DNA of 64,000 nt from Escherichia coli (lineage in GTDB: Bacteria; Pseudomonadota; Gammaproteobacteria; Enterobacterales; Enterobacteriaceae): NCBI RefSeq assembly GCF_030013595.1, contig NZ_CP122769.1. One strand, 5' to 3'. The translations under genes were made by a program, and so were the position numbers. Positions 1 through 64,000 of the stretch are shown one piece after another. How positions within the stretch are numbered: the stretch's first letter is position 1; the number at the start of each line of letters is the position of its first letter. The notes beneath the pieces are model-generated. The model did no database searches, had not been told where the DNA came from, and saw nothing but the letters and a program-made list of their open reading frames with translations.

Positions 1-1206
1 CGTAATCCACAGGAAGTATCTGAACACTTTATTAAACTCGTTCATGCTCGAATTGCTGAAGTGTCTGGCTGGAAGTATATATTCGAAAGAATACCTGCTT
101 TCAAAGACGCTTGTGCAAAAGCCCCGAGCCAGGTTCCTTGCCCGTTTACTGGCGCAGGGAAATCGAAGTTTCGTTTCCGACAAAAAGACCTTTATACCGG
201 ATGTGCGATCCATAATGACTTTCCGGTAAATGAGTTTTGCGACGGAATTGATGTTCTGGCGAAATATTATGAATTAAGTAAAACGCAGACTTGCAAAAAG
301 ATTCTCTCAGATTTTTTCGGGATGGATCTGCATGCTCCGTTAACTGACGCCGACATTGAAAATGAACGACGCTATAAATCAGCAGTTCGTGCCACAGAAA
401 CTCTTGACCGAGAGGAAGTGGCAAAGCGAATGCGAAAACTTGATGTGATGTATCACTATACCGGTGAAATCAAGCCTAATACTCCTGTTGCTTTGTACCT
501 CCGTAATCGTGGGATCTCCCGCTTACTGAGTCACTTACCAAAGGATTTAGGCTTTAATAACCGGATCTACTATTGGGATAAAGATAAGCAGAAATCGATT
601 ATCTATCCGGGAATGATTGCGATCTATCGTGACACCCGAGGTCGGCCTCTGACTATTCATAGAACATACGTAGACAAAAATGGTGATAAGGCACCTGTAG
701 AAAATCCAAAGCTGATGATGAAGCCTCCTGCCGATATGACAGGTGGCTCAATTCAGTTGTTTGACCCTCACTATGATTCAGGTAGTTCGACCTGGACACT
801 GGGAGTGGCTGAAGGGATCGAGAACGCGCTTTCTGTTGTAGAAGCGACTTCAACACCATGCTGGGCAGCCAGCTCCGCATGGTGCCTTGAAAACGTTACT
901 GTTCCTGATTTTTTACTGCCTCCGCCGGATGTAAAATCTATAAACTTTTATATCTGGGCGGATAAGGATATTGCTAACTCACAAGGCACTCGTGCCGGTA
1001 TTGAAGCTGCTCAGCGACTTCAAAGCCGCATGGTTGAGTTTTTGGCTAAACGATATCCCGCATCAAAGCTGACAATTGAAGTCTTCGAACCAGCACAAGA
1101 TATTCCTGATGGGAAAAAGGGTATCGACTGGAACGATGTTCTCCAGTTAACAGGGCAGGATGGATTCCCGATTCACTGGGCTCCTGAATGTCTTAATCAG
1201 CTGTAA
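1..1206 (+). CDS. DNA primase-like protein (degenerate P4-type zinc-ribbon + Toprim), probably 5'-partial
   Basis: Reading frame is open from base 1; the ORF-track start at 61 is GTG with no SD. Motif CPFTGAGKSKFRF resembles the primase zinc-ribbon with Cys replaced; YIWADKDIANSQG is Toprim-like. Confidence 0.45.
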   Translation, partial: RNPQEVSEHFIKLVHARIAEVSGWKYIFERIPAFKDACAKAPSQVPCPFTGAGKSKFRFRQKDLYTGCAIHNDFPVNEFCDGIDVLAKYYELSKTQTCKKILSDFFGMDLHAPLTDADIENERRYKSAVRATETLDREEVAKRMRKLDVMYHYTGEIKPNTPVALYLRNRGISRLLSHLPKDLGFNNRIYYWDKDKQKSIIYPGMIAIYRDTRGRPLTIHRTYVDKNGDKAPVENPKLMMKPPADMTGGSIQLFDPHYDSGSSTWTLGVAEGIENALSVVEATSTPCWAASSAWCLENVTVPDFLLPPPDVKSINFYIWADKDIANSQGTRAGIEAAQRLQSRMVEFLAKRYPASKLTIEVFEPAQDIPDGKKGIDWNDVLQLTGQDGFPIHWAPECLNQL

Positions 1207-1215
1207 CAACGATAA

Positions 1216-1245
1216 CTCCCCCGCTTTTTGCGGGGGGGGTTATCT
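1216..1245 (+). terminator. Rho-independent terminator-like hairpin after primase-like gene
   Basis: ctcccccgc-ttttt-gcgggggg stem-loop followed by T-containing tract. Confidence 0.5.
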
Positions 1246-1476
1246 TATCAATATTATATTTTAAAATTGTATTGATAAGATAACCGCTTTCCTTCGTGAT
1301 AATTACCTGCCTTTAAGGTCTTTTCACGGCTGAGATGCTTGCTCAGTTAAATAAATGTGCGGTACTACTGGCTATGGTCGGTTGTATGACATGGTTATTC
1401 CATAAACTATTAAAACCCATAACGGGAGTATTACCGTTATGGTGATGCTCGTCGTTTTACATCGGAGAGCATTTTA

Positions 1477-1998
1477 ATGAATTTTCAAATTAACGAAGTT
1501 TTTAATAAATTTGCTGCTGTTATAAAATCGCGCATCGTCAATGAACCATCGTCATGCTATTTGCTGCATGATAATGAGATAGATATAACGATTTTGAAAC
1601 ATAGCATATTAGAAAATGACAGAAACCTGTTGTACGTAGTTCGTCCTTCAGGAACGTGTTTGTTGCGTTGTGACAAATATTTCTATCCGAAATATTATCT
1701 TCGTTGCCGTGGAGATTATAAGTCATTCATATATGTCCATCTTGATCTACATAGTGGTGAAGCTAAAGAAATCACATGGGAGCAAGCAGACGATATGCTG
1801 TCTAGTCCAGGAAAACCCCCATTAAAAGGGAATCTTGGACGATTTGAGTATATAAAAGTTGTGGTTGAGGACCTTCGTATTCGAGGTTACGCTGATTATC
1901 TTCCTGCGTATAATCTTGATGACCTTCGCCGTTTTGCCTTACAGGACGACCGCCCATCCCTTGTCAGATACATTGACAATGTCATGGCAACGGTCTGA
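1477..1998 (+). CDS. hypothetical protein
   Basis: 173-codon ORF, no recognisable motif. Confidence 0.5.
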   Translation: MNFQINEVFNKFAAVIKSRIVNEPSSCYLLHDNEIDITILKHSILENDRNLLYVVRPSGTCLLRCDKYFYPKYYLRCRGDYKSFIYVHLDLHSGEAKEITWEQADDMLSSPGKPPLKGNLGRFEYIKVVVEDLRIRGYADYLPAYNLDDLRRFALQDDRPSLVRYIDNVMATV

Positions 1999-2076
1999 TT
2001 GATTGCTAATTGATTTACATATTTTCCCTGATGGCCAACCTGCATCAGGGAGGCCTCAATAACGAATGGAGGCTGT

Positions 2077-2955
2077 ATGAAGTTAGCTACGGACCTGGTA
2101 AAAGCTATTTTGATTAGAAATGGCGTTGAACCAGTAAATATAAGCGAATCATCTAAGTTATCTTTGAAACAACCACTGACAGAACTTAAATTCAGTTTAT
2201 ATTTGCGAACTGAGCATTTATCTCACTTCCTACCCGGTTATGTTTATTCTATAAAAGAATGTCCACTGTCATATGACATCGGGATCGAAATTCAGAAAAT
2301 CTTCGAAAGTTTACATTTGTTAAACGAAGAATTTGAATCCCTCGGTTTTGTTTCTGTATGGATAGAAATGCATCAAAGCATTTTTGAACAAAGTCGGTTT
2401 AAGAAAAGTAACTTTACTTTTCGGGAGGAAGAGGTCGAGCTTGCTAAAGGGCTTGTTTGTTCTCACAATTCACAAATAAGTAATGCGGCTTATTTCTGGC
2501 TTCAGCACTTTGAGGAGTTTATGATTTATGTTCGTAATAAGCTTATCGACCTCTTTCGAGAGGCCTATGACCTGATCCTTGGAATGCAGCAAGTATTTTT
2601 CATTCGGGAAAAGGAAGAGCTGTTGAAAACTATAAGTTATGGCGATGAGCTGTATGAGGTGAAATTCATGGCGGCTGAGCTTTACTCTATCGAACAGAAC
2701 TTAAAGTGTTCTGAATCGATAAGTACAAAATCTCAAGCTTCGGCATATATTAACCGCATCCGTGAGTTTGTGCGTTCGGGGTGGAGGCAGGGCTATATAG
2801 TCTGCCATCATAAGCGAAGTAATCAAATTTCATCATTGTCATTACCGATGTACTTGAAAGATACGTCAGGCCGAAGTGCTCGAAAGCGAGTAAAACGTCT
2901 TATATCTTCTACAGTTTGTGGTAGAAATAAAGATTTAGGTCTTACAGATTTTTAA
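2077..2955 (+). CDS. hypothetical protein, paralogue family member 1
   Basis: 292-aa ORF; N-terminal pattern DLVKAILIRNGV shared with ORFs at 3026, 4030, 7147, 8257; preceded by hairpin ccctgatg/catcaggg at 2027-2051. Confidence 0.55.
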   Translation: MKLATDLVKAILIRNGVEPVNISESSKLSLKQPLTELKFSLYLRTEHLSHFLPGYVYSIKECPLSYDIGIEIQKIFESLHLLNEEFESLGFVSVWIEMHQSIFEQSRFKKSNFTFREEEVELAKGLVCSHNSQISNAAYFWLQHFEEFMIYVRNKLIDLFREAYDLILGMQQVFFIREKEELLKTISYGDELYEVKFMAAELYSIEQNLKCSESISTKSQASAYINRIREFVRSGWRQGYIVCHHKRSNQISSLSLPMYLKDTSGRSARKRVKRLISSTVCGRNKDLGLTDF

Positions 2956-2973
2956 TTAAATTATACCCATGTG

Positions 2974-3009
2974 GGGATCACACCCCATATGGGAGTGATC
3001 CCTTTTTTT
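2974..3009 (+). terminator. GC-rich hairpin plus T7 run (terminator-like)
   Basis: gggatcac ... gtgatccc inverted repeat followed by ttttttt. Confidence 0.55.
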
Positions 3010-3025
3010 ATTGAGAGAGGATCAC

Positions 3026-3961
3026 ATGAAAATTATCGAAAAAATCATTAATGCCTTTTTGGTTGTTCAACATAAAAAAATACAGGTTAAAAACATTACA
3101 TTTTTAGACAATGGGCAGGGCATGTTCTCTGGTATGTCTTTTGATGCTGATGTTTCACTGGAGTTTATGTATGAATCAGCAAAAGCATATAGTTCTTGTT
3201 TCTTTGATATTCCCTTTCCAGGTTTTGAAGATGCAAATCTGGAGGAAATTACGAAATTTCAATTAGATGCTTTGAAGCAAAGAAAGAATCATTCTTTCTT
3301 TGTTAACCATTTGAGGTTTCCTATAGTTTTAAGGGAAGGGTGCAAAATCGAAAGAGGAGAAGTCTATTCAATTTCGAATTGCACTTATAATAAAGAAAGA
3401 TTGCAGTATCTTTTTTCTCAGGATATTTACGGTAAGTTGTATAATTCCTTAGAGAAAGAATTAAGCTCGTTTTTCTCATTTATCAATGTTGAGGTGCACG
3501 AGTTGTTAAAAGATGCTGTATGCTTTGCATTAAAAATCCTGAATAAGATATCTTTGGATACACCTGAAAGACTTATTAAAGCTTTTAATTATCGTGACTG
3601 GTATTGTAGTTACGATGTTGAGCTTTTTAGGAAAGGCTTACCTGGTCATATTCTGGAAGAGCTCATTGCTCCAGATATCTTACTTTCAGACCTTAACGGT
3701 TGTAGAAAAATACTTAGAAATGCAAAACGATTTCTAAATGGACATACACAAACCAATTGTGTTTATATTAAATATGAATGGTGGTTGGGGCCTGTTGATA
3801 CCTCACACTCAGCTAAGTTGATGTCTGACAAAGAAATTAATAACCGAAGTGACTTGAAGAATTTTTCAAAGGTCTTTTTCAAAGAGTGTTTAAGTTCTGG
3901 TAAGTCGGAATATGAAAACCATCTTAGTGAAAAAGAACATGCGCTTCGCTATAATTATTAA
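3026..3961 (+). CDS. hypothetical protein, paralogue family member 2
   Basis: ATG at 3026 with RBS agagagg upstream (ORF-track TTG start at 3011 less likely); N-terminus KIINAFLVVQ fits family pattern. Confidence 0.55.
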   Translation: MKIIEKIINAFLVVQHKKIQVKNITFLDNGQGMFSGMSFDADVSLEFMYESAKAYSSCFFDIPFPGFEDANLEEITKFQLDALKQRKNHSFFVNHLRFPIVLREGCKIERGEVYSISNCTYNKERLQYLFSQDIYGKLYNSLEKELSSFFSFINVEVHELLKDAVCFALKILNKISLDTPERLIKAFNYRDWYCSYDVELFRKGLPGHILEELIAPDILLSDLNGCRKILRNAKRFLNGHTQTNCVYIKYEWWLGPVDTSHSAKLMSDKEINNRSDLKNFSKVFFKECLSSGKSEYENHLSEKEHALRYNY

Positions 3962-3974
3962 TTAAAATTATTTT

Positions 3975-4003
3975 CTCCCATAGGGATTTCTCCCTATGGG
4001 AGA
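3975..4003 (+). repeat. 13-bp-arm perfect inverted repeat (hairpin) between paralogues
   Basis: tctcccataggga-ttt-tccctatgggaga. Confidence 0.6.
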
Positions 4004-4029
4004 AATCCCTCTATTAAGAGGGTATTGAA

Positions 4030-4701
4030 ATGAATGCTATACAAAAGTTAGTTGAATCTATTCTTGTTAAAATGGGTTTTGTTGGCGCTGTAGTGGAAAA
4101 TATATATTTGGATTCAAAACCATTTCGGCATATTCGATTTGTGGCTGATATTCCAGTAATATCTTTTCTACCTCATTTGGTGAAATATCTTAAGGGTGCA
4201 GACCATCTTTACAGTGGTAACGATGATTTGCATCCTCTTTTCATTTATTTTTCCGAAGCGGCTACATTAAAAGCAGGTCCTGTAAATCTCGCGAACTTTC
4301 GTTTTGAAGTTTCTATAGCTTCAACTCATTTACGACTGGTCTCAGAGCAGCCTGATTTGCTTTTCAAAGGATTTAACCGGGATAATCTAGAATACGTTTA
4401 TTACCGCTCAGATTTGGCCTCTAGGGATCTTATACTAGGCCTTGTTGAACACGGTTCTCCTTTCATAAAACATCTACATGGACTTATACAAAAGCGAATT
4501 TTAAACGAGTTCTCTCTGATTTTTTCTGTTCTTGAAAAGATTTTAGAAAGCGCGAAGCCACAAATTCTTGCTTGCTTCCATAGTGTTGATTATGAAATGA
4601 ACGTAAAAATAATAGCCGAAGCTATACCTGAAACTGTATCTAATCAGATAGTCACATCTGATTATATAGTTAATGTTAGCGCCAATGATATAAGACTGTA
4701 A
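4030..4701 (+). CDS. hypothetical protein, paralogue family member 3; 3' end probably truncated by IS insertion
   Basis: N-terminus KLVESILVKMGF fits family; stop codon 4699-4701 abuts the IS21-family terminal inverted repeat. Confidence 0.5.
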   Translation: MNAIQKLVESILVKMGFVGAVVENIYLDSKPFRHIRFVADIPVISFLPHLVKYLKGADHLYSGNDDLHPLFIYFSEAATLKAGPVNLANFRFEVSIASTHLRLVSEQPDLLFKGFNRDNLEYVYYRSDLASRDLILGLVEHGSPFIKHLHGLIQKRILNEFSLIFSVLEKILESAKPQILACFHSVDYEMNVKIIAEAIPETVSNQIVTSDYIVNVSANDIRL

Positions 4702-4774
4702 TTCGCCATTTGGGTTGTCCGCTCCACCCAACATGTTGTTTCCTTGAGGTTCTCACACCAGAAAGGACATCGAC

Positions 4775-6744
<1,970 letters not shown>

Positions 6745-6775
6745 TCAAATAGCGGACATTAAAAATGGCGAAAAC

Positions 6776-7080
6776 CGGCCATAAATCTTGGCGTTGACAT
6801 TAATTCTATATCAGATGCGGACAAGTTTATAAATCATGTTCGTCGCTATTTAGCAGGCAGGGTAATGAAGAGGCGGATATACGCTGAATTAGATGTTTGT
6901 GAAGAAACATCAAGTATTTCACTAGTGAACTTAGGATGCTTTACGTCTCCTCTGCTCGTTACGGAATATCAAATGTTTAAGCCACACTCTTCAGGGTTAT
7001 ATCGAAAAGCTATAAACAACTCCTTAAAACAGTTCAAACCAGAAATGCATGTACCTTCTGAAGAACTCTTTTATAATTAA
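6776..7080 (+). pseudogene. possible 3' remnant of the IS-disrupted paralogue
   Basis: Frame is open from the IS right end (6776) through ORF 6865-7080; followed by the same type of hairpin as other family members. Confidence 0.3.
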
Positions 7081-7090
7081 TCTAACCCAT

Positions 7091-7128
7091 CCGGGAACCT
7101 GCTTCCCGGTGGGAAGCACTTCCTTTTT
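7091..7128 (+). repeat. GC-rich hairpin upstream of paralogue 4
   Basis: ccgggaa/ttcccgg and gcttccc/gggaagc arms, then ttttt; conserved with element at 8197-8235. Confidence 0.5.
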
Positions 7129-7146
7129 AGTCATGAGGTAGTGTAA

Positions 7147-8085
7147 ATGTTTAAAGAATCTGACCACGTGGAATTTGTTAGTGCCTTTCTTTATCAAAAT
7201 TTAGGCCTTAATGTTTCCGCTGACGATATAACCGTTCAATTATCTGATACTTCGTTCGACAAAGTAACCTTTGATTACGATGTAGATATCGATAATTTAA
7301 ATTGTATGTTGGATCTCTACATATCTGAGCTAATAAAGCACAACGCATCTTACTCCGATTCTATTCTTTTGAAACAAAAAATAATTTATTTTCTTGGAGT
7401 ATTTAAGAATTTCGGATTTTTTACGTTTGATATTCGCGGATATAGTAATACTTTAAGCCCAGTTAAAGTTATTGATATTGTTTCAATGATTATTAATGAC
7501 TGTGAAGAGTTATCTAAAGCTAATTCTTCTACTGATGCTATAAGAAATCTTTATCTCGATAAAATGAAGGTGGATGGGAAAGTGTTAGTTGCGAAATTTG
7601 CACTTAAACAGTTTTTTCATTCCGACTTTGGTGACTTTATCTCATTTGTCGAGAAAAGAATTACAGATTGTCTTAATGAAACTTTAAGGATTATCAAAGC
7701 TGTTGAACATGGCTTTGTACGTGTAGGGCAGCATAAGATTAATCGCCGTATTAATGATGACTTAAAGTTATGCATTGATTTCAATACTGATGATTATCCG
7801 GCAAATATGCCAGATATATATATTAAGTTTAACGATACATTTGATGGGAACGGGGCGTTATATTGTGACAATGATGCCCTCATATCCCTCTATACCGATG
7901 TTGCTTCAATTATCAATGTGCCGGTGATGATGGAAGTAAGATTGATCAATAAAAGAGGGCGTGTTGTCTGTGATTCTTCGCATTCAACTTACGTATCTCT
8001 CGAAAGTAATGACCGATACAGAGTAACTGATCGCACATTACTAATAACTGAAGCTTTTGACGATTTTCGTAACGCGTCTCAATGA
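7147..8085 (+). CDS. hypothetical protein, paralogue family member 4
   Basis: 312 aa; clear similarity to ORF 8257 (VDGKVLVAKFALKQFF vs VDGQVMIARFALQQFW; ITEAFDDFRN vs VSEVFDNLRN); RBS context gaggtagtgtaaATG. Confidence 0.6.
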   Translation: MFKESDHVEFVSAFLYQNLGLNVSADDITVQLSDTSFDKVTFDYDVDIDNLNCMLDLYISELIKHNASYSDSILLKQKIIYFLGVFKNFGFFTFDIRGYSNTLSPVKVIDIVSMIINDCEELSKANSSTDAIRNLYLDKMKVDGKVLVAKFALKQFFHSDFGDFISFVEKRITDCLNETLRIIKAVEHGFVRVGQHKINRRINDDLKLCIDFNTDDYPANMPDIYIKFNDTFDGNGALYCDNDALISLYTDVASIINVPVMMEVRLINKRGRVVCDSSHSTYVSLESNDRYRVTDRTLLITEAFDDFRNASQ

Positions 8086-8196
8086 TCCTTTTGCTTCAGT
8101 CCAAAAAAGTAACTTTGGTTGGCTGAAGACACTTGTCTATGACAATGTAAAATCTGTCGCTGGCATCTTCTTTTAGCTTAACCAAATTTTTATCTA

Positions 8197-8235
8197 ACCC
8201 AGTGGGGAAGTCGCTTCCCTTCTGGGGCACTTCCT
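8197..8235 (+). repeat. GC-rich hairpin upstream of paralogue 5
   Basis: gggaag-tcg-cttccc; similar to 7083-7125 (shared taaccca, gcttccc, cacttcc). Confidence 0.5.
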
Positions 8236-8256
8236 CTCAAATTCGAGGTAGTGTAT

Positions 8257-9213
8257 ATGACACATTCATCTGATGATAAAAACTATGTCCGAGCAGTTCT
8301 GAGTTATCTTGGCATAGATTTTGATGAGGCGGATATAGTATTAAGTGTTTGCCATTGTCAAAGTGACGAGCTTTCTTTTACCTGTAATATCAAAGCTATT
8401 GAACTCAAGAATGCTGTTGATTTATATGTCGATAGTATCTCTGAGAATGAAATAGAAGCTTTAAACAGAGAATCTTTAAAATCGCGACTCTGTTACTTTC
8501 TTGAGGTGTTTGACGCAGTCTCTGGTCAGTACCTTGAAATTTCAGGAAAACACTTTGCAACTAGTCGTTTTGAATATGATGATGTTTGTAGTGAAGTTCT
8601 TAGCATGTCTAATGATGTTTCTCAGTCGAAAGGTTATGACCGGGATGAATATAACAGACTGATGCAGGTTGATGGTCAGGTTATGATTGCCCGTTTTGCT
8701 TTGCAACAGTTCTGGGATACTCATTTTATTGGACTAATAACATTTGTATCTGAGTCTATAACATCGAGCCTCTATAAAGCTTATGAAACTTTTAGTGATA
8801 TTAGTTTGGCTTGCTATAAACTGAGTGAATATTCTTATTCACGCTCTATCAACAGTGAATTGACCCTTAATATTTCACTTAAAGAAAATGACTTCTGTGA
8901 GGACCTATCTGATTGCTATATGGAAGATGAGGCTTTACCTTCTGGTAGGGTAATTTCTCGACGCAACAATGACTCCATAATAAGTATTTATGAGAGCTAT
9001 GCTGCGGCTTCTTATATTCCGATGATTGCATCTTTGGAAGTCGTTGATGAATACGGCGAAGTGGTTACTGACCTCTGCCATACCGTTTATGTTTCAGAGT
9101 TAACCGGTGGGCGGATTAAAATCCACGACCGTAATGACTTAGTATCTGAAGTTTTCGATAACCTAAGAAATTTAAATCTTGCAGTTGGAGATTCAGTTTC
9201 ACAAGCTGCTTGA
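8257..9213 (+). CDS. hypothetical protein, paralogue family member 5
   Basis: ATG at 8257 in context gaggtagtgtatATG identical in layout to paralogue 4. Confidence 0.6.
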   Translation: MTHSSDDKNYVRAVLSYLGIDFDEADIVLSVCHCQSDELSFTCNIKAIELKNAVDLYVDSISENEIEALNRESLKSRLCYFLEVFDAVSGQYLEISGKHFATSRFEYDDVCSEVLSMSNDVSQSKGYDRDEYNRLMQVDGQVMIARFALQQFWDTHFIGLITFVSESITSSLYKAYETFSDISLACYKLSEYSYSRSINSELTLNISLKENDFCEDLSDCYMEDEALPSGRVISRRNNDSIISIYESYAAASYIPMIASLEVVDEYGEVVTDLCHTVYVSELTGGRIKIHDRNDLVSEVFDNLRNLNLAVGDSVSQAA

Positions 9214-9252
9214 TTCTTTCCCTGATTTTGATTTTTTCTCACATACTCTTAT

Positions 9253-9276
9253 GGCACGGTTTCCGTGCCTTTTTTT
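9253..9276 (+). terminator. Rho-independent terminator
   Basis: ggcacgg-ttt-ccgtgcc followed by T7. Confidence 0.65.
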
Positions 9277-9475
9277 GCCTCGCTTACAAGCGTCTACTCC
9301 TCTTCTACCTATCCCACCTTACATCACCACTTAAAATCTATCTTTCTAATTCCATTATCCTTTTCGTAGCCTCTAATGCTCTGGTATGAACATACTCTTT
9401 AAACTCAAAAAAGTGCTATTAACGAAAAAAAATCCCTAAAGAGATTTGTATACTGTTCTCAACCAAGGAGAGCTC

Positions 9476-9751
9476 ATGAATGAACTAAAATCCAAAAACG
9501 AGAACAGTACCAAAAGCAACTTTCCCCCGGTTGATAATCAGTTTTGCTTTTACCATGTTGATTTCAGCATAGAACGACTACTTTCTACGGCCGAGGATCT
9601 CCAGCTTGAGTACATCTTCCAGAAACCTGGAAGTGAAGTAAGAAAGGATTTGGTTGAGCGATTTGAACGTGGAGAGCGCTTTGTTACAGCTTCACACTGT
9701 GACAATTTCTGTGAAATCCTTGGTTGTCAAGGCCATCAGGAAAATGCATAA
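9476..9751 (+). CDS. hypothetical protein
   Basis: ORF with internal ATG at 9476 (track start 9446); no recognisable motif. Confidence 0.4.
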   Translation: MNELKSKNENSTKSNFPPVDNQFCFYHVDFSIERLLSTAEDLQLEYIFQKPGSEVRKDLVERFERGERFVTASHCDNFCEILGCQGHQENA

Positions 9752-9795
9752 ACCCATAAACCTACATTTCCACTTTTAAGGATGTTCACTAAAGA

Positions 9796-10386
9796 ATGAT
9801 TGGAGAAAGTATTTTTGACTGGGTAATTTACGGAATATCCATTTTGATATTTGCCTCAGCACTAATTGAAGGAAAGACAACTCGCTACCCAGCACTTTTT
9901 TTCTATGGGAGTTTAATTTTAATGTTAATCCTGATAGTTGCTGGAGGCCTTAACTGGTGGTTCTACAGGTCAAAATATGGCGCAGTAATCGTTATCTTCA
10001 CAGTGGTTTCTTTACTGATGACTCGATTCCGCCTGGTCATATATAAATTAAGATTAAGAAAGTTAGTTTCAGAGATCAGATTTCGTATAAAAACGGGTTT
10101 TCGTATAATTCTTGTTTTGTCGGATAATGAGGATGAGCGTAATGTTCTGCTGTCTATGCTTAGCAACGTATTGCCAGAGCAAACGCTTATTCACACGCGT
10201 GATGCTCTCGGACCTCATTCAGGGCCTATCCTAAAAGCTCTTGAGCTACATCATCAACAGGGAACAGGTTACATACTCGTCTGTGAACAACAAATCTCAG
10301 CGCGTACGTGGTTGAGTATCGTAGAAAATGGGAAACCTGATACATCTATAGCTGTTAATTTTCATTCGATCCCAGAAATGGAGTGA
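9796..10386 (+). CDS. hypothetical membrane protein (about 3 N-terminal TM helices)
   Basis: Hydrophobic segments ISILIFASALI, LILMLILIVAGGL, AVIVIFTVVSLL. Confidence 0.5.
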   Translation: MIGESIFDWVIYGISILIFASALIEGKTTRYPALFFYGSLILMLILIVAGGLNWWFYRSKYGAVIVIFTVVSLLMTRFRLVIYKLRLRKLVSEIRFRIKTGFRIILVLSDNEDERNVLLSMLSNVLPEQTLIHTRDALGPHSGPILKALELHHQQGTGYILVCEQQISARTWLSIVENGKPDTSIAVNFHSIPEME

Positions 10387-10393
10387 TTTTTCA

Positions 10394-10651
10394 ATGAGTA
10401 GAACCGTTTCACAAAGTGTCACAGAAGATTGTCTTTTTGATACCCGCACACAAGTCAGATTACAACTAAGTCGAAGCGTTCATAAAACGCTGGCATCTGC
10501 TAAAGAAATTTTACAGGGAAGGGGGGTTGATTCGGTCTCTATTGAAGATCTTGTGCGAGCCTGTCTTGAAGAGAACCAGCCAATTGATCTCGCCTCACTT
10601 TACCTTGAAAATCTCTTAAAACAGAAAGGTACCAGCATTTGCGATTTTTAG
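10394..10651 (+). CDS. hypothetical protein
   Basis: 85-aa ORF, 8-nt spacing from upstream gene. Confidence 0.4.
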   Translation: MSRTVSQSVTEDCLFDTRTQVRLQLSRSVHKTLASAKEILQGRGVDSVSIEDLVRACLEENQPIDLASLYLENLLKQKGTSICDF

Positions 10652-10724
10652 TGTTTTCAAACCTATTAGATAAAATGCCGGTTGTGTTTATATAACATCA
10701 ATAATTTCATGCAACAGGTAAAAC

Positions 10725-11261
10725 ATGAGTACTCAAAAGCAACTTTCCAGAACAACCGGCACTGAACGTATGTTTAAGGAAGAGCTGGCGTTATCCTTAA
10801 TTTGTTGGGTTTTCACCAGTCCATTTACCAACTGGACCGATAAAGTCTTCAGTGGTATTGAAGTTCCGTCTGAAGGACCGTCAACATTACTGGGTGAGGC
10901 TGAAAAATTCTTTCGTTTTGTCGTTAATGAAGAAGGCTACGACGCAGGAAGGGCTGCTCTTGGTCTTGACCTATGTTGTTTTTCACTTCCGTCGTGTTTG
11001 TTCCCGGACGCTGCCCTGTCTGAGGAAGAGGTTATGAGTAAGTTAACCGGAGAAGTTATCCATGGGATTCTTCTTTCCTTACCTGAATTTATTGATATGC
11101 CAGAAGTGCTCGCTTACCAGGTCAGGGATGAAATTCTTGCTTTTAACACTCGCTGTGGAGACGGGATCTTTCATGGTTGGAACACGGCTTCAGAATTGTG
11201 GAAGTTTGAAATCTTTCCCCGCACCACCATCATGATGCAGCATACTTCGGCAATACATTAA
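10725..11261 (+). CDS. hypothetical protein
   Basis: 178-aa ORF. Confidence 0.45.
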   Translation: MSTQKQLSRTTGTERMFKEELALSLICWVFTSPFTNWTDKVFSGIEVPSEGPSTLLGEAEKFFRFVVNEEGYDAGRAALGLDLCCFSLPSCLFPDAALSEEEVMSKLTGEVIHGILLSLPEFIDMPEVLAYQVRDEILAFNTRCGDGIFHGWNTASELWKFEIFPRTTIMMQHTSAIH

Positions 11262-11277
11262 AATTAGGCGGGGCAGA

Positions 11278-11724
11278 ATGCATAAAAAACTTTTTCTTCT
11301 CGAATGGAAACCCTGTCAGAGCCGCGTATGGGCCGGTTGGATGGCCCTGTGGTTGACTATCAGTTTTCTGATGTTATCTGCCTTGCTTATGACAGATCAT
11401 CTCCTGAACAAAGTCATCCTGCCGCCAACATGGTTGTTGATCTGGTTTTCGCCAATGCTGGGGTTTTTGATAAAAGTTCGCGTCGTCGAAACTCAACATT
11501 TCCTGGAGCATGACCTCTGTGTTGCAGGTTTCTCTTTTTACCGCTGGAAGAGGTTAGTTTCTCCCGGGCTTTGGTCAGTTGACTGTATAAATGGTCGTTT
11601 TCGCCTCAATCGGATCACCCAGGTGGGTAAGACTATCCACTATCCATGGCGTCTCCATTATCATCCTTTGTTCATGAGCCCTATCGAACATAAATCGCAT
11701 GCTGTGAAAGCTGTTTCAAAATGA
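11278..11724 (+). CDS. hypothetical membrane protein
   Basis: Hydrophobic N-terminal half (WMALWLTISFLMLSALLM). Confidence 0.4.
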   Translation: MHKKLFLLEWKPCQSRVWAGWMALWLTISFLMLSALLMTDHLLNKVILPPTWLLIWFSPMLGFLIKVRVVETQHFLEHDLCVAGFSFYRWKRLVSPGLWSVDCINGRFRLNRITQVGKTIHYPWRLHYHPLFMSPIEHKSHAVKAVSK

Positions 11725-11796
11725 CTTCTTTAGAGGTTTACATGACATTTATGTTCTGCAAGGTCAGCCAGGGCAGCAAAATTGATTTGAAATAAC

Positions 11797-12777
11797 ATGA
11801 GCCTGGAGAAACGTATGAGTTATGACGATTTGCCCTATTTTCGTGACCAGATTCTGGAACGTATCGACTCGCTTAAGTGTTTTCTTTCGAACACCCCCCC
11901 GCTGATGGCAAACCTGATGACTGTCTCCACCGTATCTCGAACAGAAGAGCGACTGAAGCAGGTTAAACCCATCAGGGTTAGTGTTAAAGACGATGCTTCG
12001 GTTGAGGAAATTATTCAGGCACTTACTGACATCTGTGTGGATGACATAGAGTCATTAAGTCATGATTCCACCAAAGTGACCACTAAATACCCGGGTCTTA
12101 TCATTGTCCCAGAAAGAGCAGATCTTCTCGAAAGCTTGATCACATCTATAAATGAAGCAAAAAATGATTTTGCTGCGGCAATGAGGCGTATCGATAATAA
12201 AAAGAATGTCCGTTTTGATAAAGTGCACAAGAAGCTCCCGGGCCTTGTCGCTATGCACTCAACAAGAAATGTCCTTTTCATCAAGTCCCAGCTTAAAAAA
12301 GTTACTTTTTCATGGCGGCTAAACCGAAACCAGGAAGTTAAAACAGCAGAGCAACTTGTGAGTTTGTTGGAGCGCAGGAGAGCCTCAGAAGTAAAAAATG
12401 TAGCAACTACCAATTTGAATGTCGTGTCTAATATCGATAAGGCTTTACACCGTCTTGAATTTCACCCACTGAAGCAGGGCGAATCTTATCGCCTTTGTCG
12501 AACTAACTCTTTCCCTGTTCCGATTGCTCACATTTTTGCATTTAGGCCTGAAGGGCAGGAACGAAACGGGAATAAATATGCTGAGACTGATTATTCAGTA
12601 GTAAAAGCATCCTTGCCCATTTTCGCAGCAGGCAACATACCTCAATTAAAAACGCTCTCTGACTGGGCTCCTGAAAACAGCCAGGGCCCGTCCAACCAAC
12701 GGAAGCTGAGCCTGAAATATACAGAACTCGTGCCGGGGGCTGAGCTGGGCATTTTCATTGTCAGCCCCGAAAATTAA
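11797..12777 (+). CDS. Tus-like replication terminus-binding protein homologue
   Basis: Segment FDKVHKKLPGLVAMHSTRNVLFIK..FSWRLNRN recalls the E. coli Tus region [29 protein letters not shown] (from memory); similar length. Confidence 0.5.
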   Translation: MSLEKRMSYDDLPYFRDQILERIDSLKCFLSNTPPLMANLMTVSTVSRTEERLKQVKPIRVSVKDDASVEEIIQALTDICVDDIESLSHDSTKVTTKYPGLIIVPERADLLESLITSINEAKNDFAAAMRRIDNKKNVRFDKVHKKLPGLVAMHSTRNVLFIKSQLKKVTFSWRLNRNQEVKTAEQLVSLLERRRASEVKNVATTNLNVVSNIDKALHRLEFHPLKQGESYRLCRTNSFPVPIAHIFAFRPEGQERNGNKYAETDYSVVKASLPIFAAGNIPQLKTLSDWAPENSQGPSNQRKLSLKYTELVPGAELGIFIVSPEN

Positions 12778-12786
12778 GGAACAACA

Positions 12787-13692
12787 ATGCAATGGATTTC
12801 CACAGCCAGCCAGAAAATCGATGAGCGTCTCTATCGTGTCTGCGTCTGGGTAAAAAAATATCACGCTGATGCGATTAACCGCGTTGTGCTTACCGTTGAT
12901 CTAAGTAAAGCCCGACATGACCCTGACGAGGACCAGGTAAGAGCAGAGCTGCTGTGCGGCCATTATTTTTTGCTTCGTAAGGAAAACGCTTCGAACTCTG
13001 CGCCTGACGATCAAAAGTTTGCTTTCCTGCCTGACGGGCGCAATCTGTGTTGGCAGACCGCAACCCCGGTGCTTCAGCATCTCCTGCTCAATAAAAACGT
13101 TCCTGAGTCGCTGAGGTTGCTTACGGACTACATACATATGCGTCTGGCCAGGCTGACAATGGTACCAATGTCCGGAACCATCATGAACGAGGCTCTGCTG
13201 GACAGCATCAGCTGGGTTAAGGTGGATTTGACCTACTTCTGGCAGTATGAACAGCTCAGCTCTCATCTGGGACCCATCCAGATAACCCACAAGGCACTAG
13301 TACGCTTCGGGCATCTGGCAAAGAATGATGAAAACTCCAGTGCCATAAGAATCCTGCGTCAGCGTCTGTCTTCAGAATTCTTACAAGAATTTCAGATGGC
13401 TGAGGATGAGCTAAAGCGCAAACAGTCGTTGATGGGCACCATGGACGTGAAAATGCTGTTTCATGCTCATTACCCCAGCCAGAAGATGCTGGTGGCTCGA
13501 TATAAAAATGGTTGGGTAATGGTGGATTGTTTTCTGTTTCATCATACCAAACCTAAGAAAAAAGCAAAAAACAAAACTACTGTGGCTAAGCCTCAACTTA
13601 AAGAGACTAAAAGAGAAGGGAGTGAAAATGGAACTGGGCATTATGGTGTGCATCGTGTTGTTACTCTCCGTGGCGGCGGCGTGGATCAGTAA
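12787..13692 (+). CDS. hypothetical protein
   Basis: 301-aa ORF with Lys-rich C-terminus. Confidence 0.5.
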   Translation: MQWISTASQKIDERLYRVCVWVKKYHADAINRVVLTVDLSKARHDPDEDQVRAELLCGHYFLLRKENASNSAPDDQKFAFLPDGRNLCWQTATPVLQHLLLNKNVPESLRLLTDYIHMRLARLTMVPMSGTIMNEALLDSISWVKVDLTYFWQYEQLSSHLGPIQITHKALVRFGHLAKNDENSSAIRILRQRLSSEFLQEFQMAEDELKRKQSLMGTMDVKMLFHAHYPSQKMLVARYKNGWVMVDCFLFHHTKPKKKAKNKTTVAKPQLKETKREGSENGTGHYGVHRVVTLRGGGVDQ

Positions 13693-13972
13693 TAAGACAG
13701 TTGATTTGCTCGAAAGATTCTATTTCAAGCGTCCGCTGAGCATGGAGTACGCGGCATGGCTACGTGTAATGTGTGCAGGCTTGTTATTGGTTTTTATTCA
13801 GGTTGCTCCACAATTTACACTTCTGTATACCCTTAAACTTGTCACGCTTATTAATCTTGGAATCCAGACAATGAAATTAAATGGCGTGTACAAATATAAA
13901 AGAACGGGAATTTTGCCTCCGGGAGGGGCACTCTCTAATCTCACCAGACTTAACCCGTTCAAGAAAAAATAA
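13628..13972 (+). CDS. small hypothetical membrane protein
   Basis: Two hydrophobic helices (MVCIVLLLSVAAAWI, MCAGLLLVFIQ). Confidence 0.35.
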   Translation: MELGIMVCIVLLLSVAAAWISNKTVDLLERFYFKRPLSMEYAAWLRVMCAGLLLVFIQVAPQFTLLYTLKLVTLINLGIQTMKLNGVYKYKRTGILPPGGALSNLTRLNPFKKK

Positions 13973-13993
13973 AGTTATGCGCCCGTGAGGGCG

Positions 13994-15184
13994 CTATTCA
14001 TCAAAGGCATTTCGCATAAGCTTGATCATTGCTTTTTTACCAGCTTCAATATTACGAATGTAGCGCATAACCATTTCTTCATTCGACCAGTTCCCCATTT
14101 CCATAATCTGTGGTAGCGAGTAACCTTCAATATTTAGCTGTATCGCTCCGCCTACACGAACGCTGTGCCCTGTCCAGTAACGAGTTTTAGTCTCATTTGG
14201 ATAAAGCTCATTCCACATCTCTTTAAATGCTCGTAAAAGGGAATTTTTGCTGAGCATACCGGCATCGTCCACAGTGTCTTCTTCATCTTCATCTTCATCG
14301 TTCAGAAGACTTTGCTTAGCACGATAGGGTAGGTTATGCCTTTTAAGAAGTTCAGATAGCTCATTCCCCTTACTCCGAAGCTTCCAGCCGGGTGGCATAT
14401 AGCCTGTATCATGGAAATTTACGGCCTGGAAAAGGAATTCATCCGGATGACTGTGCTGATCCATTTTCACGAGGTTCATCAATCTCAAGAGGCAGTTAGT
14501 TAACTGACGTGTCAGCCGGTAGGTAAGAAGTGTACTAATGTTCGTTTTTGTACGGTATACCGTCAGGTTAAATTCACCGGTCATACTATCCAGAGACAGA
14601 TCTTTCAGACGTATACGTCGAATTTCGGATGAACGGAGCAGTGTTTCAAAGCCTGTCCAGATCAGGCACAGGTCACGAAGTTTACGAACTGAGTTTGTAG
14701 TACTGCGTAACTTTATCAGAGCCTTGAGATCGCCAATAAGAAAGGGAGTTGCCTGTTTAGTCGTCTTTCGCTTCCGGGCTTCCGATTGTTTTAAGGCTTC
14801 CAGCATGTACCATGCTTCAGACGTAATAATCCCGGGCAGGTTAAGCCCTTTTTTATGGATACTATTTAAGGCCTGAAGACAGCTGTTTATGCTGCTTCGT
14901 GACAATTTGCCTTCAAGATGCCCCATAAACGCAAGCAGAGCGTCCTCAGACACGGGGAGCGAACTTACTGGCCAGTCTGTATGCAACCGGGCATTCGCCA
15001 GATACCATTCGTTCCATACTCGTAGCCAGTGCAGATAGGTTTTAGCAGTGTTGTATCTCAGATGGGAAAAGTAACGGATCAAGCGTGAAAGCTGTTTATC
15101 ATGGTTGCCGAACGTTTCCAGCTGCTGATGCAATTCGCTTTCCGAAAACTGTCTGATCACTGATTGATTCTTCATCCTGCTCAC
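13994..15184 (-). CDS. tyrosine site-specific recombinase (phage integrase family)
   Basis: C-terminal catalytic region GHSVRVGGA..LPQIMEMGNWSNEEMVMRYIRN (R..H..R..Y signature). Confidence 0.75.
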   Translation of the reverse strand: MSRMKNQSVIRQFSESELHQQLETFGNHDKQLSRLIRYFSHLRYNTAKTYLHWLRVWNEWYLANARLHTDWPVSSLPVSEDALLAFMGHLEGKLSRSSINSCLQALNSIHKKGLNLPGIITSEAWYMLEALKQSEARKRKTTKQATPFLIGDLKALIKLRSTTNSVRKLRDLCLIWTGFETLLRSSEIRRIRLKDLSLDSMTGEFNLTVYRTKTNISTLLTYRLTRQLTNCLLRLMNLVKMDQHSHPDEFLFQAVNFHDTGYMPPGWKLRSKGNELSELLKRHNLPYRAKQSLLNDEDEDEEDTVDDAGMLSKNSLLRAFKEMWNELYPNETKTRYWTGHSVRVGGAIQLNIEGYSLPQIMEMGNWSNEEMVMRYIRNIEAGKKAMIKLMRNAFDE

Positions 15185-15345
15185 CGGGATACACTGGTTT
15201 TAATTACAGGTCATTTTAGCACTCATGTACCTGGTTATGAACAGGGTGGAAACAACGAAAAAGGTTGTGAAATCGTTAGGCTTAAGTGAAAAATGATATT
15301 AAGATTATCCTTGGCCAGTTGAGGCCTGTCTAAAGAAGGTTGATT

Positions 15346-15558
15346 ATGTCTGACACAAAGCAGTCTTATTTAATGAAATTCCGTAAGTGTAGTTCGTTCG
15401 AAACGCTCGAAAAAGTATTTGAAAGGTTATGTGAAAAAAACTCGGGTGTCGCCTCTCTTGAAATTTCTGGTGCTTATGATCATCGTAAAGCCGAACTGAC
15501 AATGAAAAAGTTATATGACAAAGTTCCTGCGAGTGTGTGGACCTTTGTTCGCGAGTAA
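15346..15558 (+). CDS. hha: Hha/YmoA-family expression modulator
   Basis: YLMKFRKCSSFETLEKVFE ... DHRKAELTMKKLYDKVPASVW closely matches Hha (..LRRC..ETLERV.. ADHRLAELTMNKLYDKIP..VW). Confidence 0.85.
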   Translation: MSDTKQSYLMKFRKCSSFETLEKVFERLCEKNSGVASLEISGAYDHRKAELTMKKLYDKVPASVWTFVRE

Positions 15559-15888
15559 TTATTAATATTGGCACAACAAAAAGACTGTGCCTGGATTTGA
15601 AAATAGTTTATGCCCCTTTCGGGGCTAAAGGCATTGTAATAGCCTGTCTTTTAAAGTTGTTTATTAAGTTCGGAGAAAAACTTTAATCATAAGCCAAGCC
15701 CACTGCTAAATACATCCGATATTCTCCTTCATTTTATTAGAAGTGATAAAAGTTACTTTACCTAAACTTCTCTCTCAATATTTGTAAGGCTCTCATTTGA
15801 TTTTTGTCAAACATTAATCTGGAAGACGGAAAAATCATTTCTTTTAATACGTTTTACAGAAATCCTCCTCCGTTATTTCGGATATAGT

Positions 15889-17001
15889 TTGAATCATTAT
15901 CAAAAACGGGGTGCAGCCATGCGTAAGAGTTATACATTTGGTATTCCATTTGGACTCCAGCGTGAATCAGGACTCTTTTTAGATATTACAGAGGTCAGCC
16001 GGGGTATTGACTGTAACTGCATCTGCCCCGCTTGCAAAACTGATCTGTTAGCAAAGCAGGGGGAGGTCAAGCTTTGGCATTTCTCACACAGTACAGCTGT
16101 AGCCGGTGACTGTGATGGTCTGATGGAAGCCATCCGGGGAAAGATTATTGAAGTCATCAACGAGCACCAGGTTCTTGGTTTCCCAAATCTTCTCGCTGGC
16201 GACGATGGTGGGCCGGTTTCACTGAATGAGGTTAGTGGAAGCGGCAGTATGTTCGGAGGCACAGCTGATCTGTTCGTAAAGGTTAATGATTTATGTGTGG
16301 CCGTCTTTCTGGACAGGGATCGCAGCATTTCAGAGAAGTTAACCTTTGACCATCTTCATCCTTCCGAAAGAGTTGCCGCATTGCGTATCGATCTTCCTGA
16401 TATTGAATATGAAATCAGTCAGGTGCAGCTCGGGCGACGTAAAACAACATACAGTGAGTGCATTGAAAGCCTGATCATTGATGAGACCAGTTCCCGGGAA
16501 TGGCTATATCATCCATTAATGCATGAACTTGAATCTGAACCTCTTCAGGAGTATCGGGGACGGGAGCCTTCAGAGGAAGGGCCTCTTCTTCAGCGCCTTG
16601 CTGACTGTAAGATGAAATTGCCTGATATCCTTCCGGGCAGTCATAACGCGCTAGTCAGGTTACAGCAGGATACGATTGTATGTCTGTGTCGGTTAACGGT
16701 TCGGGCTTATGACATCGCTCAGACCGATGAATTTCCTTTGTTCCTTCGCTATTTCAGGTTGCACTGCCTGGAAAACAGCGAACATGTCAGTTACGAAAGA
16801 CTGATCTGCTGGCAGGAAATGATTTCAAAAACCCAGGAAGGCCAGTCCTTGACACAAAACGAACTTGAATATCTTCATGAGATTGTCCGCATCGCCTTTT
16901 ACAATCACCGGCTTAACAATGTCAGTATTTCAGATGTTAAAAACCATGACACTGGAAAGAAGAGCGGCAGGGTAGAGTCACAAAACTATTCACTTTTATA
17001 A
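15889..17001 (+). CDS. hypothetical protein with CoiA-like N-terminal zinc-finger/nuclease-type motif
   Basis: CNCICPACKTDLLAKQGEVKLWHFSH resembles the CoiA-family C-P-x-C ... HFxH motif. Confidence 0.4.
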   Translation: MNHYQKRGAAMRKSYTFGIPFGLQRESGLFLDITEVSRGIDCNCICPACKTDLLAKQGEVKLWHFSHSTAVAGDCDGLMEAIRGKIIEVINEHQVLGFPNLLAGDDGGPVSLNEVSGSGSMFGGTADLFVKVNDLCVAVFLDRDRSISEKLTFDHLHPSERVAALRIDLPDIEYEISQVQLGRRKTTYSECIESLIIDETSSREWLYHPLMHELESEPLQEYRGREPSEEGPLLQRLADCKMKLPDILPGSHNALVRLQQDTIVCLCRLTVRAYDIAQTDEFPLFLRYFRLHCLENSEHVSYERLICWQEMISKTQEGQSLTQNELEYLHEIVRIAFYNHRLNNVSISDVKNHDTGKKSGRVESQNYSLL

Positions 17002-17167
17002 ATAACTTGGGCTTTGCGCATTAAACCCTTGCCGCAGGCGGTGTACCGCATATCCGGCACAGACAGTCAGTTTTTTCTGGCAGCTTAAATTTGACACTGC
17101 TTAATATAGTGATTCATTAAACAGGTTCAGTATGCTGCCAGAACGTTTTAGTCGTAATGGGCGTCCG

Positions 17168-18721
17168 TTAGTTTTCAACTAACTGAACGACGACCAGCCT
17201 GCCGCCTTCCTCCTTTGACAGAACAAACTGAGCGTTATTCGTCAGTTCAATTTTTTCCCCAATGGCAATCTGTCGTTTATCCGGTAATGACATAAGCCCA
17301 TTTATGCCTTCATTTACTAACCACCACTGATCGTTATGGAAAACAAAATACCCAACTCGTTTCCTTTGTGCATCGGTTGTGCGCTCATTTGGCGCAATGA
17401 GGCGATTCACATGCCACGCATAGATTGACTGCCCGCTCCACACCATCAACCGGTGGTCGTCAGGACGATAACTGCCTTCCTTTCGGGATGAATATAAATT
17501 TAGAACCGGTAATTTACCCTTGTATGGCGTACCGCAGTAGGGACAAACCGGCTTTGTCTTACCTGAGAAAACGTACCATTTCTGTTCACACGCCTTGTTC
17601 TGGCAGGGCTGTATCAGATCGACTGTTTTAACCAGGGCACTTTCCCACTCATCGGCGGTCGGGCGTTTATTGGCATCGTGTAAGCCATCAATAAAGGCGC
17701 GTTCAAACAAAGGCGTCAAATAAGGGCCCATGATGGTGTAAGGAATTTTCTCCGGGTCAGCCCAGGGCAGTGAAAAGGAGGATATCTGACTGACTTTGAC
17801 TGCATTGCTTTTGTCTGTCGGATGTTCAATGAAGAGTGCCTTCTCACCCATAGATAAGGTCTCATCACGTACTTCATCCGACATGTCATGTATTTTTCCG
17901 CCACGTAGCGGATGACGGAAGAACAGATACATGTAGATAAGCACCGACAGCGCATGACGGTCAGTAGAAATGCTTGGCAATACGCGGTTCGGATCCTCTT
18001 TGGAAAGATGGCTGGTTTTCACCACTTCCGGAGCGATAAAATCCGGGGTGCCCACGACGTCGGGAGGATACTTTCCAGGGACAACCAGGCCGTCTACGTC
18101 AATGATGCAGGCATGTCCCATTTCTGGATCGATAAGCACGTTTTTATAGCTTAGATCGCTGTGACAGAGACCTGCCGCATGCATCCTTCTGACGGCTCTT
18201 GTTAGCAGCAGACAGACCTTGAGATAGGTAAGCGTATTGCCTCGTTCACGTGGGTCGAGAAATTTATTCTGGTTGCTGGCGCTGGCAAACCATTTGCCTT
18301 CCTTTTCACGGCCTTTTATGCCAAGAAAATCATCGTTTTTAGAGCCGTATTTAAAGAAAAAGTAGCTTTTGTAGGTTGGAACCACGATGCCGATTTTATC
18401 CCCATGCTCAACAACGTGGGTCGGCCAGCAAAACAGGTCCTTCCAGTATTCACCTCCGGACTGGCCAAAAATGTTTTGCCTGTAGCGTCCGGTGATCATA
18501 TCAATCCGATCCCGGGCCTGCTCGTTCTGCGGTTTATGATAAAAAGCGACGACGTATGATTTATCAGGCGAGAAGTAAACATCCTTCATCGAGCCCGAAC
18601 CAATTACCTCGTCAACATACTGGACTGTTTCGCCGTCCTTTGTTTTGCACGTAACAATATTTGCCATATTGATCACCGAAGAAGCGTATCCCTTACCACA
18701 ACACCGCAATAGTGCGGTCAT
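17168..18721 (-). CDS. Ser/Thr protein kinase with C-terminal zinc ribbon and FHA-like domain (ter-linked)
   Basis: Catalytic loop HSDLSYKNVLI, DVDG (DFG-like), GTPDFIAPE; CQNKACEQ..CPYCG zinc ribbon; WWLVNEGINGL FHA-like; alternative start at 18667 (MANIVT) avoids overlap with phosphatase gene. Confidence 0.8.
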   Translation of the reverse strand: MTALLRCCGKGYASSVINMANIVTCKTKDGETVQYVDEVIGSGSMKDVYFSPDKSYVVAFYHKPQNEQARDRIDMITGRYRQNIFGQSGGEYWKDLFCWPTHVVEHGDKIGIVVPTYKSYFFFKYGSKNDDFLGIKGREKEGKWFASASNQNKFLDPRERGNTLTYLKVCLLLTRAVRRMHAAGLCHSDLSYKNVLIDPEMGHACIIDVDGLVVPGKYPPDVVGTPDFIAPEVVKTSHLSKEDPNRVLPSISTDRHALSVLIYMYLFFRHPLRGGKIHDMSDEVRDETLSMGEKALFIEHPTDKSNAVKVSQISSFSLPWADPEKIPYTIMGPYLTPLFERAFIDGLHDANKRPTADEWESALVKTVDLIQPCQNKACEQKWYVFSGKTKPVCPYCGTPYKGKLPVLNLYSSRKEGSYRPDDHRLMVWSGQSIYAWHVNRLIAPNERTTDAQRKRVGYFVFHNDQWWLVNEGINGLMSLPDKRQIAIGEKIELTNNAQFVLSKEEGGRLVVVQLVEN

Positions 18722-20333
18722 CGTGGTTCCCTGTGGAGAAAAAGTTAAGCCAGTCGCCTAACCTCTCAGGCGCAATACTGGCGTCTGTAAGGACAGGGAT
18801 GAGCTCATCAAGGAGACGGGTCCATTTTTCGTCACTGCGAAGCCCGTTATCTGTCTCAAACAGAGGGTCTGATACGCCATCTGTCATGAGGATCAAGTGA
18901 GATACATCATTCCATTTACCCACGCTGATGCGGCCGCTAAACGAGGGGTCTGCGATAATGCTCTGGTCAAGAAAGCGGGTTTGTCCTGCGTATTCTCCGC
19001 TATCGGGATTTCCCAGTATCCTGACTTTACCGGAAGGGCTGTATGCACCTATCGCACCATCACCAAGCCAGAATGCAGCCGCAAACAGCTCGTTATCAGT
19101 TCGTAGCGCTACAGTTGCCAGTAGGGTTGTTGAATAGGATTTCACAGGTTGTTCTGCACAAATGGCTTCGTTCTGGATACTGTTGACCGCGAGCGTAGCT
19201 GCCTGTTTAAAATGATGAAGCATGGCGTTTATGGTTGCCTGCTGATCGCTCCCTTCCCACGCCGTGATGTGCTGCTTTAGATGGACGCCTTTCAAACCAC
19301 TGAGCTGATTGAAAAGGTAATCGCCAGCCGTTTGGACTGCAATCCGGGAGCCTTCCCGGGAATTTACCGCACTACCGGCCCCGTCTGCGACCAGCATGAC
19401 AGACCATCCTGTTTCCTGGCAGTGGTTGATATAGAAGTCGTCATCTCTGAAGCTCCCGGCATGCTCATGAGATCGTCCCCGGCGACTGGCGGCAGCAATA
19501 CGTATGTCACCCCTGACCAGGCCAGCAGCGTCCAGATGGGACTTAGGGTAGGAAGCGTCTGCTGGTGGCTCTACCACCTTCCACAGGCTTCTCGGATCGG
19601 GATTGACTATAAAAAGCTGTTTTGTTTCGCATTCGTCGTGCGAAGCGCATGACCAGAGTACTGAAAGCTCTATATCGCCGCTTTCGGTGGGTGTACCTGT
19701 CAGCAACTTATGCTCTTTGTCAAAGGTCAGGCCAATGTTCCTGGGAAAGACAACGTCCCTGACAGTAGCCTGCTGGCCCTCATCCAGAACTATAGCAACC
19801 GGCGAAGAGAAACGTTCGCCTGCGCGGGCGTTGGGAATAACTATTTTAGCTCTCGGGGGAACGGCAGGTGGCACAGCTAATCCGGCCCGCTGCTGGCCTG
19901 TCGGTATCTGCCCGGGTTTTAATACCAGGGAAGACAGGTTTTCGTCTTCCCTCTGTGCTGGTTTATCAAATTCGTAATAAGGCATCAGCTTCCAGAACGG
20001 AGGATGAGGTTCATTTTCTGGCAGGGGTTGCAGTAATGGTGTATCGGTAGCGTCAATGCCCGGGTTATCAGCATCACTTACGACCGTTTGTTGCTGATCG
20101 GAAAGGCTGGATGCTGACGAGGGGGCGATCTCTGCGTCGTTATAACCTTCGCTAACCCGCGCAGATAAACCCTGTGCAAGGCTCTCAATCCGCTCTTTAA
20201 GCCGCATAATCTCTTCAGTAAGGGAAGGGTCGTGCGATAGAAGAAAAAGCCGCTCACCTTCTACAGGGTGGCCCAGCTCAGACAGCACTAAGCGGATAAT
20301 CTTCTCTTCAAGTAAAACATTTTGCGACATCAA
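18693..20333 (-). CDS. PP2C-family Ser/Thr protein phosphatase (ter-linked)
   Basis: PP2C motifs RRGRSHEHAGSFRDDDF, VADGAGSA, LILMTDGVSD. Confidence 0.8.
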   Translation of the reverse strand: MMSQNVLLEEKIIRLVLSELGHPVEGERLFLLSHDPSLTEEIMRLKERIESLAQGLSARVSEGYNDAEIAPSSASSLSDQQQTVVSDADNPGIDATDTPLLQPLPENEPHPPFWKLMPYYEFDKPAQREDENLSSLVLKPGQIPTGQQRAGLAVPPAVPPRAKIVIPNARAGERFSSPVAIVLDEGQQATVRDVVFPRNIGLTFDKEHKLLTGTPTESGDIELSVLWSCASHDECETKQLFIVNPDPRSLWKVVEPPADASYPKSHLDAAGLVRGDIRIAAASRRGRSHEHAGSFRDDDFYINHCQETGWSVMLVADGAGSAVNSREGSRIAVQTAGDYLFNQLSGLKGVHLKQHITAWEGSDQQATINAMLHHFKQAATLAVNSIQNEAICAEQPVKSYSTTLLATVALRTDNELFAAAFWLGDGAIGAYSPSGKVRILGNPDSGEYAGQTRFLDQSIIADPSFSGRISVGKWNDVSHLILMTDGVSDPLFETDNGLRSDEKWTRLLDELIPVLTDASIAPERLGDWLNFFSTGNHDDRTIAVLW

Positions 20334-21370
20334 CCTCTCCCTCTGTTTACGTCGAAGTTAGTGTTTCCGCCATCATTGCTGAATGACAGACCTGTTTCAC
20401 ACCACGGGCAGATCACGTCATCCGGGCCGTCAATGCACAGCAATTTTCCGCATGAGCACAGGGCAAACGCACTGGCATTACCGCAGTGAGGGCAACCCGG
20501 TACGCCATGCAGTTCGCTGGTGTTTACCTGCAAACCGGTAGCGGTGGCATCTGACCATGCAAAATAGTCCTCATCGATGGGATAGCATCCGGCAATATTA
20601 AAGCTGTTCAGGTTCAGGCTGAAATCGAGCCCGGAAATCCTTGCTGGTGGCCGTTCATACTTCATCAGATACGGACGACGGGTCTTGCTGCAACGGCCGG
20701 TAAGCGTAACGCAGTTTTCGTCGTACGCTTTTACTGGCTCGTCCTTGGCCAGCCGGACTATGTATTCAGTCTGGCTGAGCTCAGGTTGTTTGTCGTCTCC
20801 GACGCTGCGGCTGTGCGCCGTAACCGAGGCTGTGATCCATTTGATGAAGCGGGTAAAGTCCCCTTCCTGAGACTCGGTGAACAGCATGACATTCTCTGTC
20901 AGTTGCCGCAGGGTATTCAGGTCCGCTGACGGCCCCAGGCCAACGGCAATGAGATTCACTTTACTCGCGTAGTGATCCTTCCAGCGCTTCACTTCTGCGG
21001 TTGTGTCGTCAGTCGGACGTCCGTCGGTAAGGAGATACACGACGGGTTTCCAGTCGCCTTTAGCCTCATGAGTGGTTTTTCTGACCTGGGTATCAATTTG
21101 TACGGTCAGCTCACGCAATGCGGCCCCAAGGCTCGTACCGCCGCCAACGGGAAGGCGGGGAGGGTAGAACGAGGCAATTTCGTGAAGAGGTACAATCGTA
21201 CGGGCTACACCGGCAAATGCGATTACCGAAACCCAGGCTGTTTCAAGTGCGTGTGGATCCTTTCTTAAATCTCCGATGATCATTTGCAGACCATCAGTCA
21301 TTTTTTTCAGGTTTTCACCAATCATGGACTCTGAACAGTCCAGGACAAAAAACACGGGAAGGCGTCTCAT
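20330..21370 (-). CDS. TerY-like vWA domain protein with C-terminal zinc ribbon
   Basis: MRRLPVFFVLDCSESM (vWA MIDAS motif) ... CPHCGNASAFALCSCGKLLC..CPWC; start assigned to internal ATG (21370) by analogy with the other TerY paralogues. Confidence 0.75.
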   Translation of the reverse strand: MRRLPVFFVLDCSESMIGENLKKMTDGLQMIIGDLRKDPHALETAWVSVIAFAGVARTIVPLHEIASFYPPRLPVGGGTSLGAALRELTVQIDTQVRKTTHEAKGDWKPVVYLLTDGRPTDDTTAEVKRWKDHYASKVNLIAVGLGPSADLNTLRQLTENVMLFTESQEGDFTRFIKWITASVTAHSRSVGDDKQPELSQTEYIVRLAKDEPVKAYDENCVTLTGRCSKTRRPYLMKYERPPARISGLDFSLNLNSFNIAGCYPIDEDYFAWSDATATGLQVNTSELHGVPGCPHCGNASAFALCSCGKLLCIDGPDDVICPWCETGLSFSNDGGNTNFDVNRGRG

Positions 21371-21455
21371 AATTTTCCTCGTACGGCTGGTACGGCCAGC
21401 AGAAAACGTTGCTGTACAGAAAGGTGCTGCCCGGAAAGCAGCACCTTTCTGTCTG

Positions 21456-22097
21456 TCAGAGCACCAGCTGGATTTCTGGTGGAGGAGGGGGAAGGGTATC
21501 AGTTCCGTTATTGATCCCCGCGCTTGTGCTGCCGGAAGACACGCTGGCCGATACCCATTTAAAGAAACCTGCAAACGCGGTTGAATCTAGCGTCTCCAGA
21601 GACACAACCTTATCGGTGAGCTGTTTTAAGTGCTCATGGCCTGCTTTAGGACCAACGGCGCAGGCAATGATGGATCCGAATCCCCGGCCGCGAATCGCTT
21701 TTACCGCTTCACCGTACGCCAGGGCATCAGAAGGGGTTCCATCAGTCATCAGGAATACCAGAGGACGCCAGTCTCCTTTTGTATCACCATCTGAGCGACG
21801 TACATCCCGTTCAACACACTGCATCAGACATTCAAGGGCAGCACCGGTGAACGTCCCGCCTGCGCTTGGCACAACGATGTCAGAAAACTGGAAGTCTTCC
21901 AGCGGCGTGAGAGGAATGAACTCACGCGCCTCATTGTCATAGGTGATAATGGAGATATGAACGCTTTCGAGGGCGTAGGGATCCTGGCGAAGAGCGCTAA
22001 GCATCGCCTGAATTCCAACGTTAACGGAATGGATGGACTCACCGCGCATCGAGCCGGATGTGTCGATAACAAGGTAAACAGGCAGGCGGCGCATCAC
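21456..22097 (-). CDS. terY: TerY (vWA domain) tellurite-resistance-associated protein
   Basis: MRRLPVYLVIDTSGSM MIDAS motif; 213 aa. Confidence 0.85.
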   Translation of the reverse strand: MMRRLPVYLVIDTSGSMRGESIHSVNVGIQAMLSALRQDPYALESVHISIITYDNEAREFIPLTPLEDFQFSDIVVPSAGGTFTGAALECLMQCVERDVRRSDGDTKGDWRPLVFLMTDGTPSDALAYGEAVKAIRGRGFGSIIACAVGPKAGHEHLKQLTDKVVSLETLDSTAFAGFFKWVSASVSSGSTSAGINNGTDTLPPPPPEIQLVL

Positions 22098-22735
22098 ATG
22101 TAATTCCTCAGGTGCGAGACAAACGAATCTGATTCTGAAGGCTCACCAATTGCCCTGAGTTTCCAGCCTGTAGCCTCGCGTATCAGCTCGGCAAAAACCA
22201 TGGAGCGCTGGCTGGCGAAGGCGGGTCCGCCAGAAAGATCGAATCGTGCCATTTCAATATTACGGGCATCTACTGCCCGGATGAAGGCATTCTGAACTTT
22301 ACCAAAGTGCTGCTGGAGCTTTTCACCATTGTAGATCTGAACGATGAACACAATTTTCTCGTACTGAGCGTCAAGGGAATTCAGGCGCACAATAATTTGC
22401 TCATCGTCACCATCACCGGCTCCGGTTCGGTTATCGCCCGTCAGCCAGATATTTCCTGACTTATGGCGAAGGCTGTTGAAAAAGATGATATCGCCATTCA
22501 CAAGCGTTGGTTTACCATTTTCCACATTGCCGAGATCGGTCACCTTTCCGGCTGAATTACACAGGAAAGCGATCACATCAAGGTCGTATTCTTCTTCTTT
22601 TTTACCAAAGATCCCGCCGAGGAAACCTTTCTTTTCCTCATTAATATCCCAACCCAGGCCGATAGTAACGGACGAGAGATCGTATTCATTTTTTTTCAGG
22701 CTTACGCCCTGGCCTTTGCTCAGACTGACAGACAT
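22094..22735 (-). CDS. terX: TerX (TerD-family) protein
   Basis: TerD-domain signature GDNRTGAGDGDDEQI; 213 aa. Confidence 0.85.
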   Translation of the reverse strand: MSVSLSKGQGVSLKKNEYDLSSVTIGLGWDINEEKKGFLGGIFGKKEEEYDLDVIAFLCNSAGKVTDLGNVENGKPTLVNGDIIFFNSLRHKSGNIWLTGDNRTGAGDGDDEQIIVRLNSLDAQYEKIVFIVQIYNGEKLQQHFGKVQNAFIRAVDARNIEMARFDLSGGPAFASQRSMVFAELIREATGWKLRAIGEPSESDSFVSHLRNYM

Positions 22736-22757
22736 GACATCCCCTTAATTAATAAAA

Positions 22758-23396
22758 TTATAAGACCACGTTTACTTCTGGCGGCGGCGGTGGCAGGTCT
22801 TCAAGACCGATCACTTCTTTTTTGCTGGACTCCACTTTCTGACTGCCTACCGAAATGCTCGCACTGACCCATTTAAAGAAAGCTTTAATCGTCGAACTGT
22901 CAGCTGTATCGAGCTGAACCACGATTTCAGTGATTTCTTTGAGGACGCTGGTATCGGCATCATGCCCGGCTGCACATGCCACAACAACGCCGGTTCTGGC
23001 CGCTTTAAAGTCATTCAGGCCTTTACGCCAGTCATCATTCGGACTTCCATCCGTCATCAGGAATACAAGGGGACGCCAGTCACCTTTAGTGTCAGCCGTC
23101 GTTTTCTGTACTTCTTTGGCAATGGAGCTGGCCGTCAGGGTAAGCGCTGCGCCAAGAGAGGTGGTGCCGCTGGCTGTTAGTGCTGGCATCTGGAAACTCA
23201 GGAGGTCTGTCAGGGGGACTGCCTGTCGGGCTGAAGAATCAAAGGTGATCACTGACACGTAAGCCGTTTCGAGTGCATACGGATCCTGTTTCAGCGTGGT
23301 AAGCAGCGTCTGAACGCCATTCTTAACCGCTTCGATAGGCTCTCCGTGCATAGAGCCGGACGTGTCGAGTAGCAGATATACGGGTAAGCGTCTCAA
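22758..23396 (-). CDS. terY: TerY (vWA domain) protein; probable TTG start
   Basis: LRRLPVYLLLDTSGSM; TTG at 23396 preceded by aaggaa RBS gives an N-terminus like the paralogues (the ATG-based ORF extends to 23477). Confidence 0.75.
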   Translation of the reverse strand: MRRLPVYLLLDTSGSMHGEPIEAVKNGVQTLLTTLKQDPYALETAYVSVITFDSSARQAVPLTDLLSFQMPALTASGTTSLGAALTLTASSIAKEVQKTTADTKGDWRPLVFLMTDGSPNDDWRKGLNDFKAARTGVVVACAAGHDADTSVLKEITEIVVQLDTADSSTIKAFFKWVSASISVGSQKVESSKKEVIGLEDLPPPPPEVNVVL

Positions 23397-23859
23397 ATGT
23401 AATTCCTTCTTAAGAGATCGGAAGAGGAGAGTAGTTTCAGGAAGAGGCCAGAGTTTGTAGATTTGATAAAACGGCACGACATCTGTCGGGTGGAGATTAA
23501 ATACTCAGAAGCGGCATTAAAGAAATAAGTTAACCACCATTGAATTACCGACATGTGAATGGCCTCTTATCAGAGAAAAAAATTCAGACCGTACTGGAAT
23601 ATAAAATTTCTGAAAAAAACTCCGGCAAAAATAAACTTTCTTATGTATGAAAATCATCATACATCACAGATCTGCATGAATGGAGTGTAAATCGCCCAAA
23701 GATTGATGTGTAGCACAAGAGGATGTCAAGACACCAGGTTTTGTAGGCAGAAAGGCGCTGCTGACATTGCGGGAGGAGAATAGATCAAAACTCCGTCACG
23801 CAGATACAGAGGTGAAATATGACAAAACCGGGGTTTTCACCCCGGTCTGAGATTTAGCG

Positions 23860-24327
23860 TCAGGACTTTTTAGCGCTGTATTCTTTTATCAGTTCATCAA
23901 CGGAGTGCAGAGCCAGCTTCTCTACCGCTTCACTTCGGGTCGAGCCACTCAGCGCAGCCAGACGGTCAATTTTTCTTAAAATCCGCATGCGTAGCGATAA
24001 TGACACGGCTGTTTTTTTATCCTTATCGAGTACGACCTTCCCTGTGGACTCACCGGTTTTCAGTTCAGCATTCTGTGCGAGCGCTTCATTCATCCGGCGA
24101 AGGGTCTTTTTATCCAGCTGGCCCGGATTAACGAGATGGTAGGAATGACCTGCCTTGCTGTATTTGATCTCCGCAGAATATGACTCGCGTAGCTCTTTGA
24201 GTGCCCGGGTTAATGTCGGCTCTGAGCATTCCAGACTGGTTATAATGTCGGCAGCGGAAACGGGCTTGCCGGTGCCCAGTAAGTTGGCAAGCTTAAAAAT
24301 CCGGGCCTGTCTGGTATTTAATTGCAT
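23860..24327 (-). CDS. terW: TerW-like DNA-binding protein
   Basis: 155 aa, position downstream of terY-terX-terY matches terW; predicted wHTH N-terminus. Confidence 0.65.
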   Translation of the reverse strand: MQLNTRQARIFKLANLLGTGKPVSAADIITSLECSEPTLTRALKELRESYSAEIKYSKAGHSYHLVNPGQLDKKTLRRMNEALAQNAELKTGESTGKVVLDKDKKTAVSLSLRMRILRKIDRLAALSGSTRSEAVEKLALHSVDELIKEYSAKKS

Positions 24328-24344
24328 CGTAAGATTTAGCCTGC

Positions 24345-25553
24345 TTAAAGGGTTAGTGGTTCAATAGGCTGAAAAATGAAGGTACTGCTCATCTTTCGAA
24401 TAACCGGGTGATCGCCTAACGCTTCAACCGGATCAATGTGTTCTAAGCCTGCAAAATTTACTGACGACATCTGGCTGCGACTGCATTTGCAGGACAGGAT
24501 ATACTCATCCTCCAGATAGCCGGTCCGCTTACTGACCCGTTGCGTAAAGCCTGACACAATCACGTTGTCGAACGGTAGCGTATGTAAAACGATACCGACC
24601 AGGCGGAACAAGCAGCCATGGACGTGGCGGGCATAGTTTTCGCGTACGGCTTTTTGCGTCATGGCTTTTTCCGTCAGCTCCGTGCCCCGGGCATTAACGC
24701 CGTAAATCTTATCAGGGAAATCTTCAATCTCAGCTAAATCAACATCCAGCAGGACTGCTGATAGCTCCGGCTTTACTTCAAATGCAACAAGCGTTTCACG
24801 CGGCCATTCAGTTTCTGCCAGCACACCCGCCAGGTATGATTCGAAAAACGCGGCGTCTGTCCGGAACTGCTGCCGGGCATCTGCCTGAGCCGTGGCGAGC
24901 CGTTTTTCATGTTCTTCAGCCTCAAACTTCCAGTTTGCATACTGTTCGGCCCAGGCCGTCCGTTGTTGCTGGTACCGGTGCTGTCGAAGGGTATTCTCAC
25001 GCTCCACATCAATCAGCTCCTGCTGCCACCGGCGAAGATTTTCGGCGTGGCGCTCAGCTTTAGCTGATTCCGATTCAAACCATTTACCCAGAAAACTAAT
25101 GCCTTCGCTCTCGGCAGGCTTTTCCGGCAATGCAAGATAGTCTGGCTTTTCTGGACGCACCGGTGCCGGAACCTGAAAAGGCGACGTTCTGTTATGCAGG
25201 TATACTGCTTCCAGCTCTGCCCAGCTGATGCCTGTTTTAGGATCCGGCGTCAGCTCGTGAATATTACGGATTGCGGTCACCGCTGACATGAGATCAGCGG
25301 CTTCCTCCTCAAGCGCCTGTCTGAGCCCCGGGTCGGTAGCCGTCCGGTTCCCACCTCCGGAACGCGCGGCCCGATCAAGCCGGGTACGGTAACTCAGCCC
25401 GGTACCGGGCAAGCCCAGATTGGCATAGGTCCCCCGGCTTCCAAAAGAAACGGAAGCACCTCTCGGCCCGACACTCAGGCTCGGTGCACCGTTACTCAGG
25501 TTGAGGCGAACACCAGGAATAATGTTGATCGACTTTCTGAATCTGAACCCCAT
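24345..25553 (-). CDS. ter-linked hypothetical protein with DUF4236-like N-terminus
   Basis: N-terminus MGFRFRKSINIIPGVRLNLSNGAPSLSVGPRG characteristic Gly/Ser-rich beta-rich start; acidic/coiled C-terminal half. Confidence 0.5.
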   Translation of the reverse strand: MGFRFRKSINIIPGVRLNLSNGAPSLSVGPRGASVSFGSRGTYANLGLPGTGLSYRTRLDRAARSGGGNRTATDPGLRQALEEEAADLMSAVTAIRNIHELTPDPKTGISWAELEAVYLHNRTSPFQVPAPVRPEKPDYLALPEKPAESEGISFLGKWFESESAKAERHAENLRRWQQELIDVERENTLRQHRYQQQRTAWAEQYANWKFEAEEHEKRLATAQADARQQFRTDAAFFESYLAGVLAETEWPRETLVAFEVKPELSAVLLDVDLAEIEDFPDKIYGVNARGTELTEKAMTQKAVRENYARHVHGCLFRLVGIVLHTLPFDNVIVSGFTQRVSKRTGYLEDEYILSCKCSRSQMSSVNFAGLEHIDPVEALGDHPVIRKMSSTFIFQPIEPLTL

Positions 25554-25563
25554 TATGATTTCC

Positions 25564-26523
25564 TTAATGATGCTGGGTCACGGTAAGTAATCTGATTCCA
25601 TCAGCGCTTTGCTCGTTCTGTAACCCATAAAAACGAGCTCTGTCCAGAATGCCAGCCGCCCAGCGGCGATGTGTGGCGGGTTCACACATTGCTCCCTGCG
25701 ACTTAAACACGGCCTGGGTAGAGTTCAGGATCCGCAGAGCGTCAGAATGCTCACCCTGAGTGACCATCAGCGCGTTTTGAATGACCTCTATCTGACCCGG
25801 GTGAATGGCCGTTTTCCCAACAAGCCCATGTGCCATATCAAGAGCCAGCTCTCTGGCCATTACGGCATGATCGTCAATATGCTCACATACGGGCGCGGTC
25901 AGGGCAAAATCACGCGGGCCGAAGACCGAAACGAGCATTTTGATGACGTAGCCCATCGGGCTGTCATACAGCGTCAGGTCCCGGGGACGGCGAAGCGACA
26001 CAACGTTCATAAGATCGTTGCCGCCGATTCGAAGCGCAATAATGCGGTCGTGGCAGGGATGTTCCACCAGACGGGTGGCCAGCTCCCGCATCTGAACCAC
26101 GTCAAAGACGTCTTCTGTTTCCAGCGTTGGCATCATGCACAGGTGAGTCCCGCCCATGATATCCCACCATTCAGCTAACGAACTGAGGGTAAATTTCGGC
26201 AACACAAACCCGTCGACAGCGGAAAGATCATAATGCGCTTTTAACCATCTGCCCATTTCGGCATGCCGGGGGCGAATGAACACCAGAGGCCAGTCATTTT
26301 TACCCAGGCTATGCATGCTGTTACTGAGCTCGTGCAGCAGGTGCTCCAGATTTTTGAGGGCGACGGGGATGTCTGCTTCACTGACAGCATCCTCCAGGCA
26401 AATCACCAGAGAGCGCAAACCCGGGATTTTCCCGTGCAGGACGGCATCAGCAATATCTTCCCGTGTTGCAGGCATGTATAGCGTGGCTCCCAGATTCCAG
26501 GGAGAAAGACGATTTTTCATCAA
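25564..26523 (-). CDS. HpcH/HpaI aldolase / citrate-lyase beta (CitE)-like TIM-barrel enzyme
   Basis: Overall CitE-like pattern (..FIRPRHAEMG.., ..LETEDVFD.., ..RIGGNDL..); ATGA overlap with upstream gene. Confidence 0.65.
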   Translation of the reverse strand: MMKNRLSPWNLGATLYMPATREDIADAVLHGKIPGLRSLVICLEDAVSEADIPVALKNLEHLLHELSNSMHSLGKNDWPLVFIRPRHAEMGRWLKAHYDLSAVDGFVLPKFTLSSLAEWWDIMGGTHLCMMPTLETEDVFDVVQMRELATRLVEHPCHDRIIALRIGGNDLMNVVSLRRPRDLTLYDSPMGYVIKMLVSVFGPRDFALTAPVCEHIDDHAVMARELALDMAHGLVGKTAIHPGQIEVIQNALMVTQGEHSDALRILNSTQAVFKSQGAMCEPATHRRWAAGILDRARFYGLQNEQSADGIRLLTVTQHH

Positions 26524-27599
26524 AGTACCTTCTTGATAATGGTTACAGCCCGATACTGGCCGAGGGTTCCCCCCATTTCTGTAACAACTATTCCCTTTTC
26601 ACGAGCAAGCCCTACAAGCAAGGCAACGTCCGGGTCGTCAATAGAACGCACAAATACATGGTCCGGTACCCGACGTAATACAGCCCGGGTTGCTTCAGCA
26701 ATACCGGGTTTTATACGATTGACGCTGTCCACTTTAAATTCATCGGCCAGGAACGCGATAACGTCGCGACTTGTCTGCCATAAGATCCGGGCTGACTCCG
26801 TATTCCAGCTCAGGGGAGCGAGGGATGACGGGGTTAACTTCTTACGGAAATGAGCGACGGTATCGACAAGCATCCGGCTGCATTCGAATTCACTGAGATG
26901 CTCGCAAACCATGCACCCGTGTAATCCTTCAGAGGACCACACTGACCGGGAGATCAGGCCTGACACCGGCGCACCCATGATGCCAAAAGGAATGAGCCAG
27001 TCATCATCACTGGCTGCAAGCCAGGAGCAGCCACAGGGATCGGCCAGGACAACCAGTCGCGGCTGCTCAGGATAGCCCGGGCGATCTTTCAGTGCGCGTA
27101 CAAGCTCTCCGGTAATTGCGCCTTTACCTGTCCATCCGTCAACAAAGACAATACCGCTGGTACCATGCCGCTCTTCAATGACGTCGAGGGCTGCACCGTC
27201 AATTCCACGATCCCGGATAATGCTGATACCGTAATGCCATGAGGTTTTCCCCATGTCACGCAGGGCCTGGTGCAGCATAACGCCGAGCGGCACGCCAGCC
27301 CTGACAAGACTGGCCAGTACAATGGGCTCATCACCAAAGCGTTTGGCCAGAGCAATAGCGAGCTGTGTGACTTCTTTTGCAAGTCTCTCTGCGCCCCGAT
27401 CCAGCGCCCGGTGAAACAAATCAAGATGCCATTGTGTTGGCGCTGGCTCCTGACTGAGCATGTCCGAATAATGTTTCTTCCCTGACTGAATCAGCTCTTC
27501 TTTTTGCTCAACCGGCGTCATCTCAATGACAACCGGCTTTAGCAGAAATTCCACGTCACCGGGCTGGTATGAGCCGGTAAATGTGTCATGTGGCTGCAT
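26520..27599 (-). CDS. ter-linked PRTase-like / StiP-like protein
   Basis: Member of the ter biosynthetic operon; start placed at internal ATG (27599) adjacent to HAD stop. Confidence 0.45.
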   Translation of the reverse strand: MQPHDTFTGSYQPGDVEFLLKPVVIEMTPVEQKEELIQSGKKHYSDMLSQEPAPTQWHLDLFHRALDRGAERLAKEVTQLAIALAKRFGDEPIVLASLVRAGVPLGVMLHQALRDMGKTSWHYGISIIRDRGIDGAALDVIEERHGTSGIVFVDGWTGKGAITGELVRALKDRPGYPEQPRLVVLADPCGCSWLAASDDDWLIPFGIMGAPVSGLISRSVWSSEGLHGCMVCEHLSEFECSRMLVDTVAHFRKKLTPSSLAPLSWNTESARILWQTSRDVIAFLADEFKVDSVNRIKPGIAEATRAVLRRVPDHVFVRSIDDPDVALLVGLAREKGIVVTEMGGTLGQYRAVTIIKKVL

Positions 27600-27600
27600 T

Positions 27601-28374
27601 TTAATTTTCTCCAAAAATTCGCTGTGAAATGGCATCTGCAAACTGACTCTGACGCGGGATGCCAAACCAGCTGCACAGTTTCATAAAACGATGATCGCTC
27701 AGGCTGTCGCCCAGGCCAATTACGGGGAAGACTCCGCGTTCAGCCCGAAGTTTTTCAAGCAGCCATCTGACTGCCAGCCCTTTCTCAACCGGGGTGGGAA
27801 GCCAGGCCACGTTATTACTGTTGCGGTGGATGTAGAAGCCCTCGGTCGGAAACACCGTTTCTATCTCATCTGCAATGGCATTGAGCTCGTCAAGGCGGGT
27901 GCTGTCGCGGTGCTTCATCACCATATAAACCGCCGTTTCACAGTATTCGAAGTTCAGCCTTGCCCAGGCATTGATCCCTTTTGCGTCCATCATTTCAGTG
28001 ATCAGACGCTGCATCGATGTCAGCTTTTCCTGGTAGGGAGCCAGCTGGCCAAGCATATGGGCCTTCCACTCCTCGTCGGGTTTGCCTTCAGGCGTGAGAA
28101 TGACGGCCCCGTGCGTGGTGATTGCCCAGGAGTGGAAAGGGATCCGGACGCGGCTGATTTCTTCAGTTCCCCGGGCGGTAACAGGTATGAGTTCAGCCTG
28201 CTCCAGGAGCCAGTCCACCAACATGGACTGTTCTTCCGTCATAAAGCTTCGTGGATTCAGGGTGCGATCAACGGCACCGGTACGGAATGGCTCCAGGGCC
28301 AGCTCGTCCACCATTTTACGACGGGTCTGAAAGAGCGTGTCGTCAAGGTCGCTCAGAACAACGGGTTTATTCAT
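27601..28374 (-). CDS. HAD-superfamily phosphatase
   Basis: HAD motif I VVLSDLDDTLF; start at internal ATG (MNKPVV) because the longer ORF overlaps the upstream PRTase by about 340 nt. Confidence 0.7.
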   Translation of the reverse strand: MNKPVVLSDLDDTLFQTRRKMVDELALEPFRTGAVDRTLNPRSFMTEEQSMLVDWLLEQAELIPVTARGTEEISRVRIPFHSWAITTHGAVILTPEGKPDEEWKAHMLGQLAPYQEKLTSMQRLITEMMDAKGINAWARLNFEYCETAVYMVMKHRDSTRLDELNAIADEIETVFPTEGFYIHRNSNNVAWLPTPVEKGLAVRWLLEKLRAERGVFPVIGLGDSLSDHRFMKLCSWFGIPRQSQFADAISQRIFGEN

Positions 28375-29515
28375 AGGTAACAATCTCCACGACGGGCGCA
28401 ACCTCAGCCAGGGCTTTAAGAAGCTGCGTGTCAATACTTTCTGCGGGTGTCTCAGTACACACAAGAATACGGTCAAACTGCTGGTGGGCGACGTTATAGA
28501 CAAAATTGGGGATGCCCAGCCCGTAGTTATCCGTAAAGGAAATGGCGGACTCAATGGCATAACCAACGGCGATAGGGGAGCGGGTGGTCGAACCATAAAG
28601 TGCCTGTGCTCCGGCAGCTTCGAGCCGTTCAGCAAGCAGGAACGGCTCCCAGACGAATTCCCCGGTCCCGAGAACCAGAATACGTTCCCCCTTGCGGACG
28701 GAGACCTCATGGCCGAGATCGGCCGCAGGTGCGAGCATCCCCAGTCGACCCCAGGACTGTTTTCCCAGGATGTCCCATTCTCCGCGTGAAGTTACGTTGA
28801 CTTTCGGCATGTCCGGGACAGGTGCATCAGGTAATGGGGTCCATCCCCACTGACCGCTTACAAGCGAAACCGAAGTGACGGGCAAGGATGTGCGCTCCGA
28901 CAGGGCGTTGCTACTCCAGTCGGTAAGCGTAACGGCGATAACCTGTTCAATATGTTGAAGCTTGCCGGTATTACGCAGGGCAGAAAGCAGGTTAATAAAG
29001 GTATTACCGGTGGTTGCCTCGTCATCAATCAAAACCAGCGTTCGTGCGTTGGTAACACGACGTCTTTTCTCTTCATCATCTGGCAGATAGATCAGATGAT
29101 CGGTGGCGTGGCTGTGTTCTTCCTTGAACTCGCAAAGTAACGTGCCATCAACCGGGTGACGGGTAGAGGTCAGATAGACAGATTCACGATGCTGGTGGCG
29201 CACTTCATCAAACACACCGGCCCCTAGCCCAACGGCGGTTTCAGCCATACCGATAAAAAGTACGGGCCCTGTCAGCGTTGCGGGGAACTGGCTGGCAAGC
29301 TGTCTGTAGGCCTGCCGCATGACTGAGGGTGGCACGGGAATGTGCCTGCCGAGTACTTTGCTGACAAACAGAAAGGCGCGTTTCGGGTTACGTCTTTCAG
29401 CGATATCAAACAGGTCATCGAGCGAAACATCACCCTGGTCGCGGGTTACCTGTATCGTACCGCATGAGAGGGTACGGCGATAAATCATATCTTCGAGGGT
29501 ATCAGACATAAACAC
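28367..29515 (-). CDS. phosphoribosyltransferase (PRTase) domain protein
   Basis: PRPP-binding motif LVLIDDEATTGNT. Confidence 0.7.
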   Translation of the reverse strand: MFMSDTLEDMIYRRTLSCGTIQVTRDQGDVSLDDLFDIAERRNPKRAFLFVSKVLGRHIPVPPSVMRQAYRQLASQFPATLTGPVLFIGMAETAVGLGAGVFDEVRHQHRESVYLTSTRHPVDGTLLCEFKEEHSHATDHLIYLPDDEEKRRRVTNARTLVLIDDEATTGNTFINLLSALRNTGKLQHIEQVIAVTLTDWSSNALSERTSLPVTSVSLVSGQWGWTPLPDAPVPDMPKVNVTSRGEWDILGKQSWGRLGMLAPAADLGHEVSVRKGERILVLGTGEFVWEPFLLAERLEAAGAQALYGSTTRSPIAVGYAIESAISFTDNYGLGIPNFVYNVAHQQFDRILVCTETPAESIDTQLLKALAEVAPVVEIVTYE

Positions 29516-29518
29516 GCC

Positions 29519-30577
29519 TTAATTCAGATGGTTAGAGAGTGATTCCGGGTAAACGATGACATCTGTGATGGATCTCACTGCAACCGGAGAAAAGGTATTT
29601 CTGGCGCTCTGGATCACCGCATCTTCAGACATCAGACCGAGCTTAAAGGCAGCAAACAACCCGGGAAGGTTCACCCCGCTGTGAAGGGTATAACCCACCC
29701 CGCCTGACGGACGCATGTTGGTTTCAAGCAGCACCGGGTTGCCATTCACATCGTTTCGCGTCTGAACATTCACCAGCCCGTCGGCCTTCATAACCCGGGC
29801 GCAGTCACAAGCCAGTTCCCAGGCGCTTCCTTCGTTTACCAGATACTGGATAGCCCCTTCCTTACGGCGTCCCACGGCTGCGAGTATTTCGCCCTTATCC
29901 GCGAGGATATCGACGGAAAATTCCGGGCCTGGCAGGTACGGCATCAAAACAAGGGGTTTAAACGACTCAGAAGCCGATGCTGCTGCAATATACTGTTGCG
30001 GACTGACCAGACGATGTTCGGGATGATTAAAGACGGCCATGGGCGAAGCACTGTCATCAAAGCGCCAGAATCCCATGCCATAGATACCCGTCACCGGCTT
30101 CACGCATACCGGGCTGTCCGAGAACGGCGGGGCCGCGAGGTGCGTCTTTAATTCTGCCAGCGTATTCACCCGCCAGGACGGTACGACCGGGAGCCCGTTT
30201 TGCTCCATAAACTGAGCAAAAGTAACTTTTTCGTCAGCCAGAGTTAACCAGTCGACGCCTGTTGCACCGGTAGTAAGGGTGGCTCCGGTCGATTCAATGG
30301 CTGAACGGTGTTCTTCAAACCACTGGCTGTTACGGCCAGTATGAATATGGTGGATGCCGTAGGTCTGAATGGTTTCCTGAATAAACTGAAGACGTTTTTG
30401 AGGATCTTCAGGTTCAGTCAAAGAATAATCGGCAACGGAAAGAATTTCATGTCTTTCGTTACGGTGGGAGGCAAATACGGTAATAGCAAAATTATTTTTT
30501 TGTGCAAATGATTTTACCCCCTGAATAATATCTCGCTGGGAGGACAAACCTTCCATAAACCAAATTTTCTTGTTCAT
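29519..30577 (-). CDS. ATP-grasp family ligase
   Basis: First gene of the ter-linked operon; ATP-grasp-like C-terminal region (..PVLLETNMRPSGG..). Confidence 0.6.
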   Translation of the reverse strand: MNKKIWFMEGLSSQRDIIQGVKSFAQKNNFAITVFASHRNERHEILSVADYSLTEPEDPQKRLQFIQETIQTYGIHHIHTGRNSQWFEEHRSAIESTGATLTTGATGVDWLTLADEKVTFAQFMEQNGLPVVPSWRVNTLAELKTHLAAPPFSDSPVCVKPVTGIYGMGFWRFDDSASPMAVFNHPEHRLVSPQQYIAAASASESFKPLVLMPYLPGPEFSVDILADKGEILAAVGRRKEGAIQYLVNEGSAWELACDCARVMKADGLVNVQTRNDVNGNPVLLETNMRPSGGVGYTLHSGVNLPGLFAAFKLGLMSEDAVIQSARNTFSPVAVRSITDVIVYPESLSNHLN

Positions 30578-30899
30578 TTTTTTTAATTATCCGGAACGCC
30601 ATGCAAATTTATGATTGAGAAGTGAGTCTATGAGTGTCTACGCTACATGTCAATCATAATATGATTAATAACTTCAGTGGTTATGGAGTGCGTCAGTGTT
30701 TTTTTAGTACCTTATAACGTATTGATATTTAAATTAAAAATAGAAAAATGAACACCATGAAAAGGATTTATTTTTGTGTTTTTGAAGAAAACTACCAAAA
30801 TTTCCCTTGTCAGAGAACTTCATCATGATATGATTTTCTTCGTCAGTTACTAAATATACCTTTGATTGTCTCGGTCATTACCATTTTAAGGAATAAAAC
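30578..30899. promoter_or_regulatory. AT-rich divergent promoter region between biosynthetic operon and terZ
   Basis: 322-bp AT-rich non-coding spacer between divergently oriented operons. Confidence 0.5.
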
Positions 30900-31481
30900 A
30901 TGGTTTCATTAGTTAAGAACCAGACGGTATCACTCAGCAAAGAATCAGCTGCATTAAGCCAGCTTCATTTCGGTCTCGGTTGGGATCCGGTTAAGAAAAA
31001 AGGTCTTCTTGGAGGATTGTTTGGAGGCAACGACTCAATCGATCTCGATGCTGGCTGCGTATTAATGGACAGCACCGGTAAAACAATTGACACCATCTGG
31101 TTCCGCAAACTGGAATCCACCTGCGGCGCTGTTGTGCACAGTGGCGATAACCTGACCGGTGAGGGTGACGGTGACGATGAGGTGATTAAGGTCAACCTCT
31201 CCCGACTGCCTGCAAACGTTGAATACCTGGCGTTTACGGTAAACAGCTTCCGTGGTCAGTCGTTCAATGACGTCGAAAACGCGTTCTGCCGCGTTGTCGA
31301 TCAAACCGGCAAAGAGCTGGCTCGCTACAAGCTGACTGAGCAGGGCTCACATACCGGGATCGTTATTTCTTCGCTGCGCCGTAATAACGGCAACTGGGAC
31401 TTTACCGCCCTTGGCCATGCCTGTCGCGGCCGCACAATTGACGATATGCACTCCGATATCGTTTCAGCGGTTATTCGCTAA
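30900..31481 (+). CDS. terZ: TerZ tellurite resistance protein (TerD family)
   Basis: 193 aa; [13 protein letters not shown] motif. Confidence 0.9.
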   Translation: MVSLVKNQTVSLSKESAALSQLHFGLGWDPVKKKGLLGGLFGGNDSIDLDAGCVLMDSTGKTIDTIWFRKLESTCGAVVHSGDNLTGEGDGDDEVIKVNLSRLPANVEYLAFTVNSFRGQSFNDVENAFCRVVDQTGKELARYKLTEQGSHTGIVISSLRRNNGNWDFTALGHACRGRTIDDMHSDIVSAVIR

Positions 31482-32638
31482 TGAACCTGACGCCGGGGGG
31501 CAATGCCCCCGTTCCAGCCCAGGAGTTGCGGGTCCGGATCACCTCGGGCGGCCAGGTGGATGCTTCGGCGTTTCGCCTGTATGCCGACGGGAAGGTGCAG
31601 GGTGATGCGGACATGGTGTTTTATGGTCAGCCACGTAACGATGATGGTACCGTCAGCCTGGTCAGTGAAGGCCAGTACTCAACCTTTACTGTCGCGCTCA
31701 ACCGGCTGAAACCTGATGTCCAGAAAATTGCGTTCACCGTGACCTGTGACGGTGGGCAGACGGTGTCCGGTCTTCGTAATCTTTCCATCGACGTGGAGCA
31801 AGGGGCTACCGGCCTGGTTAGCGGCAGTGTCGAACTGAGCGGCCGTCAGGAAGCAGCCTTAATTCTGGGTGAATTTTACCGTCGTAATAATGACTGGAAA
31901 TTCCGCTTCGTTGCGCAGGGGTTCAACGGTGGACTTAAACCGCTGGCAGAGCATTTCGGCGTAAATATTGCCGACGAACCGGCTCCCGCAGCCCCGACTC
32001 CTCCGGTTGTAACCCCTCCGCCAGTTGAGACAAAAATCAGCCTGAGCAAGGTATCGCTGACAAAAGAGAAGCCTGCAATCAGCCTGACCAAACGGGATAA
32101 CTTCGGTGAAATCCGGATCAACCTGAACTGGCACCGGGGCAGCGGCAAATCAGGCTTTGCAGGCATGTTCGGCTCCAAAGGAATCGACCTGGATCTGGGG
32201 GCCTTTGTTGAGCTTCAGGACGGGTATAAATCGGTCATTCAGGCGCTCGGTAATGCATTCGGTAATTATCGCGATGAACCGTATGTTCAGCTCAAGGGCG
32301 ATGACCGGACGGGTGATGTATCAGACGGCGAGTGGCTGCATATCAATGGACGTGAATGGAAGCATATCCGCGAAGTGCTGATTTACGCCTTTATTTATGA
32401 AGGTGTTCCCAGCTGGGACAAGACTGATGGTGTGGTCACCATTCATGTGCCGGATCAACCGCCCATTGAGACCCGCCTGACCGAAGGTGAAAACCGTCGC
32501 ACATTGTGCGCCATTGCCAGACTCGTAAACGAAAACGGCGCAATTAAAGTCGAGCGAATTAACCAGTACTTCAAAGGCCAGGACGAAATGGACCGGGCAT
32601 TTGGCTGGGGATTTCGCTGGAGCGCCGGTTCTAAATAA
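31481..32638 (+). CDS. terA: TerA tellurite resistance protein
   Basis: 385 aa with tandem TerD-like domains; 1-nt overlap with terZ stop. Confidence 0.9.
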   Translation: MNLTPGGNAPVPAQELRVRITSGGQVDASAFRLYADGKVQGDADMVFYGQPRNDDGTVSLVSEGQYSTFTVALNRLKPDVQKIAFTVTCDGGQTVSGLRNLSIDVEQGATGLVSGSVELSGRQEAALILGEFYRRNNDWKFRFVAQGFNGGLKPLAEHFGVNIADEPAPAAPTPPVVTPPPVETKISLSKVSLTKEKPAISLTKRDNFGEIRINLNWHRGSGKSGFAGMFGSKGIDLDLGAFVELQDGYKSVIQALGNAFGNYRDEPYVQLKGDDRTGDVSDGEWLHINGREWKHIREVLIYAFIYEGVPSWDKTDGVVTIHVPDQPPIETRLTEGENRRTLCAIARLVNENGAIKVERINQYFKGQDEMDRAFGWGFRWSAGSK

Positions 32639-32660
32639 CACAGCAACAAAGGAAACAGGT

Positions 32661-33116
32661 ATGAGCTTTTTCGACAAGGTAAAAGGTGCCATTAACTCTG
32701 GCCGGGACGAACTGACCCGCCAGGTTGGTCGTTTCAAAAACAAAAAATTTATGCACGGCACCGTTGCTGTATGTGCCCGTATTGCCGTATCGAGTGACGG
32801 CGTGAGTTCGGAAGAAAAGCAGAAAATGATGGGCTTTCTTCGCTCTTCAGAAGAGCTGAAGGTCTTCGATACCAATGAGGTGATCGAGTTCTTCAATAAA
32901 CTGGTTTCAAGCTTCGATTTCGATGTTGAAATCGGCAAGGGCGAAACCATGAAATACATCCTGGCGCTGAAAGATCAGCCTGAGGCCGCTCAGCTGGCCT
33001 TACGTGTTGGTATTGCCGTTGCGAAAAGTGACGGTAACTTCGATCAGGACGAGAAACTGGCCTCCCGCGAGATCGCTATCGCGTTGGGCTTCGACCCGGC
33101 TGAATTTGGCCTCTGA
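32661..33116 (+). CDS. terB: TerB tellurite resistance protein
   Basis: 151 aa from ATG at 32661 (MSFFDKVKGAINSG); the ORF-track start at 32601 is an upstream extension. Confidence 0.9.
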   Translation: MSFFDKVKGAINSGRDELTRQVGRFKNKKFMHGTVAVCARIAVSSDGVSSEEKQKMMGFLRSSEELKVFDTNEVIEFFNKLVSSFDFDVEIGKGETMKYILALKDQPEAAQLALRVGIAVAKSDGNFDQDEKLASREIAIALGFDPAEFGL

Positions 33117-33138
33117 TCCACATCCCTAAGGGTAAAAT

Positions 33139-34179
33139 ATGGTTTCCACACACATCGGCTTCCCGACTGAAACGGTCATTGTTTTCATTGCGCTTTCAGT
33201 CGGTGCCATCTTTATTGACCTGTTTATGCACCGTGATGACAAGCCCATTTCCCTGAAGAGTGCGGCGCTCTGGTCCGTATTCTGGGTTGTGGTTGCGATG
33301 GCATTTGCCGGTTTCCTCTACATCCACCACGGTGCTGAGGTTGCCAGCCTGTTTGTAACGGGTTATGCGCTGGAGAAAGTGCTGTCGGTCGACAACCTGT
33401 TTGTCATGATGGCCATCTTCTCCTGGTTCGCCGTTCCTGATCGTTACCGCCACCGTGTTCTCTACTGGGGGATCATTGGTGCCATCGTCTTCAGGGGCAT
33501 CTTTGTCGCCATCGGTACGAGCCTGCTGAGTCTGGGGCCGTATGTTGAAGTTGTCTTCGCTATCATCGTCGCCTGGACGGCGGTCATGATGCTTAAAAGC
33601 GGTGATGACGATGATGAAATTGAGGATTATTCCCAGCATCTGGCTTACCGCATGGTTAAACGCTTCTTCCCTATCTGGCCGAAGCTCAGAGGTCATGCTT
33701 TCCTGCTTAACCAGAAGGAAGTGGATGCCGAACTGGCGAAACCAGAAAACAGCGATGTCACCATTGGCCGTGGTAAAAAGGCGGCGCTGTATGCGACCCC
33801 TCTGTTCCTGTGTGTGGCCGTGGTTGAACTCTCGGATGTTATGTTTGCGTTTGACTCGGTACCGGCAATCATTGCCGTCAGTCGTGAACCGCTTATCGTC
33901 TATAGTGCCATGATGTTTGCTATCCTGGGCCTGCGTACTCTGTACTTTGTCCTTGAAGCACTGAAACAGTACCTGGTTCATCTGGAGAAGGCCGTTATCG
34001 TGCTGCTGTTCTTCATCGCGGCAAAACTGGGCCTGAATGCGACCGATCACATTTGGCATCATGGTTACAGCATCGCGGCGACAACCAGCCTGTATGTTGT
34101 ACTGGGTGTTTTGGCGCTGGGCATTCTCGCAAGCGTCATGTTCCCGGGCAAACCTGAATCTGAGGAAAAGGGGAGCTGA
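33139..34179 (+). CDS. terC: TerC integral membrane protein
   Basis: 346 aa, multiple TM helices. Confidence 0.9.
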   Translation: MVSTHIGFPTETVIVFIALSVGAIFIDLFMHRDDKPISLKSAALWSVFWVVVAMAFAGFLYIHHGAEVASLFVTGYALEKVLSVDNLFVMMAIFSWFAVPDRYRHRVLYWGIIGAIVFRGIFVAIGTSLLSLGPYVEVVFAIIVAWTAVMMLKSGDDDDEIEDYSQHLAYRMVKRFFPIWPKLRGHAFLLNQKEVDAELAKPENSDVTIGRGKKAALYATPLFLCVAVVELSDVMFAFDSVPAIIAVSREPLIVYSAMMFAILGLRTLYFVLEALKQYLVHLEKAVIVLLFFIAAKLGLNATDHIWHHGYSIAATTSLYVVLGVLALGILASVMFPGKPESEEKGS

Positions 34180-34227
34180 TCCCCTGAAGTGTTAACCTGA
34201 ACAATTACTAATCGAAGAGGTTATTTT

Positions 34228-34806
34228 ATGAGTGTTTCTCTTTCCAAAGGCGGGAACGTCTCCCTGAGTAAAGCAGCTCCGTCAATGAAAAACGTCCTGG
34301 TGGGCCTTGGCTGGGATGCGCGTTCAACAGACGGTCAGGACTTTGACCTGGATGCTTCAGCATTCCTGCTGGCCGCAAATGGCAAAGTGCGCGGCGATTC
34401 AGATTTCATCTTCTATAACAACCTGACGTCATCTGACGGTTCCGTAACCCATACCGGTGATAACCGTACCGGTGAAGGTGATGGTGATGATGAATCGCTG
34501 AAAATTAAACTGGACGCCGTCCCGTCTGATGTTGACAAGATCATCTTCGTTGTCACTATCCATGATGCTCAGGCTCGTCGCCAGAGCTTTGGTCAGGTAT
34601 CCGGTGCGTTTATTCGCCTGGTCAATGACGATAACCAGACTGAAGTCGCTCGCTACGATCTGACCGAAGATGCGTCCACTGAGACTGCCATGCTGTTCGG
34701 CGAGCTGTATCGCCACAATGGTGAGTGGAAATTCCGCGCAGTGGGCCAGGGTTATGCTGGTGGTCTGGCATCTGTATGTGCTCAGTACGGCATTAACGCG
34801 TCCTGA
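34228..34806 (+). CDS. terD: TerD tellurite resistance protein
   Basis: 192 aa; [13 protein letters not shown]. Confidence 0.95.
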
Positions 34807-34873
34807 TCGAAAAGTAACTTTTCACCCGGGGCTGTTAATGCAGCCCTCATTCAACTGTTTGCAGGAGCTAAAA

Positions 34874-35449
34874 ATGGCAGTTTCTCTCGTAAAAGGCGGC
34901 AACGTATCTCTGACCAAAGAAGCACCAACCATGAATATCGCTATGGTTGGCCTCGGCTGGGATGCCCGTGTAACTGACGGTCAGGCTTTTGACCTGGACG
35001 CTTCCGTGTTCGCAGTAGGCGAAGACGGTAAAGTGCTGTCAGATGCGCATTTCATTTTCTTCAATAACAAAACCAGCCCTGATGGCGCGGTAGAGCACCA
35101 GGGCGACAACCGTACCGGTGAAGGCGACGGTGACGATGAGCAGGTCAAAATCGATCTGACCAAAGTCTCAGCAGATATCAAAAAACTGGTGTTTGCCGTT
35201 ACCATCTATGATGCAGAAGCGCGTAAACAAAACTTCGGCATGGTGAGCAACAGCTTCATGCGCGTTTACAACAACGACAACGGCACGGAAATTGCCCGTT
35301 TCGATCTGTCTGAAGATGCCTCAACCGAAACCGCTATGGTCTTCGGTGAACTGTATCGTCATGGCGCTGAGTGGAAGTTTAAAGCTGTCGGTCAGGGCTT
35401 TGCCGGTGGCCTGGCGGCTCTTGCCTCCCAGCACGGCGTTAACATCTAA
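34874..35449 (+). CDS. terE: TerE tellurite resistance protein
   Basis: 191 aa from ATG 34874 ([13 protein letters not shown]), RBS ggagc upstream; the ORF-track start at 34670 is an extension. Confidence 0.95.
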
Positions 35450-35466
35450 AACAACGCTGAATCATA

Positions 35467-35491
35467 CCCCGGCAATGCCGGGGTTTTTTTT
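35467..35491 (+). terminator. Rho-independent terminator after terE
   Basis: ccccggca-a-tgccgggg followed by T8. Confidence 0.8.
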
Positions 35492-35877
35492 GGTTGCGAT
35501 CCGCTTTCAGGAGGGAGTAGTAGAAAGGGGACTGGAAATTTCAGAAAGCAGGTCATGTTAATTCAGACCTGAGCCTTTTAAAGGCAGGAAACGGATTTAT
35601 CTCTGGTTGCTGGTTAAAGCCGGTATTCCGTGCCTTTTATCAACAGAATGCCCCTCTGATATATGTTACTTTTGCGGTTTATGAAGGAACGGGATCTGGA
35701 ACATAAGATACCCGGTCAATCAAAATTCCAGTTCAACAGGTATAGAAACTTCAGCGTGATGAAATATGGTGTCACACCATATATACGCCTCACCAGAAAT
35801 CCAGCGTCCTGAACTAAGCCTGGGGAACATATATAAGCGCTGCGCTTTAAAAATAATCAAAAATCAGGAGAGTTAAT

Positions 35878-37119
35878 GTGAATCTACAATCCGGACAAAA
35901 CATACCGCTTCAGCAATCTGCGATCAGGCTGAATCTTCAGTACCCTGCCAAATCCGGCTTTAAAGGCGAACCCGATACCTGCCTCTTCCTGCTTAATGCT
36001 CAGGGAAAGGTAACCGGCGATTCTGACTTTATCTTTTATAATAATCTGTCTTCTCCTGAAGGGGCAGTAAAGCTCGTTACCGGTTCTCAGCAGTCCAGCA
36101 TTGAGATAGCACTGGATCGTGTTCCGGCGAACGTCAGTAAGATTGCGATCACCGTTGTCATTGATGGTGAAGATACTATCAGTGGGCTCAGTTTATTGAG
36201 CATTCAGGCTCCTGGTATCGCTGATTTTCAGGCTGAGACTCAGGGCCGCAGTGAGAAAGCAATCATCCTGGGTGAAGTATATCGGCACAATGGCGCCTGG
36301 AAGCTTCGTGCGCTCGGGCAGGGTTTCAACGGTGGTCTTGAGCCTCTGGCCATTAGCTTTGGCGTTGATGTCGCACAGCCAGCTCCGCAGCCAGCAAAGC
36401 CCGCTCGTATCAGTCTGGAAAAGAAACTTGAAACCAGATCTCCGCGCCTCGTAAGCCTCGCTAAAAAAGCCTCGGTCAGTCTCACTAAAAATAAACTGGA
36501 CACCCTTGAGGCAGCGGTTGCATTTGTACTTGACGCATCCGGCTCAATGAGTGGCCAGTTCAGTAAGGGCAACGTTCAGTCTGTGCTGGACCGCATCGCC
36601 GTTCTTGCCGCCCAGTTCGACGACGACGGTGAAATGGATGTCTGGGGATTTGGAGAGAAGCACAAGAAGTATCCAAACGTCACACTGGACAACCTGGACA
36701 CATATATTCAGTCCATTCGCGGGTCTGGAAAGCGTTCAGCCTGGGAGAACCTGCCGGGACTTGGTGGGACAAACAATGAGCCCCCTGTGATGGAAGAAAT
36801 TGTCGACTACTTTAAGGACTCGAAAATCCCGGTATATGTTGTATTTATTACCGATGGCGGGATCAGCAAGACCCGGGCGATTAAAGATGCAATCCGGCGT
36901 TCTGCCAACTACCCCATCTTCTGGAAGTTTGTCGGCCTGGGTGGTTCAAGCTACGGTATCCTCAAAAATCTGGATGACTTTACTGACCGCCGGGTTGATA
37001 ACACCCACTTCTTTGCCATGGATGATTTCGGTTCGATCAGCGATGAAAAGTTATATGATAATTTACTGGAAGAATTCAGACCGTGGATCGATGAAACAAA
37101 AAGGTTAGGCATCCTGTAA
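35878..37119 (+). CDS. terF: TerF (TerD-domain + vWA domain) protein
   Basis: 413 aa; N-terminal TerD-like domain, C-terminal vWA (VLDASGSM); GTG start with aggag RBS. Confidence 0.8.
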
Positions 37120-37681
37120 TACGCACAGTTTTCGCATGGTTAAAGGAGCTCTACAGCAGCTTAATACTGTAGAGCCTTTGTTCACTGGAAATCGTACAGG
37201 GAGGAGCATATGGACCGCATCAAGTACCTGAAATGGATAGCTGAAGAATCACCAACTGATGATGAAATCGACAACTACGATAGTATCATTAGTCGGGGCG
37301 CAGAAAGGGCCGAGAAGGTTCAGTTGTCTTTAAGACGTTAATATACGGGAGTTTAAATGTTCGCAGAAATCAAAGATAATTATTCGTTAGGTGGATAAAG
37401 AAAGGTTGCCATTACCAGCTTTCGACGAGTCGAAAATAAAAACCTTATTTATAGTGACAGGGAGTATGAGCTGACGCTTGCCAATGGAACAATAATTAAA
37501 AATGTACTTAGAAAAGAAGAGTGGGAACTGTTAGAAAGCAATTCAATTAAGGTTATATTATAACGAAAATATATTTACAGTTTTGGATAGGTTTCAAACG
37601 AGTCCGGACATTTGTACCTGAAGTATCTGACATTACAGTTAAGTGACGATTATGTCAGCACGTCTGTTGCTGGCAGCTTAG

Positions 37682-37963
37682 CTATCGGTCTAAAAGCTGA
37701 TCCATTAATAATTCTTCGTAAAGCCCAGAGGTATCGGGCTTTATTACAATATCCGTTATTTCGAAGCGTTCAAGTACAAATTGCAGATATTCCGGAGTAA
37801 CGTAGTAGGGATCAGGTTCAGCCAGATTAGTATAGAGTGGGTCTTCTGCTGCATTAATGTCATAATCAATGCACATATGAAACCACTGCAAAGGTGGATC
37901 CCAGCCTAACATCACCTGAACAATTCCCTGATTGCTTTTCACCTCATACCAGTGCTGGCTCAT
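37682..37963 (-). CDS. hypothetical protein
   Basis: 93-aa ORF. Confidence 0.35.
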   Translation of the reverse strand: MSQHWYEVKSNQGIVQVMLGWDPPLQWFHMCIDYDINAAEDPLYTNLAEPDPYYVTPEYLQFVLERFEITDIVIKPDTSGLYEELLMDQLLDR

Positions 37964-38012
37964 ACTTAGTCCTTAAGAAAATTTGTCATCGGAAAATAAC
38001 ACGAAGCCTGCA

Positions 38013-38204
38013 TCATCGAGGCGCATAACCTTCTTCCCTTAACGCCTGTTGTAATTTATCAACTGCGCTTTTCATTACCCAGGCTTCTTCGTCACTCACA
38101 GCACAACCACGTAGATCGCTCCAGCTCAGACGTTTAACAAATTGAGCAAGGGCCATAGTTTCGTTCTCATCAAGCCGCAAACTCAGTGTCTCAATACCTT
38201 CCAC
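38013..38204 (-). CDS. small hypothetical protein
   Basis: 63-aa ORF. Confidence 0.3.
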   Translation of the reverse strand: MEGIETLSLRLDENETMALAQFVKRLSWSDLRGCAVSDEEAWVMKSAVDKLQQALREEGYAPR

Positions 38205-38295
38205 TATCTAACCTCCCTTATAATGAAAAATGGCGCTTTACTTCTGACCAGATGCCGAAGCCTTGAATGCAGCCGGAACTGTCGTTGTTTCTACT

Positions 38296-38667
38296 TTACA
38301 GAAATGGAATTAAAAAGTGGTGATGCTGGGCACGTTTCTTTTCCAGCCGGGGTTTAAGCCAGAGCTGAAACTCATTCAACTTCTCAGCAGCCAAAACCGC
38401 TTCAACGGGGAAAACTTTATATTTACCCTGTTGCTGAGGTTCACCCAGCCATCGCCTGATGGCTCCGTCAGTCCATAAACGAGTCTCTTTTAGCCTAGTT
38501 ACAGTGACCCATTTTCTGGACCATTCATCAAATTGTCGCTGGCGATCCCGATAACGTTGTTCTTCCTGCTGCCGAAGCCACTCGCGATCAACAGCAAATT
38601 TTCGGTATCCAACAAAGAGCCCTTGTACTTTGGCCATGTCATATTCCGGTTGCTTAGAGTTACTCAT
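38296..38667 (-). CDS. hypothetical protein (basic, Arg/Gln-rich)
   Basis: 123-aa ORF. Confidence 0.4.
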   Translation of the reverse strand: MSNSKQPEYDMAKVQGLFVGYRKFAVDREWLRQQEEQRYRDRQRQFDEWSRKWVTVTRLKETRLWTDGAIRRWLGEPQQQGKYKVFPVEAVLAAEKLNEFQLWLKPRLEKKRAQHHHFLIPFL

Positions 38668-38970
38668 TCAACCAAAACCTAAACGTCGATACAAACTCTG
38701 TTTCATAACCAGGGTTTTATCCTTACCGCGACAGTAAGTAACAGGGGCTGCATAAACCGGTCATTTAGTCCGTTATGCAAAAATTATTGAGGATCCGGGC
38801 TGTTAAACTGTTCTTCCTCTTTCGCTTCCGGTGAAAAGGGGAGGTGTCACCCTGCGAGCCCGTGTAGTGAAAGGGATTCGTCGTAATACAGGCCAAAGGC
38901 TAACATGACCGCAAAGGACGCCCGGGCGACCGGATACCTGCCGGGTTGTGCGATGTAAAATCCGGAAGCA

Positions 38971-39402
38971 GTGATAACACAAACAGGCCCCTACAGCGTA
39001 AGGATTGTGATGGACGATAAAGAGCAGTTTACGAATCTTGTGGCAAAGCATGCCTCCGGACTCACCGAAGAGCAGCTGGCCGGGTACGATGCCTGTTCCC
39101 TGGATGGTGAATGCGTCACGCCTTCATACGAGGTTTTCCGGGGGTATCGTACCCGCCACACACTGGATGAATTTCTGGAGATGGCCATATCGCTGAATGC
39201 CATCCACCCGGATGAATATTTAACGGATATGCTGCTGAAGCCTCATGAGGTGATCGGCGCTCTGGCCGATGAAGGCGACCAGCTGAACAACGCCACCCCG
39301 GTTTATTTCTTTCCGGATACCGGCGTCTATGCAGCGGCCGTTAGTGAAACCCGGGTGCTCGATGCCTGGCTTTGCTGGCCATGCTACCCGGCGAACTGGT
39401 AA
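38971..39402 (+). CDS. hypothetical protein
   Basis: 143-aa ORF; likely start at internal ATG about 39010 (MDDKEQ). Confidence 0.4.
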   Translation: MITQTGPYSVRIVMDDKEQFTNLVAKHASGLTEEQLAGYDACSLDGECVTPSYEVFRGYRTRHTLDEFLEMAISLNAIHPDEYLTDMLLKPHEVIGALADEGDQLNNATPVYFFPDTGVYAAAVSETRVLDAWLCWPCYPANW

Positions 39403-39876
39403 CGCGGCCGTTGGAATTGCACCGGCCGGATACGAATTTAACCGACCCCGTGGCGGGAAGGCTATCAGAGTTGCATGTCCTCATCCCTCAAGCCCCCTGC
39501 CAGGCCCCAACGTGCTGTCAGGCTTCGCCTGATTCCCGATCTGCGCCGATACTTCAGCCGATAACTTTTTGTTTTCTTTTTATTTTCTTCCCATCTCCTC
39601 AAAAATCGCGGGCGGCGTGGACAGGGCACCATTGCCGCATGTGGGGTCTTAATAAGGGCAGGGTGGTCAGTTTTGCTCGATGCCAGGGGTAGGCCCTCCC
39701 CTTCATGGGATGAGGACATGCAAGTAAGCTAACTATCTGAAATGACGAAGGTTCATTTGGTGAATGTCGCTTCATATTAATGTTGTGTCACTTATGATCG
39801 TATGTAGCTGGTTGCAAAGAGGAGCGATGAGACAATAAAGTTGTATCGCTAACAAGATTTATGCTGCCACATAGTA

Positions 39877-39975
39877 ACAGCCTAAAAGTTGTACGCCCTA
39901 TTTAACAGCTTTTAGGCTGTTAATTTGATATTACAGCTTTTAGGGTGTATGTTTAGGAAACAGCCTGCAAGGTGT
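39877..39975 (+). promoter_or_regulatory. hipBA promoter with four phased operator-like inverted repeats ACAGC-N6-GYTGT
   Basis: Sites at 39877-39892, 39905-39920, 39933-39948, 39960-39975 (27-28 bp spacing). Confidence 0.55.
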
Positions 39976-40002
39976 ATCAGAGGAAACTACTGAGGCCAGC
40001 TT

Positions 40003-40299
40003 ATGATCAATAATGATTACCCGTTAAACACGCTCAACCAGCTGCGTCCCTTGCTCATTGGTTTTCGCAAGGCGAATGGCCTGACGCAAAAAGACCTGTC
40101 CGAAAGGTTAGGCGTCACTCAACAGACATACTCACGTCTGGAAGCCAACCCTGCCAGTGCGAGCATTGAACGGCTATTCAAGGTGTTTTCCATCCTGGGC
40201 GTAAAAATCAGCTTCTCCTCGGCAACCACCTCTTCAGAGAGGAAGCAGACGGAAGAAATGCTTAAATCAAACTCACCTGCACGACAGGAGGATTGGTAA
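40003..40299 (+). CDS. hipB: HipB-like HTH (XRE family) antitoxin
   Basis: HTH GLTQKDLSERLGVTQQTYSRLE; directly upstream of hipA. Confidence 0.85.
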   Translation: MINNDYPLNTLNQLRPLLIGFRKANGLTQKDLSERLGVTQQTYSRLEANPASASIERLFKVFSILGVKISFSSATTSSERKQTEEMLKSNSPARQEDW

Positions 40300-40303
40300 C
40301 GAT

Positions 40304-41629
40304 ATGAGCCGGAAACAGCAACGTCTGGTAATTTGGATGAACGGCATCAAAGTCGGGTACTGGGAAAAAAGCAAAGGGGTAGACAGCTTAGAATACCTTC
40401 CTGAATGGGTTGCTGACGAACAGGGAAGGCCGCTGTCATTGTCCCTTCCTTTTACTCCCGGGAACCAGGTCTGGCGTGGAAATGTGGTACGTGACTATTT
40501 TGATAATTTACTGCCGGACAGCGAAGGCATACGCAGACGTCTGGCAATGCGTTACAAGGCCGATAGCCTGGAGCCTTTTGATCTGCTGACGGAGCTGGGA
40601 AAAGACTGCGTGGGCGCGATACAGCTGCTTCATGACGGAGATGAACCCACTGATTTATATTCCGTGAAGTATCACCCGCTTACTGAATCAGAAATTGCGG
40701 CAACTTTGCGTAATACCACGGAGACATTGCTACCGGGCAGGCCAGAAGATAACGACGACTTACGTTTATCTATTGCCGGTGCTCAGGAGAAAACAGCCCT
40801 ACTGTGGCATGAAGATCGGTGGTGTATGCCGGAGGGTAATACACCAACGACGCATATATTCAAGCTACCGCTCGGACTTGTGGGGAACATGAAAGCCGAC
40901 ATGAGCTCGTCGGTTGAAAATGAATGGCTCTGCTCGGTACTTCTCGGCCAGTACGGGCTCCCCGTGGCAAGAACGCAGATTGCTCACTTTGAAGATCAGA
41001 AAGCGCTGGTGGTAGAACGTTTTGACCGAAAATGGTCAGGAGACGGACAATGGATCATTCGTTTACCCCAGGAGGATATGTGTCAGGCCCTGGGCGTTTC
41101 GCCATTACGAAAATATCAGGCGGACGGCGGGCCAGGTATATCGGAAATTATGGAGGTTCTGAGTAATTCAGACCGTGCTGAGCGTGACAAAGCGCAGTTT
41201 TTTATGACGCAGATAATTTTCTGGATGATGGCCGCAACAGATGGCCACGCTAAAAATTTCAGTATTTCTATTGGGCCACAGGGACGTTATCACCTTACAC
41301 CAAACTATGATGTGTTGTCGGCATGGCCGGTGATCGGTCATGGGAACAATCAGATATCCTGGCAGAAGTGCAAACTGGCGATGGCCGTACGTGGCAGTAG
41401 CAACTATTACCAGATATATCGAATACAACGACGCCACTGGATCAGGCATGGTGAGATAACCGGCCTGAGTAAACAGCAGACAGAGGCGATGATAGAGGAA
41501 ATCATCGCCAGAACCCCGGGTGTCATTGAACGTGTTAGCGGGCTTCTTCCGGACCAGTTCCCCCAGCAGCTTGCGGAAAGTATTTTTGATGGAATGAGGC
41601 AGCAATGCAGGCGCCTGGCTGAGAAATGA
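40304..41629 (+). CDS. hipA: HipA-family Ser/Thr kinase toxin
   Basis: 441 aa; motifs SIAGAQEK and DGHAKNFSI. Confidence 0.9.
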   Translation: MSRKQQRLVIWMNGIKVGYWEKSKGVDSLEYLPEWVADEQGRPLSLSLPFTPGNQVWRGNVVRDYFDNLLPDSEGIRRRLAMRYKADSLEPFDLLTELGKDCVGAIQLLHDGDEPTDLYSVKYHPLTESEIAATLRNTTETLLPGRPEDNDDLRLSIAGAQEKTALLWHEDRWCMPEGNTPTTHIFKLPLGLVGNMKADMSSSVENEWLCSVLLGQYGLPVARTQIAHFEDQKALVVERFDRKWSGDGQWIIRLPQEDMCQALGVSPLRKYQADGGPGISEIMEVLSNSDRAERDKAQFFMTQIIFWMMAATDGHAKNFSISIGPQGRYHLTPNYDVLSAWPVIGHGNNQISWQKCKLAMAVRGSSNYYQIYRIQRRHWIRHGEITGLSKQQTEAMIEEIIARTPGVIERVSGLLPDQFPQQLAESIFDGMRQQCRRLAEK

Positions 41630-41689
41630 CAGCCGCAATTTATAGTGTGCATGTTTTCAGAATAGCTGATGTAAGCGTGAGGATTCAGT

Positions 41690-41896
41690 ATGACTGAAGA
41701 ACAAAAAAGAATAGAGCGGGCTATTGAGTTGGCTTGTCGTTACGGCGGAACCGATGAAATGCATCATCTGCAATGGGTCGTGGATCAGATGGTAAGAGAA
41801 CTTGCTGGAGAACGTTATGCACAGATTGTAGCTGATGCCACCAGCGGAGAAGATGGGCCTGATACTTACAAATGGAGTGTTGGGATCGCGCCTTAA
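41690..41896 (+). CDS. small hypothetical protein
   Basis: 68-aa ORF. Confidence 0.3.
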   Translation: MTEEQKRIERAIELACRYGGTDEMHHLQWVVDQMVRELAGERYAQIVADATSGEDGPDTYKWSVGIAP

Positions 41897-41997
41897 CAGC
41901 TGTCGGTCTGGGGGTGAAAACGTATTCTTCATTCAGCGAATTCCCAGGCTTCACATTAAGACTAAAGCGGCGGCCGCAGTAACGTAAGAGAAAATAA

Positions 41998-42408
41998 ATG
42001 GCTATTTTAGCAATCATTGCAGTTATCGCCCTGGGTGGGTACGCCTACGGATTTATTAAAACCCGTGAGCTGAGCGCTTTGCGTAAAGAAATGAAACTAT
42101 ACGTGGATCGCATGGAAGCGGCGGAGCTGGACTTACACGCAATCAGAAGTGTAGCGGAGCACCGGTTGCACGGTGCAGGTAAACAGTTTGCCGACCTTTA
42201 CAGCCGTATCGACGGTGCAACTGTGACGCTGACACCCGAAGATCAGCTGTTACTGGCAACGATGCCATTTAATATTCAGGATGTAGAAGACATCGTAAAC
42301 GAGCGCGGTCCAAAGACAATTAGCGGCCGTCCATTCTGGGAAGTTGAGCCAGGCCTGCATGATTATGAATATGGCCCGCAATATCCGTATTTCCCAGACC
42401 AGCGCTAG
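41998..42408 (+). CDS. hypothetical membrane-anchored protein
   Basis: N-terminal TM helix MAILAIIAVIALGGYAYGFI. Confidence 0.45.
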   Translation: MAILAIIAVIALGGYAYGFIKTRELSALRKEMKLYVDRMEAAELDLHAIRSVAEHRLHGAGKQFADLYSRIDGATVTLTPEDQLLLATMPFNIQDVEDIVNERGPKTISGRPFWEVEPGLHDYEYGPQYPYFPDQR

Positions 42409-42420
42409 GAAGAGATCAAG

Positions 42421-43236
42421 ATGAGAGAGCCAAGACCACGCCATACCTTGCAGGTCATTCGTGTACCTTCTCTGGAGGTTCAGGACCTGGGGCTGACCAG
42501 CTTTGATAGCTGGCTTGACGAGCACGGGTATGACAAAACGAATGCCAGAAATAACCGTACCATCTGGGCGAGAGAAGGCGGATGGCATCTGAAACGTTGC
42601 AGAAATCTTGAAACTGGCACGGACGATTTCTGGTTTATCGCTTTCGATGGTAAAGGCGGGAAGATTTACCCGCTGAAAACCCAAAGAGACTACCGGGCTG
42701 CATATCGTAAGCTGGAAGCAGAAGGTTATGCGCCTGCGGTCATCGAGCAAATGACCACAGGCGCAGCATATAACCTGGCCTATCCACGTTCCACCCTAAA
42801 ACAAGCTGAGACGGCCACCAGCGAGCCAATTCGGAAACCTGACGTAGATATCCAGGGTGAGCACTGCGAGCGCGTAGTGACGCAACGTAGTGGCGTGGCA
42901 CAGGGTAAATTCAAAGCTCTGCTCATCGAGAATTTCGCAGGCCGTTGTGCGGTAACCGGTTGGGTTAATGGAGGTGTCCTGGATGCGGCACACATTGAAC
43001 ATGGAACCCGGTACAATCCGTCTAATGGCATCCTGATGACTCCAACAATGCATGCGCTGTTTGATGCCGATCTTATGGGCATAGATCCGGCCACCCTGAC
43101 CGTTCATTTTAAGCCAGGCATTGAGGTGGGCGAGCTGTTTGAAGGCCGTAAAATCACACCGCTGGTGTACGATCTGGACTTAGAGCGGCTGGCCGTACGC
43201 TGGGCAGAATACCAGGGCCTTGCTCAGGACCAATGA
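42421..43236 (+). CDS. HNH endonuclease-domain protein
   Basis: C-terminal motif FAGRCAVTG..LDAAHI..NGILMTPTMHALFD (HNH_2-type). Confidence 0.7.
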   Translation: MREPRPRHTLQVIRVPSLEVQDLGLTSFDSWLDEHGYDKTNARNNRTIWAREGGWHLKRCRNLETGTDDFWFIAFDGKGGKIYPLKTQRDYRAAYRKLEAEGYAPAVIEQMTTGAAYNLAYPRSTLKQAETATSEPIRKPDVDIQGEHCERVVTQRSGVAQGKFKALLIENFAGRCAVTGWVNGGVLDAAHIEHGTRYNPSNGILMTPTMHALFDADLMGIDPATLTVHFKPGIEVGELFEGRKITPLVYDLDLERLAVRWAEYQGLAQDQ

Positions 43237-43489
43237 AGGGTGACAGCCAGGTTGTGCCTAAACCTGGCAGTAAAACCTGCATGCCACAAACCTTTAAATT
43301 CTGACTCAAGAGCCTGGCACAAGATAAAAGCGAAATGAAAAGGTTAAAACCGGTGCACCAGACCTCTTAGGTTTAATACCTGAGCCAGTATACTGGCAGT
43401 CTCAGGTAAGTGGGTATCATACACTTCAGAAATATCCACACCGAGATAACCGCAACAGTTAAAGAGCTAAAAAGGACGGTTTTAATTTT

Positions 43490-43611
43490 ATGAATAAAAC
43501 AGCTTTAATTATGATTCTGGGAATCCTCGGATGTGGTAAAGCATTTGCAGCCACTGAATTACAGCTCCAGCAAAAACGCGTTATGCATTTCTGTGCCAAT
43601 GCCAGCCTTCC
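43490..43611 (+). pseudogene. small secreted/lipoprotein-like gene truncated by IS1
   Basis: ATG with aaggacgg RBS, signal-peptide-like MNKTALIMILGILGCGKAFAA; reading frame runs into IS1 inverted repeat. Confidence 0.4.
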
Positions 43612-43667
43612 GGGTGATGATGCCAACTTACTGATTTAGTGTATGATGGTGTTTTTGAGGTGCTCCA

Positions 43668-43943
43668 GTGGCTTCTGTTTCTATCAGCTGTCCCTCCTGT
43701 TCAGCTACTGACGGGGTGGTGCGTAACGGCAAAAGCACCGCCGGACATCAGCGCTATCTCTGCTCTCACTGCCGTAAAACATGGCAACTGCAGTTCACTT
43801 ACACCGCTTCTCAACCCGGTACGCACCAGAAAATCATTGATATGGCCATGAATGGCGTTGGATGCCGGGCAACCGCCCGCATTATGGGCGTTGGCCTCAA
43901 CACGATTTTCCGCCATTTAAAAAACTCAGGCCGCAGTCGGTAA
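43668..43943 (+). CDS. insA: IS1 InsA
   Basis: 91 aa, [23 protein letters not shown]. Confidence 0.95.
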
Positions 43944-44365
43944 CCTCGCGCATACAGCCGGGCAGTGACGTCATCGTCTGCGCGGAAATGGACGAACAGT
44001 GGGGATACGTCGGGGCTAAATCGCGCCAGCGCTGGCTGTTTTACGCGTATGACAGGCTCCGGAAGACGGTTGTTGCGCACGTATTCGGTGAACGCACTAT
44101 GGCGACGCTGGGGCGTCTTATGAGCCTGCTGTCACCCTTTGACGTGGTGATATGGATGACGGATGGCTGGCCGCTGTATGAATCCCGCCTGAAGGGAAAG
44201 CTGCACGTAATCAGCAAGCGATATACGCAGCGAATTGAGCGGCATAACCTGAATCTGAGGCAGCACCTGGCACGGCTGGGACGGAAGTCGCTGTCGTTCT
44301 CAAAATCGGTGGAGCTGCATGACAAAGTCATCGGGCATTATCTGAACATAAAACACTATCAATAA
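43862..44365 (+). CDS. insB: IS1 InsB (expressed as InsAB' by -1 frameshift)
   Basis: 167-aa ORF overlapping insA in the -1 frame. Confidence 0.9.
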
Positions 44366-44523
44366 GTTGGAGTCATTACCGGCAGCATCAACTACATCGC
44401 AAGCAGTAAGAGTAAGTGACGATGCCACAGCAAGACACAATAAAGAAAATCTGTTTTTGAACATATTTGAGACCTTTTATAAAAATAAAATAACAGGAGA
44501 ATTGTATCATTAACAGTCTAGTT

Positions 44524-45189
44524 CTAACGACTACCACTTTTAAGTATGTATTGAGCCAGTTTTATATTCAGGCACACCATATTGCACTCTAGCTCTTTCA
44601 TCATTCTTGAAGAACTCTTAATTAAGTATTCTTCAAGTGGGCCAGCATATGCCCCTGATGTCACGATCGTTAGTTGCGTAAGAGGATGAGTCAAACTCTC
44701 AATGCCCTTCAGGATGTCATTCTGGACAGCAGCAATATAAACAGGCGAAGCCGCAATCAAATATTCATCATTCGGGCTGGACTGCATTAACTGGCTTATA
44801 GTTGCGCAACGGTTATGCTTACCTAGTGATTTTGTGATGGCTTTCCACCAGAGATCATGCCTGAATGGTACTTGATGAAATGTCGCCTCGTAAGAGGGCA
44901 CCCGATCTCGACTATTTAAAAACCCCATCCCGGCAGAGATTATCCACAACTCCAGATTTCTGGTTGAGTTTAAAATTTCCTTTGCCGTAGACCAGTGATT
45001 ACCTGAATACAAGGACAATGCCGGTACCGCCTGATTACTTCTGGCGTCGTCTACAATGTTACTCCAGGCATATGCTGCGTCGTCCGGGGTTTGTTTTGGA
45101 TCTATGTCCAATGTCGGCCAGACGTGGCCCTGATGATTCTTGCCCTTTGTACAGGAAGTGATTAAGTGTACTGAGCGTTCAGAGAACAT
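44524..45189 (-). CDS. hypothetical protein
   Basis: 221-aa ORF, no recognisable motif. Confidence 0.5.
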   Translation of the reverse strand: MFSERSVHLITSCTKGKNHQGHVWPTLDIDPKQTPDDAAYAWSNIVDDARSNQAVPALSLYSGNHWSTAKEILNSTRNLELWIISAGMGFLNSRDRVPSYEATFHQVPFRHDLWWKAITKSLGKHNRCATISQLMQSSPNDEYLIAASPVYIAAVQNDILKGIESLTHPLTQLTIVTSGAYAGPLEEYLIKSSSRMMKELECNMVCLNIKLAQYILKSGSR

Positions 45190-45246
45190 TATCTTCCTTA
45201 CATACCCATAGAACAGCTTTCTAAGAACGGTGGGCTCGCCTGAAAA

Positions 45247-45627
45247 TTACAAATCAGCCCCTTTCACGGCATCATTTTGATTCTTCGCGTCTGCCCCCAG
45301 TAAGATGACCGGTTTTCTGCATGACAGTGTTATTCCTAACAAACGCAACACAAAACCACGCCAGCCAGAGCAAATTTTTTCATTTGCTGCGTAAAGCCTA
45401 TTGTTTTCTCTTTTAAGCTTCGCCCACTCGTTACAGAGGGTAACATCATCAAGCGCTGTTATATGCTTCGCCTCACCTTCGACGATAACGGTATGGATAC
45501 CGTATGCTGTAAATCTCATACTATTTTCCAGAACCCAGTTGCGGTATTCGTCGAGTCCACCTTCGGAACCGGTAGCTCTGCGCCACATTTCAATTTGCTT
45601 GTGTGATGGGTCAAGTGTACTTGTCAT
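45247..45627 (-). CDS. hypothetical protein
   Basis: 126-aa ORF upstream of and co-directional with 44524-45189. Confidence 0.45.
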   Translation of the reverse strand: MTSTLDPSHKQIEMWRRATGSEGGLDEYRNWVLENSMRFTAYGIHTVIVEGEAKHITALDDVTLCNEWAKLKRENNRLYAANEKICSGWRGFVLRLLGITLSCRKPVILLGADAKNQNDAVKGADL

Positions 45628-45895
45628 TGAAGCCTCGTCTCAGCGATAACGCTTGAAATAGCCCGCTTTGGTCATCATGAAATTAGCCATCTGACTGGCG
45701 ATTTGATTGTATCTTACTCATAGTGCCCTACCTATAGGTTAAAAAGGGGCATTTTCGCTTTATAGCGTGTTCAGCAGCATCAATCCTCCCAAGAAAGGCT
45801 GGCTTATTAAGCCGGTCCATCATTTTCTGTATATCTCTCATCAATTTTTATATCCGCCCTGGAGTGCACCGTTCAAGCACACCGATTAGGCAGAT

Positions 45896-45954
45896 AGTCA
45901 CTAGTTAACTCTTTACTAGTGACTAAATTCCATTGATATACGTGACAACGTCAC
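45896..45954. repeat. palindromic elements in intergenic region
   Basis: agtcactagt-taactcttt-actagtgact (10-bp arms) and gtgac-aac-gtcac. Confidence 0.5.
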
Positions 45955-46220
45955 GTCATGAAAGCTTTTAAATGCCTATTTTTCATACAATGGGATTTAA
46001 TTAGGAGTAAATCCCATAGGCTTACATAAGGATGACAATTAAAAGCGTTAAATATCAACCAGATAGAATGATTACCCCCAATTAATGGGCTCATCACATT
46101 ATTTCACTGGCTGGGGTTATTGCTGGCATATCTGAAAGTGCTAATATGTTAGTCATTAGTAATTAGTAAAGCCTTTACTAAACGCGTTTCTACGTAAATT
46201 CTATAGGTTTTATAGGGTCC

Positions 46221-46301
46221 TGTCCGAGGACAATAAAGTTGTACACAAAGCACTAAAGTTGTAACCATTCTCAAAAAACGACGCTAATGTTGTATACTTA
46301 C
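46221..46301 (+). repeat. Tn7-like right-end terminus with TnsB-binding-site-like repeats
   Basis: TGTCCGAG-GACAATAAAGTTGTA... parallels the Tn7R terminus TGTGGGCG-GACAATAAAGTCTTA (from memory); further AAGTTGTA/ATGTTGTA repeats at 46251-46270 and 46282-46301; about 80 bp upstream of tnsA. Confidence 0.55.
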
Positions 46302-46378
46302 TGAATGTGTGGTTATAGGGTTGGAGACTATAAAATGCACATATAGGTACGTATCAATGTCGTTTTTAGGGTACGATC

Positions 46379-47221
46379 ATGGCTAGGGGTAGGCGTCTCA
46401 AATCCTATTTGGATTATGAAAATGCGCTAGGTGACGGCATAGGAGTGGGCTATGGCCAAAGTTATCAGCCCTGGCTTAGAGCTCAGGACGTTAAATCCCG
46501 TGGAAACCGTTCGATAGTCTTTGGCCTTAAGACGTTTCGAAACCATCATCTCCTTTCTTCTGTCGAAAGTAACTTTTTCTATCTGGCTGAGTTTAATGAC
46601 TCGGTGATTGATATCCGGGAACAATTCCCACTCTTTCCTCTCCGGCTTACCCAACAAATAGCAAATCATCTACATTTTCAACATCCTATGGTGAGGGGAG
46701 TAAGAGGAGTACCTGTCGAAGTTCTGAATGTTATGACAACCGATTTTTTACTGACCTTGAGAACTCCTGAAGGCGGACTTCGATACAAAGCTATAGCAGT
46801 AAAACATAACGAGAGCATACCTGAACGCGAAGCCCAAAAACTTGAAATAGAGAGGATGTTTTGGCAGTTGATTGATGTTGAGTTTCAAATTTATGTTGGC
46901 TCGGAACTCAATAACGTCGTCGGTAAAAACATTTGCTGGGCTACTTCTGTATTAAGAGATGGTTCTGAATTTTATGATAAATATCCTCTTGATAAAATCC
47001 TATGGAAGCTTAAACCAGATGTTTATCCCATAGTAGGACTACGTGCAATGATTTCATCAATCTTTGGGGTAGATGCACAAGAAGCGATGATGTTATTGCA
47101 GGCAATGATTGGATTAAAAATGATAAATGTTGATTTATCATATCCAATACTCGAAACCGGTCTGATAAAGATAATTTCCAATGACCACTATATAGGACTG
47201 AACGCAAATGGATATTATTAG
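46379..47221 (+). CDS. tnsA: Tn7-like transposase subunit TnsA
   Basis: 280 aa, position and size; overlaps tnsB start. Confidence 0.75.
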   Translation: MARGRRLKSYLDYENALGDGIGVGYGQSYQPWLRAQDVKSRGNRSIVFGLKTFRNHHLLSSVESNFFYLAEFNDSVIDIREQFPLFPLRLTQQIANHLHFQHPMVRGVRGVPVEVLNVMTTDFLLTLRTPEGGLRYKAIAVKHNESIPEREAQKLEIERMFWQLIDVEFQIYVGSELNNVVGKNICWATSVLRDGSEFYDKYPLDKILWKLKPDVYPIVGLRAMISSIFGVDAQEAMMLLQAMIGLKMINVDLSYPILETGLIKIISNDHYIGLNANGYY

Positions 47222-49331
47222 GAATTCAGTCTGGCTCTCTCAAGGCACTGATTTGCTTGCAGAGGGACTTTACCGTGTTTTGGATTTTGACAGAAAGGTC
47301 GATTTGTTAATTTTGTTTAAAATAAAATCAGAAAGAACGGGTAAGCCAATCCCTTTCTCATTTTCAATGTTTAAATATTATATTGAATCAAATAGCATAA
47401 CTTGTAAAGATTATATATATCCTTCATATATGTTAGTAGATGAGAAAGAATTAACAGATAAAGACAGAGGAAGGCGAGATGAAAATTACAATATCATTAA
47501 AGATCTTGTAGATGACAGAATGTTTCTGTTCGACTATGCATTACATAAAAAGTCGCACCTTTTAATGGATTACTCAAGAAATAAAAAAATATCACAATAT
47601 ACTATCAGAACGCTTCTGGCGTTGTATTGGCGACATGGGCAGGATATTTATGCATTGCTACCCGCATTCTCGAACTGTGGCGCCGCTGGGAAAAGTAGAA
47701 TCAAACATGAAATTAAACTTGGGAATTCCAAAAAAAACAGAGCATTACCTAATGAACGATCACGTGTTTTCATTCTTAATGAAAGAGATATAAATAATAT
47801 TAGAAAATCTCTCATTACGTATCATTATAAAGTTAACGGAGATACGATAAAGAAAACATTAGAGAGACATATTGATTTGTATTTTAGGGATGAAATTAAA
47901 ACAGCAAACCTAGAAAATAGAGCTCCATATGTTCCTTCTTTAAAACAATTTTCATACTGGAATAAAAAACTCTTCACTAAAGATTTCTCGATAAATAAGA
48001 AGAACACGAAAAAAGAAATAGACCTCAAAATGCGGGCGCTTTTAGGTAGTGTGGCTAATACAACTGTTTTGCCGGGTGATGTTTTCGAAATAGACTCAAC
48101 TGTCGCTGATGTACATCTTATTTCGAGTTTAAACAGACGAAAAGTCATTGGGCGTCCTACTATTTATACAGTGGTGGATCGTGCAACAAGAATGATTGTT
48201 GGCCTTCATGTTTCTTTATACCATGCTTCATGGCGAGCCGCCCGACAAGCGTTAGCAAATTGCTTTATGCCAAAAAAAGAATATTGTAGATTATTTGGAA
48301 TCTCTATTACTGATGATGATTGGCCTTGTTCTCACATTCCATTAACATTGATGTGTGACAACGGGGAGATGATTGGTCTTAAACCTCAGGAAGAGATGAC
48401 CCCCCTGACAAAACTTGAGTTTGCGCCAGTCGGTAGAGGCGACAGAAAAAGCATTGTTGAACGCTGTTTCGGCATTCTGAATGATGAGGTTATTCATAGG
48501 CTTATTGGAACAACACGAAGGGGAAAGATTGTTAAAGGAGAGCCAACACCGCAATCCAGGGCTTGTTTAACGATTCAGGAGGTCACGTCTTTACTGATTC
48601 GGGAGATACTTGCACATAATCAGAGAACGTATGAGGAACTGGCTTATATCAATCCCTTACTGATTGAAAATGATCTCGTAATATCACCAAAAAATAGTTG
48701 GATGATAAGCTTAAAGCACGGGAGATTCAGCGCAAGAGCCGTTGGGGCCGACGAAGTGATCGCACGATTGTTAATCCCTGTGAACGCTAACATTACCGCC
48801 GGTGGGATTCAGTACAATAATCTTTTTTATGAATGTGATCCTGAAATTGCATCAGGTGTCAGAGTATTTGGAAGAACCACTTGTGAAGCAAGAATAGATG
48901 ACAATTGCGTAGATTATATATATGTAAGATTTGACAAAAATAGCATTTTCAAAAAACATTACCTACTTAAGAAAAGAGATGTATTTAAAGGGAAAGCTCA
49001 TCTTGATACAGATGTAATGGCTGATTGGGTAGATACTCAAAAAGAAATTAATTTATTTACTCTGGATTCGCTCAGCAATATCAATAATAAAGATGAATTT
49101 AACAGGAAAGGTAACGAAAGATTAAATGAAATATACGAATCTCGCCGGGTACATGGTAAAGATATTAAAAAGAACAGAAAAAATGAACTTGATTCATTAG
49201 GGCGAACTCATGTTGCTAATGGAAGATCTGAACCCCTACTTCCTTCATCCAGTAATGTTCTGCTTTTGCCTGGCCGGGAGGAGAAACAAAGATGGTTAAA
49301 AGGTAAGAAGAAGACTGAGGACGCAGAATAA
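47208..49331 (+). CDS. tnsB: Tn7-like DDE transposase TnsB
   Basis: 707 aa; DDE core region (EIDSTVADV..VVDRATRMIVG..MCDNGEM). Confidence 0.85.
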   Translation: MDIIRNSVWLSQGTDLLAEGLYRVLDFDRKVDLLILFKIKSERTGKPIPFSFSMFKYYIESNSITCKDYIYPSYMLVDEKELTDKDRGRRDENYNIIKDLVDDRMFLFDYALHKKSHLLMDYSRNKKISQYTIRTLLALYWRHGQDIYALLPAFSNCGAAGKSRIKHEIKLGNSKKNRALPNERSRVFILNERDINNIRKSLITYHYKVNGDTIKKTLERHIDLYFRDEIKTANLENRAPYVPSLKQFSYWNKKLFTKDFSINKKNTKKEIDLKMRALLGSVANTTVLPGDVFEIDSTVADVHLISSLNRRKVIGRPTIYTVVDRATRMIVGLHVSLYHASWRAARQALANCFMPKKEYCRLFGISITDDDWPCSHIPLTLMCDNGEMIGLKPQEEMTPLTKLEFAPVGRGDRKSIVERCFGILNDEVIHRLIGTTRRGKIVKGEPTPQSRACLTIQEVTSLLIREILAHNQRTYEELAYINPLLIENDLVISPKNSWMISLKHGRFSARAVGADEVIARLLIPVNANITAGGIQYNNLFYECDPEIASGVRVFGRTTCEARIDDNCVDYIYVRFDKNSIFKKHYLLKKRDVFKGKAHLDTDVMADWVDTQKEINLFTLDSLSNINNKDEFNRKGNERLNEIYESRRVHGKDIKKNRKNELDSLGRTHVANGRSEPLLPSSSNVLLLPGREEKQRWLKGKKKTEDAE

Positions 49332-50779
49332 TGAATCTTATACGGCGCGTTTCAGCGATATATAAAGAACAGGAGTTACCTGAGTATCGTGGCAATCCCT
49401 TAATTGAAGCACTTCCTGAAGCGCTTACGGAAGATGAAGTACTTCTGGAAATGAGTTATTTCCCCGAAATTGACGAAAAAATCCGCTGGACTGCCCCGGC
49501 GAATGTTAGAGAGCAGTATGTCGAACGTATAAAGAAATTCCGTTGCCCTCAAACCAATCTTATCCAGGCTTATAAGATGATCTTACGGGCACTTAGGGAA
49601 AGCTATGCAGCTCGTAATCCTTTAAAAAGCGGAACAATTCAATATCTTCATTACTATGGAAATGAGCGTCCTGATATTGAGCCAGAAAGTGGATATTTTA
49701 AATCCCAGGCTGAAACTATTACGATAGTTGGAATGAGTGGTTCTGGAAAAACTACCATGATTGAGCAAGTCATGGAACATTTCCCTCAGATTATAGAACA
49801 CAGCAGCTATAAAGGAGTTTTTCCCGGCTTCAGTAAGCAAATTGTATGGGTAAAGATTAATTGTCCATACAATTCAAGTGTGAGAGACCTTTGTGAAGAG
49901 ATTTTACAAAAATTAGATGATGCAATTGGTATTGAACGAACTACACCTGAGATTAGAAATGGTGCTCTGGCTCGCCAGATTGCACAAAGAATTAAATCAT
50001 CATTTTTGGGTATCCTTGTTATTGATGAAATGCAGAGGCTTAAATTTTCAAGAACCGGGGGTGAGAGTAAGTTGATTGATTTTTTACATGAAATTGTAGA
50101 TTCCATGGGGGTATCTATGGTTTTTTGTGGAAATCATCCTTTTGACGAGACGCTGACAAAGAAAATGAGAATTGCCAGGCGGGCAGAGTCTGGTGGTTAC
50201 ATGAAAATTAAGAATGTTAGATACGATTCACAAGACTGGCAATCGTTTATTCATTATTTATGGCCATTACAATGGACAAATGTTGAAACTCCATTAAATG
50301 ATGAGTTAAACGAAAAATTATTCATTTTATCTAAAGGCAATATTGGATTGGCTCAGATGATTTATCGGGGGGCACAATTAAAGGTTATCGGTAGCGGCAA
50401 TGAAATCATCACTGGCGCAGTCTTGTCGGCCTCTGTACCGGTACTCGTGAGTCATACGGAGGAATATAAGGATACTCCACTCCCGGGGGCCGCGACTGAA
50501 GATGAGGAAGCTAAATGGCTCTCTGCATCTAATGAGGGTGATGCTTCGGCTAAAATCATGGCAGAGAAGTCCCTAAAGTCTTTGATCCCTGGGGATATAG
50601 ACAGGCCACAGCACAAGGAATTCGTAGGAAAAATAGACGAGGTTTTGCGCAATTTCGACGAGAAAATACTGTCTCTTGACCACGATCTTGTTATCAACAG
50701 AACAGCTGAAAAGAAAAATACCTACGATGCTCTTCAGCGTTGCGGGCTTATAAATATAGATCCACTTAATAAATTGTAA
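49331..50779 (+). CDS. tnsC: Tn7-like AAA+ ATPase TnsC
   Basis: Walker A GMSGSGKTT, Walker B VIDEMQ. Confidence 0.85.
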   Translation: MNLIRRVSAIYKEQELPEYRGNPLIEALPEALTEDEVLLEMSYFPEIDEKIRWTAPANVREQYVERIKKFRCPQTNLIQAYKMILRALRESYAARNPLKSGTIQYLHYYGNERPDIEPESGYFKSQAETITIVGMSGSGKTTMIEQVMEHFPQIIEHSSYKGVFPGFSKQIVWVKINCPYNSSVRDLCEEILQKLDDAIGIERTTPEIRNGALARQIAQRIKSSFLGILVIDEMQRLKFSRTGGESKLIDFLHEIVDSMGVSMVFCGNHPFDETLTKKMRIARRAESGGYMKIKNVRYDSQDWQSFIHYLWPLQWTNVETPLNDELNEKLFILSKGNIGLAQMIYRGAQLKVIGSGNEIITGAVLSASVPVLVSHTEEYKDTPLPGAATEDEEAKWLSASNEGDASAKIMAEKSLKSLIPGDIDRPQHKEFVGKIDEVLRNFDEKILSLDHDLVINRTAEKKNTYDALQRCGLINIDPLNKL

Positions 50780-50819
50780 TGAGGTAACAGTTCGTAACGG
50801 TCAAAGAGAGGTGTGGGAA

Positions 50820-52376
50820 ATGAGAATGTTGCCTGTTTTGCCTGATGAATCCTTGTTCAGCCGGTTTTGTCGGACAACTACCGTGTACGGTATGTCCCCA
50901 TCTTCTCTGTTAACGATCATTTTCAACAAACCTGATATGAACGTCCATCCAATTCTCAATTCAGGATTAAAGGCTATTTCTCTTCATACATCCGAAAGTG
51001 CAGATCAGCTCTGGCATGAACAGACTTTACTCCCTCTTTTTGCCTGGGCACTACCAATCAGTCGTAATGAAATTATGGATTTCAACACGACCCCTGCCAG
51101 GCTTAATCGATTGTGCCGCCTTAGTAATTTTTCACTAGGGCAGCGCACACTATTGAAGTTTTGCCCGGTTTGCGCTCGTGAAGATACTTTTCATTATGGT
51201 GTTACTTATTGGCATCTGGCGCATCAGCTTCATGGGGTTACAACCTGCCATCGGCATCCGGTAGCGCTTGAAAGCATCCATGTCCCTTCTTCACCGCACA
51301 TACGTATTGGACTGATGCCTCCTGTTTCGTATACAGAACAACTTAGCAATGAGATAGACTTCGATTTTGCTAAGTTTTGTTATGAGTCCCTAAATATAAT
51401 CAGAAGAAAAGATATTACACACCCCAATTACATGGATGTACTTAAAAAGTTGAATTTATTATCATTGGATGGAAATTTAAAGAAAAATGTATTCTACGCA
51501 CATGTTTATGCTAAGTGCCAGTTATTTGGGGAGGGTTCATCGGGACTTATACCAACATCCCTAACTGATTATCATTACTGGGAGCCTATACTCAAAGACA
51601 AATGTTGTCAGCATCCCACAAAGCATCTTTTGCTTTGTTATTGTTTGTTAAATACTTGCTGGCCAACGTATGCAGGAAGTCGTACTAATAAAAAGAAAGA
51701 AATCTTTAAAAGTCATAAGAAATACAGTTTTCATATAGTTGAAAATAATACTAGTGTTAGCAACCTTGGGAAGGAATTTAGTCGCAGCAGATGTTACATT
51801 AAAACACTTATTTATAAAAAATACCTGAGGGCGTTTAAGCGAAACACAAAAATTAATATATTCACTGAATTGCTTATCAAGTCTATGGCTGTAAGGGGGT
51901 TTAGTCTGGCATCCATAGCTGAGAAAAACTCATTATCGGAAGGAGCTGTATCCTCTGTAATTTCATCTTGTTACGGTTTATGCTCATGGCGTAAAAAATG
52001 TAAAAAAGATTCTTTAAGACGGCGTCATAAGCAGAAAATATTAAGATTTATACATAATCAATCCGTTTCTATAACACGAAAGTTAGTCAAAGAAAGTTGT
52101 TATGCAAGTTTCTATTGGCTAAATAAACATGAATGTGACTGGCTTAATTCCTGTCTTCCTAAAACAATACGATGCTATAAAAATAAAAGAGTAGACTGGA
52201 GCGAGAGAGATATTATCTCATCATCATTAATAAATGATGTTTTATCTCAGGGGCAGTACTCGATGTCACTTACAAGTCTAGATGCTTTACTGGGAGGGCA
52301 TGGCTGGCTTTTGAAATACAGAGATAAACTACCAATGACAATGATACTTCTCAGAAAAATGGAACTAATTAAATAA
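50820..52376 (+). CDS. tnsD: TnsD/TniQ-family target-selection protein
   Basis: N-terminal LPDESLFSRF and zinc finger CPVC..H..CHRH; ATG 50820 with gagagg RBS. Confidence 0.7.
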   Translation: MRMLPVLPDESLFSRFCRTTTVYGMSPSSLLTIIFNKPDMNVHPILNSGLKAISLHTSESADQLWHEQTLLPLFAWALPISRNEIMDFNTTPARLNRLCRLSNFSLGQRTLLKFCPVCAREDTFHYGVTYWHLAHQLHGVTTCHRHPVALESIHVPSSPHIRIGLMPPVSYTEQLSNEIDFDFAKFCYESLNIIRRKDITHPNYMDVLKKLNLLSLDGNLKKNVFYAHVYAKCQLFGEGSSGLIPTSLTDYHYWEPILKDKCCQHPTKHLLLCYCLLNTCWPTYAGSRTNKKKEIFKSHKKYSFHIVENNTSVSNLGKEFSRSRCYIKTLIYKKYLRAFKRNTKINIFTELLIKSMAVRGFSLASIAEKNSLSEGAVSSVISSCYGLCSWRKKCKKDSLRRRHKQKILRFIHNQSVSITRKLVKESCYASFYWLNKHECDWLNSCLPKTIRCYKNKRVDWSERDIISSSLINDVLSQGQYSMSLTSLDALLGGHGWLLKYRDKLPMTMILLRKMELIK

Positions 52377-52387
52377 GAGGGAGTTAT

Positions 52388-53314
52388 ATGGTTTACGAAA
52401 ATGAATTGTGGCACAGTTTTCTTCTGCGTTCACAGATAATGTATAACTTATCCAATTGCAGGAACATAATATCAAAGCATGGCGCACTAAGGTACGATGC
52501 CTTTCCTCGTTTCGAACTGATTGATATGTACAAATTGCATAGCTTGCAGGATATATATGACATTCTTGCCACTAGAAATGGTTATATACTAACTTCCAAT
52601 ATAGTGTCGTTATCTTCTGGTGTTTACGGGTATTTTAACGCTGTTGAAGATGCCTGTCGGAAAAATTTTCACATAACTAATTCATATCCATTGGTAAACA
52701 TCTCAAACATTCGTTACTGTCACAAATGTATTGTTGAAGATATACACTCTAAAGGCATTGGTTATCTGCGTCATAGATGGTTGTTTGAATCTAAATGTGC
52801 AGTTCATAGTACCAGTTTATATGAGGTTTGTTTTGATAACTATTTGAATGCAGTGAAAGGACTTAGTGACTTAATTATAAGTGGAATAAATCCTCATGGT
52901 TATTGTTCCCTTGTGGTTGACGTTTCAAACCCTTTCAAAAATCCAGTGTATATATTACCATGTGCACGTAATAAAATTTTAAAATGGATTTCGGACAATA
53001 AAAATATGCTGATTTACTTTCTCTTTGATCTCTTCAAATGTAAGTCGCATTCAAGTTTATCTAAGGTTATCGAAGTCAAGATAATGCATGATAGATATAT
53101 TTCTGCGGTGTTCAAGATGTTAAGTGAAGTTAATTTTTGTAATTTCAACTCATTTATTTCTGATATTTTTGAGGACGTAAGTTATGCCTCTATCGGACTT
53201 GATGATTATTCTGTTAATGTGCATTTTCTCAGGCTAAGGGCTGCAGATTGTAAATTTTGCCAGTTGAATGGTAAATATTTTTGCTCACTTTACAATGTAA
53301 AATTTCTTCGCTAA
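52388..53314 (+). CDS. second TniQ-like protein (short)
   Basis: N-terminal ENELWHSFLLRS and C-x2-C-x22-C-x2-H motif (CHKC...CAVH). Confidence 0.5.
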   Translation: MVYENELWHSFLLRSQIMYNLSNCRNIISKHGALRYDAFPRFELIDMYKLHSLQDIYDILATRNGYILTSNIVSLSSGVYGYFNAVEDACRKNFHITNSYPLVNISNIRYCHKCIVEDIHSKGIGYLRHRWLFESKCAVHSTSLYEVCFDNYLNAVKGLSDLIISGINPHGYCSLVVDVSNPFKNPVYILPCARNKILKWISDNKNMLIYFLFDLFKCKSHSSLSKVIEVKIMHDRYISAVFKMLSEVNFCNFNSFISDIFEDVSYASIGLDDYSVNVHFLRLRAADCKFCQLNGKYFCSLYNVKFLR

Positions 53315-53586
53315 TTTCACTTCATTTATAAAATACTAAGAAAGCTAGTTAGATAAGGTTTTATATTTTGACTGGGGCAGGAATAAATTATCACTCATAG
53401 AGTTTCCCTGGGGGTTACCACCTGTGTATGATGCCGGTTAGCAACAACGTCTAAAAGACCTGCGATCACGTGGGTCCCTCTCCAGCAAAGGGGCAAGGGG
53501 TGCTATATAACGGTGTACTGCTTACCCAATACGGCCTTGTATTTGAAAGATGCCGCATCTTGGCAGGATTCGTATTACAGCCTATA

Positions 53587-53629
53587 GTCTGTTAATGAGC
53601 ATTACAGCCTATATGCTGTAAATCCCTGC
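53587..53629 (+). promoter_or_regulatory. operator-like inverted repeats upstream of hipB paralogue
   Basis: ACAGC-N6-TCTGT at 53587-53602 and ACAGC-N6-GCTGT at 53614-53629, same type as hipBA operators. Confidence 0.45.
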
Positions 53630-53666
53630 GTTATGCTTGTTAACTCGTCGATACGGAAGGTCACTT

Positions 53667-53966
53667 ATGAACACTCAATACGCTTTGAAGACTTTGAATC
53701 AGTTACGTCCTGTTTTAATCGGCTTTCGCAAAGCCAATGGACTGACGCAAAAAGATGTTTCTGAACGTTTGGGTATAACACAGCAAACTTATGCCCGACT
53801 AGAGGCCAACCCTGCAAGTGCGGGTTTTGAGCGTTTGTTTAGGGTGTTCAGCGTCCTTGGAGTGGAGATCGTACTTTCATCCAGGGAACCATTGTCAGAT
53901 GCAAAGCCCGAATACGGAGCTATGCACAATTATTCTTCACTTCCAGCCAGGCGGGAGAAATGGTGA
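53667..53966 (+). CDS. HipB-like HTH regulator (orphan paralogue, no adjacent hipA)
   Basis: MNTQYALKTLNQLRPVLIGFRKANGLTQKDVSERLGITQQTYARLE closely parallels hipB at 40003. Confidence 0.75.
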   Translation: MNTQYALKTLNQLRPVLIGFRKANGLTQKDVSERLGITQQTYARLEANPASAGFERLFRVFSVLGVEIVLSSREPLSDAKPEYGAMHNYSSLPARREKW

Positions 53967-54529
53967 CGCCTGGCGCTTCCCGGTCTAATTTTTCTTCAAC
54001 AAGATTAACCCCTTAGCGGCCTGAAGTATCAGGTTGCGATAGAGCCTTTCATTTCTTCTGTTATGTTAAATACACCATTTTGAGCTATTTCGCTCGGCCT
54101 TAAATTATCTCTTCATTCTTCAGTGAAAATTTTATGTCGATCACATTATCGATGAATTTAGGAAATAATCCGTAAATGAAAATCTATCTTCTTTTAAATT
54201 CATCAGTGTCAGTAGCAAATATTACGCATAAAAGAATGGTTATTATTATCATTTAAATTATAAAGCTCATGAGTCAATTCCAAAAAATATAATAAGCATT
54301 GAAATCATTACCCGTGATTCTGGAGTTTTAACTTTGCCATGTAACCAACCACAAGTTAGTTTCCGGTGTTTTGAGGGGCAGTAAAGTTCTGAAAGCGCGA
54401 CCAGATCATAATCCCGAAATGTCGTTAAGATATTCTGAATAACGGTTATCCCTGCTTGTTGGCAGGCATTTGAAAATATATTTTGTATTCAGGTTGCAGC
54501 AAAACGCTTTCTTACACACAGGACTTCAT

Positions 54530-56355
54530 ATGCGGCTCAGAAAATTAAAACTGAAAAACTTCAGAGGCTACAGAAACTCTACTGAAATCATTATTGATGA
54601 AAGCATGACGGGTATTGTCGGTCGTAATGACTTTGGGAAATCAACGCTTCTGGAAGCGCTGGCTATTTTTTTTGAAACAGAAGGAATGAAGGCTGACAAG
54701 AATGACATGAACTGTTTCAGCCTAAGAGAAGGGGACGGCCGTTTTGAAATAGCCTGTGAATTTGATGACCTGCCCGATTTTATCATGATCGACGACAGGG
54801 TGCAGACCACGCTCGCCTCAGAACATCTGCTGAATGAGGACGGCAATTTTGAAATCGTCAAAACGTTTAAAGCAACGACCTCAGGAAAACCGGAGCAGAC
54901 CTGCATCCGCTGCATCCACCCGGATGAGGAGCCCCTGAGAAATTTACTGGGCATGAAAATTTCTGAGCTCAAGGCGGTGGGAAAAGAAGTTGAAAAAAAT
55001 GTGGCGGATAAACGCACTGCATCGTTATGGCGTCAGGCCATCAGGGAAGCCGCAGCCCCCTATACCTGTTCGGAAATTATGCTGGATGTCGATAAAGAGT
55101 TCGGAACCGACACAAAATCATTATGGGGTAAGATCCTCGATTTGCTGCCCACGTATGCGATTTTCAAAGCCGACAGGGAAAGCAGCGACGGGGATTCCGA
55201 AGCTAAAAACCCCTTACAGCAGGCCGTAAAAGACGCTCAGGCTGCGCTGCAGGACAAAATTACAGCGCTGGAAAATGAGATTCAGGACAGCGTCCTGGAT
55301 GTCGCACAGAGAACGCTGGATAAATTACGTGAAATGGCCCCCGAACTCGCCAGTGAACTGACTCCACGATTTAAGGAGAAACCCAAGTGGACCTTCAATT
55401 TCACCCTGGACGGGGAAAATGGCATCCCCATCAATAAGCGCGGCAGCGGGATAAGGAGGCTTATCCTGTTGAATTTTTTCGGGCTGAGGCTGAAAAGAAT
55501 GTCGCGGGGACGCCCAGAAATGTGATTTATGCCATAGAGGAGCCTGAAACGTCACAGCATCCGAACTATCAGATGATGCTGATGAAAGCGTTACTGGCAC
55601 TGGCAGGCCAGCCGCACCGTCAGATTATCGTCACCACCCATGTCCCGGCGCTGGCCGGATTAATCCCTGTCGAAGGCGTACGTTATGTTACCCGAAATGA
55701 GGCGGGTGAACCCGTAGTAAAAATGCCGGATGACGCAGTGCTGAAGGAAGCCACTGAAAGCCTGGGGGTGCTGCCAGAGACCGGTATGGAAAGGGCGCAG
55801 GGGATTGTTCTGGTAGAGGGAAAGTCGGATGTTACTTTCCTGAGGCATGCGGCCAGTTCATTAAAACAGTCAGGTGCGCTGCCAGCCTCTCTGGAGGACG
55901 TGAAAATAGTGCCAGTCCTCATAGGAGGGTGTGGTAGCGTCAAACACTGGGTTACATTGAATCTGGCCAAAGATCTGGGGCTTCCCTGGTGCGTATTTCT
56001 GGACTCCGATATTGGGGGAGACCCTGCACAGGTTCTGTCCATCCAGAAGCGTAAAAAAGAAGTAGAGGAGGCCGGTAAGGTATTTTTCGCTACGCGCAAA
56101 CGTGAGATAGAAAACTATCTGTGCCCGGATCTTATCGAGGAAATTACTGGTGTAGCCGTCACGTTTACGGACACCTGTGACGCTAAAAAAATAATCGGCC
56201 GGGCTGTGGGAATGAAACCCGATAATGTACTAGATAAATTCTGGCCTCAGATGACATCAGAAAGAATCATCTCAAGATCAACCTATCATGACGGAACGCA
56301 GGAGAGAAGCGAGCTGGTTGAGATCCTGAGCGACATTGTATCCATGACGAGATAA
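54530..56355 (+). pseudogene. OLD-family ATP-dependent nuclease (AAA ATPase + Toprim), apparent frameshift
   Basis: Walker A GRNDFGKST; downstream frame has IEEPETSQHP and Toprim VLVEGKSDV / VFLDSD; frames switch at the T6C run 55474-55480. Confidence 0.65.
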
Positions 56356-56453
56356 TGTATTAAATAAGCATCTCAGGTGCATATATTCCGGTCCTCAACA
56401 AAGGACCGGAGTACAGAGTAGTAAAAACCCGAAATTAAGGTAATGACTCCAAC

Positions 56454-56957
56454 TTATTGATAGTGTTTTATGTTCAGATAATGCCCGATGACTTTGTCAT
56501 GCAGCTCCACCGATTTTGAGAACGACAGCGACTTCCGTCCCAGCCGTGCCAGGTGCTGCCTCAGATTCAGGTTATGCCGCTCAATTCGCTGCGTATATCG
56601 CTTGCTGATTACGTGCAGCTTTCCCTTCAGGCGGGATTCATACAGCGGCCAGCCATCCGTCATCCATATCACCACGTCAAAGGGTGACAGCAGGCTCATA
56701 AGACGCCCCAGCGTCGCCATAGTGCGTTCACCGAATACGTGCGCAACAACCGTCTTCCGGAGCCTGTCATACGCGTAAAACAGCCAGCGCTGGCGCGATT
56801 TAGCCCCGACATAGCCCCACTGTTCGTCCATTTCCGCGCAGACGATGACGTCACTGCCCGGCTGTATGCGCGAGGTTACCGACTGCGGCCTGAGTTTTTT
56901 AAGTGACGTAAAATCGTGTTGAGGCCAACGCCCATAATGCGGGCGGTTGCCCGGCAT
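56454..56957 (-). CDS. insB: IS1 InsB
   Basis: Near-identical to copy 1 InsB. Confidence 0.9.
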
Positions 56958-57151
56958 CCAACGCCATTCATGGCCATATCAATGATTTTCTGGTGCGTAC
57001 CGGGTTGAGAAGCGGTGTAAGTGAACTGCAGTTGCCATGTTTTACGGCAGTGAGAGCAGAGATAGCGCTGATGTCCGGCGGTGCTTTTGCCGTTACGCAC
57101 CACCCCGTCAGTAGCTGAACAGGAGGGACAGCTGATAGAAACAGAAGCCAC
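56876..57151 (-). CDS. insA: IS1 InsA
   Basis: Near-identical to copy 1 InsA (one substitution F to L). Confidence 0.95.
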
Positions 57152-57299
57152 TGGAGCACCTCAAAAACACCATCATACACTAAATCAGTAAGTTGGCAGC
57201 ATCACCGAAATTAATCGGGTTTGAATTGTATAAAGATTAACCGACTCCCGCGCCCAGGAACGATGTAAAATCACGCTTGTCGTGACATTTCTACAATGT

Positions 57300-57650
57300 T
57301 TACTTTTGACTATCAAGCCATTTATTCATCTGCTCAATTTCACCTTTTTGAGCTTTAATGATGTCCTGCGCGAGCTTTCTCATTTTCGGATCTTTTCCGT
57401 ATTTGAGCTCGGTCTCAGCCATTGCTATTGCCCCTTCATGGTGCGCTACCATGCCTTTCGCAAAAGCCTTGTCGGGATCGGACTCATTTACGGCAGCCAT
57501 CATTTTGTCATGCATGTCTTTCATGCCAGCCATATATTCCTGTGACGAAGCCGAGGTAGACATATCAGTCATTTTCATTTCTGAATGTTCTGCTGAAATC
57601 GCTGGCAGGGATAACATTAATACTGCAAATAAAGTGTTTCTGGCTTTCAT
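57300..57650 (-). CDS. DUF305-like periplasmic Met/His-rich protein
   Basis: Signal peptide; MVAHHEGAIAMAE..LAQDIIKAQKGEIEQMNKWL resembles DUF305. Confidence 0.6.
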   Translation of the reverse strand: MKARNTLFAVLMLSLPAISAEHSEMKMTDMSTSASSQEYMAGMKDMHDKMMAAVNESDPDKAFAKGMVAHHEGAIAMAETELKYGKDPKMRKLAQDIIKAQKGEIEQMNKWLDSQK

Positions 57651-57797
57651 AAAAAATATCCTTTTAGCGTTGATGCCCGTTAACTGTAGCAGAATCTGAT
57701 AAAAATGCCCCCTGTAGGGGGCAAAGATGTTGCCATATATCCGGTTACGGAAAAATCTATCAAGGAAATAAGGACAGCACAGATACTTCCCTCGCCG

Positions 57798-58229
57798 TCA
57801 GCCTGCACTGAGCATGCGACGATGCGCTTCGGCCATGGCCTGATGTGGGCCAGACTGACCGTTATTCATAAATTCATGGGCAACTGCAGCTCTTTCATGC
57901 TCATTCATTGCCGCTAATGACTTCGACGGCCCGGTAGGGGAAACGGTCTGACTTCCCATCATCCTCTGATGACTTTCCACCATTTTCTGGTGCGCATCCG
58001 CCGACCCGTTCGTCATGGTTTCATGAGCAATAATGGCCTGTTCATGCTGGTCCATACCGGTCATACGAGGAGCAGTCCCCTGGATCCCGACAGGAGCCGC
58101 AGCAGACTGCATCTGGTGAGCAGGAGCCTGTGCATTGTTGACGCGATCATGGATATTCACGGTTTCAGTGGCCCAGGCCGATGAAATTAAACCAAAGCCC
58201 AGCAAAGATGCTAATACGATATTTTTCAT
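57798..58229 (-). CDS. silE: SilE periplasmic silver-binding protein
   Basis: 143 aa from MKNIVLASLLGF..; His/Met-rich repeats; the ORF-track start at 58346 is an upstream extension. Confidence 0.9.
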   Translation of the reverse strand: MKNIVLASLLGFGLISSAWATETVNIHDRVNNAQAPAHQMQSAAAPVGIQGTAPRMTGMDQHEQAIIAHETMTNGSADAHQKMVESHQRMMGSQTVSPTGPSKSLAAMNEHERAAVAHEFMNNGQSGPHQAMAEAHRRMLSAG

Positions 58230-58448
58230 GATAACTCTCCATTTCTGAATTAGTGATGTCCGGGGAAGTACAACCGGTGTTTTCAGTTCCATAACTGAAA
58301 CAAGTTCGGCAGCGTTTATTTCTCCGGAAGAGGGCTGGATATTCATTTCCTGGCGTACTCTGACGCCGGGTATTGATGAAGCAATCCAGCCTTCCTGATA
58401 AGTTGCACTAATTATATCGAATGGCTTCTGTTTGCTGCATGACAGGCT

Positions 58449-58466
58449 AATGACATCTTTGTCATT
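58449..58466 (-). promoter_or_regulatory. SilR/CusR-type box upstream of silE
   Basis: aATGACAtctTTGTCATt palindrome. Confidence 0.55.
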
Positions 58467-58479
58467 TACATCTTTATTT

Positions 58480-59955
58480 TCAGCATTGGGTTTCCGGGAT
58501 CATTTTCTCCAGTCTGGGCACGGATAAGATAAAACGCGTGGAGCGTACGTCTGATTCCACCTGCACTCTTCCGTGATGTGCTTCCACGATTGACTTCACA
58601 ATCGCAAGGCCGATGCCGCTGCCTTCTCCTTTGCGTTGTCTGGATGGATCCACCCGATAAAAACGGTCAAACAGCCTTGATAAATGTTCTTCAGGGATCG
58701 GTTTCCCCGGATTTTCAATCACAAGGTCAAAAAAGCTCTCCTGCTCTCTTATTGAGACGGTGATTGCCTGTCCCTCCGGGGTATAACGCAGGGCATTGGA
58801 TAACAGATTATTGATCGCCCTTCTGAACATTTGTGGATCTCCCTCAACCAGGCAGGGCATCCCGTTAAATTTGAGCGTGATATTGCGTTCTTCGGCCCAG
58901 GCTTCGAAAAACTCGAAGACTTTCATGACTTCCGCTCTGAGGTCAAACATGACCCTGTCAGGTATCAGCTGATTATTATCTGCCTGTGCCAGGAACAGCA
59001 TATCGCTGACCATTTTGGTCATCCGGTTATACTCTTCAAGACTGGAATAGAGGACATCCTCAAGTTCCCTCTGTGTTCGATCCTGACTCAGTGCGATTTC
59101 AGTCTGCGTCACCAGATTGGTGATGGGCGTTCTGATCTCATGCGCGATATCGGCAGAGAAATTGGCCTGGCGGGTAAAGACATCCTCAATCTTTCCAATC
59201 ATATGATTGAACGAGATAACCAGTTGCTCCAGCTCAATGGGAACGCGTGTCGGTTCCAGTCGCGCATCAAGATTCTCGGAGGTGATGTTTTTAATGGCAT
59301 TGCTGACATTACGAAGGGGCAGGTGCCCCTGACGGACAGCGATTCGAATGATCAGAACAATCAACAGGCTTATCACGACGGCAATCGCAATCAGGTTCTT
59401 TTTCAGCGCATCGAGGTAATGGAGATGGAAATTAATGGATAGGCCAGTCAGCATGACATAGTTCTGCTGTTTGCCCTGAAATATCGCCTGACCAGAGGAG
59501 GCGATAATCCTGTATGTTTCCATCTTCATTTCGGACCCGGTATCCATCGGTCCCGCAGGATCCTCCACCGTCCAGAGAAAGACATCCCGTGCGCGGCTGT
59601 GCTCGCTAAAATCTGCTGAATTCACTGCCGGGCGTAGTGCCGCCCCCTGAGCTGAGCTAAAGAGCACTTCACCCCTGGGATTGAGGAGCAAAAGGGCAAC
59701 GTTGCGGTAGCTGGCAATTGATTCCTTTATTTTGCTTATTTTTTTATCATCCGGATCCACCGGGGACTGCAGTATACGGTTCAGTGTGGTGCTGATTTGT
59801 TGAAGATCGCTGACATCCTGCTCGGCAAAATGATTTTCAACAGAATGCAGCATAAACCAGGTGAAGGCGATAAAAGCCAGTATCGTGGACAGGCTGATAA
59901 AAAAGGTCAGCCGCAGAGCGAGTGAGAAAGGGCGTCTGGAAGGTTTGCTATGCAT
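58480..59955 (-). CDS. silS: SilS sensor histidine kinase (CusS-like)
   Basis: Two TM segments, H-box [10 protein letters not shown], ATPase motifs. Confidence 0.9.
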
Positions 59956-60628
59956 CCGGGACCTCCAGCATGTAGCCCACGCCCCGGACTGTCTGGATCA
60001 GCTTTGTCCCGTAATCGTTGTCTATTTTAGCGCGGAGTCGCTTTACTGCGACATCGATCGCATTAGTGTCGCTGTCAAAATTCATGTCCCAGACCTGAGA
60101 GGCAATCAGGGAGCGGGGAAGAACCTCTCCCTGATGGCGAATGAAGAATTCCAGCAGGCTGAACTCTTTACTGGTGAGTACAATGCGGTTTCCGGCGCGA
60201 CTGACTTTTCTGGATACGAGATCAATCGAGAGGTCAGCCACCTTAAACTGGCTTTCCGTGATCATCGTGTTTCCCCGCCTCAGAAGGGTTCTCACCCGGG
60301 CGAGCAGTTCGGCAAACGCAAAGGGTTTAACCAGATAATCGTCCGCACCCAGTTCCAGTCCTTTGACCCTGTGTTCGATCGTGCCGAGGGCTGTCAGCAG
60401 TAAGACCGGCATACCCTTTCCGGCAGTGCGCAGCATGCGGATGATATCCCAGCCGTTCACATCAGGTAGCATGATATCCAGAATGACTAAATCATACTCG
60501 GCTGTCATGGCGAGATGATATCCGGTAAGACCATTATCAGCGTGATCCACTACGAACCCTGCCTCTGTAAGCCCTTTGCTGAGATATTCACCTGTTTTAA
60601 TTTCGTCTTCGACGATCAATATTTTCAT
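59948..60628 (-). CDS. silR: SilR response regulator (CusR-like, OmpR family)
   Basis: MKILIVEDE receiver domain, winged-helix C-terminus. Confidence 0.9.
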
Positions 60629-60695
60629 CTTGCTCCCCGGCTGGCTGCTAATGTCATTCTATTGCGCCCACGATCGTTATCAACGGATTACAGCA

Positions 60696-60716
60696 AAAAT
60701 GACAACATTGTCATTA
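60696..60716 (+). promoter_or_regulatory. SilR/CusR box in silRS-silCFB divergent promoter
   Basis: aaaATGACAAcaTTGTCATta. Confidence 0.65.
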
Positions 60717-60817
60717 TCCTGTCACCCGGCAAACAGAGAGCGTTAGGTAAAGTACCCCTATCAATACTCTGGACTTCGTTTGAACCATTTACCAGGTCTG
60801 CCTGTACGAGAAGCGTT

Positions 60818-62203
60818 ATGTTCAAATTAAAATTACTCAGCATCAGTACCATATTCATCCTGGCTGGTTGTGTTTCTCTGGCACCTGAATATCAGCGTCC
60901 GCCAGCTCCGGTTCCCCAGCAGTTTTCATTGTCTAAAAACAGTCTGACGCCTGCGGTAAACAGCTATCAGGATACGGGCTGGCGAAACTTTTTTGTCGAT
61001 CCCCAGGTCAGCAGGCTGATCGGTGAAGCCCTGAATAATAACCGTGATTTGAGAATGGCTGCCCTGAAGGTTGAAGAGGCCCGGGCCCAGTTCAACGTCA
61101 CGGATGCAGATCGTTATCCCCAACTGAATGCCTCATCCGGGATCACATACAACGGTGGTCTGAAAGGTGACAAGCCGACCACACAGGAGTACGACGCGGG
61201 TCTGGAGCTCAGCTATGAGCTCGATTTTTTTGGCAAACTTAAGAACATGAGTGAGGCTGATCGCCAGAACTACTTTGCCAGCGAAGAAGCCCGTCGTGCC
61301 GTACACATCCTGCTGGTCTCCAACGTTTCACAGAGCTATTTCAGCCAGCAACTGGCGTACGAACAACTCCGTATTGCGCGGGAAACGCTGAAAAATTATG
61401 AACAGTCCTATGCTTTCGTTGAGCAACAGCTCGTGACCGGGAGTACGAACGTTCTGGCACTTGAACAGGCGAGAGGACAAATCGAAAGTACCCGCGCCGA
61501 AATAGCCAAACGAGAAGGCGATCTGGCTCAGGCAAACAATGCCCTGCAACTGGTGCTGGGAACGTACCGCGCACTTCCGTCAGAAAAAGGGATGAAAGGC
61601 GGGGAGATCGCACCAGTAAAATTGCCACCAAATCTATCTTCACAAATTTTGCTGCAGCGACCGGATATTATGGAAGCGGAATATCAGCTGAAAGCGGCTG
61701 ATGCCAATATTGGCGCAGCGCGAGCGGCCTTTTTCCCCTCCATTACCCTGACCAGTGGTCTTTCCGCAAGCAGTACGGAGCTGTCAAGCCTGTTTACGTC
61801 AGGAAGTGGAATGTGGAATTTTATCCCTAAAATTGAAATTCCTATTTTTAATGCTGGCAGGAATAAAGCCAATCTGAAGCTGGCTGAAATTCGCCAGCAA
61901 CAATCGGTGGTTAATTACGAACAAAAAATTCAGTCAGCCTTTAAGGATGTTTCCGACACGCTTGCGCTGCGCGACAGCCTTAGCCAGCAACTTGAGTCAC
62001 AGCAGCGTTATCTTGATTCACTTCAGATAACTCTCCAGCGTGCCAGAGGATTATATGCAAGTGGTGCTGTCAGTTACATCGAAGTGCTGGATGCAGAACG
62101 TTCCCTCTTCGCTACGCAGCAAACCATTCTCGATCTTACCTATTCCCGACAGGTTAACGAAATTAATCTGTTTACCGCGCTGGGTGGCGGTTGGGTAGAG
62201 TAA
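60818..62203 (+). CDS. silC: SilC outer-membrane efflux channel (CusC-like)
   Basis: 461 aa from MFKLKLLSISTIFILAGC lipoprotein signal; the ORF-track start at 60515 is an extension. Confidence 0.9.
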   Translation: MFKLKLLSISTIFILAGCVSLAPEYQRPPAPVPQQFSLSKNSLTPAVNSYQDTGWRNFFVDPQVSRLIGEALNNNRDLRMAALKVEEARAQFNVTDADRYPQLNASSGITYNGGLKGDKPTTQEYDAGLELSYELDFFGKLKNMSEADRQNYFASEEARRAVHILLVSNVSQSYFSQQLAYEQLRIARETLKNYEQSYAFVEQQLVTGSTNVLALEQARGQIESTRAEIAKREGDLAQANNALQLVLGTYRALPSEKGMKGGEIAPVKLPPNLSSQILLQRPDIMEAEYQLKAADANIGAARAAFFPSITLTSGLSASSTELSSLFTSGSGMWNFIPKIEIPIFNAGRNKANLKLAEIRQQQSVVNYEQKIQSAFKDVSDTLALRDSLSQQLESQQRYLDSLQITLQRARGLYASGAVSYIEVLDAERSLFATQQTILDLTYSRQVNEINLFTALGGGWVE

Positions 62204-62230
62204 ATTTATTTAATTAATCAGGAAATTAAA

Positions 62231-62584
62231 ATGCGTAATTCACTTAAAGCCGTTTTATTTGGTGCCTTCTCTGTCATGTTTTCTGCCGGTCTTCATGCTG
62301 AAACACATCAGCATGGCGATATGAATACTGCCAGTGATGCTTCGGTACAGCAAGTTATCAAGGGCACCGGTGTCGTTAAAGACATTGATATGAATACTAA
62401 GAAAATCACCATTTCGCATGAAGCAATTCCAGCGGTGGGCTGGCCTGCAATGACCATGCGCTTTACTTTTGTTAATGCAGACGATGCTATTAATGCCCTG
62501 AAAACAGGCAACCATGTCGATTTCTCGTTTATTCAGCAGGGCAATATCTCCTTACTCAAAAGCATTAACGTGACGCAGTCCTGA
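62231..62584 (+). CDS. silF: SilF periplasmic metallochaperone (CusF-like)
   Basis: 117 aa with signal peptide and MTMRF motif. Confidence 0.85.
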   Translation: MRNSLKAVLFGAFSVMFSAGLHAETHQHGDMNTASDASVQQVIKGTGVVKDIDMNTKKITISHEAIPAVGWPAMTMRFTFVNADDAINALKTGNHVDFSFIQQGNISLLKSINVTQS

Positions 62585-62697
62585 TTGGCTGTCCGGAGCG
62601 ATTACATCCTGTGCGCCTGTACATTCACATAGGTATATGTGTGAGTTAACCGTCAGGCGCATATGCCAGGTGTTTTGATTTTTTAGCGGAAAATTGT

Positions 62698-63990
62698 ATG
62701 GCTTCTTTAAAGATAAAATATGCTGCAATAATTATCAGCAGCCTCATAGCAGGGGGGCTGATATCGGTTACTGCCTGGCAGTATGTAAACTCATCACAAA
62801 AAACAGTACAAACCGAACAAAAGGCACCGGAGCGAAAGGTACTTTTCTGGTATGACCCGATGAAACCGGATACCAAATTTGATAAACCCGGAAAATCGCC
62901 CTTTATGGATATGGACCTGGTGCCAAAATATGCTGATGACAGTGGCGATAAAAGCAGTGGCGGGATCCGTATCGACCCAACCCAGGTTCAGAATCTGGGA
63001 TTAAAAACGCAAAAAGTCACGCGAGGAATGCTGAATTATTCTCAGACAATCCCGGCTAATGTCAGCTATAACGAGTATCAGTTTGTTATTGTGCAGGCGC
63101 GTTCTGACGGGTTTGTCGAAAAAGTCTACCCCATGACGATTGGCGATCATGTGAAGAAGGGGACGCCACTTATCGATATTACCATTCCGGACTGGGTGGA
63201 AGCACAGAGTGAATTCCTTCTGTTATCCAGCACCGGTGGTACTTCCACGCAAATTAAAGGCGTTCTGGAACGGCTTCGCCTGGCAGGTATGCCGGAAGAG
63301 GATATTCAGAGACTGCGTTCTACCCGGAGCATTCAGACCCGTTTTACCATTAAAGCACCTATTGATGGTGTCATTACTGCATTTGACCTGCGCACCGGCA
63401 TGAATATTTCGAAAGATAAGGTGGTGGCTCAGATTCAGGGAATGGACCCGGTCTGGATCAGCGCTGCAGTGCCAGAATCTATTGCCTATCTGCTGAAAGA
63501 TACGTCGCAGTTTGAAATTTCGGTACCGGCTTATCCGGATAAAACATTCCATGTCGAAAAATGGAATATTCTTCCCAGCGTGGATCAGACAACCCGTACG
63601 CTTCAGGTCCGTCTCCAGGTTTCTAATAAGGATGAGTTTCTCAAGCCGGGCATGAATGCCTATCTGAAACTGAATACCAGAAGCCAGGAGATGCTGCTGA
63701 TACCAAGCCAGGCCGTTATCGATACCGGCAAAGAACAGCGCGTGATTACTGTTGATGATGAAGGCAAGTTTGTGCCGAAACAGATCCACGTTCTGCATGA
63801 GTCACAGCAACAGTCCGGCATCGGCTCCGGCCTGAATGAAGGCGATACCGTGGTGGTCAGTGGCCTGTTCCTCATTGACTCTGAAGCCAATATTACGGGC
63901 GCACTGGAACGTATGCGCCACCCTGAAAAAACAGAAAGCAGTATGCCAGCAATGTCTGACCAGCCTGTAAATATGCATTCAGGGCACTGA
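62698..63990 (+). CDS. silB: SilB membrane fusion protein (CusB-like)
   Basis: 430 aa; N-terminal TM anchor. Confidence 0.9.
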   Translation: MASLKIKYAAIIISSLIAGGLISVTAWQYVNSSQKTVQTEQKAPERKVLFWYDPMKPDTKFDKPGKSPFMDMDLVPKYADDSGDKSSGGIRIDPTQVQNLGLKTQKVTRGMLNYSQTIPANVSYNEYQFVIVQARSDGFVEKVYPMTIGDHVKKGTPLIDITIPDWVEAQSEFLLLSSTGGTSTQIKGVLERLRLAGMPEEDIQRLRSTRSIQTRFTIKAPIDGVITAFDLRTGMNISKDKVVAQIQGMDPVWISAAVPESIAYLLKDTSQFEISVPAYPDKTFHVEKWNILPSVDQTTRTLQVRLQVSNKDEFLKPGMNAYLKLNTRSQEMLLIPSQAVIDTGKEQRVITVDDEGKFVPKQIHVLHESQQQSGIGSGLNEGDTVVVSGLFLIDSEANITGALERMRHPEKTESSMPAMSDQPVNMHSGH

Positions 63991-64000
63991 GGAGACGACG

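Follow-up and report, generated by a model that had tools for sequence, protein, structure and literature searches.

Simple insertions of IS1 flanked by target duplications of 8 or 9 bp have been textbook knowledge since 1978, and IS1 prefers AT-rich targets. In the composite transposon Tn9, the IS1 copies are in direct orientation. The reference IS1 is 768 bp long, carries insA and insB, produces InsAB' and generates duplications of 8 or 9 bp (PMC12428005). Loss of such duplications by adjacent deletion or by recombination between IS copies is common (PMC11708052). The Tn7/pco/sil element is itself mobile between IncHI plasmids and the yhiN-yhiM site of the E. coli chromosome (PMC8417528, PMC6211086).

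We analyzed a stretch of 64,000 nucleotides from E. coli (the window), which represents an IncHI2 plasmid and contains two inverted copies of IS1. The second of these (copy 2) lies inside a Tn7-like sil/pco (copper/silver-resistance) transposon of about 34 kb. We conclude with very high confidence that copy 2 is a simple IS1 insertion, most simply an inherited one, and that copy 1 is a separate event with an associated deletion, the pair having neither arrived as a composite nor undergone inversion.

Positions 35840 to 64000 of the window are 99.97% identical to the Salmonella enterica IncHI2 plasmid CP117034, and pGPT21-001_1 is also very close. The left end of the transposon was placed at about 46221 (TGTCCGAGGACAATAAAGTTGTACA..., TGT...), the point where similarity to the element-free plasmids pAMSH1 and pEGY1-MCR-1 stops and similarity to the yhiN copy of E. 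coli E308 starts. From there the genes follow in the order tnsA, tnsB, tnsC, tnsD, an HTH gene, an OLD-family ATPase gene, IS1, copM, silE, silSR, silCFBA, silP, and pco. The gene order is the same in the Tn7-like sil/pco transposons of pMG101, R478, and the E. coli yhiN-yhiM islands, with 99.45% identity to R478 and 99.96% to E308. The present allele differs in having IS1 between the ATPase gene and copM, whereas most copies are without it. Elsewhere in the plasmid, the tellurite-resistance region (21007 to 23094) holds a 62-nt stretch in three diverged copies (61-82% identical), which probably reflect paralogous genes of the TerD family.

Copy 2 and its parts are as follows.

56439 to 57206, minus strand: IS1 copy 2, with IRR at the low-coordinate (left) end, IRL at the right end and its genes on the minus strand.
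56431 to 56438, no strand assigned: left copy of the 8-bp target-site duplication, GAAATTAA, present as a single copy in the R478 empty site.
57207 to 57214, no strand assigned: right copy of the 8-bp target-site duplication, GAAATTAA, an exact match to the left copy.
56439 to 56461, minus strand: IRR, 23 bp, an imperfect terminal inverted repeat, GGTAATGACTCCAACTTATTGAT read inward.
57184 to 57206, minus strand: IRL, 23 bp, of canonical sequence, GGTGATGCTGCCAACTTACTGAT read inward, ending in ...ATCAGTAAGTTGGCAGCATCACC at 57206.
56876 to 57151, minus strand: insA, an ORF of 91 aa with a GTG start, zinc ribbon and HTH (PF03811, 1.3e-21; PF12759, 4.7e-31).
56454 to 56957, minus strand: the insB' frame, an ORF of 167 aa, DDE_Tnp_IS1 (PF03400, E = 2.3e-78).
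56894 to 56900, minus strand: the A6C (AAAAAAC) programmed -1 frameshift motif at IS1 position 307, which fuses insA to insB'.

The element is intact over its 768 bp, the length of about 768 bp that characterizes IS1, and begins with GGTAATGACTCC at the IRR end and finishes with GGCAGCATCACC at the IRL end. Its terminal repeats are imperfect and start with GGTGATG (IRL, GGTGATGCTGCCAACTTACTGAT) and GGTAATG (IRR, GGTAATGACTCCAACTTATTGAT), as those of IS1 do. Both reading frames carry IS1-specific domains: the InsA product matches the Pfam models Zn_ribbon_InsA and HTH_Tnp_IS1, and the insB' frame matches the IS1 transposase domain. A conceptual -1 shift at the A6C motif yields an open InsAB' transposase of 232 aa. 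PGAP labels the same element in E. coli E308 as "programmed frameshift", and homologous elements in public records are annotated as transposases of the IS1A/IS1B family. With its sequence intact, copy 2 may be capable of transposition.

Compared with the IS1A and IS1B isoforms known from E. coli, R100, and R478-type IncHI2 plasmids, copy 2 differs at only 2-5 bases from annotated copies. It shares with the family the 768-bp length, the 23-bp imperfect ends, insA, insB', the A6C motif, the 232-aa InsAB' and an 8-bp duplication in an AT-rich target. There is no difference of substance; its haplotype CCATCCTG (over eight variable positions) is a minor variant, intermediate between the two commoner haplotypes found at this site. 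Copy 2 is a standard IS1 insertion of an already known kind and is not unusual.

The original prediction described a 768-bp IS1 flanked by 8-bp direct repeats, a claim to be abandoned if exact boundary analysis gave non-matching flanks. The analysis bore it out: the flanks match exactly, as GAAATTAA at 56431-56438 and again at 57207-57214. A repeat search returned a 10-nt direct repeat, CCGAAATTAA, with a spacing of 776 around the element; ten nucleotides rather than eight are reported because the IS1-terminal CC equals the two target bases that precede GAAATTAA. With a full-length IS1 of 768 bp, the duplication of copy 2 is 8 bp, one of the two lengths that IS1 generates, on both sides, with one copy in the empty site. 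As a control for chance, we scanned 63,216 window positions for identical 8-mers around a 768-bp interval and found them at only 2 loci, copy 2 and position 19946. The chance rate of such pairs is about one extra locus per 63,000 positions, and the pair at 19946 is a chance match.

The flanking DNA had also been predicted to be contiguous ancestral sequence. We rebuilt the empty site by deleting IS1 and one repeat in silico and used the resulting 1200-bp query against E. coli records and plasmids. Coverage of at least 80% was reached in 655 E. coli records and in 301 plasmids, with occupied alleles counted as well. Many records, such as R478, APEC O1 pAPEC-O1-R, and the chromosomes of O104:H4, contain the empty site as one uninterrupted piece at 99.9% identity. 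R478 aligns to window positions 44381-56438 and 57205-62263, and the two R478 ranges overlap by 10 bp; its empty site reads aaaaacccgaaattaatcgggttt and holds a single GAAATTAA. The contiguity of the copy 2 flanks is thus borne out both by the single repeat of R478 and by the unbroken site in hundreds of other records.

The surroundings of the target include the following features.

54530 to 56355, plus strand: the upstream neighbor, an OLD-family AAA ATPase gene (AAA_15 and OLD-like TOPRIM), converging on the insertion site.
56425 to 56432, no strand assigned: left arm of a hairpin, AAACCCGA, taken from folds of the intact R478 site and split by IS1.
57215 to 57222, no strand assigned: right arm of the same hairpin, TCGGGTTT, likewise from folds of the intact R478 site and split by IS1.
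57300 to 57650, minus strand: the downstream neighbor, copM (a DUF305 metallochaperone), converging on the insertion site, with silE beyond it.

IS1 interrupts no gene here, having entered the intergenic gap where the ATPase gene and copM converge. In the intact R478 site, the target folds into a hairpin with an 8-bp stem and a 6-nt loop, AATTAA, and it is this loop that IS1 entered. Since UUUUU follows the intact hairpin on the copM (minus) strand, the split hairpin may be a candidate copM terminator. A simple terminator scan of the empty site did not call the hairpin and found nothing, so the idea of a copM terminator derives from the folds and what they imply. Because no coding sequence is interrupted and at most a candidate terminator is split, the insertion is probably near-neutral.

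The ATPase gene, which encodes 608 aa in its intact form, is itself split in the window into two frames, 54470-55525 and 55522-56355. The split stems from a 1-bp deletion at about 55468-55473, where the window has six T's and both sister plasmids have seven. The gene may be a true pseudogene, or the missing T may be a sequencing error in the homopolymer.

Other records show further insertions in this neighborhood, at most a few hundred bp away. An independent IS1 lies in the 3' end of the ATPase gene in pMCR_170_D1, with a 9-bp duplication, TGAAACCCG, at the window equivalent of 56213-56221. An independent element of the IS5 family sits between the hairpin and copM in another record, with a 9-bp duplication at the window equivalent of 57268-57276. 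IS903B occurs in the copM-silE spacer of a further record.

From known IS1 biology, InsAB' would have made a staggered cut in the target and joined both ends of IS1 to it, and repair of the stagger would have duplicated GAAATTAA on each side. The target was the AT-rich hairpin loop in the gap between the convergent ATPase gene and copM.

We searched for the occupied allele with a 240-bp query spanning the left junction of copy 2. The junction was recovered at 240/240 bases in eight plasmids, all IncHI2 and from Salmonella, E. coli, and Raoultella. It was likewise complete in 26 E. coli records: 25 chromosomes and the plasmid CP031547. A 27th E. coli record with junction coverage of at least 80%, E1433, represents a different IS1 event: there, a separate IS1 lies inside copM with an associated deletion, and the rest of the island is lost. 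The two-piece IS1 matches among the empty-site matches listed all recur in the junction lists and are therefore all in the same orientation. About 3-4% of the carriers of the site are occupied by IS1. In the chromosome of E. coli E308, the Tn7-like element adjoins yhiN and is colinear with, and 99.96% identical to, window positions 46220-64000, including IS1.

Other IncHI2 plasmids and the chromosomes of E. coli strains have the same junction in the same orientation, so copy 2 is most simply an inherited allele and not a fresh event. Judged from these sequences, the occupied junction would most simply represent one ancestral insertion, an old inherited allele that travels with the Tn7-like element. 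We tentatively extend this to a fuller reading, which we treat as a serious possibility: the occupied allele may be a single-origin marker of one copy of the 34-kb transposon that moved recently between the chromosomal yhiN site of E. coli and IncHI2 plasmids (Salmonella, E. coli, Raoultella), and the inverted IS1 copies of this plasmid lineage may exchange sequence by gene conversion.

The interior of the element varies among records. Four internal haplotypes of IS1 were detected at the copy 2 site, one of which is shared by the window and pGPT21-001_1. To account for them, gene conversion or point mutation after the insertion, errors of assembly, or repeated insertion must be invoked. CP117034 and the window differ at eight positions in 28 kb, five of which are clustered in IS1 copy 2 (20601-21368 of the CP117034 locus). 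These five correspond to IS1 positions 298, 301, 304, 393, and 396, and all of them match copy 1. IS1 is reported at three places in CP117034, and the cluster may reflect either gene conversion from another IS1 copy or homogenization, by short-read polishing, of the middle of the repeat, where reads are least anchored.

The length of the duplication also varies. In pHNTS53-1 (Raoultella) and a twin record, an extra C at the IRL junction gives a 9-bp duplication, CGAAATTAA, at the same site; the IS1 of pHNTS53-1 (near locus positions 1100 and 1866) is a full 768 bp and has the same haplotype as the E. coli copies. The original duplication might accordingly have been 9 bp long (CGAAATTAA), in which case the CCC run where IRL meets the target has since lost one C or the homopolymer was miscalled. 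We consider this unlikely, even though pHNTS53-1 and its twin have a perfect 9-bp repeat around a full-length element and span 1977 bp rather than 1976 in the empty-site search, the independent IS1 of pMCR_170_D1, 220 bp away, made a 9-bp duplication, and nine base pairs is the classical IS1 duplication (Grindley 1978, as cited in PMC12428005). The 8-bp form was found in all eight other carriers inspected (the window, CP117034, OY754830, E308, cq9, p17S-208, pLS61394-MCR, and pSDC-F2_12BHI2), and IS1 duplications of 8 bp are documented as well as those of 9 bp (PMC12428005). Both 9-bp records come from one study and could equally be erroneous or represent a derived state.

Descent from one insertion also has to be weighed against the idea that the site is a hot spot for IS1, struck repeatedly and independently, so that the occupied alleles would not go back to one event. 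This would suit the occurrence of four haplotypes at one site, with duplications of both 8 and 9 bp, the independent strikes on the neighborhood in other records (IS1 twice more, an IS5-family element, and IS903B), and the preference of IS1 for AT-rich targets. We nevertheless judge it improbable: the left junction is identical (240/240 bases) and in one orientation in 34 of 34 occupied records, and the whole Tn7-like element together with its IS1 is 99.96% identical between the window plasmid and the E308 chromosome. An occupancy of about 3-4% is unlike what would be expected of a strong hot spot, and the differences among haplotypes are few and clustered, as conversion would give.

Copy 2 also has to be considered in relation to the other IS1. 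The features concerned are the following.

43613 to 44380, plus strand: IS1 copy 1, 768 bp, inverted relative to copy 2, with no target duplication and with C8A in its IRL.
44381 to 56438, no strand assigned: the segment between the IS1 copies, 12,058 bp, consisting of 1.84 kb of IncHI2 backbone and the left end of the transposon (tnsABCD, the HTH gene, and the ATPase gene).

A repeat scan of the whole window identified copy 1 as the sole other IS1. The two copies are inverted, separated by 12,058 bp and identical at 762 of 768 positions (99.2%); both are intact and they differ at six bases and one amino acid (F81L). The likeness to composites of the Tn9 type lies in two IS1 copies bracketing a DNA segment. 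The differences are that the copies are inverted here and direct in Tn9, that one copy has its own duplication, that the outer flanks are unmatched, and that the bracketed DNA is in its ancestral place.

The outer flanks of a composite would be expected to match, but here they read AGCCTTCCG to the left of copy 1 and GAAATTAAT to the right of copy 2. Nor is the enclosed DNA foreign to its place, as the cargo of a composite would be: R478, a plasmid without either IS1 copy, is colinear with the 12,058-bp segment in the same orientation and at 99.45% identity, and the backbone part of the segment is also colinear with pEGY1-MCR-1. A composite-transposon origin was ruled out by the non-matching outer flanks and by the colinearity of the inner segment with R478. 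The statement in the original prediction that the inverted pair is not a canonical composite transposon therefore stands, on the duplication that copy 2 has for itself, the unmatched outer flanks, and the R478-colinear segment. The step from the repeats to this statement holds for origin only, and the pair may yet come to move as a composite transposon.

A past inversion between the copies was likewise ruled out, as the duplication of copy 2 is intact and the segment is in its ancestral orientation. An inversion would have split the copy 2 duplication between the two copies; the window shows neither mixed duplication halves nor a segment inverted relative to its relatives. All three sequenced sister plasmids have the segment in the same orientation. 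A synthetic inverted-junction query (L1 joined to the reverse complement of L2) was covered to at least 80% by no record among 72,556 plasmid records.

Copy 1 has a different history. No target duplication was found at its ends, where the flanks are AGCCTTCCG and GGCAGCATC, and these flanks lie 7,809 bp apart in pEGY1-MCR-1; a simple insertion was ruled out for copy 1 on these two grounds. Copy 1 replaces positions 22501-30309 of the pEGY1-MCR-1 locus that we retrieved, and the 7,809 bp missing here encode a helicase, an H-NS-family protein, and several hypothetical proteins. For the left flank of copy 1, the retrieved R478 region offered no comparison, as the two share no nucleotide similarity. 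Two reading frames are cut at the edges of the element: a 426-nt ORF on the left is truncated to 150 nt, and a 456-nt ORF on the right is also truncated. In the pAMSH1-type lineage, an IS1 in the same orientation is associated with a deletion that encloses the one at copy 1 and extends 148 bp further to the left and 109 bp further to the right.

Copy 1, and not copy 2, fits the pattern of insertion, deletion, and extension described for IS-adjacent deletions (PMC11708052). Its deletion could be a transposase-mediated adjacent deletion or the outcome of recombination between two direct IS1 copies. Position 8 of its IRL (window 43620) gives GGTGATGATGCC where the canonical sequence is GGTGATGCTGCC; the change is common to CP117034 and OY754830 and is not found in pAMSH1. 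This C8A substitution might weaken that end for transposition.

Copy 1 originated as an event of its own in the backbone of the plasmid, and the IS1-associated deletion of 7.8 kb removed its duplication. With separate events for copy 2 and copy 1, the pair is therefore two independent inverted IS1 insertions and did not arrive as a unit. That the inverted copies instead form a functional unit, a composite transposon or an invertible segment of which the assembly captured one isomer, is very hard to credit: the copies are 99.2% identical, inverted, 12 kb apart and both equipped with intact transposase genes, and the five copy 1 bases at positions 298-396 of the CP117034 copy 2 are compatible with recombination between copies, but this pattern is also explicable by short-read polishing across repeats, the copy 2 duplication is intact, the outer flanks do not match, order and orientation inside are ancestral and the same in all three sister plasmids, the plasmid collection holds no inverted junction, the cargo (backbone genes and tnsABCD) has no selectable value as a unit, and the outer IRL of copy 1 carries the C8A change.

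Read as a simple inherited insertion, copy 2 cleanly marks the lineage of one sil/pco transposon allele that IncHI2 plasmids and E. coli chromosomes share. The intact duplication of copy 2 excludes a past inversion or a composite origin of the 12-kb segment, and the annotation of the region stays simple. At the same time, the inverted IS1 copies could give rise to assembly errors and, on rare occasions, to inversions that would separate tnsABCD from the sil/pco cargo. If gene conversion between the copies is true, inversion isomers in which the Tn7-like element is parted from its transposition genes probably occur at low frequency.

Follow-up and report, generated by a model that had tools for sequence, protein, structure and literature searches.

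Positions 57300-63990 of the 64,000-nucleotide stretch of Escherichia coli DNA analyzed here (the window) comprise the 5' half of sil, the classical determinant of silver/copper resistance borne by plasmids, within a CHASRI island that is located on a Tn7-like element of an IncHI2 plasmid. The joint account, in which the sil/CHASRI island of an IncHI2 plasmid uses SilR-driven promoters at two CusR-type boxes and its products clear metal from the periplasm, is very probably correct. Since its genes, operon layout, regulator, and type of box have all been described before, the region is scientifically nothing new.

Gene content and plasmid context

The features of the region are listed in Table 1. 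By their open reading frames, the minus strand encodes silE, silS, and silR and the plus strand encodes silC, silF, and silB, with silR and silC divergent, and all genes score above the curated cutoffs of the NCBIfam and Pfam models. The original prediction of a DUF305-like gene, silE, silRS, and silCFB was correct in content and position, as judged from the open reading frames, the Pfam and NCBIfam matches, and 100% identity to known plasmids. The true start of silE is the ATG at 58229, which is preceded by a GGAGAG Shine-Dalgarno sequence; an in-frame ATG further upstream at 58346 is not conserved in the other alleles compared. The silS product features the CusS sensor, HAMP, HisKA, and HATPase domains of Pfam, and silC is 100% identical to the reference silC.

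Table 1. Coordinates of the sil genes and associated elements in the window
Feature	Positions	Strand	Description	Evidence
DUF305/CopM-family gene	57300-57650	-	Met/His-rich protein, predicted periplasmic, 116 aa	Pfam DUF305, NCBIfam CopM
Terminator-like hairpin, intrinsic	57706-57723	-	TGCCCCCTACAGGGGGCA then TTTTTAT; between silE stop and DUF305 gene	
silE	57798-58229	-	periplasmic silver-binding protein, 143 aa	NCBIfam SilE equivalog, 287.6 bits (cutoff 200)
silE promoter -10, predicted	58411-58416	-	TATAAT	same distance from box as PsilC, PcusC, and PpcoE hexamers
silE box, SilR/CusR-type	58449-58466		AATGACATCTTTGTCATT	one mismatch to AATGACAANNTTGTCATT
silS	58480-59955	-	Cu(I)/Ag(I) sensor histidine kinase, 491 aa	NCBIfam PRK09835, 904 bits
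silR	59948-60628	-	OmpR/PhoB-family response regulator, 226 aa	NCBIfam PRK09836, 494 bits (cutoff 420)
silR promoter, sigma-70-like	60656-60683	-	-35 TTGATA, 16-nt spacer, -10 TAGAAT	promoter scan, 10/12
silR/silC box, SilR/CusR-type	60698-60715		AATGACAACATTGTCATT, in divergent region	perfect 8-2-8 palindrome
silC	60818-62203	+	outer-membrane channel of Cu/Ag RND efflux pump, 461 aa	NCBIfam PRK09837, 956 bits
silF	62231-62584	+	CusF-type periplasmic metallochaperone, 117 aa	Pfam CusF_Ec, NCBIfam PRK09838
silB	62698-63990	+	periplasmic adaptor of RND pump, 430 aa	NCBIfam PRK09783, 846 bits

IncHI2 plasmids such as NZ_CP117034.1 show 100% DNA identity to the stretch, including annotated silE, silS, silR, silC, silF, and silB, and the window is collinear with NZ_CP117034.1 over at least 57 kb. 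The gene order of that plasmid is tnsABCD, sil (including silA, DUF411 = silG, and silP), and then pcoGFABCDRSE, and through this identity the region would share the tnsABCD-sil-pcoGFABCDRSE order of CHASRI. The window ends at the silB/silA junction, 10 nt past the silB stop codon; in an annotated plasmid locus (L001), where silE is labelled as such, the first position of silA is 24794, equivalent to 64001 in window coordinates. Based on the plasmids that are identical over the stretch, the cluster is expected to run on into silA, silG, silP, and pco. The same genes, order, and orientation are found in the sil operon of pMG101 from Salmonella (silE, silRS, silCFBA-ORF105/silG-silP), and the differences are only allelic, with protein identities of 96.7-100% to the AMRFinder sil references. 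The metal-inducible silver/copper resistance phenotype is known only from work on pMG101 and from sil of Enterobacter and Klebsiella (PMC4356207, PMC5008109). In contrast to CHASRI, an IS1 element (56439-57206), which features a target-site duplication, is inserted here between the transposon ATPase gene and the DUF305 gene.

The SilR/CusR-type boxes and their promoters

The ATGACA-N4-TGTCAT palindrome has just two exact occurrences in the 64 kb (58450-58465 and 60699-60714). The original prediction gave these two sites correctly, however, its limits of 58449-58466 and 60696-60716 include flanking palindromic or A-rich bases. With one mismatch allowed the expected count of the palindrome is 0.17, and none of 100 shuffles contained two matches. 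The CusR-box consensus reportedly stems from the work of Yamamoto and Ishihama in 2005; relative to its 18-nt core, AAAATGACAA-NN-TTGTCATTTT, the silR/silC box has no mismatches and the silE box has one, which sits in the inner arm. Both palindromes correspond to the CusR box between cusR and cusC of E. coli, where the box has been kept while the rest of the spacer diverged. The exact box was found in all eight sil or cus loci fetched, and it is invariant in all of the sil alleles examined, which are themselves 85-100% identical in the region. At cus, the existence and location of the box are established, and the one box bound by CusR serves both divergent operons (PMC10920338; bioRxiv 10.1101/2020.08.17.251918).

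The promoters PsilE, PsilC, PcusC, and PpcoE have a common layout, in which the box is succeeded by a third TGTCA half-site at a distance of 11 bp and then by CAGA and a -10 hexamer. A promoter alignment shows that the spacing from the box to the -10 hexamer is identical in all four, and the predicted transcription starts place the center of the box near -53.5. On the silC side, the elements after the box are a third half-site, CTGTCAC (60719-60725), CAAACAGA (60730-60737), and a -10-like TAAAGT (60748-60753). The E. coli cusRS/cusCFBA system has the same divergent layout, with the box AAAATGACAA-NN-TTGTCATT, and CTGTCAC, CAGAG, and the -10-like TAAAGT are present in both systems; in the silR direction, the -10 hexamer is invariant relative to E. 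coli cusR (columns 42-47 of the intergenic alignment). However, cus lacks silE, silG, silP, and the DUF305 gene, and it has a single box, whereas sil has a second box for silE. The silE box is located 14 bp past the silS stop codon, with approximately 228 bp between it and the silE ATG further downstream, and a third half-site, CTGTCAT (58445-58439), comes after it on the minus strand. The silE -10 hexamer is invariant in 5 alleles, as is a block of approximately 70 nt formed by the box and the approximately 60 nt downstream of it in 5 silS-silE alleles, while the 5'UTR varies. From these positions, transcription of silE is predicted to start near 58404, which would give a 5'UTR of approximately 175 nt. 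A leader of this length is unusually long; the 5'UTR of pcoE, the paralogue of silE, is long too, at approximately 128 nt. The copper-inducible pcoE promoter features a degenerate box, GGTGACAAAATTGTCATC, with three mismatches to the consensus, followed by CAGTCAC, AAACAGAG, and TATAAT at a silE-like spacing, and it is located after pcoS, whereas the silE promoter is located after silS.

The sil determinant has been described as three transcription units in which silE has its own promoter and is strongly induced by silver (PMC5008109), and the three-promoter organization found here is the same as the published one. In the proposed mechanism, SilS would sense periplasmic Ag(I) or Cu(I) and phosphorylate SilR, and SilR-P would then occupy the inverted repeat AATGACAA-N2-TTGTCATT at two sites. 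The copy in the divergent region would turn on silCFBA(GP) rightwards from an apparently activator-dependent PsilC, which has a -10-like hexamer and the box center noted above with no recognizable -35, and it would also raise silRS leftwards as positive autoregulation. The copy just past the silS stop codon would power the separate silE promoter through the same architecture. SilE as a metal sponge, SilF as a chaperone, and SilCBA as an RND pump would then rid the periplasm of metal. The earlier reading of SilR autoregulation and a metal-inducible silE gains support at the level of sequence from the match to the CusR box, the SilR/CusR identity, and the promoter layout, together with the literature. 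The third half-site additionally suggests that SilR/CusR could contact a direct repeat on the activated side besides the palindrome, a proposal that is put forward only tentatively.

It is also conceivable, though rather unlikely, that the boxes are worked mainly by the chromosomal CusR (or HprR) of the host and not by SilR, which would make silE a pcoE-like client of the host cus regulon. The match of the boxes to the E. coli CusR box fits this explanation, as do the 87% identity between SilR and E. coli CusR, which is complete across residues 160-199 in the C-terminal DNA-binding domain, and the promoter layout common to silE and its paralogue pcoE, the latter of which is under the control of chromosomal cusRS according to a statement in PMC5008109 that cites Munson 2000. 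Since CusR or HprR of the host could also act at these sites, sequence does not distinguish a "SilR box" from a "CusR box". However, an intact silRS adjoins both boxes within the cluster, silS point mutations alone derepress the system and its resistance (PMC4356207), and the silver resistance of pMG101 is intact despite deletion of cusSRCFBA (PMC4356207, Table 2). Cross-talk from the host likely adds to control by SilR without replacing it. SilS carries A102 and P213, which are wild type when checked against the derepressing substitutions of PMC4356207, and therefore the cluster may, as far as these two residues indicate, be of the inducible or "cryptic" type of that study and not derepressed. 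The same study found silE to be essential for resistance.

The DUF305/CopM-family gene and the silS-silE interval

The DUF305-like gene had been predicted to precede silE, which is correct in window coordinates, however, in the direction of transcription it is downstream of silE and behind a terminator. The terminator scan revealed a 7-bp stem with 6 GC pairs, and the GC stem and the T-run are kept in 5 alleles despite variable flanks. The protein matches Pfam DUF305 with 75.2 bits (cutoff 27, E = 7.5e-21) and the NCBIfam CopM model with 119.2 bits (cutoff 90). CopM binds Cu(I)/Ag(I) and is located in the periplasm or secreted. The mature part is close to PDB entries 7VW0, 7VW1, and 7VW2 (E = 5e-53), each a "DUF305 domain-containing protein", and is related to CopM of Synechocystis PCC 6803 (5FEJ, E = 9e-19), which places all of them in the same family. 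By inspection, the N-terminus, MKARNTLFAVLMLSLPAISA, is signal-like, and the 14 Met and 4 His among the 116 residues agree with the earlier description of the protein as Met/His-rich. The match covers profile positions 61-151 of 151, so that the protein corresponds to half a DUF305 domain, the C-terminal part, and therefore dimerization is presumably needed to form the helical bundle.

This gene would add another Cu(I)/Ag(I)-binding protein to the periplasm, and it may be expressed either when some transcripts pass the silE terminator or from its own weak promoter. One possible, still doubtful reading is that it is an unrecognized accessory member of the SilR regulon, induced together with silE when transcripts partly read through the conserved silE terminator, whose product joins SilE and SilF as a third protein that buffers or chaperones Ag(I)/Cu(I) in the periplasm. 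The searchable literature describes no role for this protein in the sil clusters of enterobacteria. A search of 72,556 plasmid records gave more than 2,800 that match the sil region, and the DUF305 gene is missing in approximately 1,100 of approximately 2,840 sil-bearing plasmids; it is therefore not an obligatory part of the system. These approximately 1,100 Klebsiella plasmids would fit a gene that is unrelated cargo next to silE with no metal-handling role, as would the terminator that separates it from silE, the box scan, which found no CusR-type box upstream of it, and its absence from the 19 genes named for CHASRI (PMC4824010). However, such cargo status is improbable, since the gene occupies the same position and orientation beside silE in approximately 1,700 plasmids of Klebsiella, Escherichia, Enterobacter, Citrobacter, and Salmonella, including alleles that are only approximately 82% identical, its Met/His-rich product passes the curated CopM-family cutoff and appears from its sequence to be exported, and a later figure legend includes it, with the gene drawn within CHASRI of Salmonella genomes (PMC8568146).

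On the other side of silE, the terminator scan found no terminator between silS and silE and therefore read-through transcription is possible, however, the idea that the palindrome, being so close to the silS stop codon, is a chance or structural repeat (e.g., within a hairpin at the silS 3' end) and that silE depends entirely on transcripts reading through from the silR promoter is highly improbable given an 18-bp match to the CusR box that is far beyond chance, a third half-site, CAGA, and -10 hexamer spaced as in three other Cu/Ag-responsive promoters, a block that is invariant next to a variable UTR, and the separate silver-induced silE promoter reported in PMC5008109.

Biological and practical relevance

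The region is of practical relevance. The IncHI2 sil/pco island is a widespread metal-resistance determinant in livestock and clinical bacteria, and it co-travels with antibiotic-resistance plasmids.

Gene content of the sil stretch

All of the genes named in the original prediction were recovered in the ORF list and by curated family models (see the table). The statement that the DUF305 gene precedes silE holds in window coordinates only, since by direction of transcription the DUF305 gene lies downstream of silE. An extended 182-aa silE reading frame, opening at an upstream ATG at 58346, was considered and rejected, as this ATG and frame are not kept in other alleles, the annotated 143-aa protein fits the SilE model end to end, and the longer product would bury the signal peptide. 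The substitutions A102T and P213H, known from the literature to derepress SilS, are both absent from this SilS.

Genes of the sil stretch and positions of the third half-site in four promoters (window coordinates, except L004, the E. coli chromosomal cus locus, and L001, the locus on the identical IncHI2 plasmid NZ_CP117034.1)
Feature	Position	Strand	Support
DUF305/CopM-family gene	57300-57650	-	Pfam DUF305 E = 7.5e-21; NCBIfam CopM 119 bits, cutoff 90
silE	57798-58229	-	SilE equivalog 288 bits, cutoff 200
silS	58480-59955	-	CusS sensor, HAMP, HisKA, HATPase domains
silR	59948-60628	-	copper/silver response regulator, 494 bits
silC	60818-62203	+	NCBIfam PRK09837, 956 bits
silF	62231-62584	+	CusF-type chaperone
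silB	62698-63990	+	NCBIfam PRK09783, 846 bits
Third half-site, silE promoter	58439-58445		
Third half-site, silC promoter	60719-60725		
Third half-site, cusC promoter	L004 about 911-917		
Third half-site, pcoE promoter	L001 39272-39278		

The two boxes and a common promoter architecture

The palindrome ATGACA-N4-TGTCAT occurs exactly twice in the 64-kb window, at 58450-58465 upstream of silE and at 60699-60714 between silR and silC, which agrees with the two sites originally predicted. With one mismatch allowed 0.17 matches are expected, and two matches were found in 0 of 100 shuffles; a match with three mismatches at 2826-2843 is at chance level. The silR/silC copy fits the longer form AATGACAA-NN-TTGTCATT at every position, and the silE copy departs from it at one. 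The exact palindrome is present in the expected place or places in each sil or cus locus fetched. Further CusR-type boxes, at up to three mismatches, were sought ahead of the DUF305 gene, silF, silB, silP and pcoA/F/G and none was found; within the island only the pcoE site was added.

Alignment of the silR-silC spacers from five sil alleles with their chromosomal counterpart between cusR and cusC in E. coli revealed several islands of identity. One is AAAATGACAA-NN-TTGTCATT-N3-CTGTCAC; CAGAG and GTAAAGT are others, as is ATTCTA on the opposite side of the box, which corresponds to the -10 TAGAAT of the leftward promoter; the remaining spacer sequence has diverged. The cusR-cusC site of E. coli is the sole known CusR-binding region, serving both divergent cus operons (PMC10920338). 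The site is also reported from ChIP-chip in bioRxiv 10.1101/2020.08.17.251918, and both sources cite Yamamoto & Ishihama 2005. At the protein level SilR shares 87% identity with CusR, with no differences at residues 160-199 in the C-terminal DNA-binding domain, so the two regulators would be expected to share DNA specificity. Host CusR or HprR may also use the boxes, and these regulators and SilR are indistinguishable by sequence at these sites; however, resistance is derepressed by silS point mutations alone and pMG101 resistance is intact after cus gene deletion (PMC4356207).

The promoters of silE, silC, E. coli cusC and the upstream region of pcoE feature one architecture, in which the box, a third half-site, AA(A/T)CAGA and the -10 hexamer follow in the same order with identical spacing. 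The -10 hexamer is TATAAT for silE and pcoE, whereas it is TAAAGT for silC and cusC. The third half-site, C(T/A)GTCA(C/T), starts 11 bp past the right half-site in all four promoters. This places it one helical turn beyond the right arm of the palindrome, as a direct repeat on the activated side, and no description of it was found in the searchable literature. None of the four aligned promoters has a -35-like hexamer at the usual distance from the -10, an absence that would be typical of activator-dependent promoters. If transcription starts about 7 nt past the -10, the box is centered near -53.5 in all four, with predicted starts near 58404 for silE and near 60760 for silC. The leftward silR promoter features a good -35 (TTGATA), a 16-nt spacer and the -10 TAGAAT, with a start predicted near 60649 (minus strand) and the box centered near -57.

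Across five alleles the silS-silE spacers have an overall identity of 85–100%. A segment of some 80 nt that opens at the silS stop codon, spans the box and closes just beyond TATAAT is nearly invariant, the next ~120 nt are variable, and the final 50 nt before the silE ATG are conserved. Both the conservation of this block and the architecture shared with the other promoters contradict the alternative in which the palindrome after silS is not part of a promoter. Published work describes the sil genes as three transcription units, with a separate and strongly Ag-induced silE promoter (PMC5008109), and the same paper places pcoE under cusRS dependence. Together with the comparative evidence, these reports support the predicted SilR autoregulation and metal-inducible silE.

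The predicted silE 5'UTR (58229-58404, minus strand) is unusually long at about 175 nt; that of pcoE is about 128 nt. The minimum free energy of the leader (179 nt folded) has a z of -2.9 relative to shuffles. The covariation term in the 5-allele alignment is unfavorable (+2.36), and in the second allele group the broken pairs are numerous, with only 4 compensated. A structured regulatory RNA is thus unsupported, as covariation lends no support to a conserved fold despite the z value. An Rfam scan of 56000-64000 returned no RNA family at gathering score.

The DUF305 gene and the transposon edge

The DUF305 gene encodes a 116-aa product with a signal-like N-terminus, 14 Met and 4 His. Its match covers the C-terminal half of the DUF305 profile only, and the product clears the curated CopM-family cutoff. 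The mature protein is a close match to the structures solved as 7VW0, 7VW1 and 7VW2 and is related to Synechocystis CopM. It is read as an optional accessory periplasmic protein with putative Cu(I)/Ag(I) binding; no functional study of the enterobacterial sil-linked protein or of PDB 7VW0-2 was found in the literature. Between this gene and silE lies a conserved, GC-rich hairpin with a trailing T-run (57723-57706, minus strand), and the gene could be expressed by read-through of this terminator or from its own weak promoter. One figure of CHASRI, the published sil and pco island, includes the gene (PMC8568146), and the 19 named genes of CHASRI do not include it (PMC4824010).

The DUF305 gene adjoins silE in ~1,700 of ~2,840 sil-bearing plasmids, with allele identity down to 82%, and is missing from ~1,100, mostly from Klebsiella pneumoniae. 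This divergence and absence suggest recombination or replacement at the island edge. Comparison of window 57208-57800 with plasmid hits H31-H43 places the DUF305 gene in two allele groups, 95–100% and 82–83% identical; the adjacent silE-silS segment is far less divergent, at least 99% identical in most plasmids.

An IS1 of 768 bp (56439-57206, with minus-strand insA/insB) has a direct duplication of 8-9 bp, (C)GAAATTAA, at its two ends and is therefore a simple insertion between an ATPase gene and the DUF305 gene that leaves the sil sequence intact. This IS1 and an inverted copy at about 43612-44380 bracket the module of tnsA, tnsB, tnsC and a TnsD-family gene with its neighbors. The sil-proximal copy has 5 clustered differences (56811-56909) from its counterpart in NZ_CP117034.1, and IS1-mediated inversion or gene conversion between the two copies is possible. 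The AAA/OLD-type ATPase gene of the Tn7-like element (54530-56355) is present as two overlapping ORFs, whereas NZ_CP117034.1 has a single 608-aa CDS. The split is caused by a 1-bp deletion near 55480 in a T-run (T6 here, T7 in NZ_CP117034.1), which represents a genuine frameshift or else a sequencing error in the homopolymer.

Plasmid origin and continuation of the cluster

Window 57208-64000 matches 2,882 plasmid records in all, and several IncHI2 plasmids, found in Salmonella, E. coli and Raoultella isolates of pig, human and vegetable origin, share it with 100% identity. One of these, NZ_CP117034.1, is collinear with the first and last 25 kb of the window, and the offsets agree window-wide. 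Positions 1-25000 are IncHI2 backbone, for which matching records annotate a PP2C phosphatase, an InaA-family kinase, a toprim protein, a tyrosine recombinase, IS21 and a TerY-C domain protein. Related plasmids carry mcr-1.1 inserted in this region; it is not shown under the match in the best-matching records.

In NZ_CP117034.1 tnsA, tnsB, tnsC and a gene of the TnsD family come ahead of the cluster, and silB is followed by silA, DUF411 (silG), silP, DUF2933, pcoG, pcoF and pcoABCDRSE. The window ends 10 nt past the silB stop codon, where silA starts in the identical plasmid (window 64001), so continuation of the cluster past the window end, as originally predicted, is strongly implied. The prediction is accurate and its interpretation agrees with published accounts of sil, cus and pco; the stretch represents a textbook island of metal resistance carried by a common type of plasmid.
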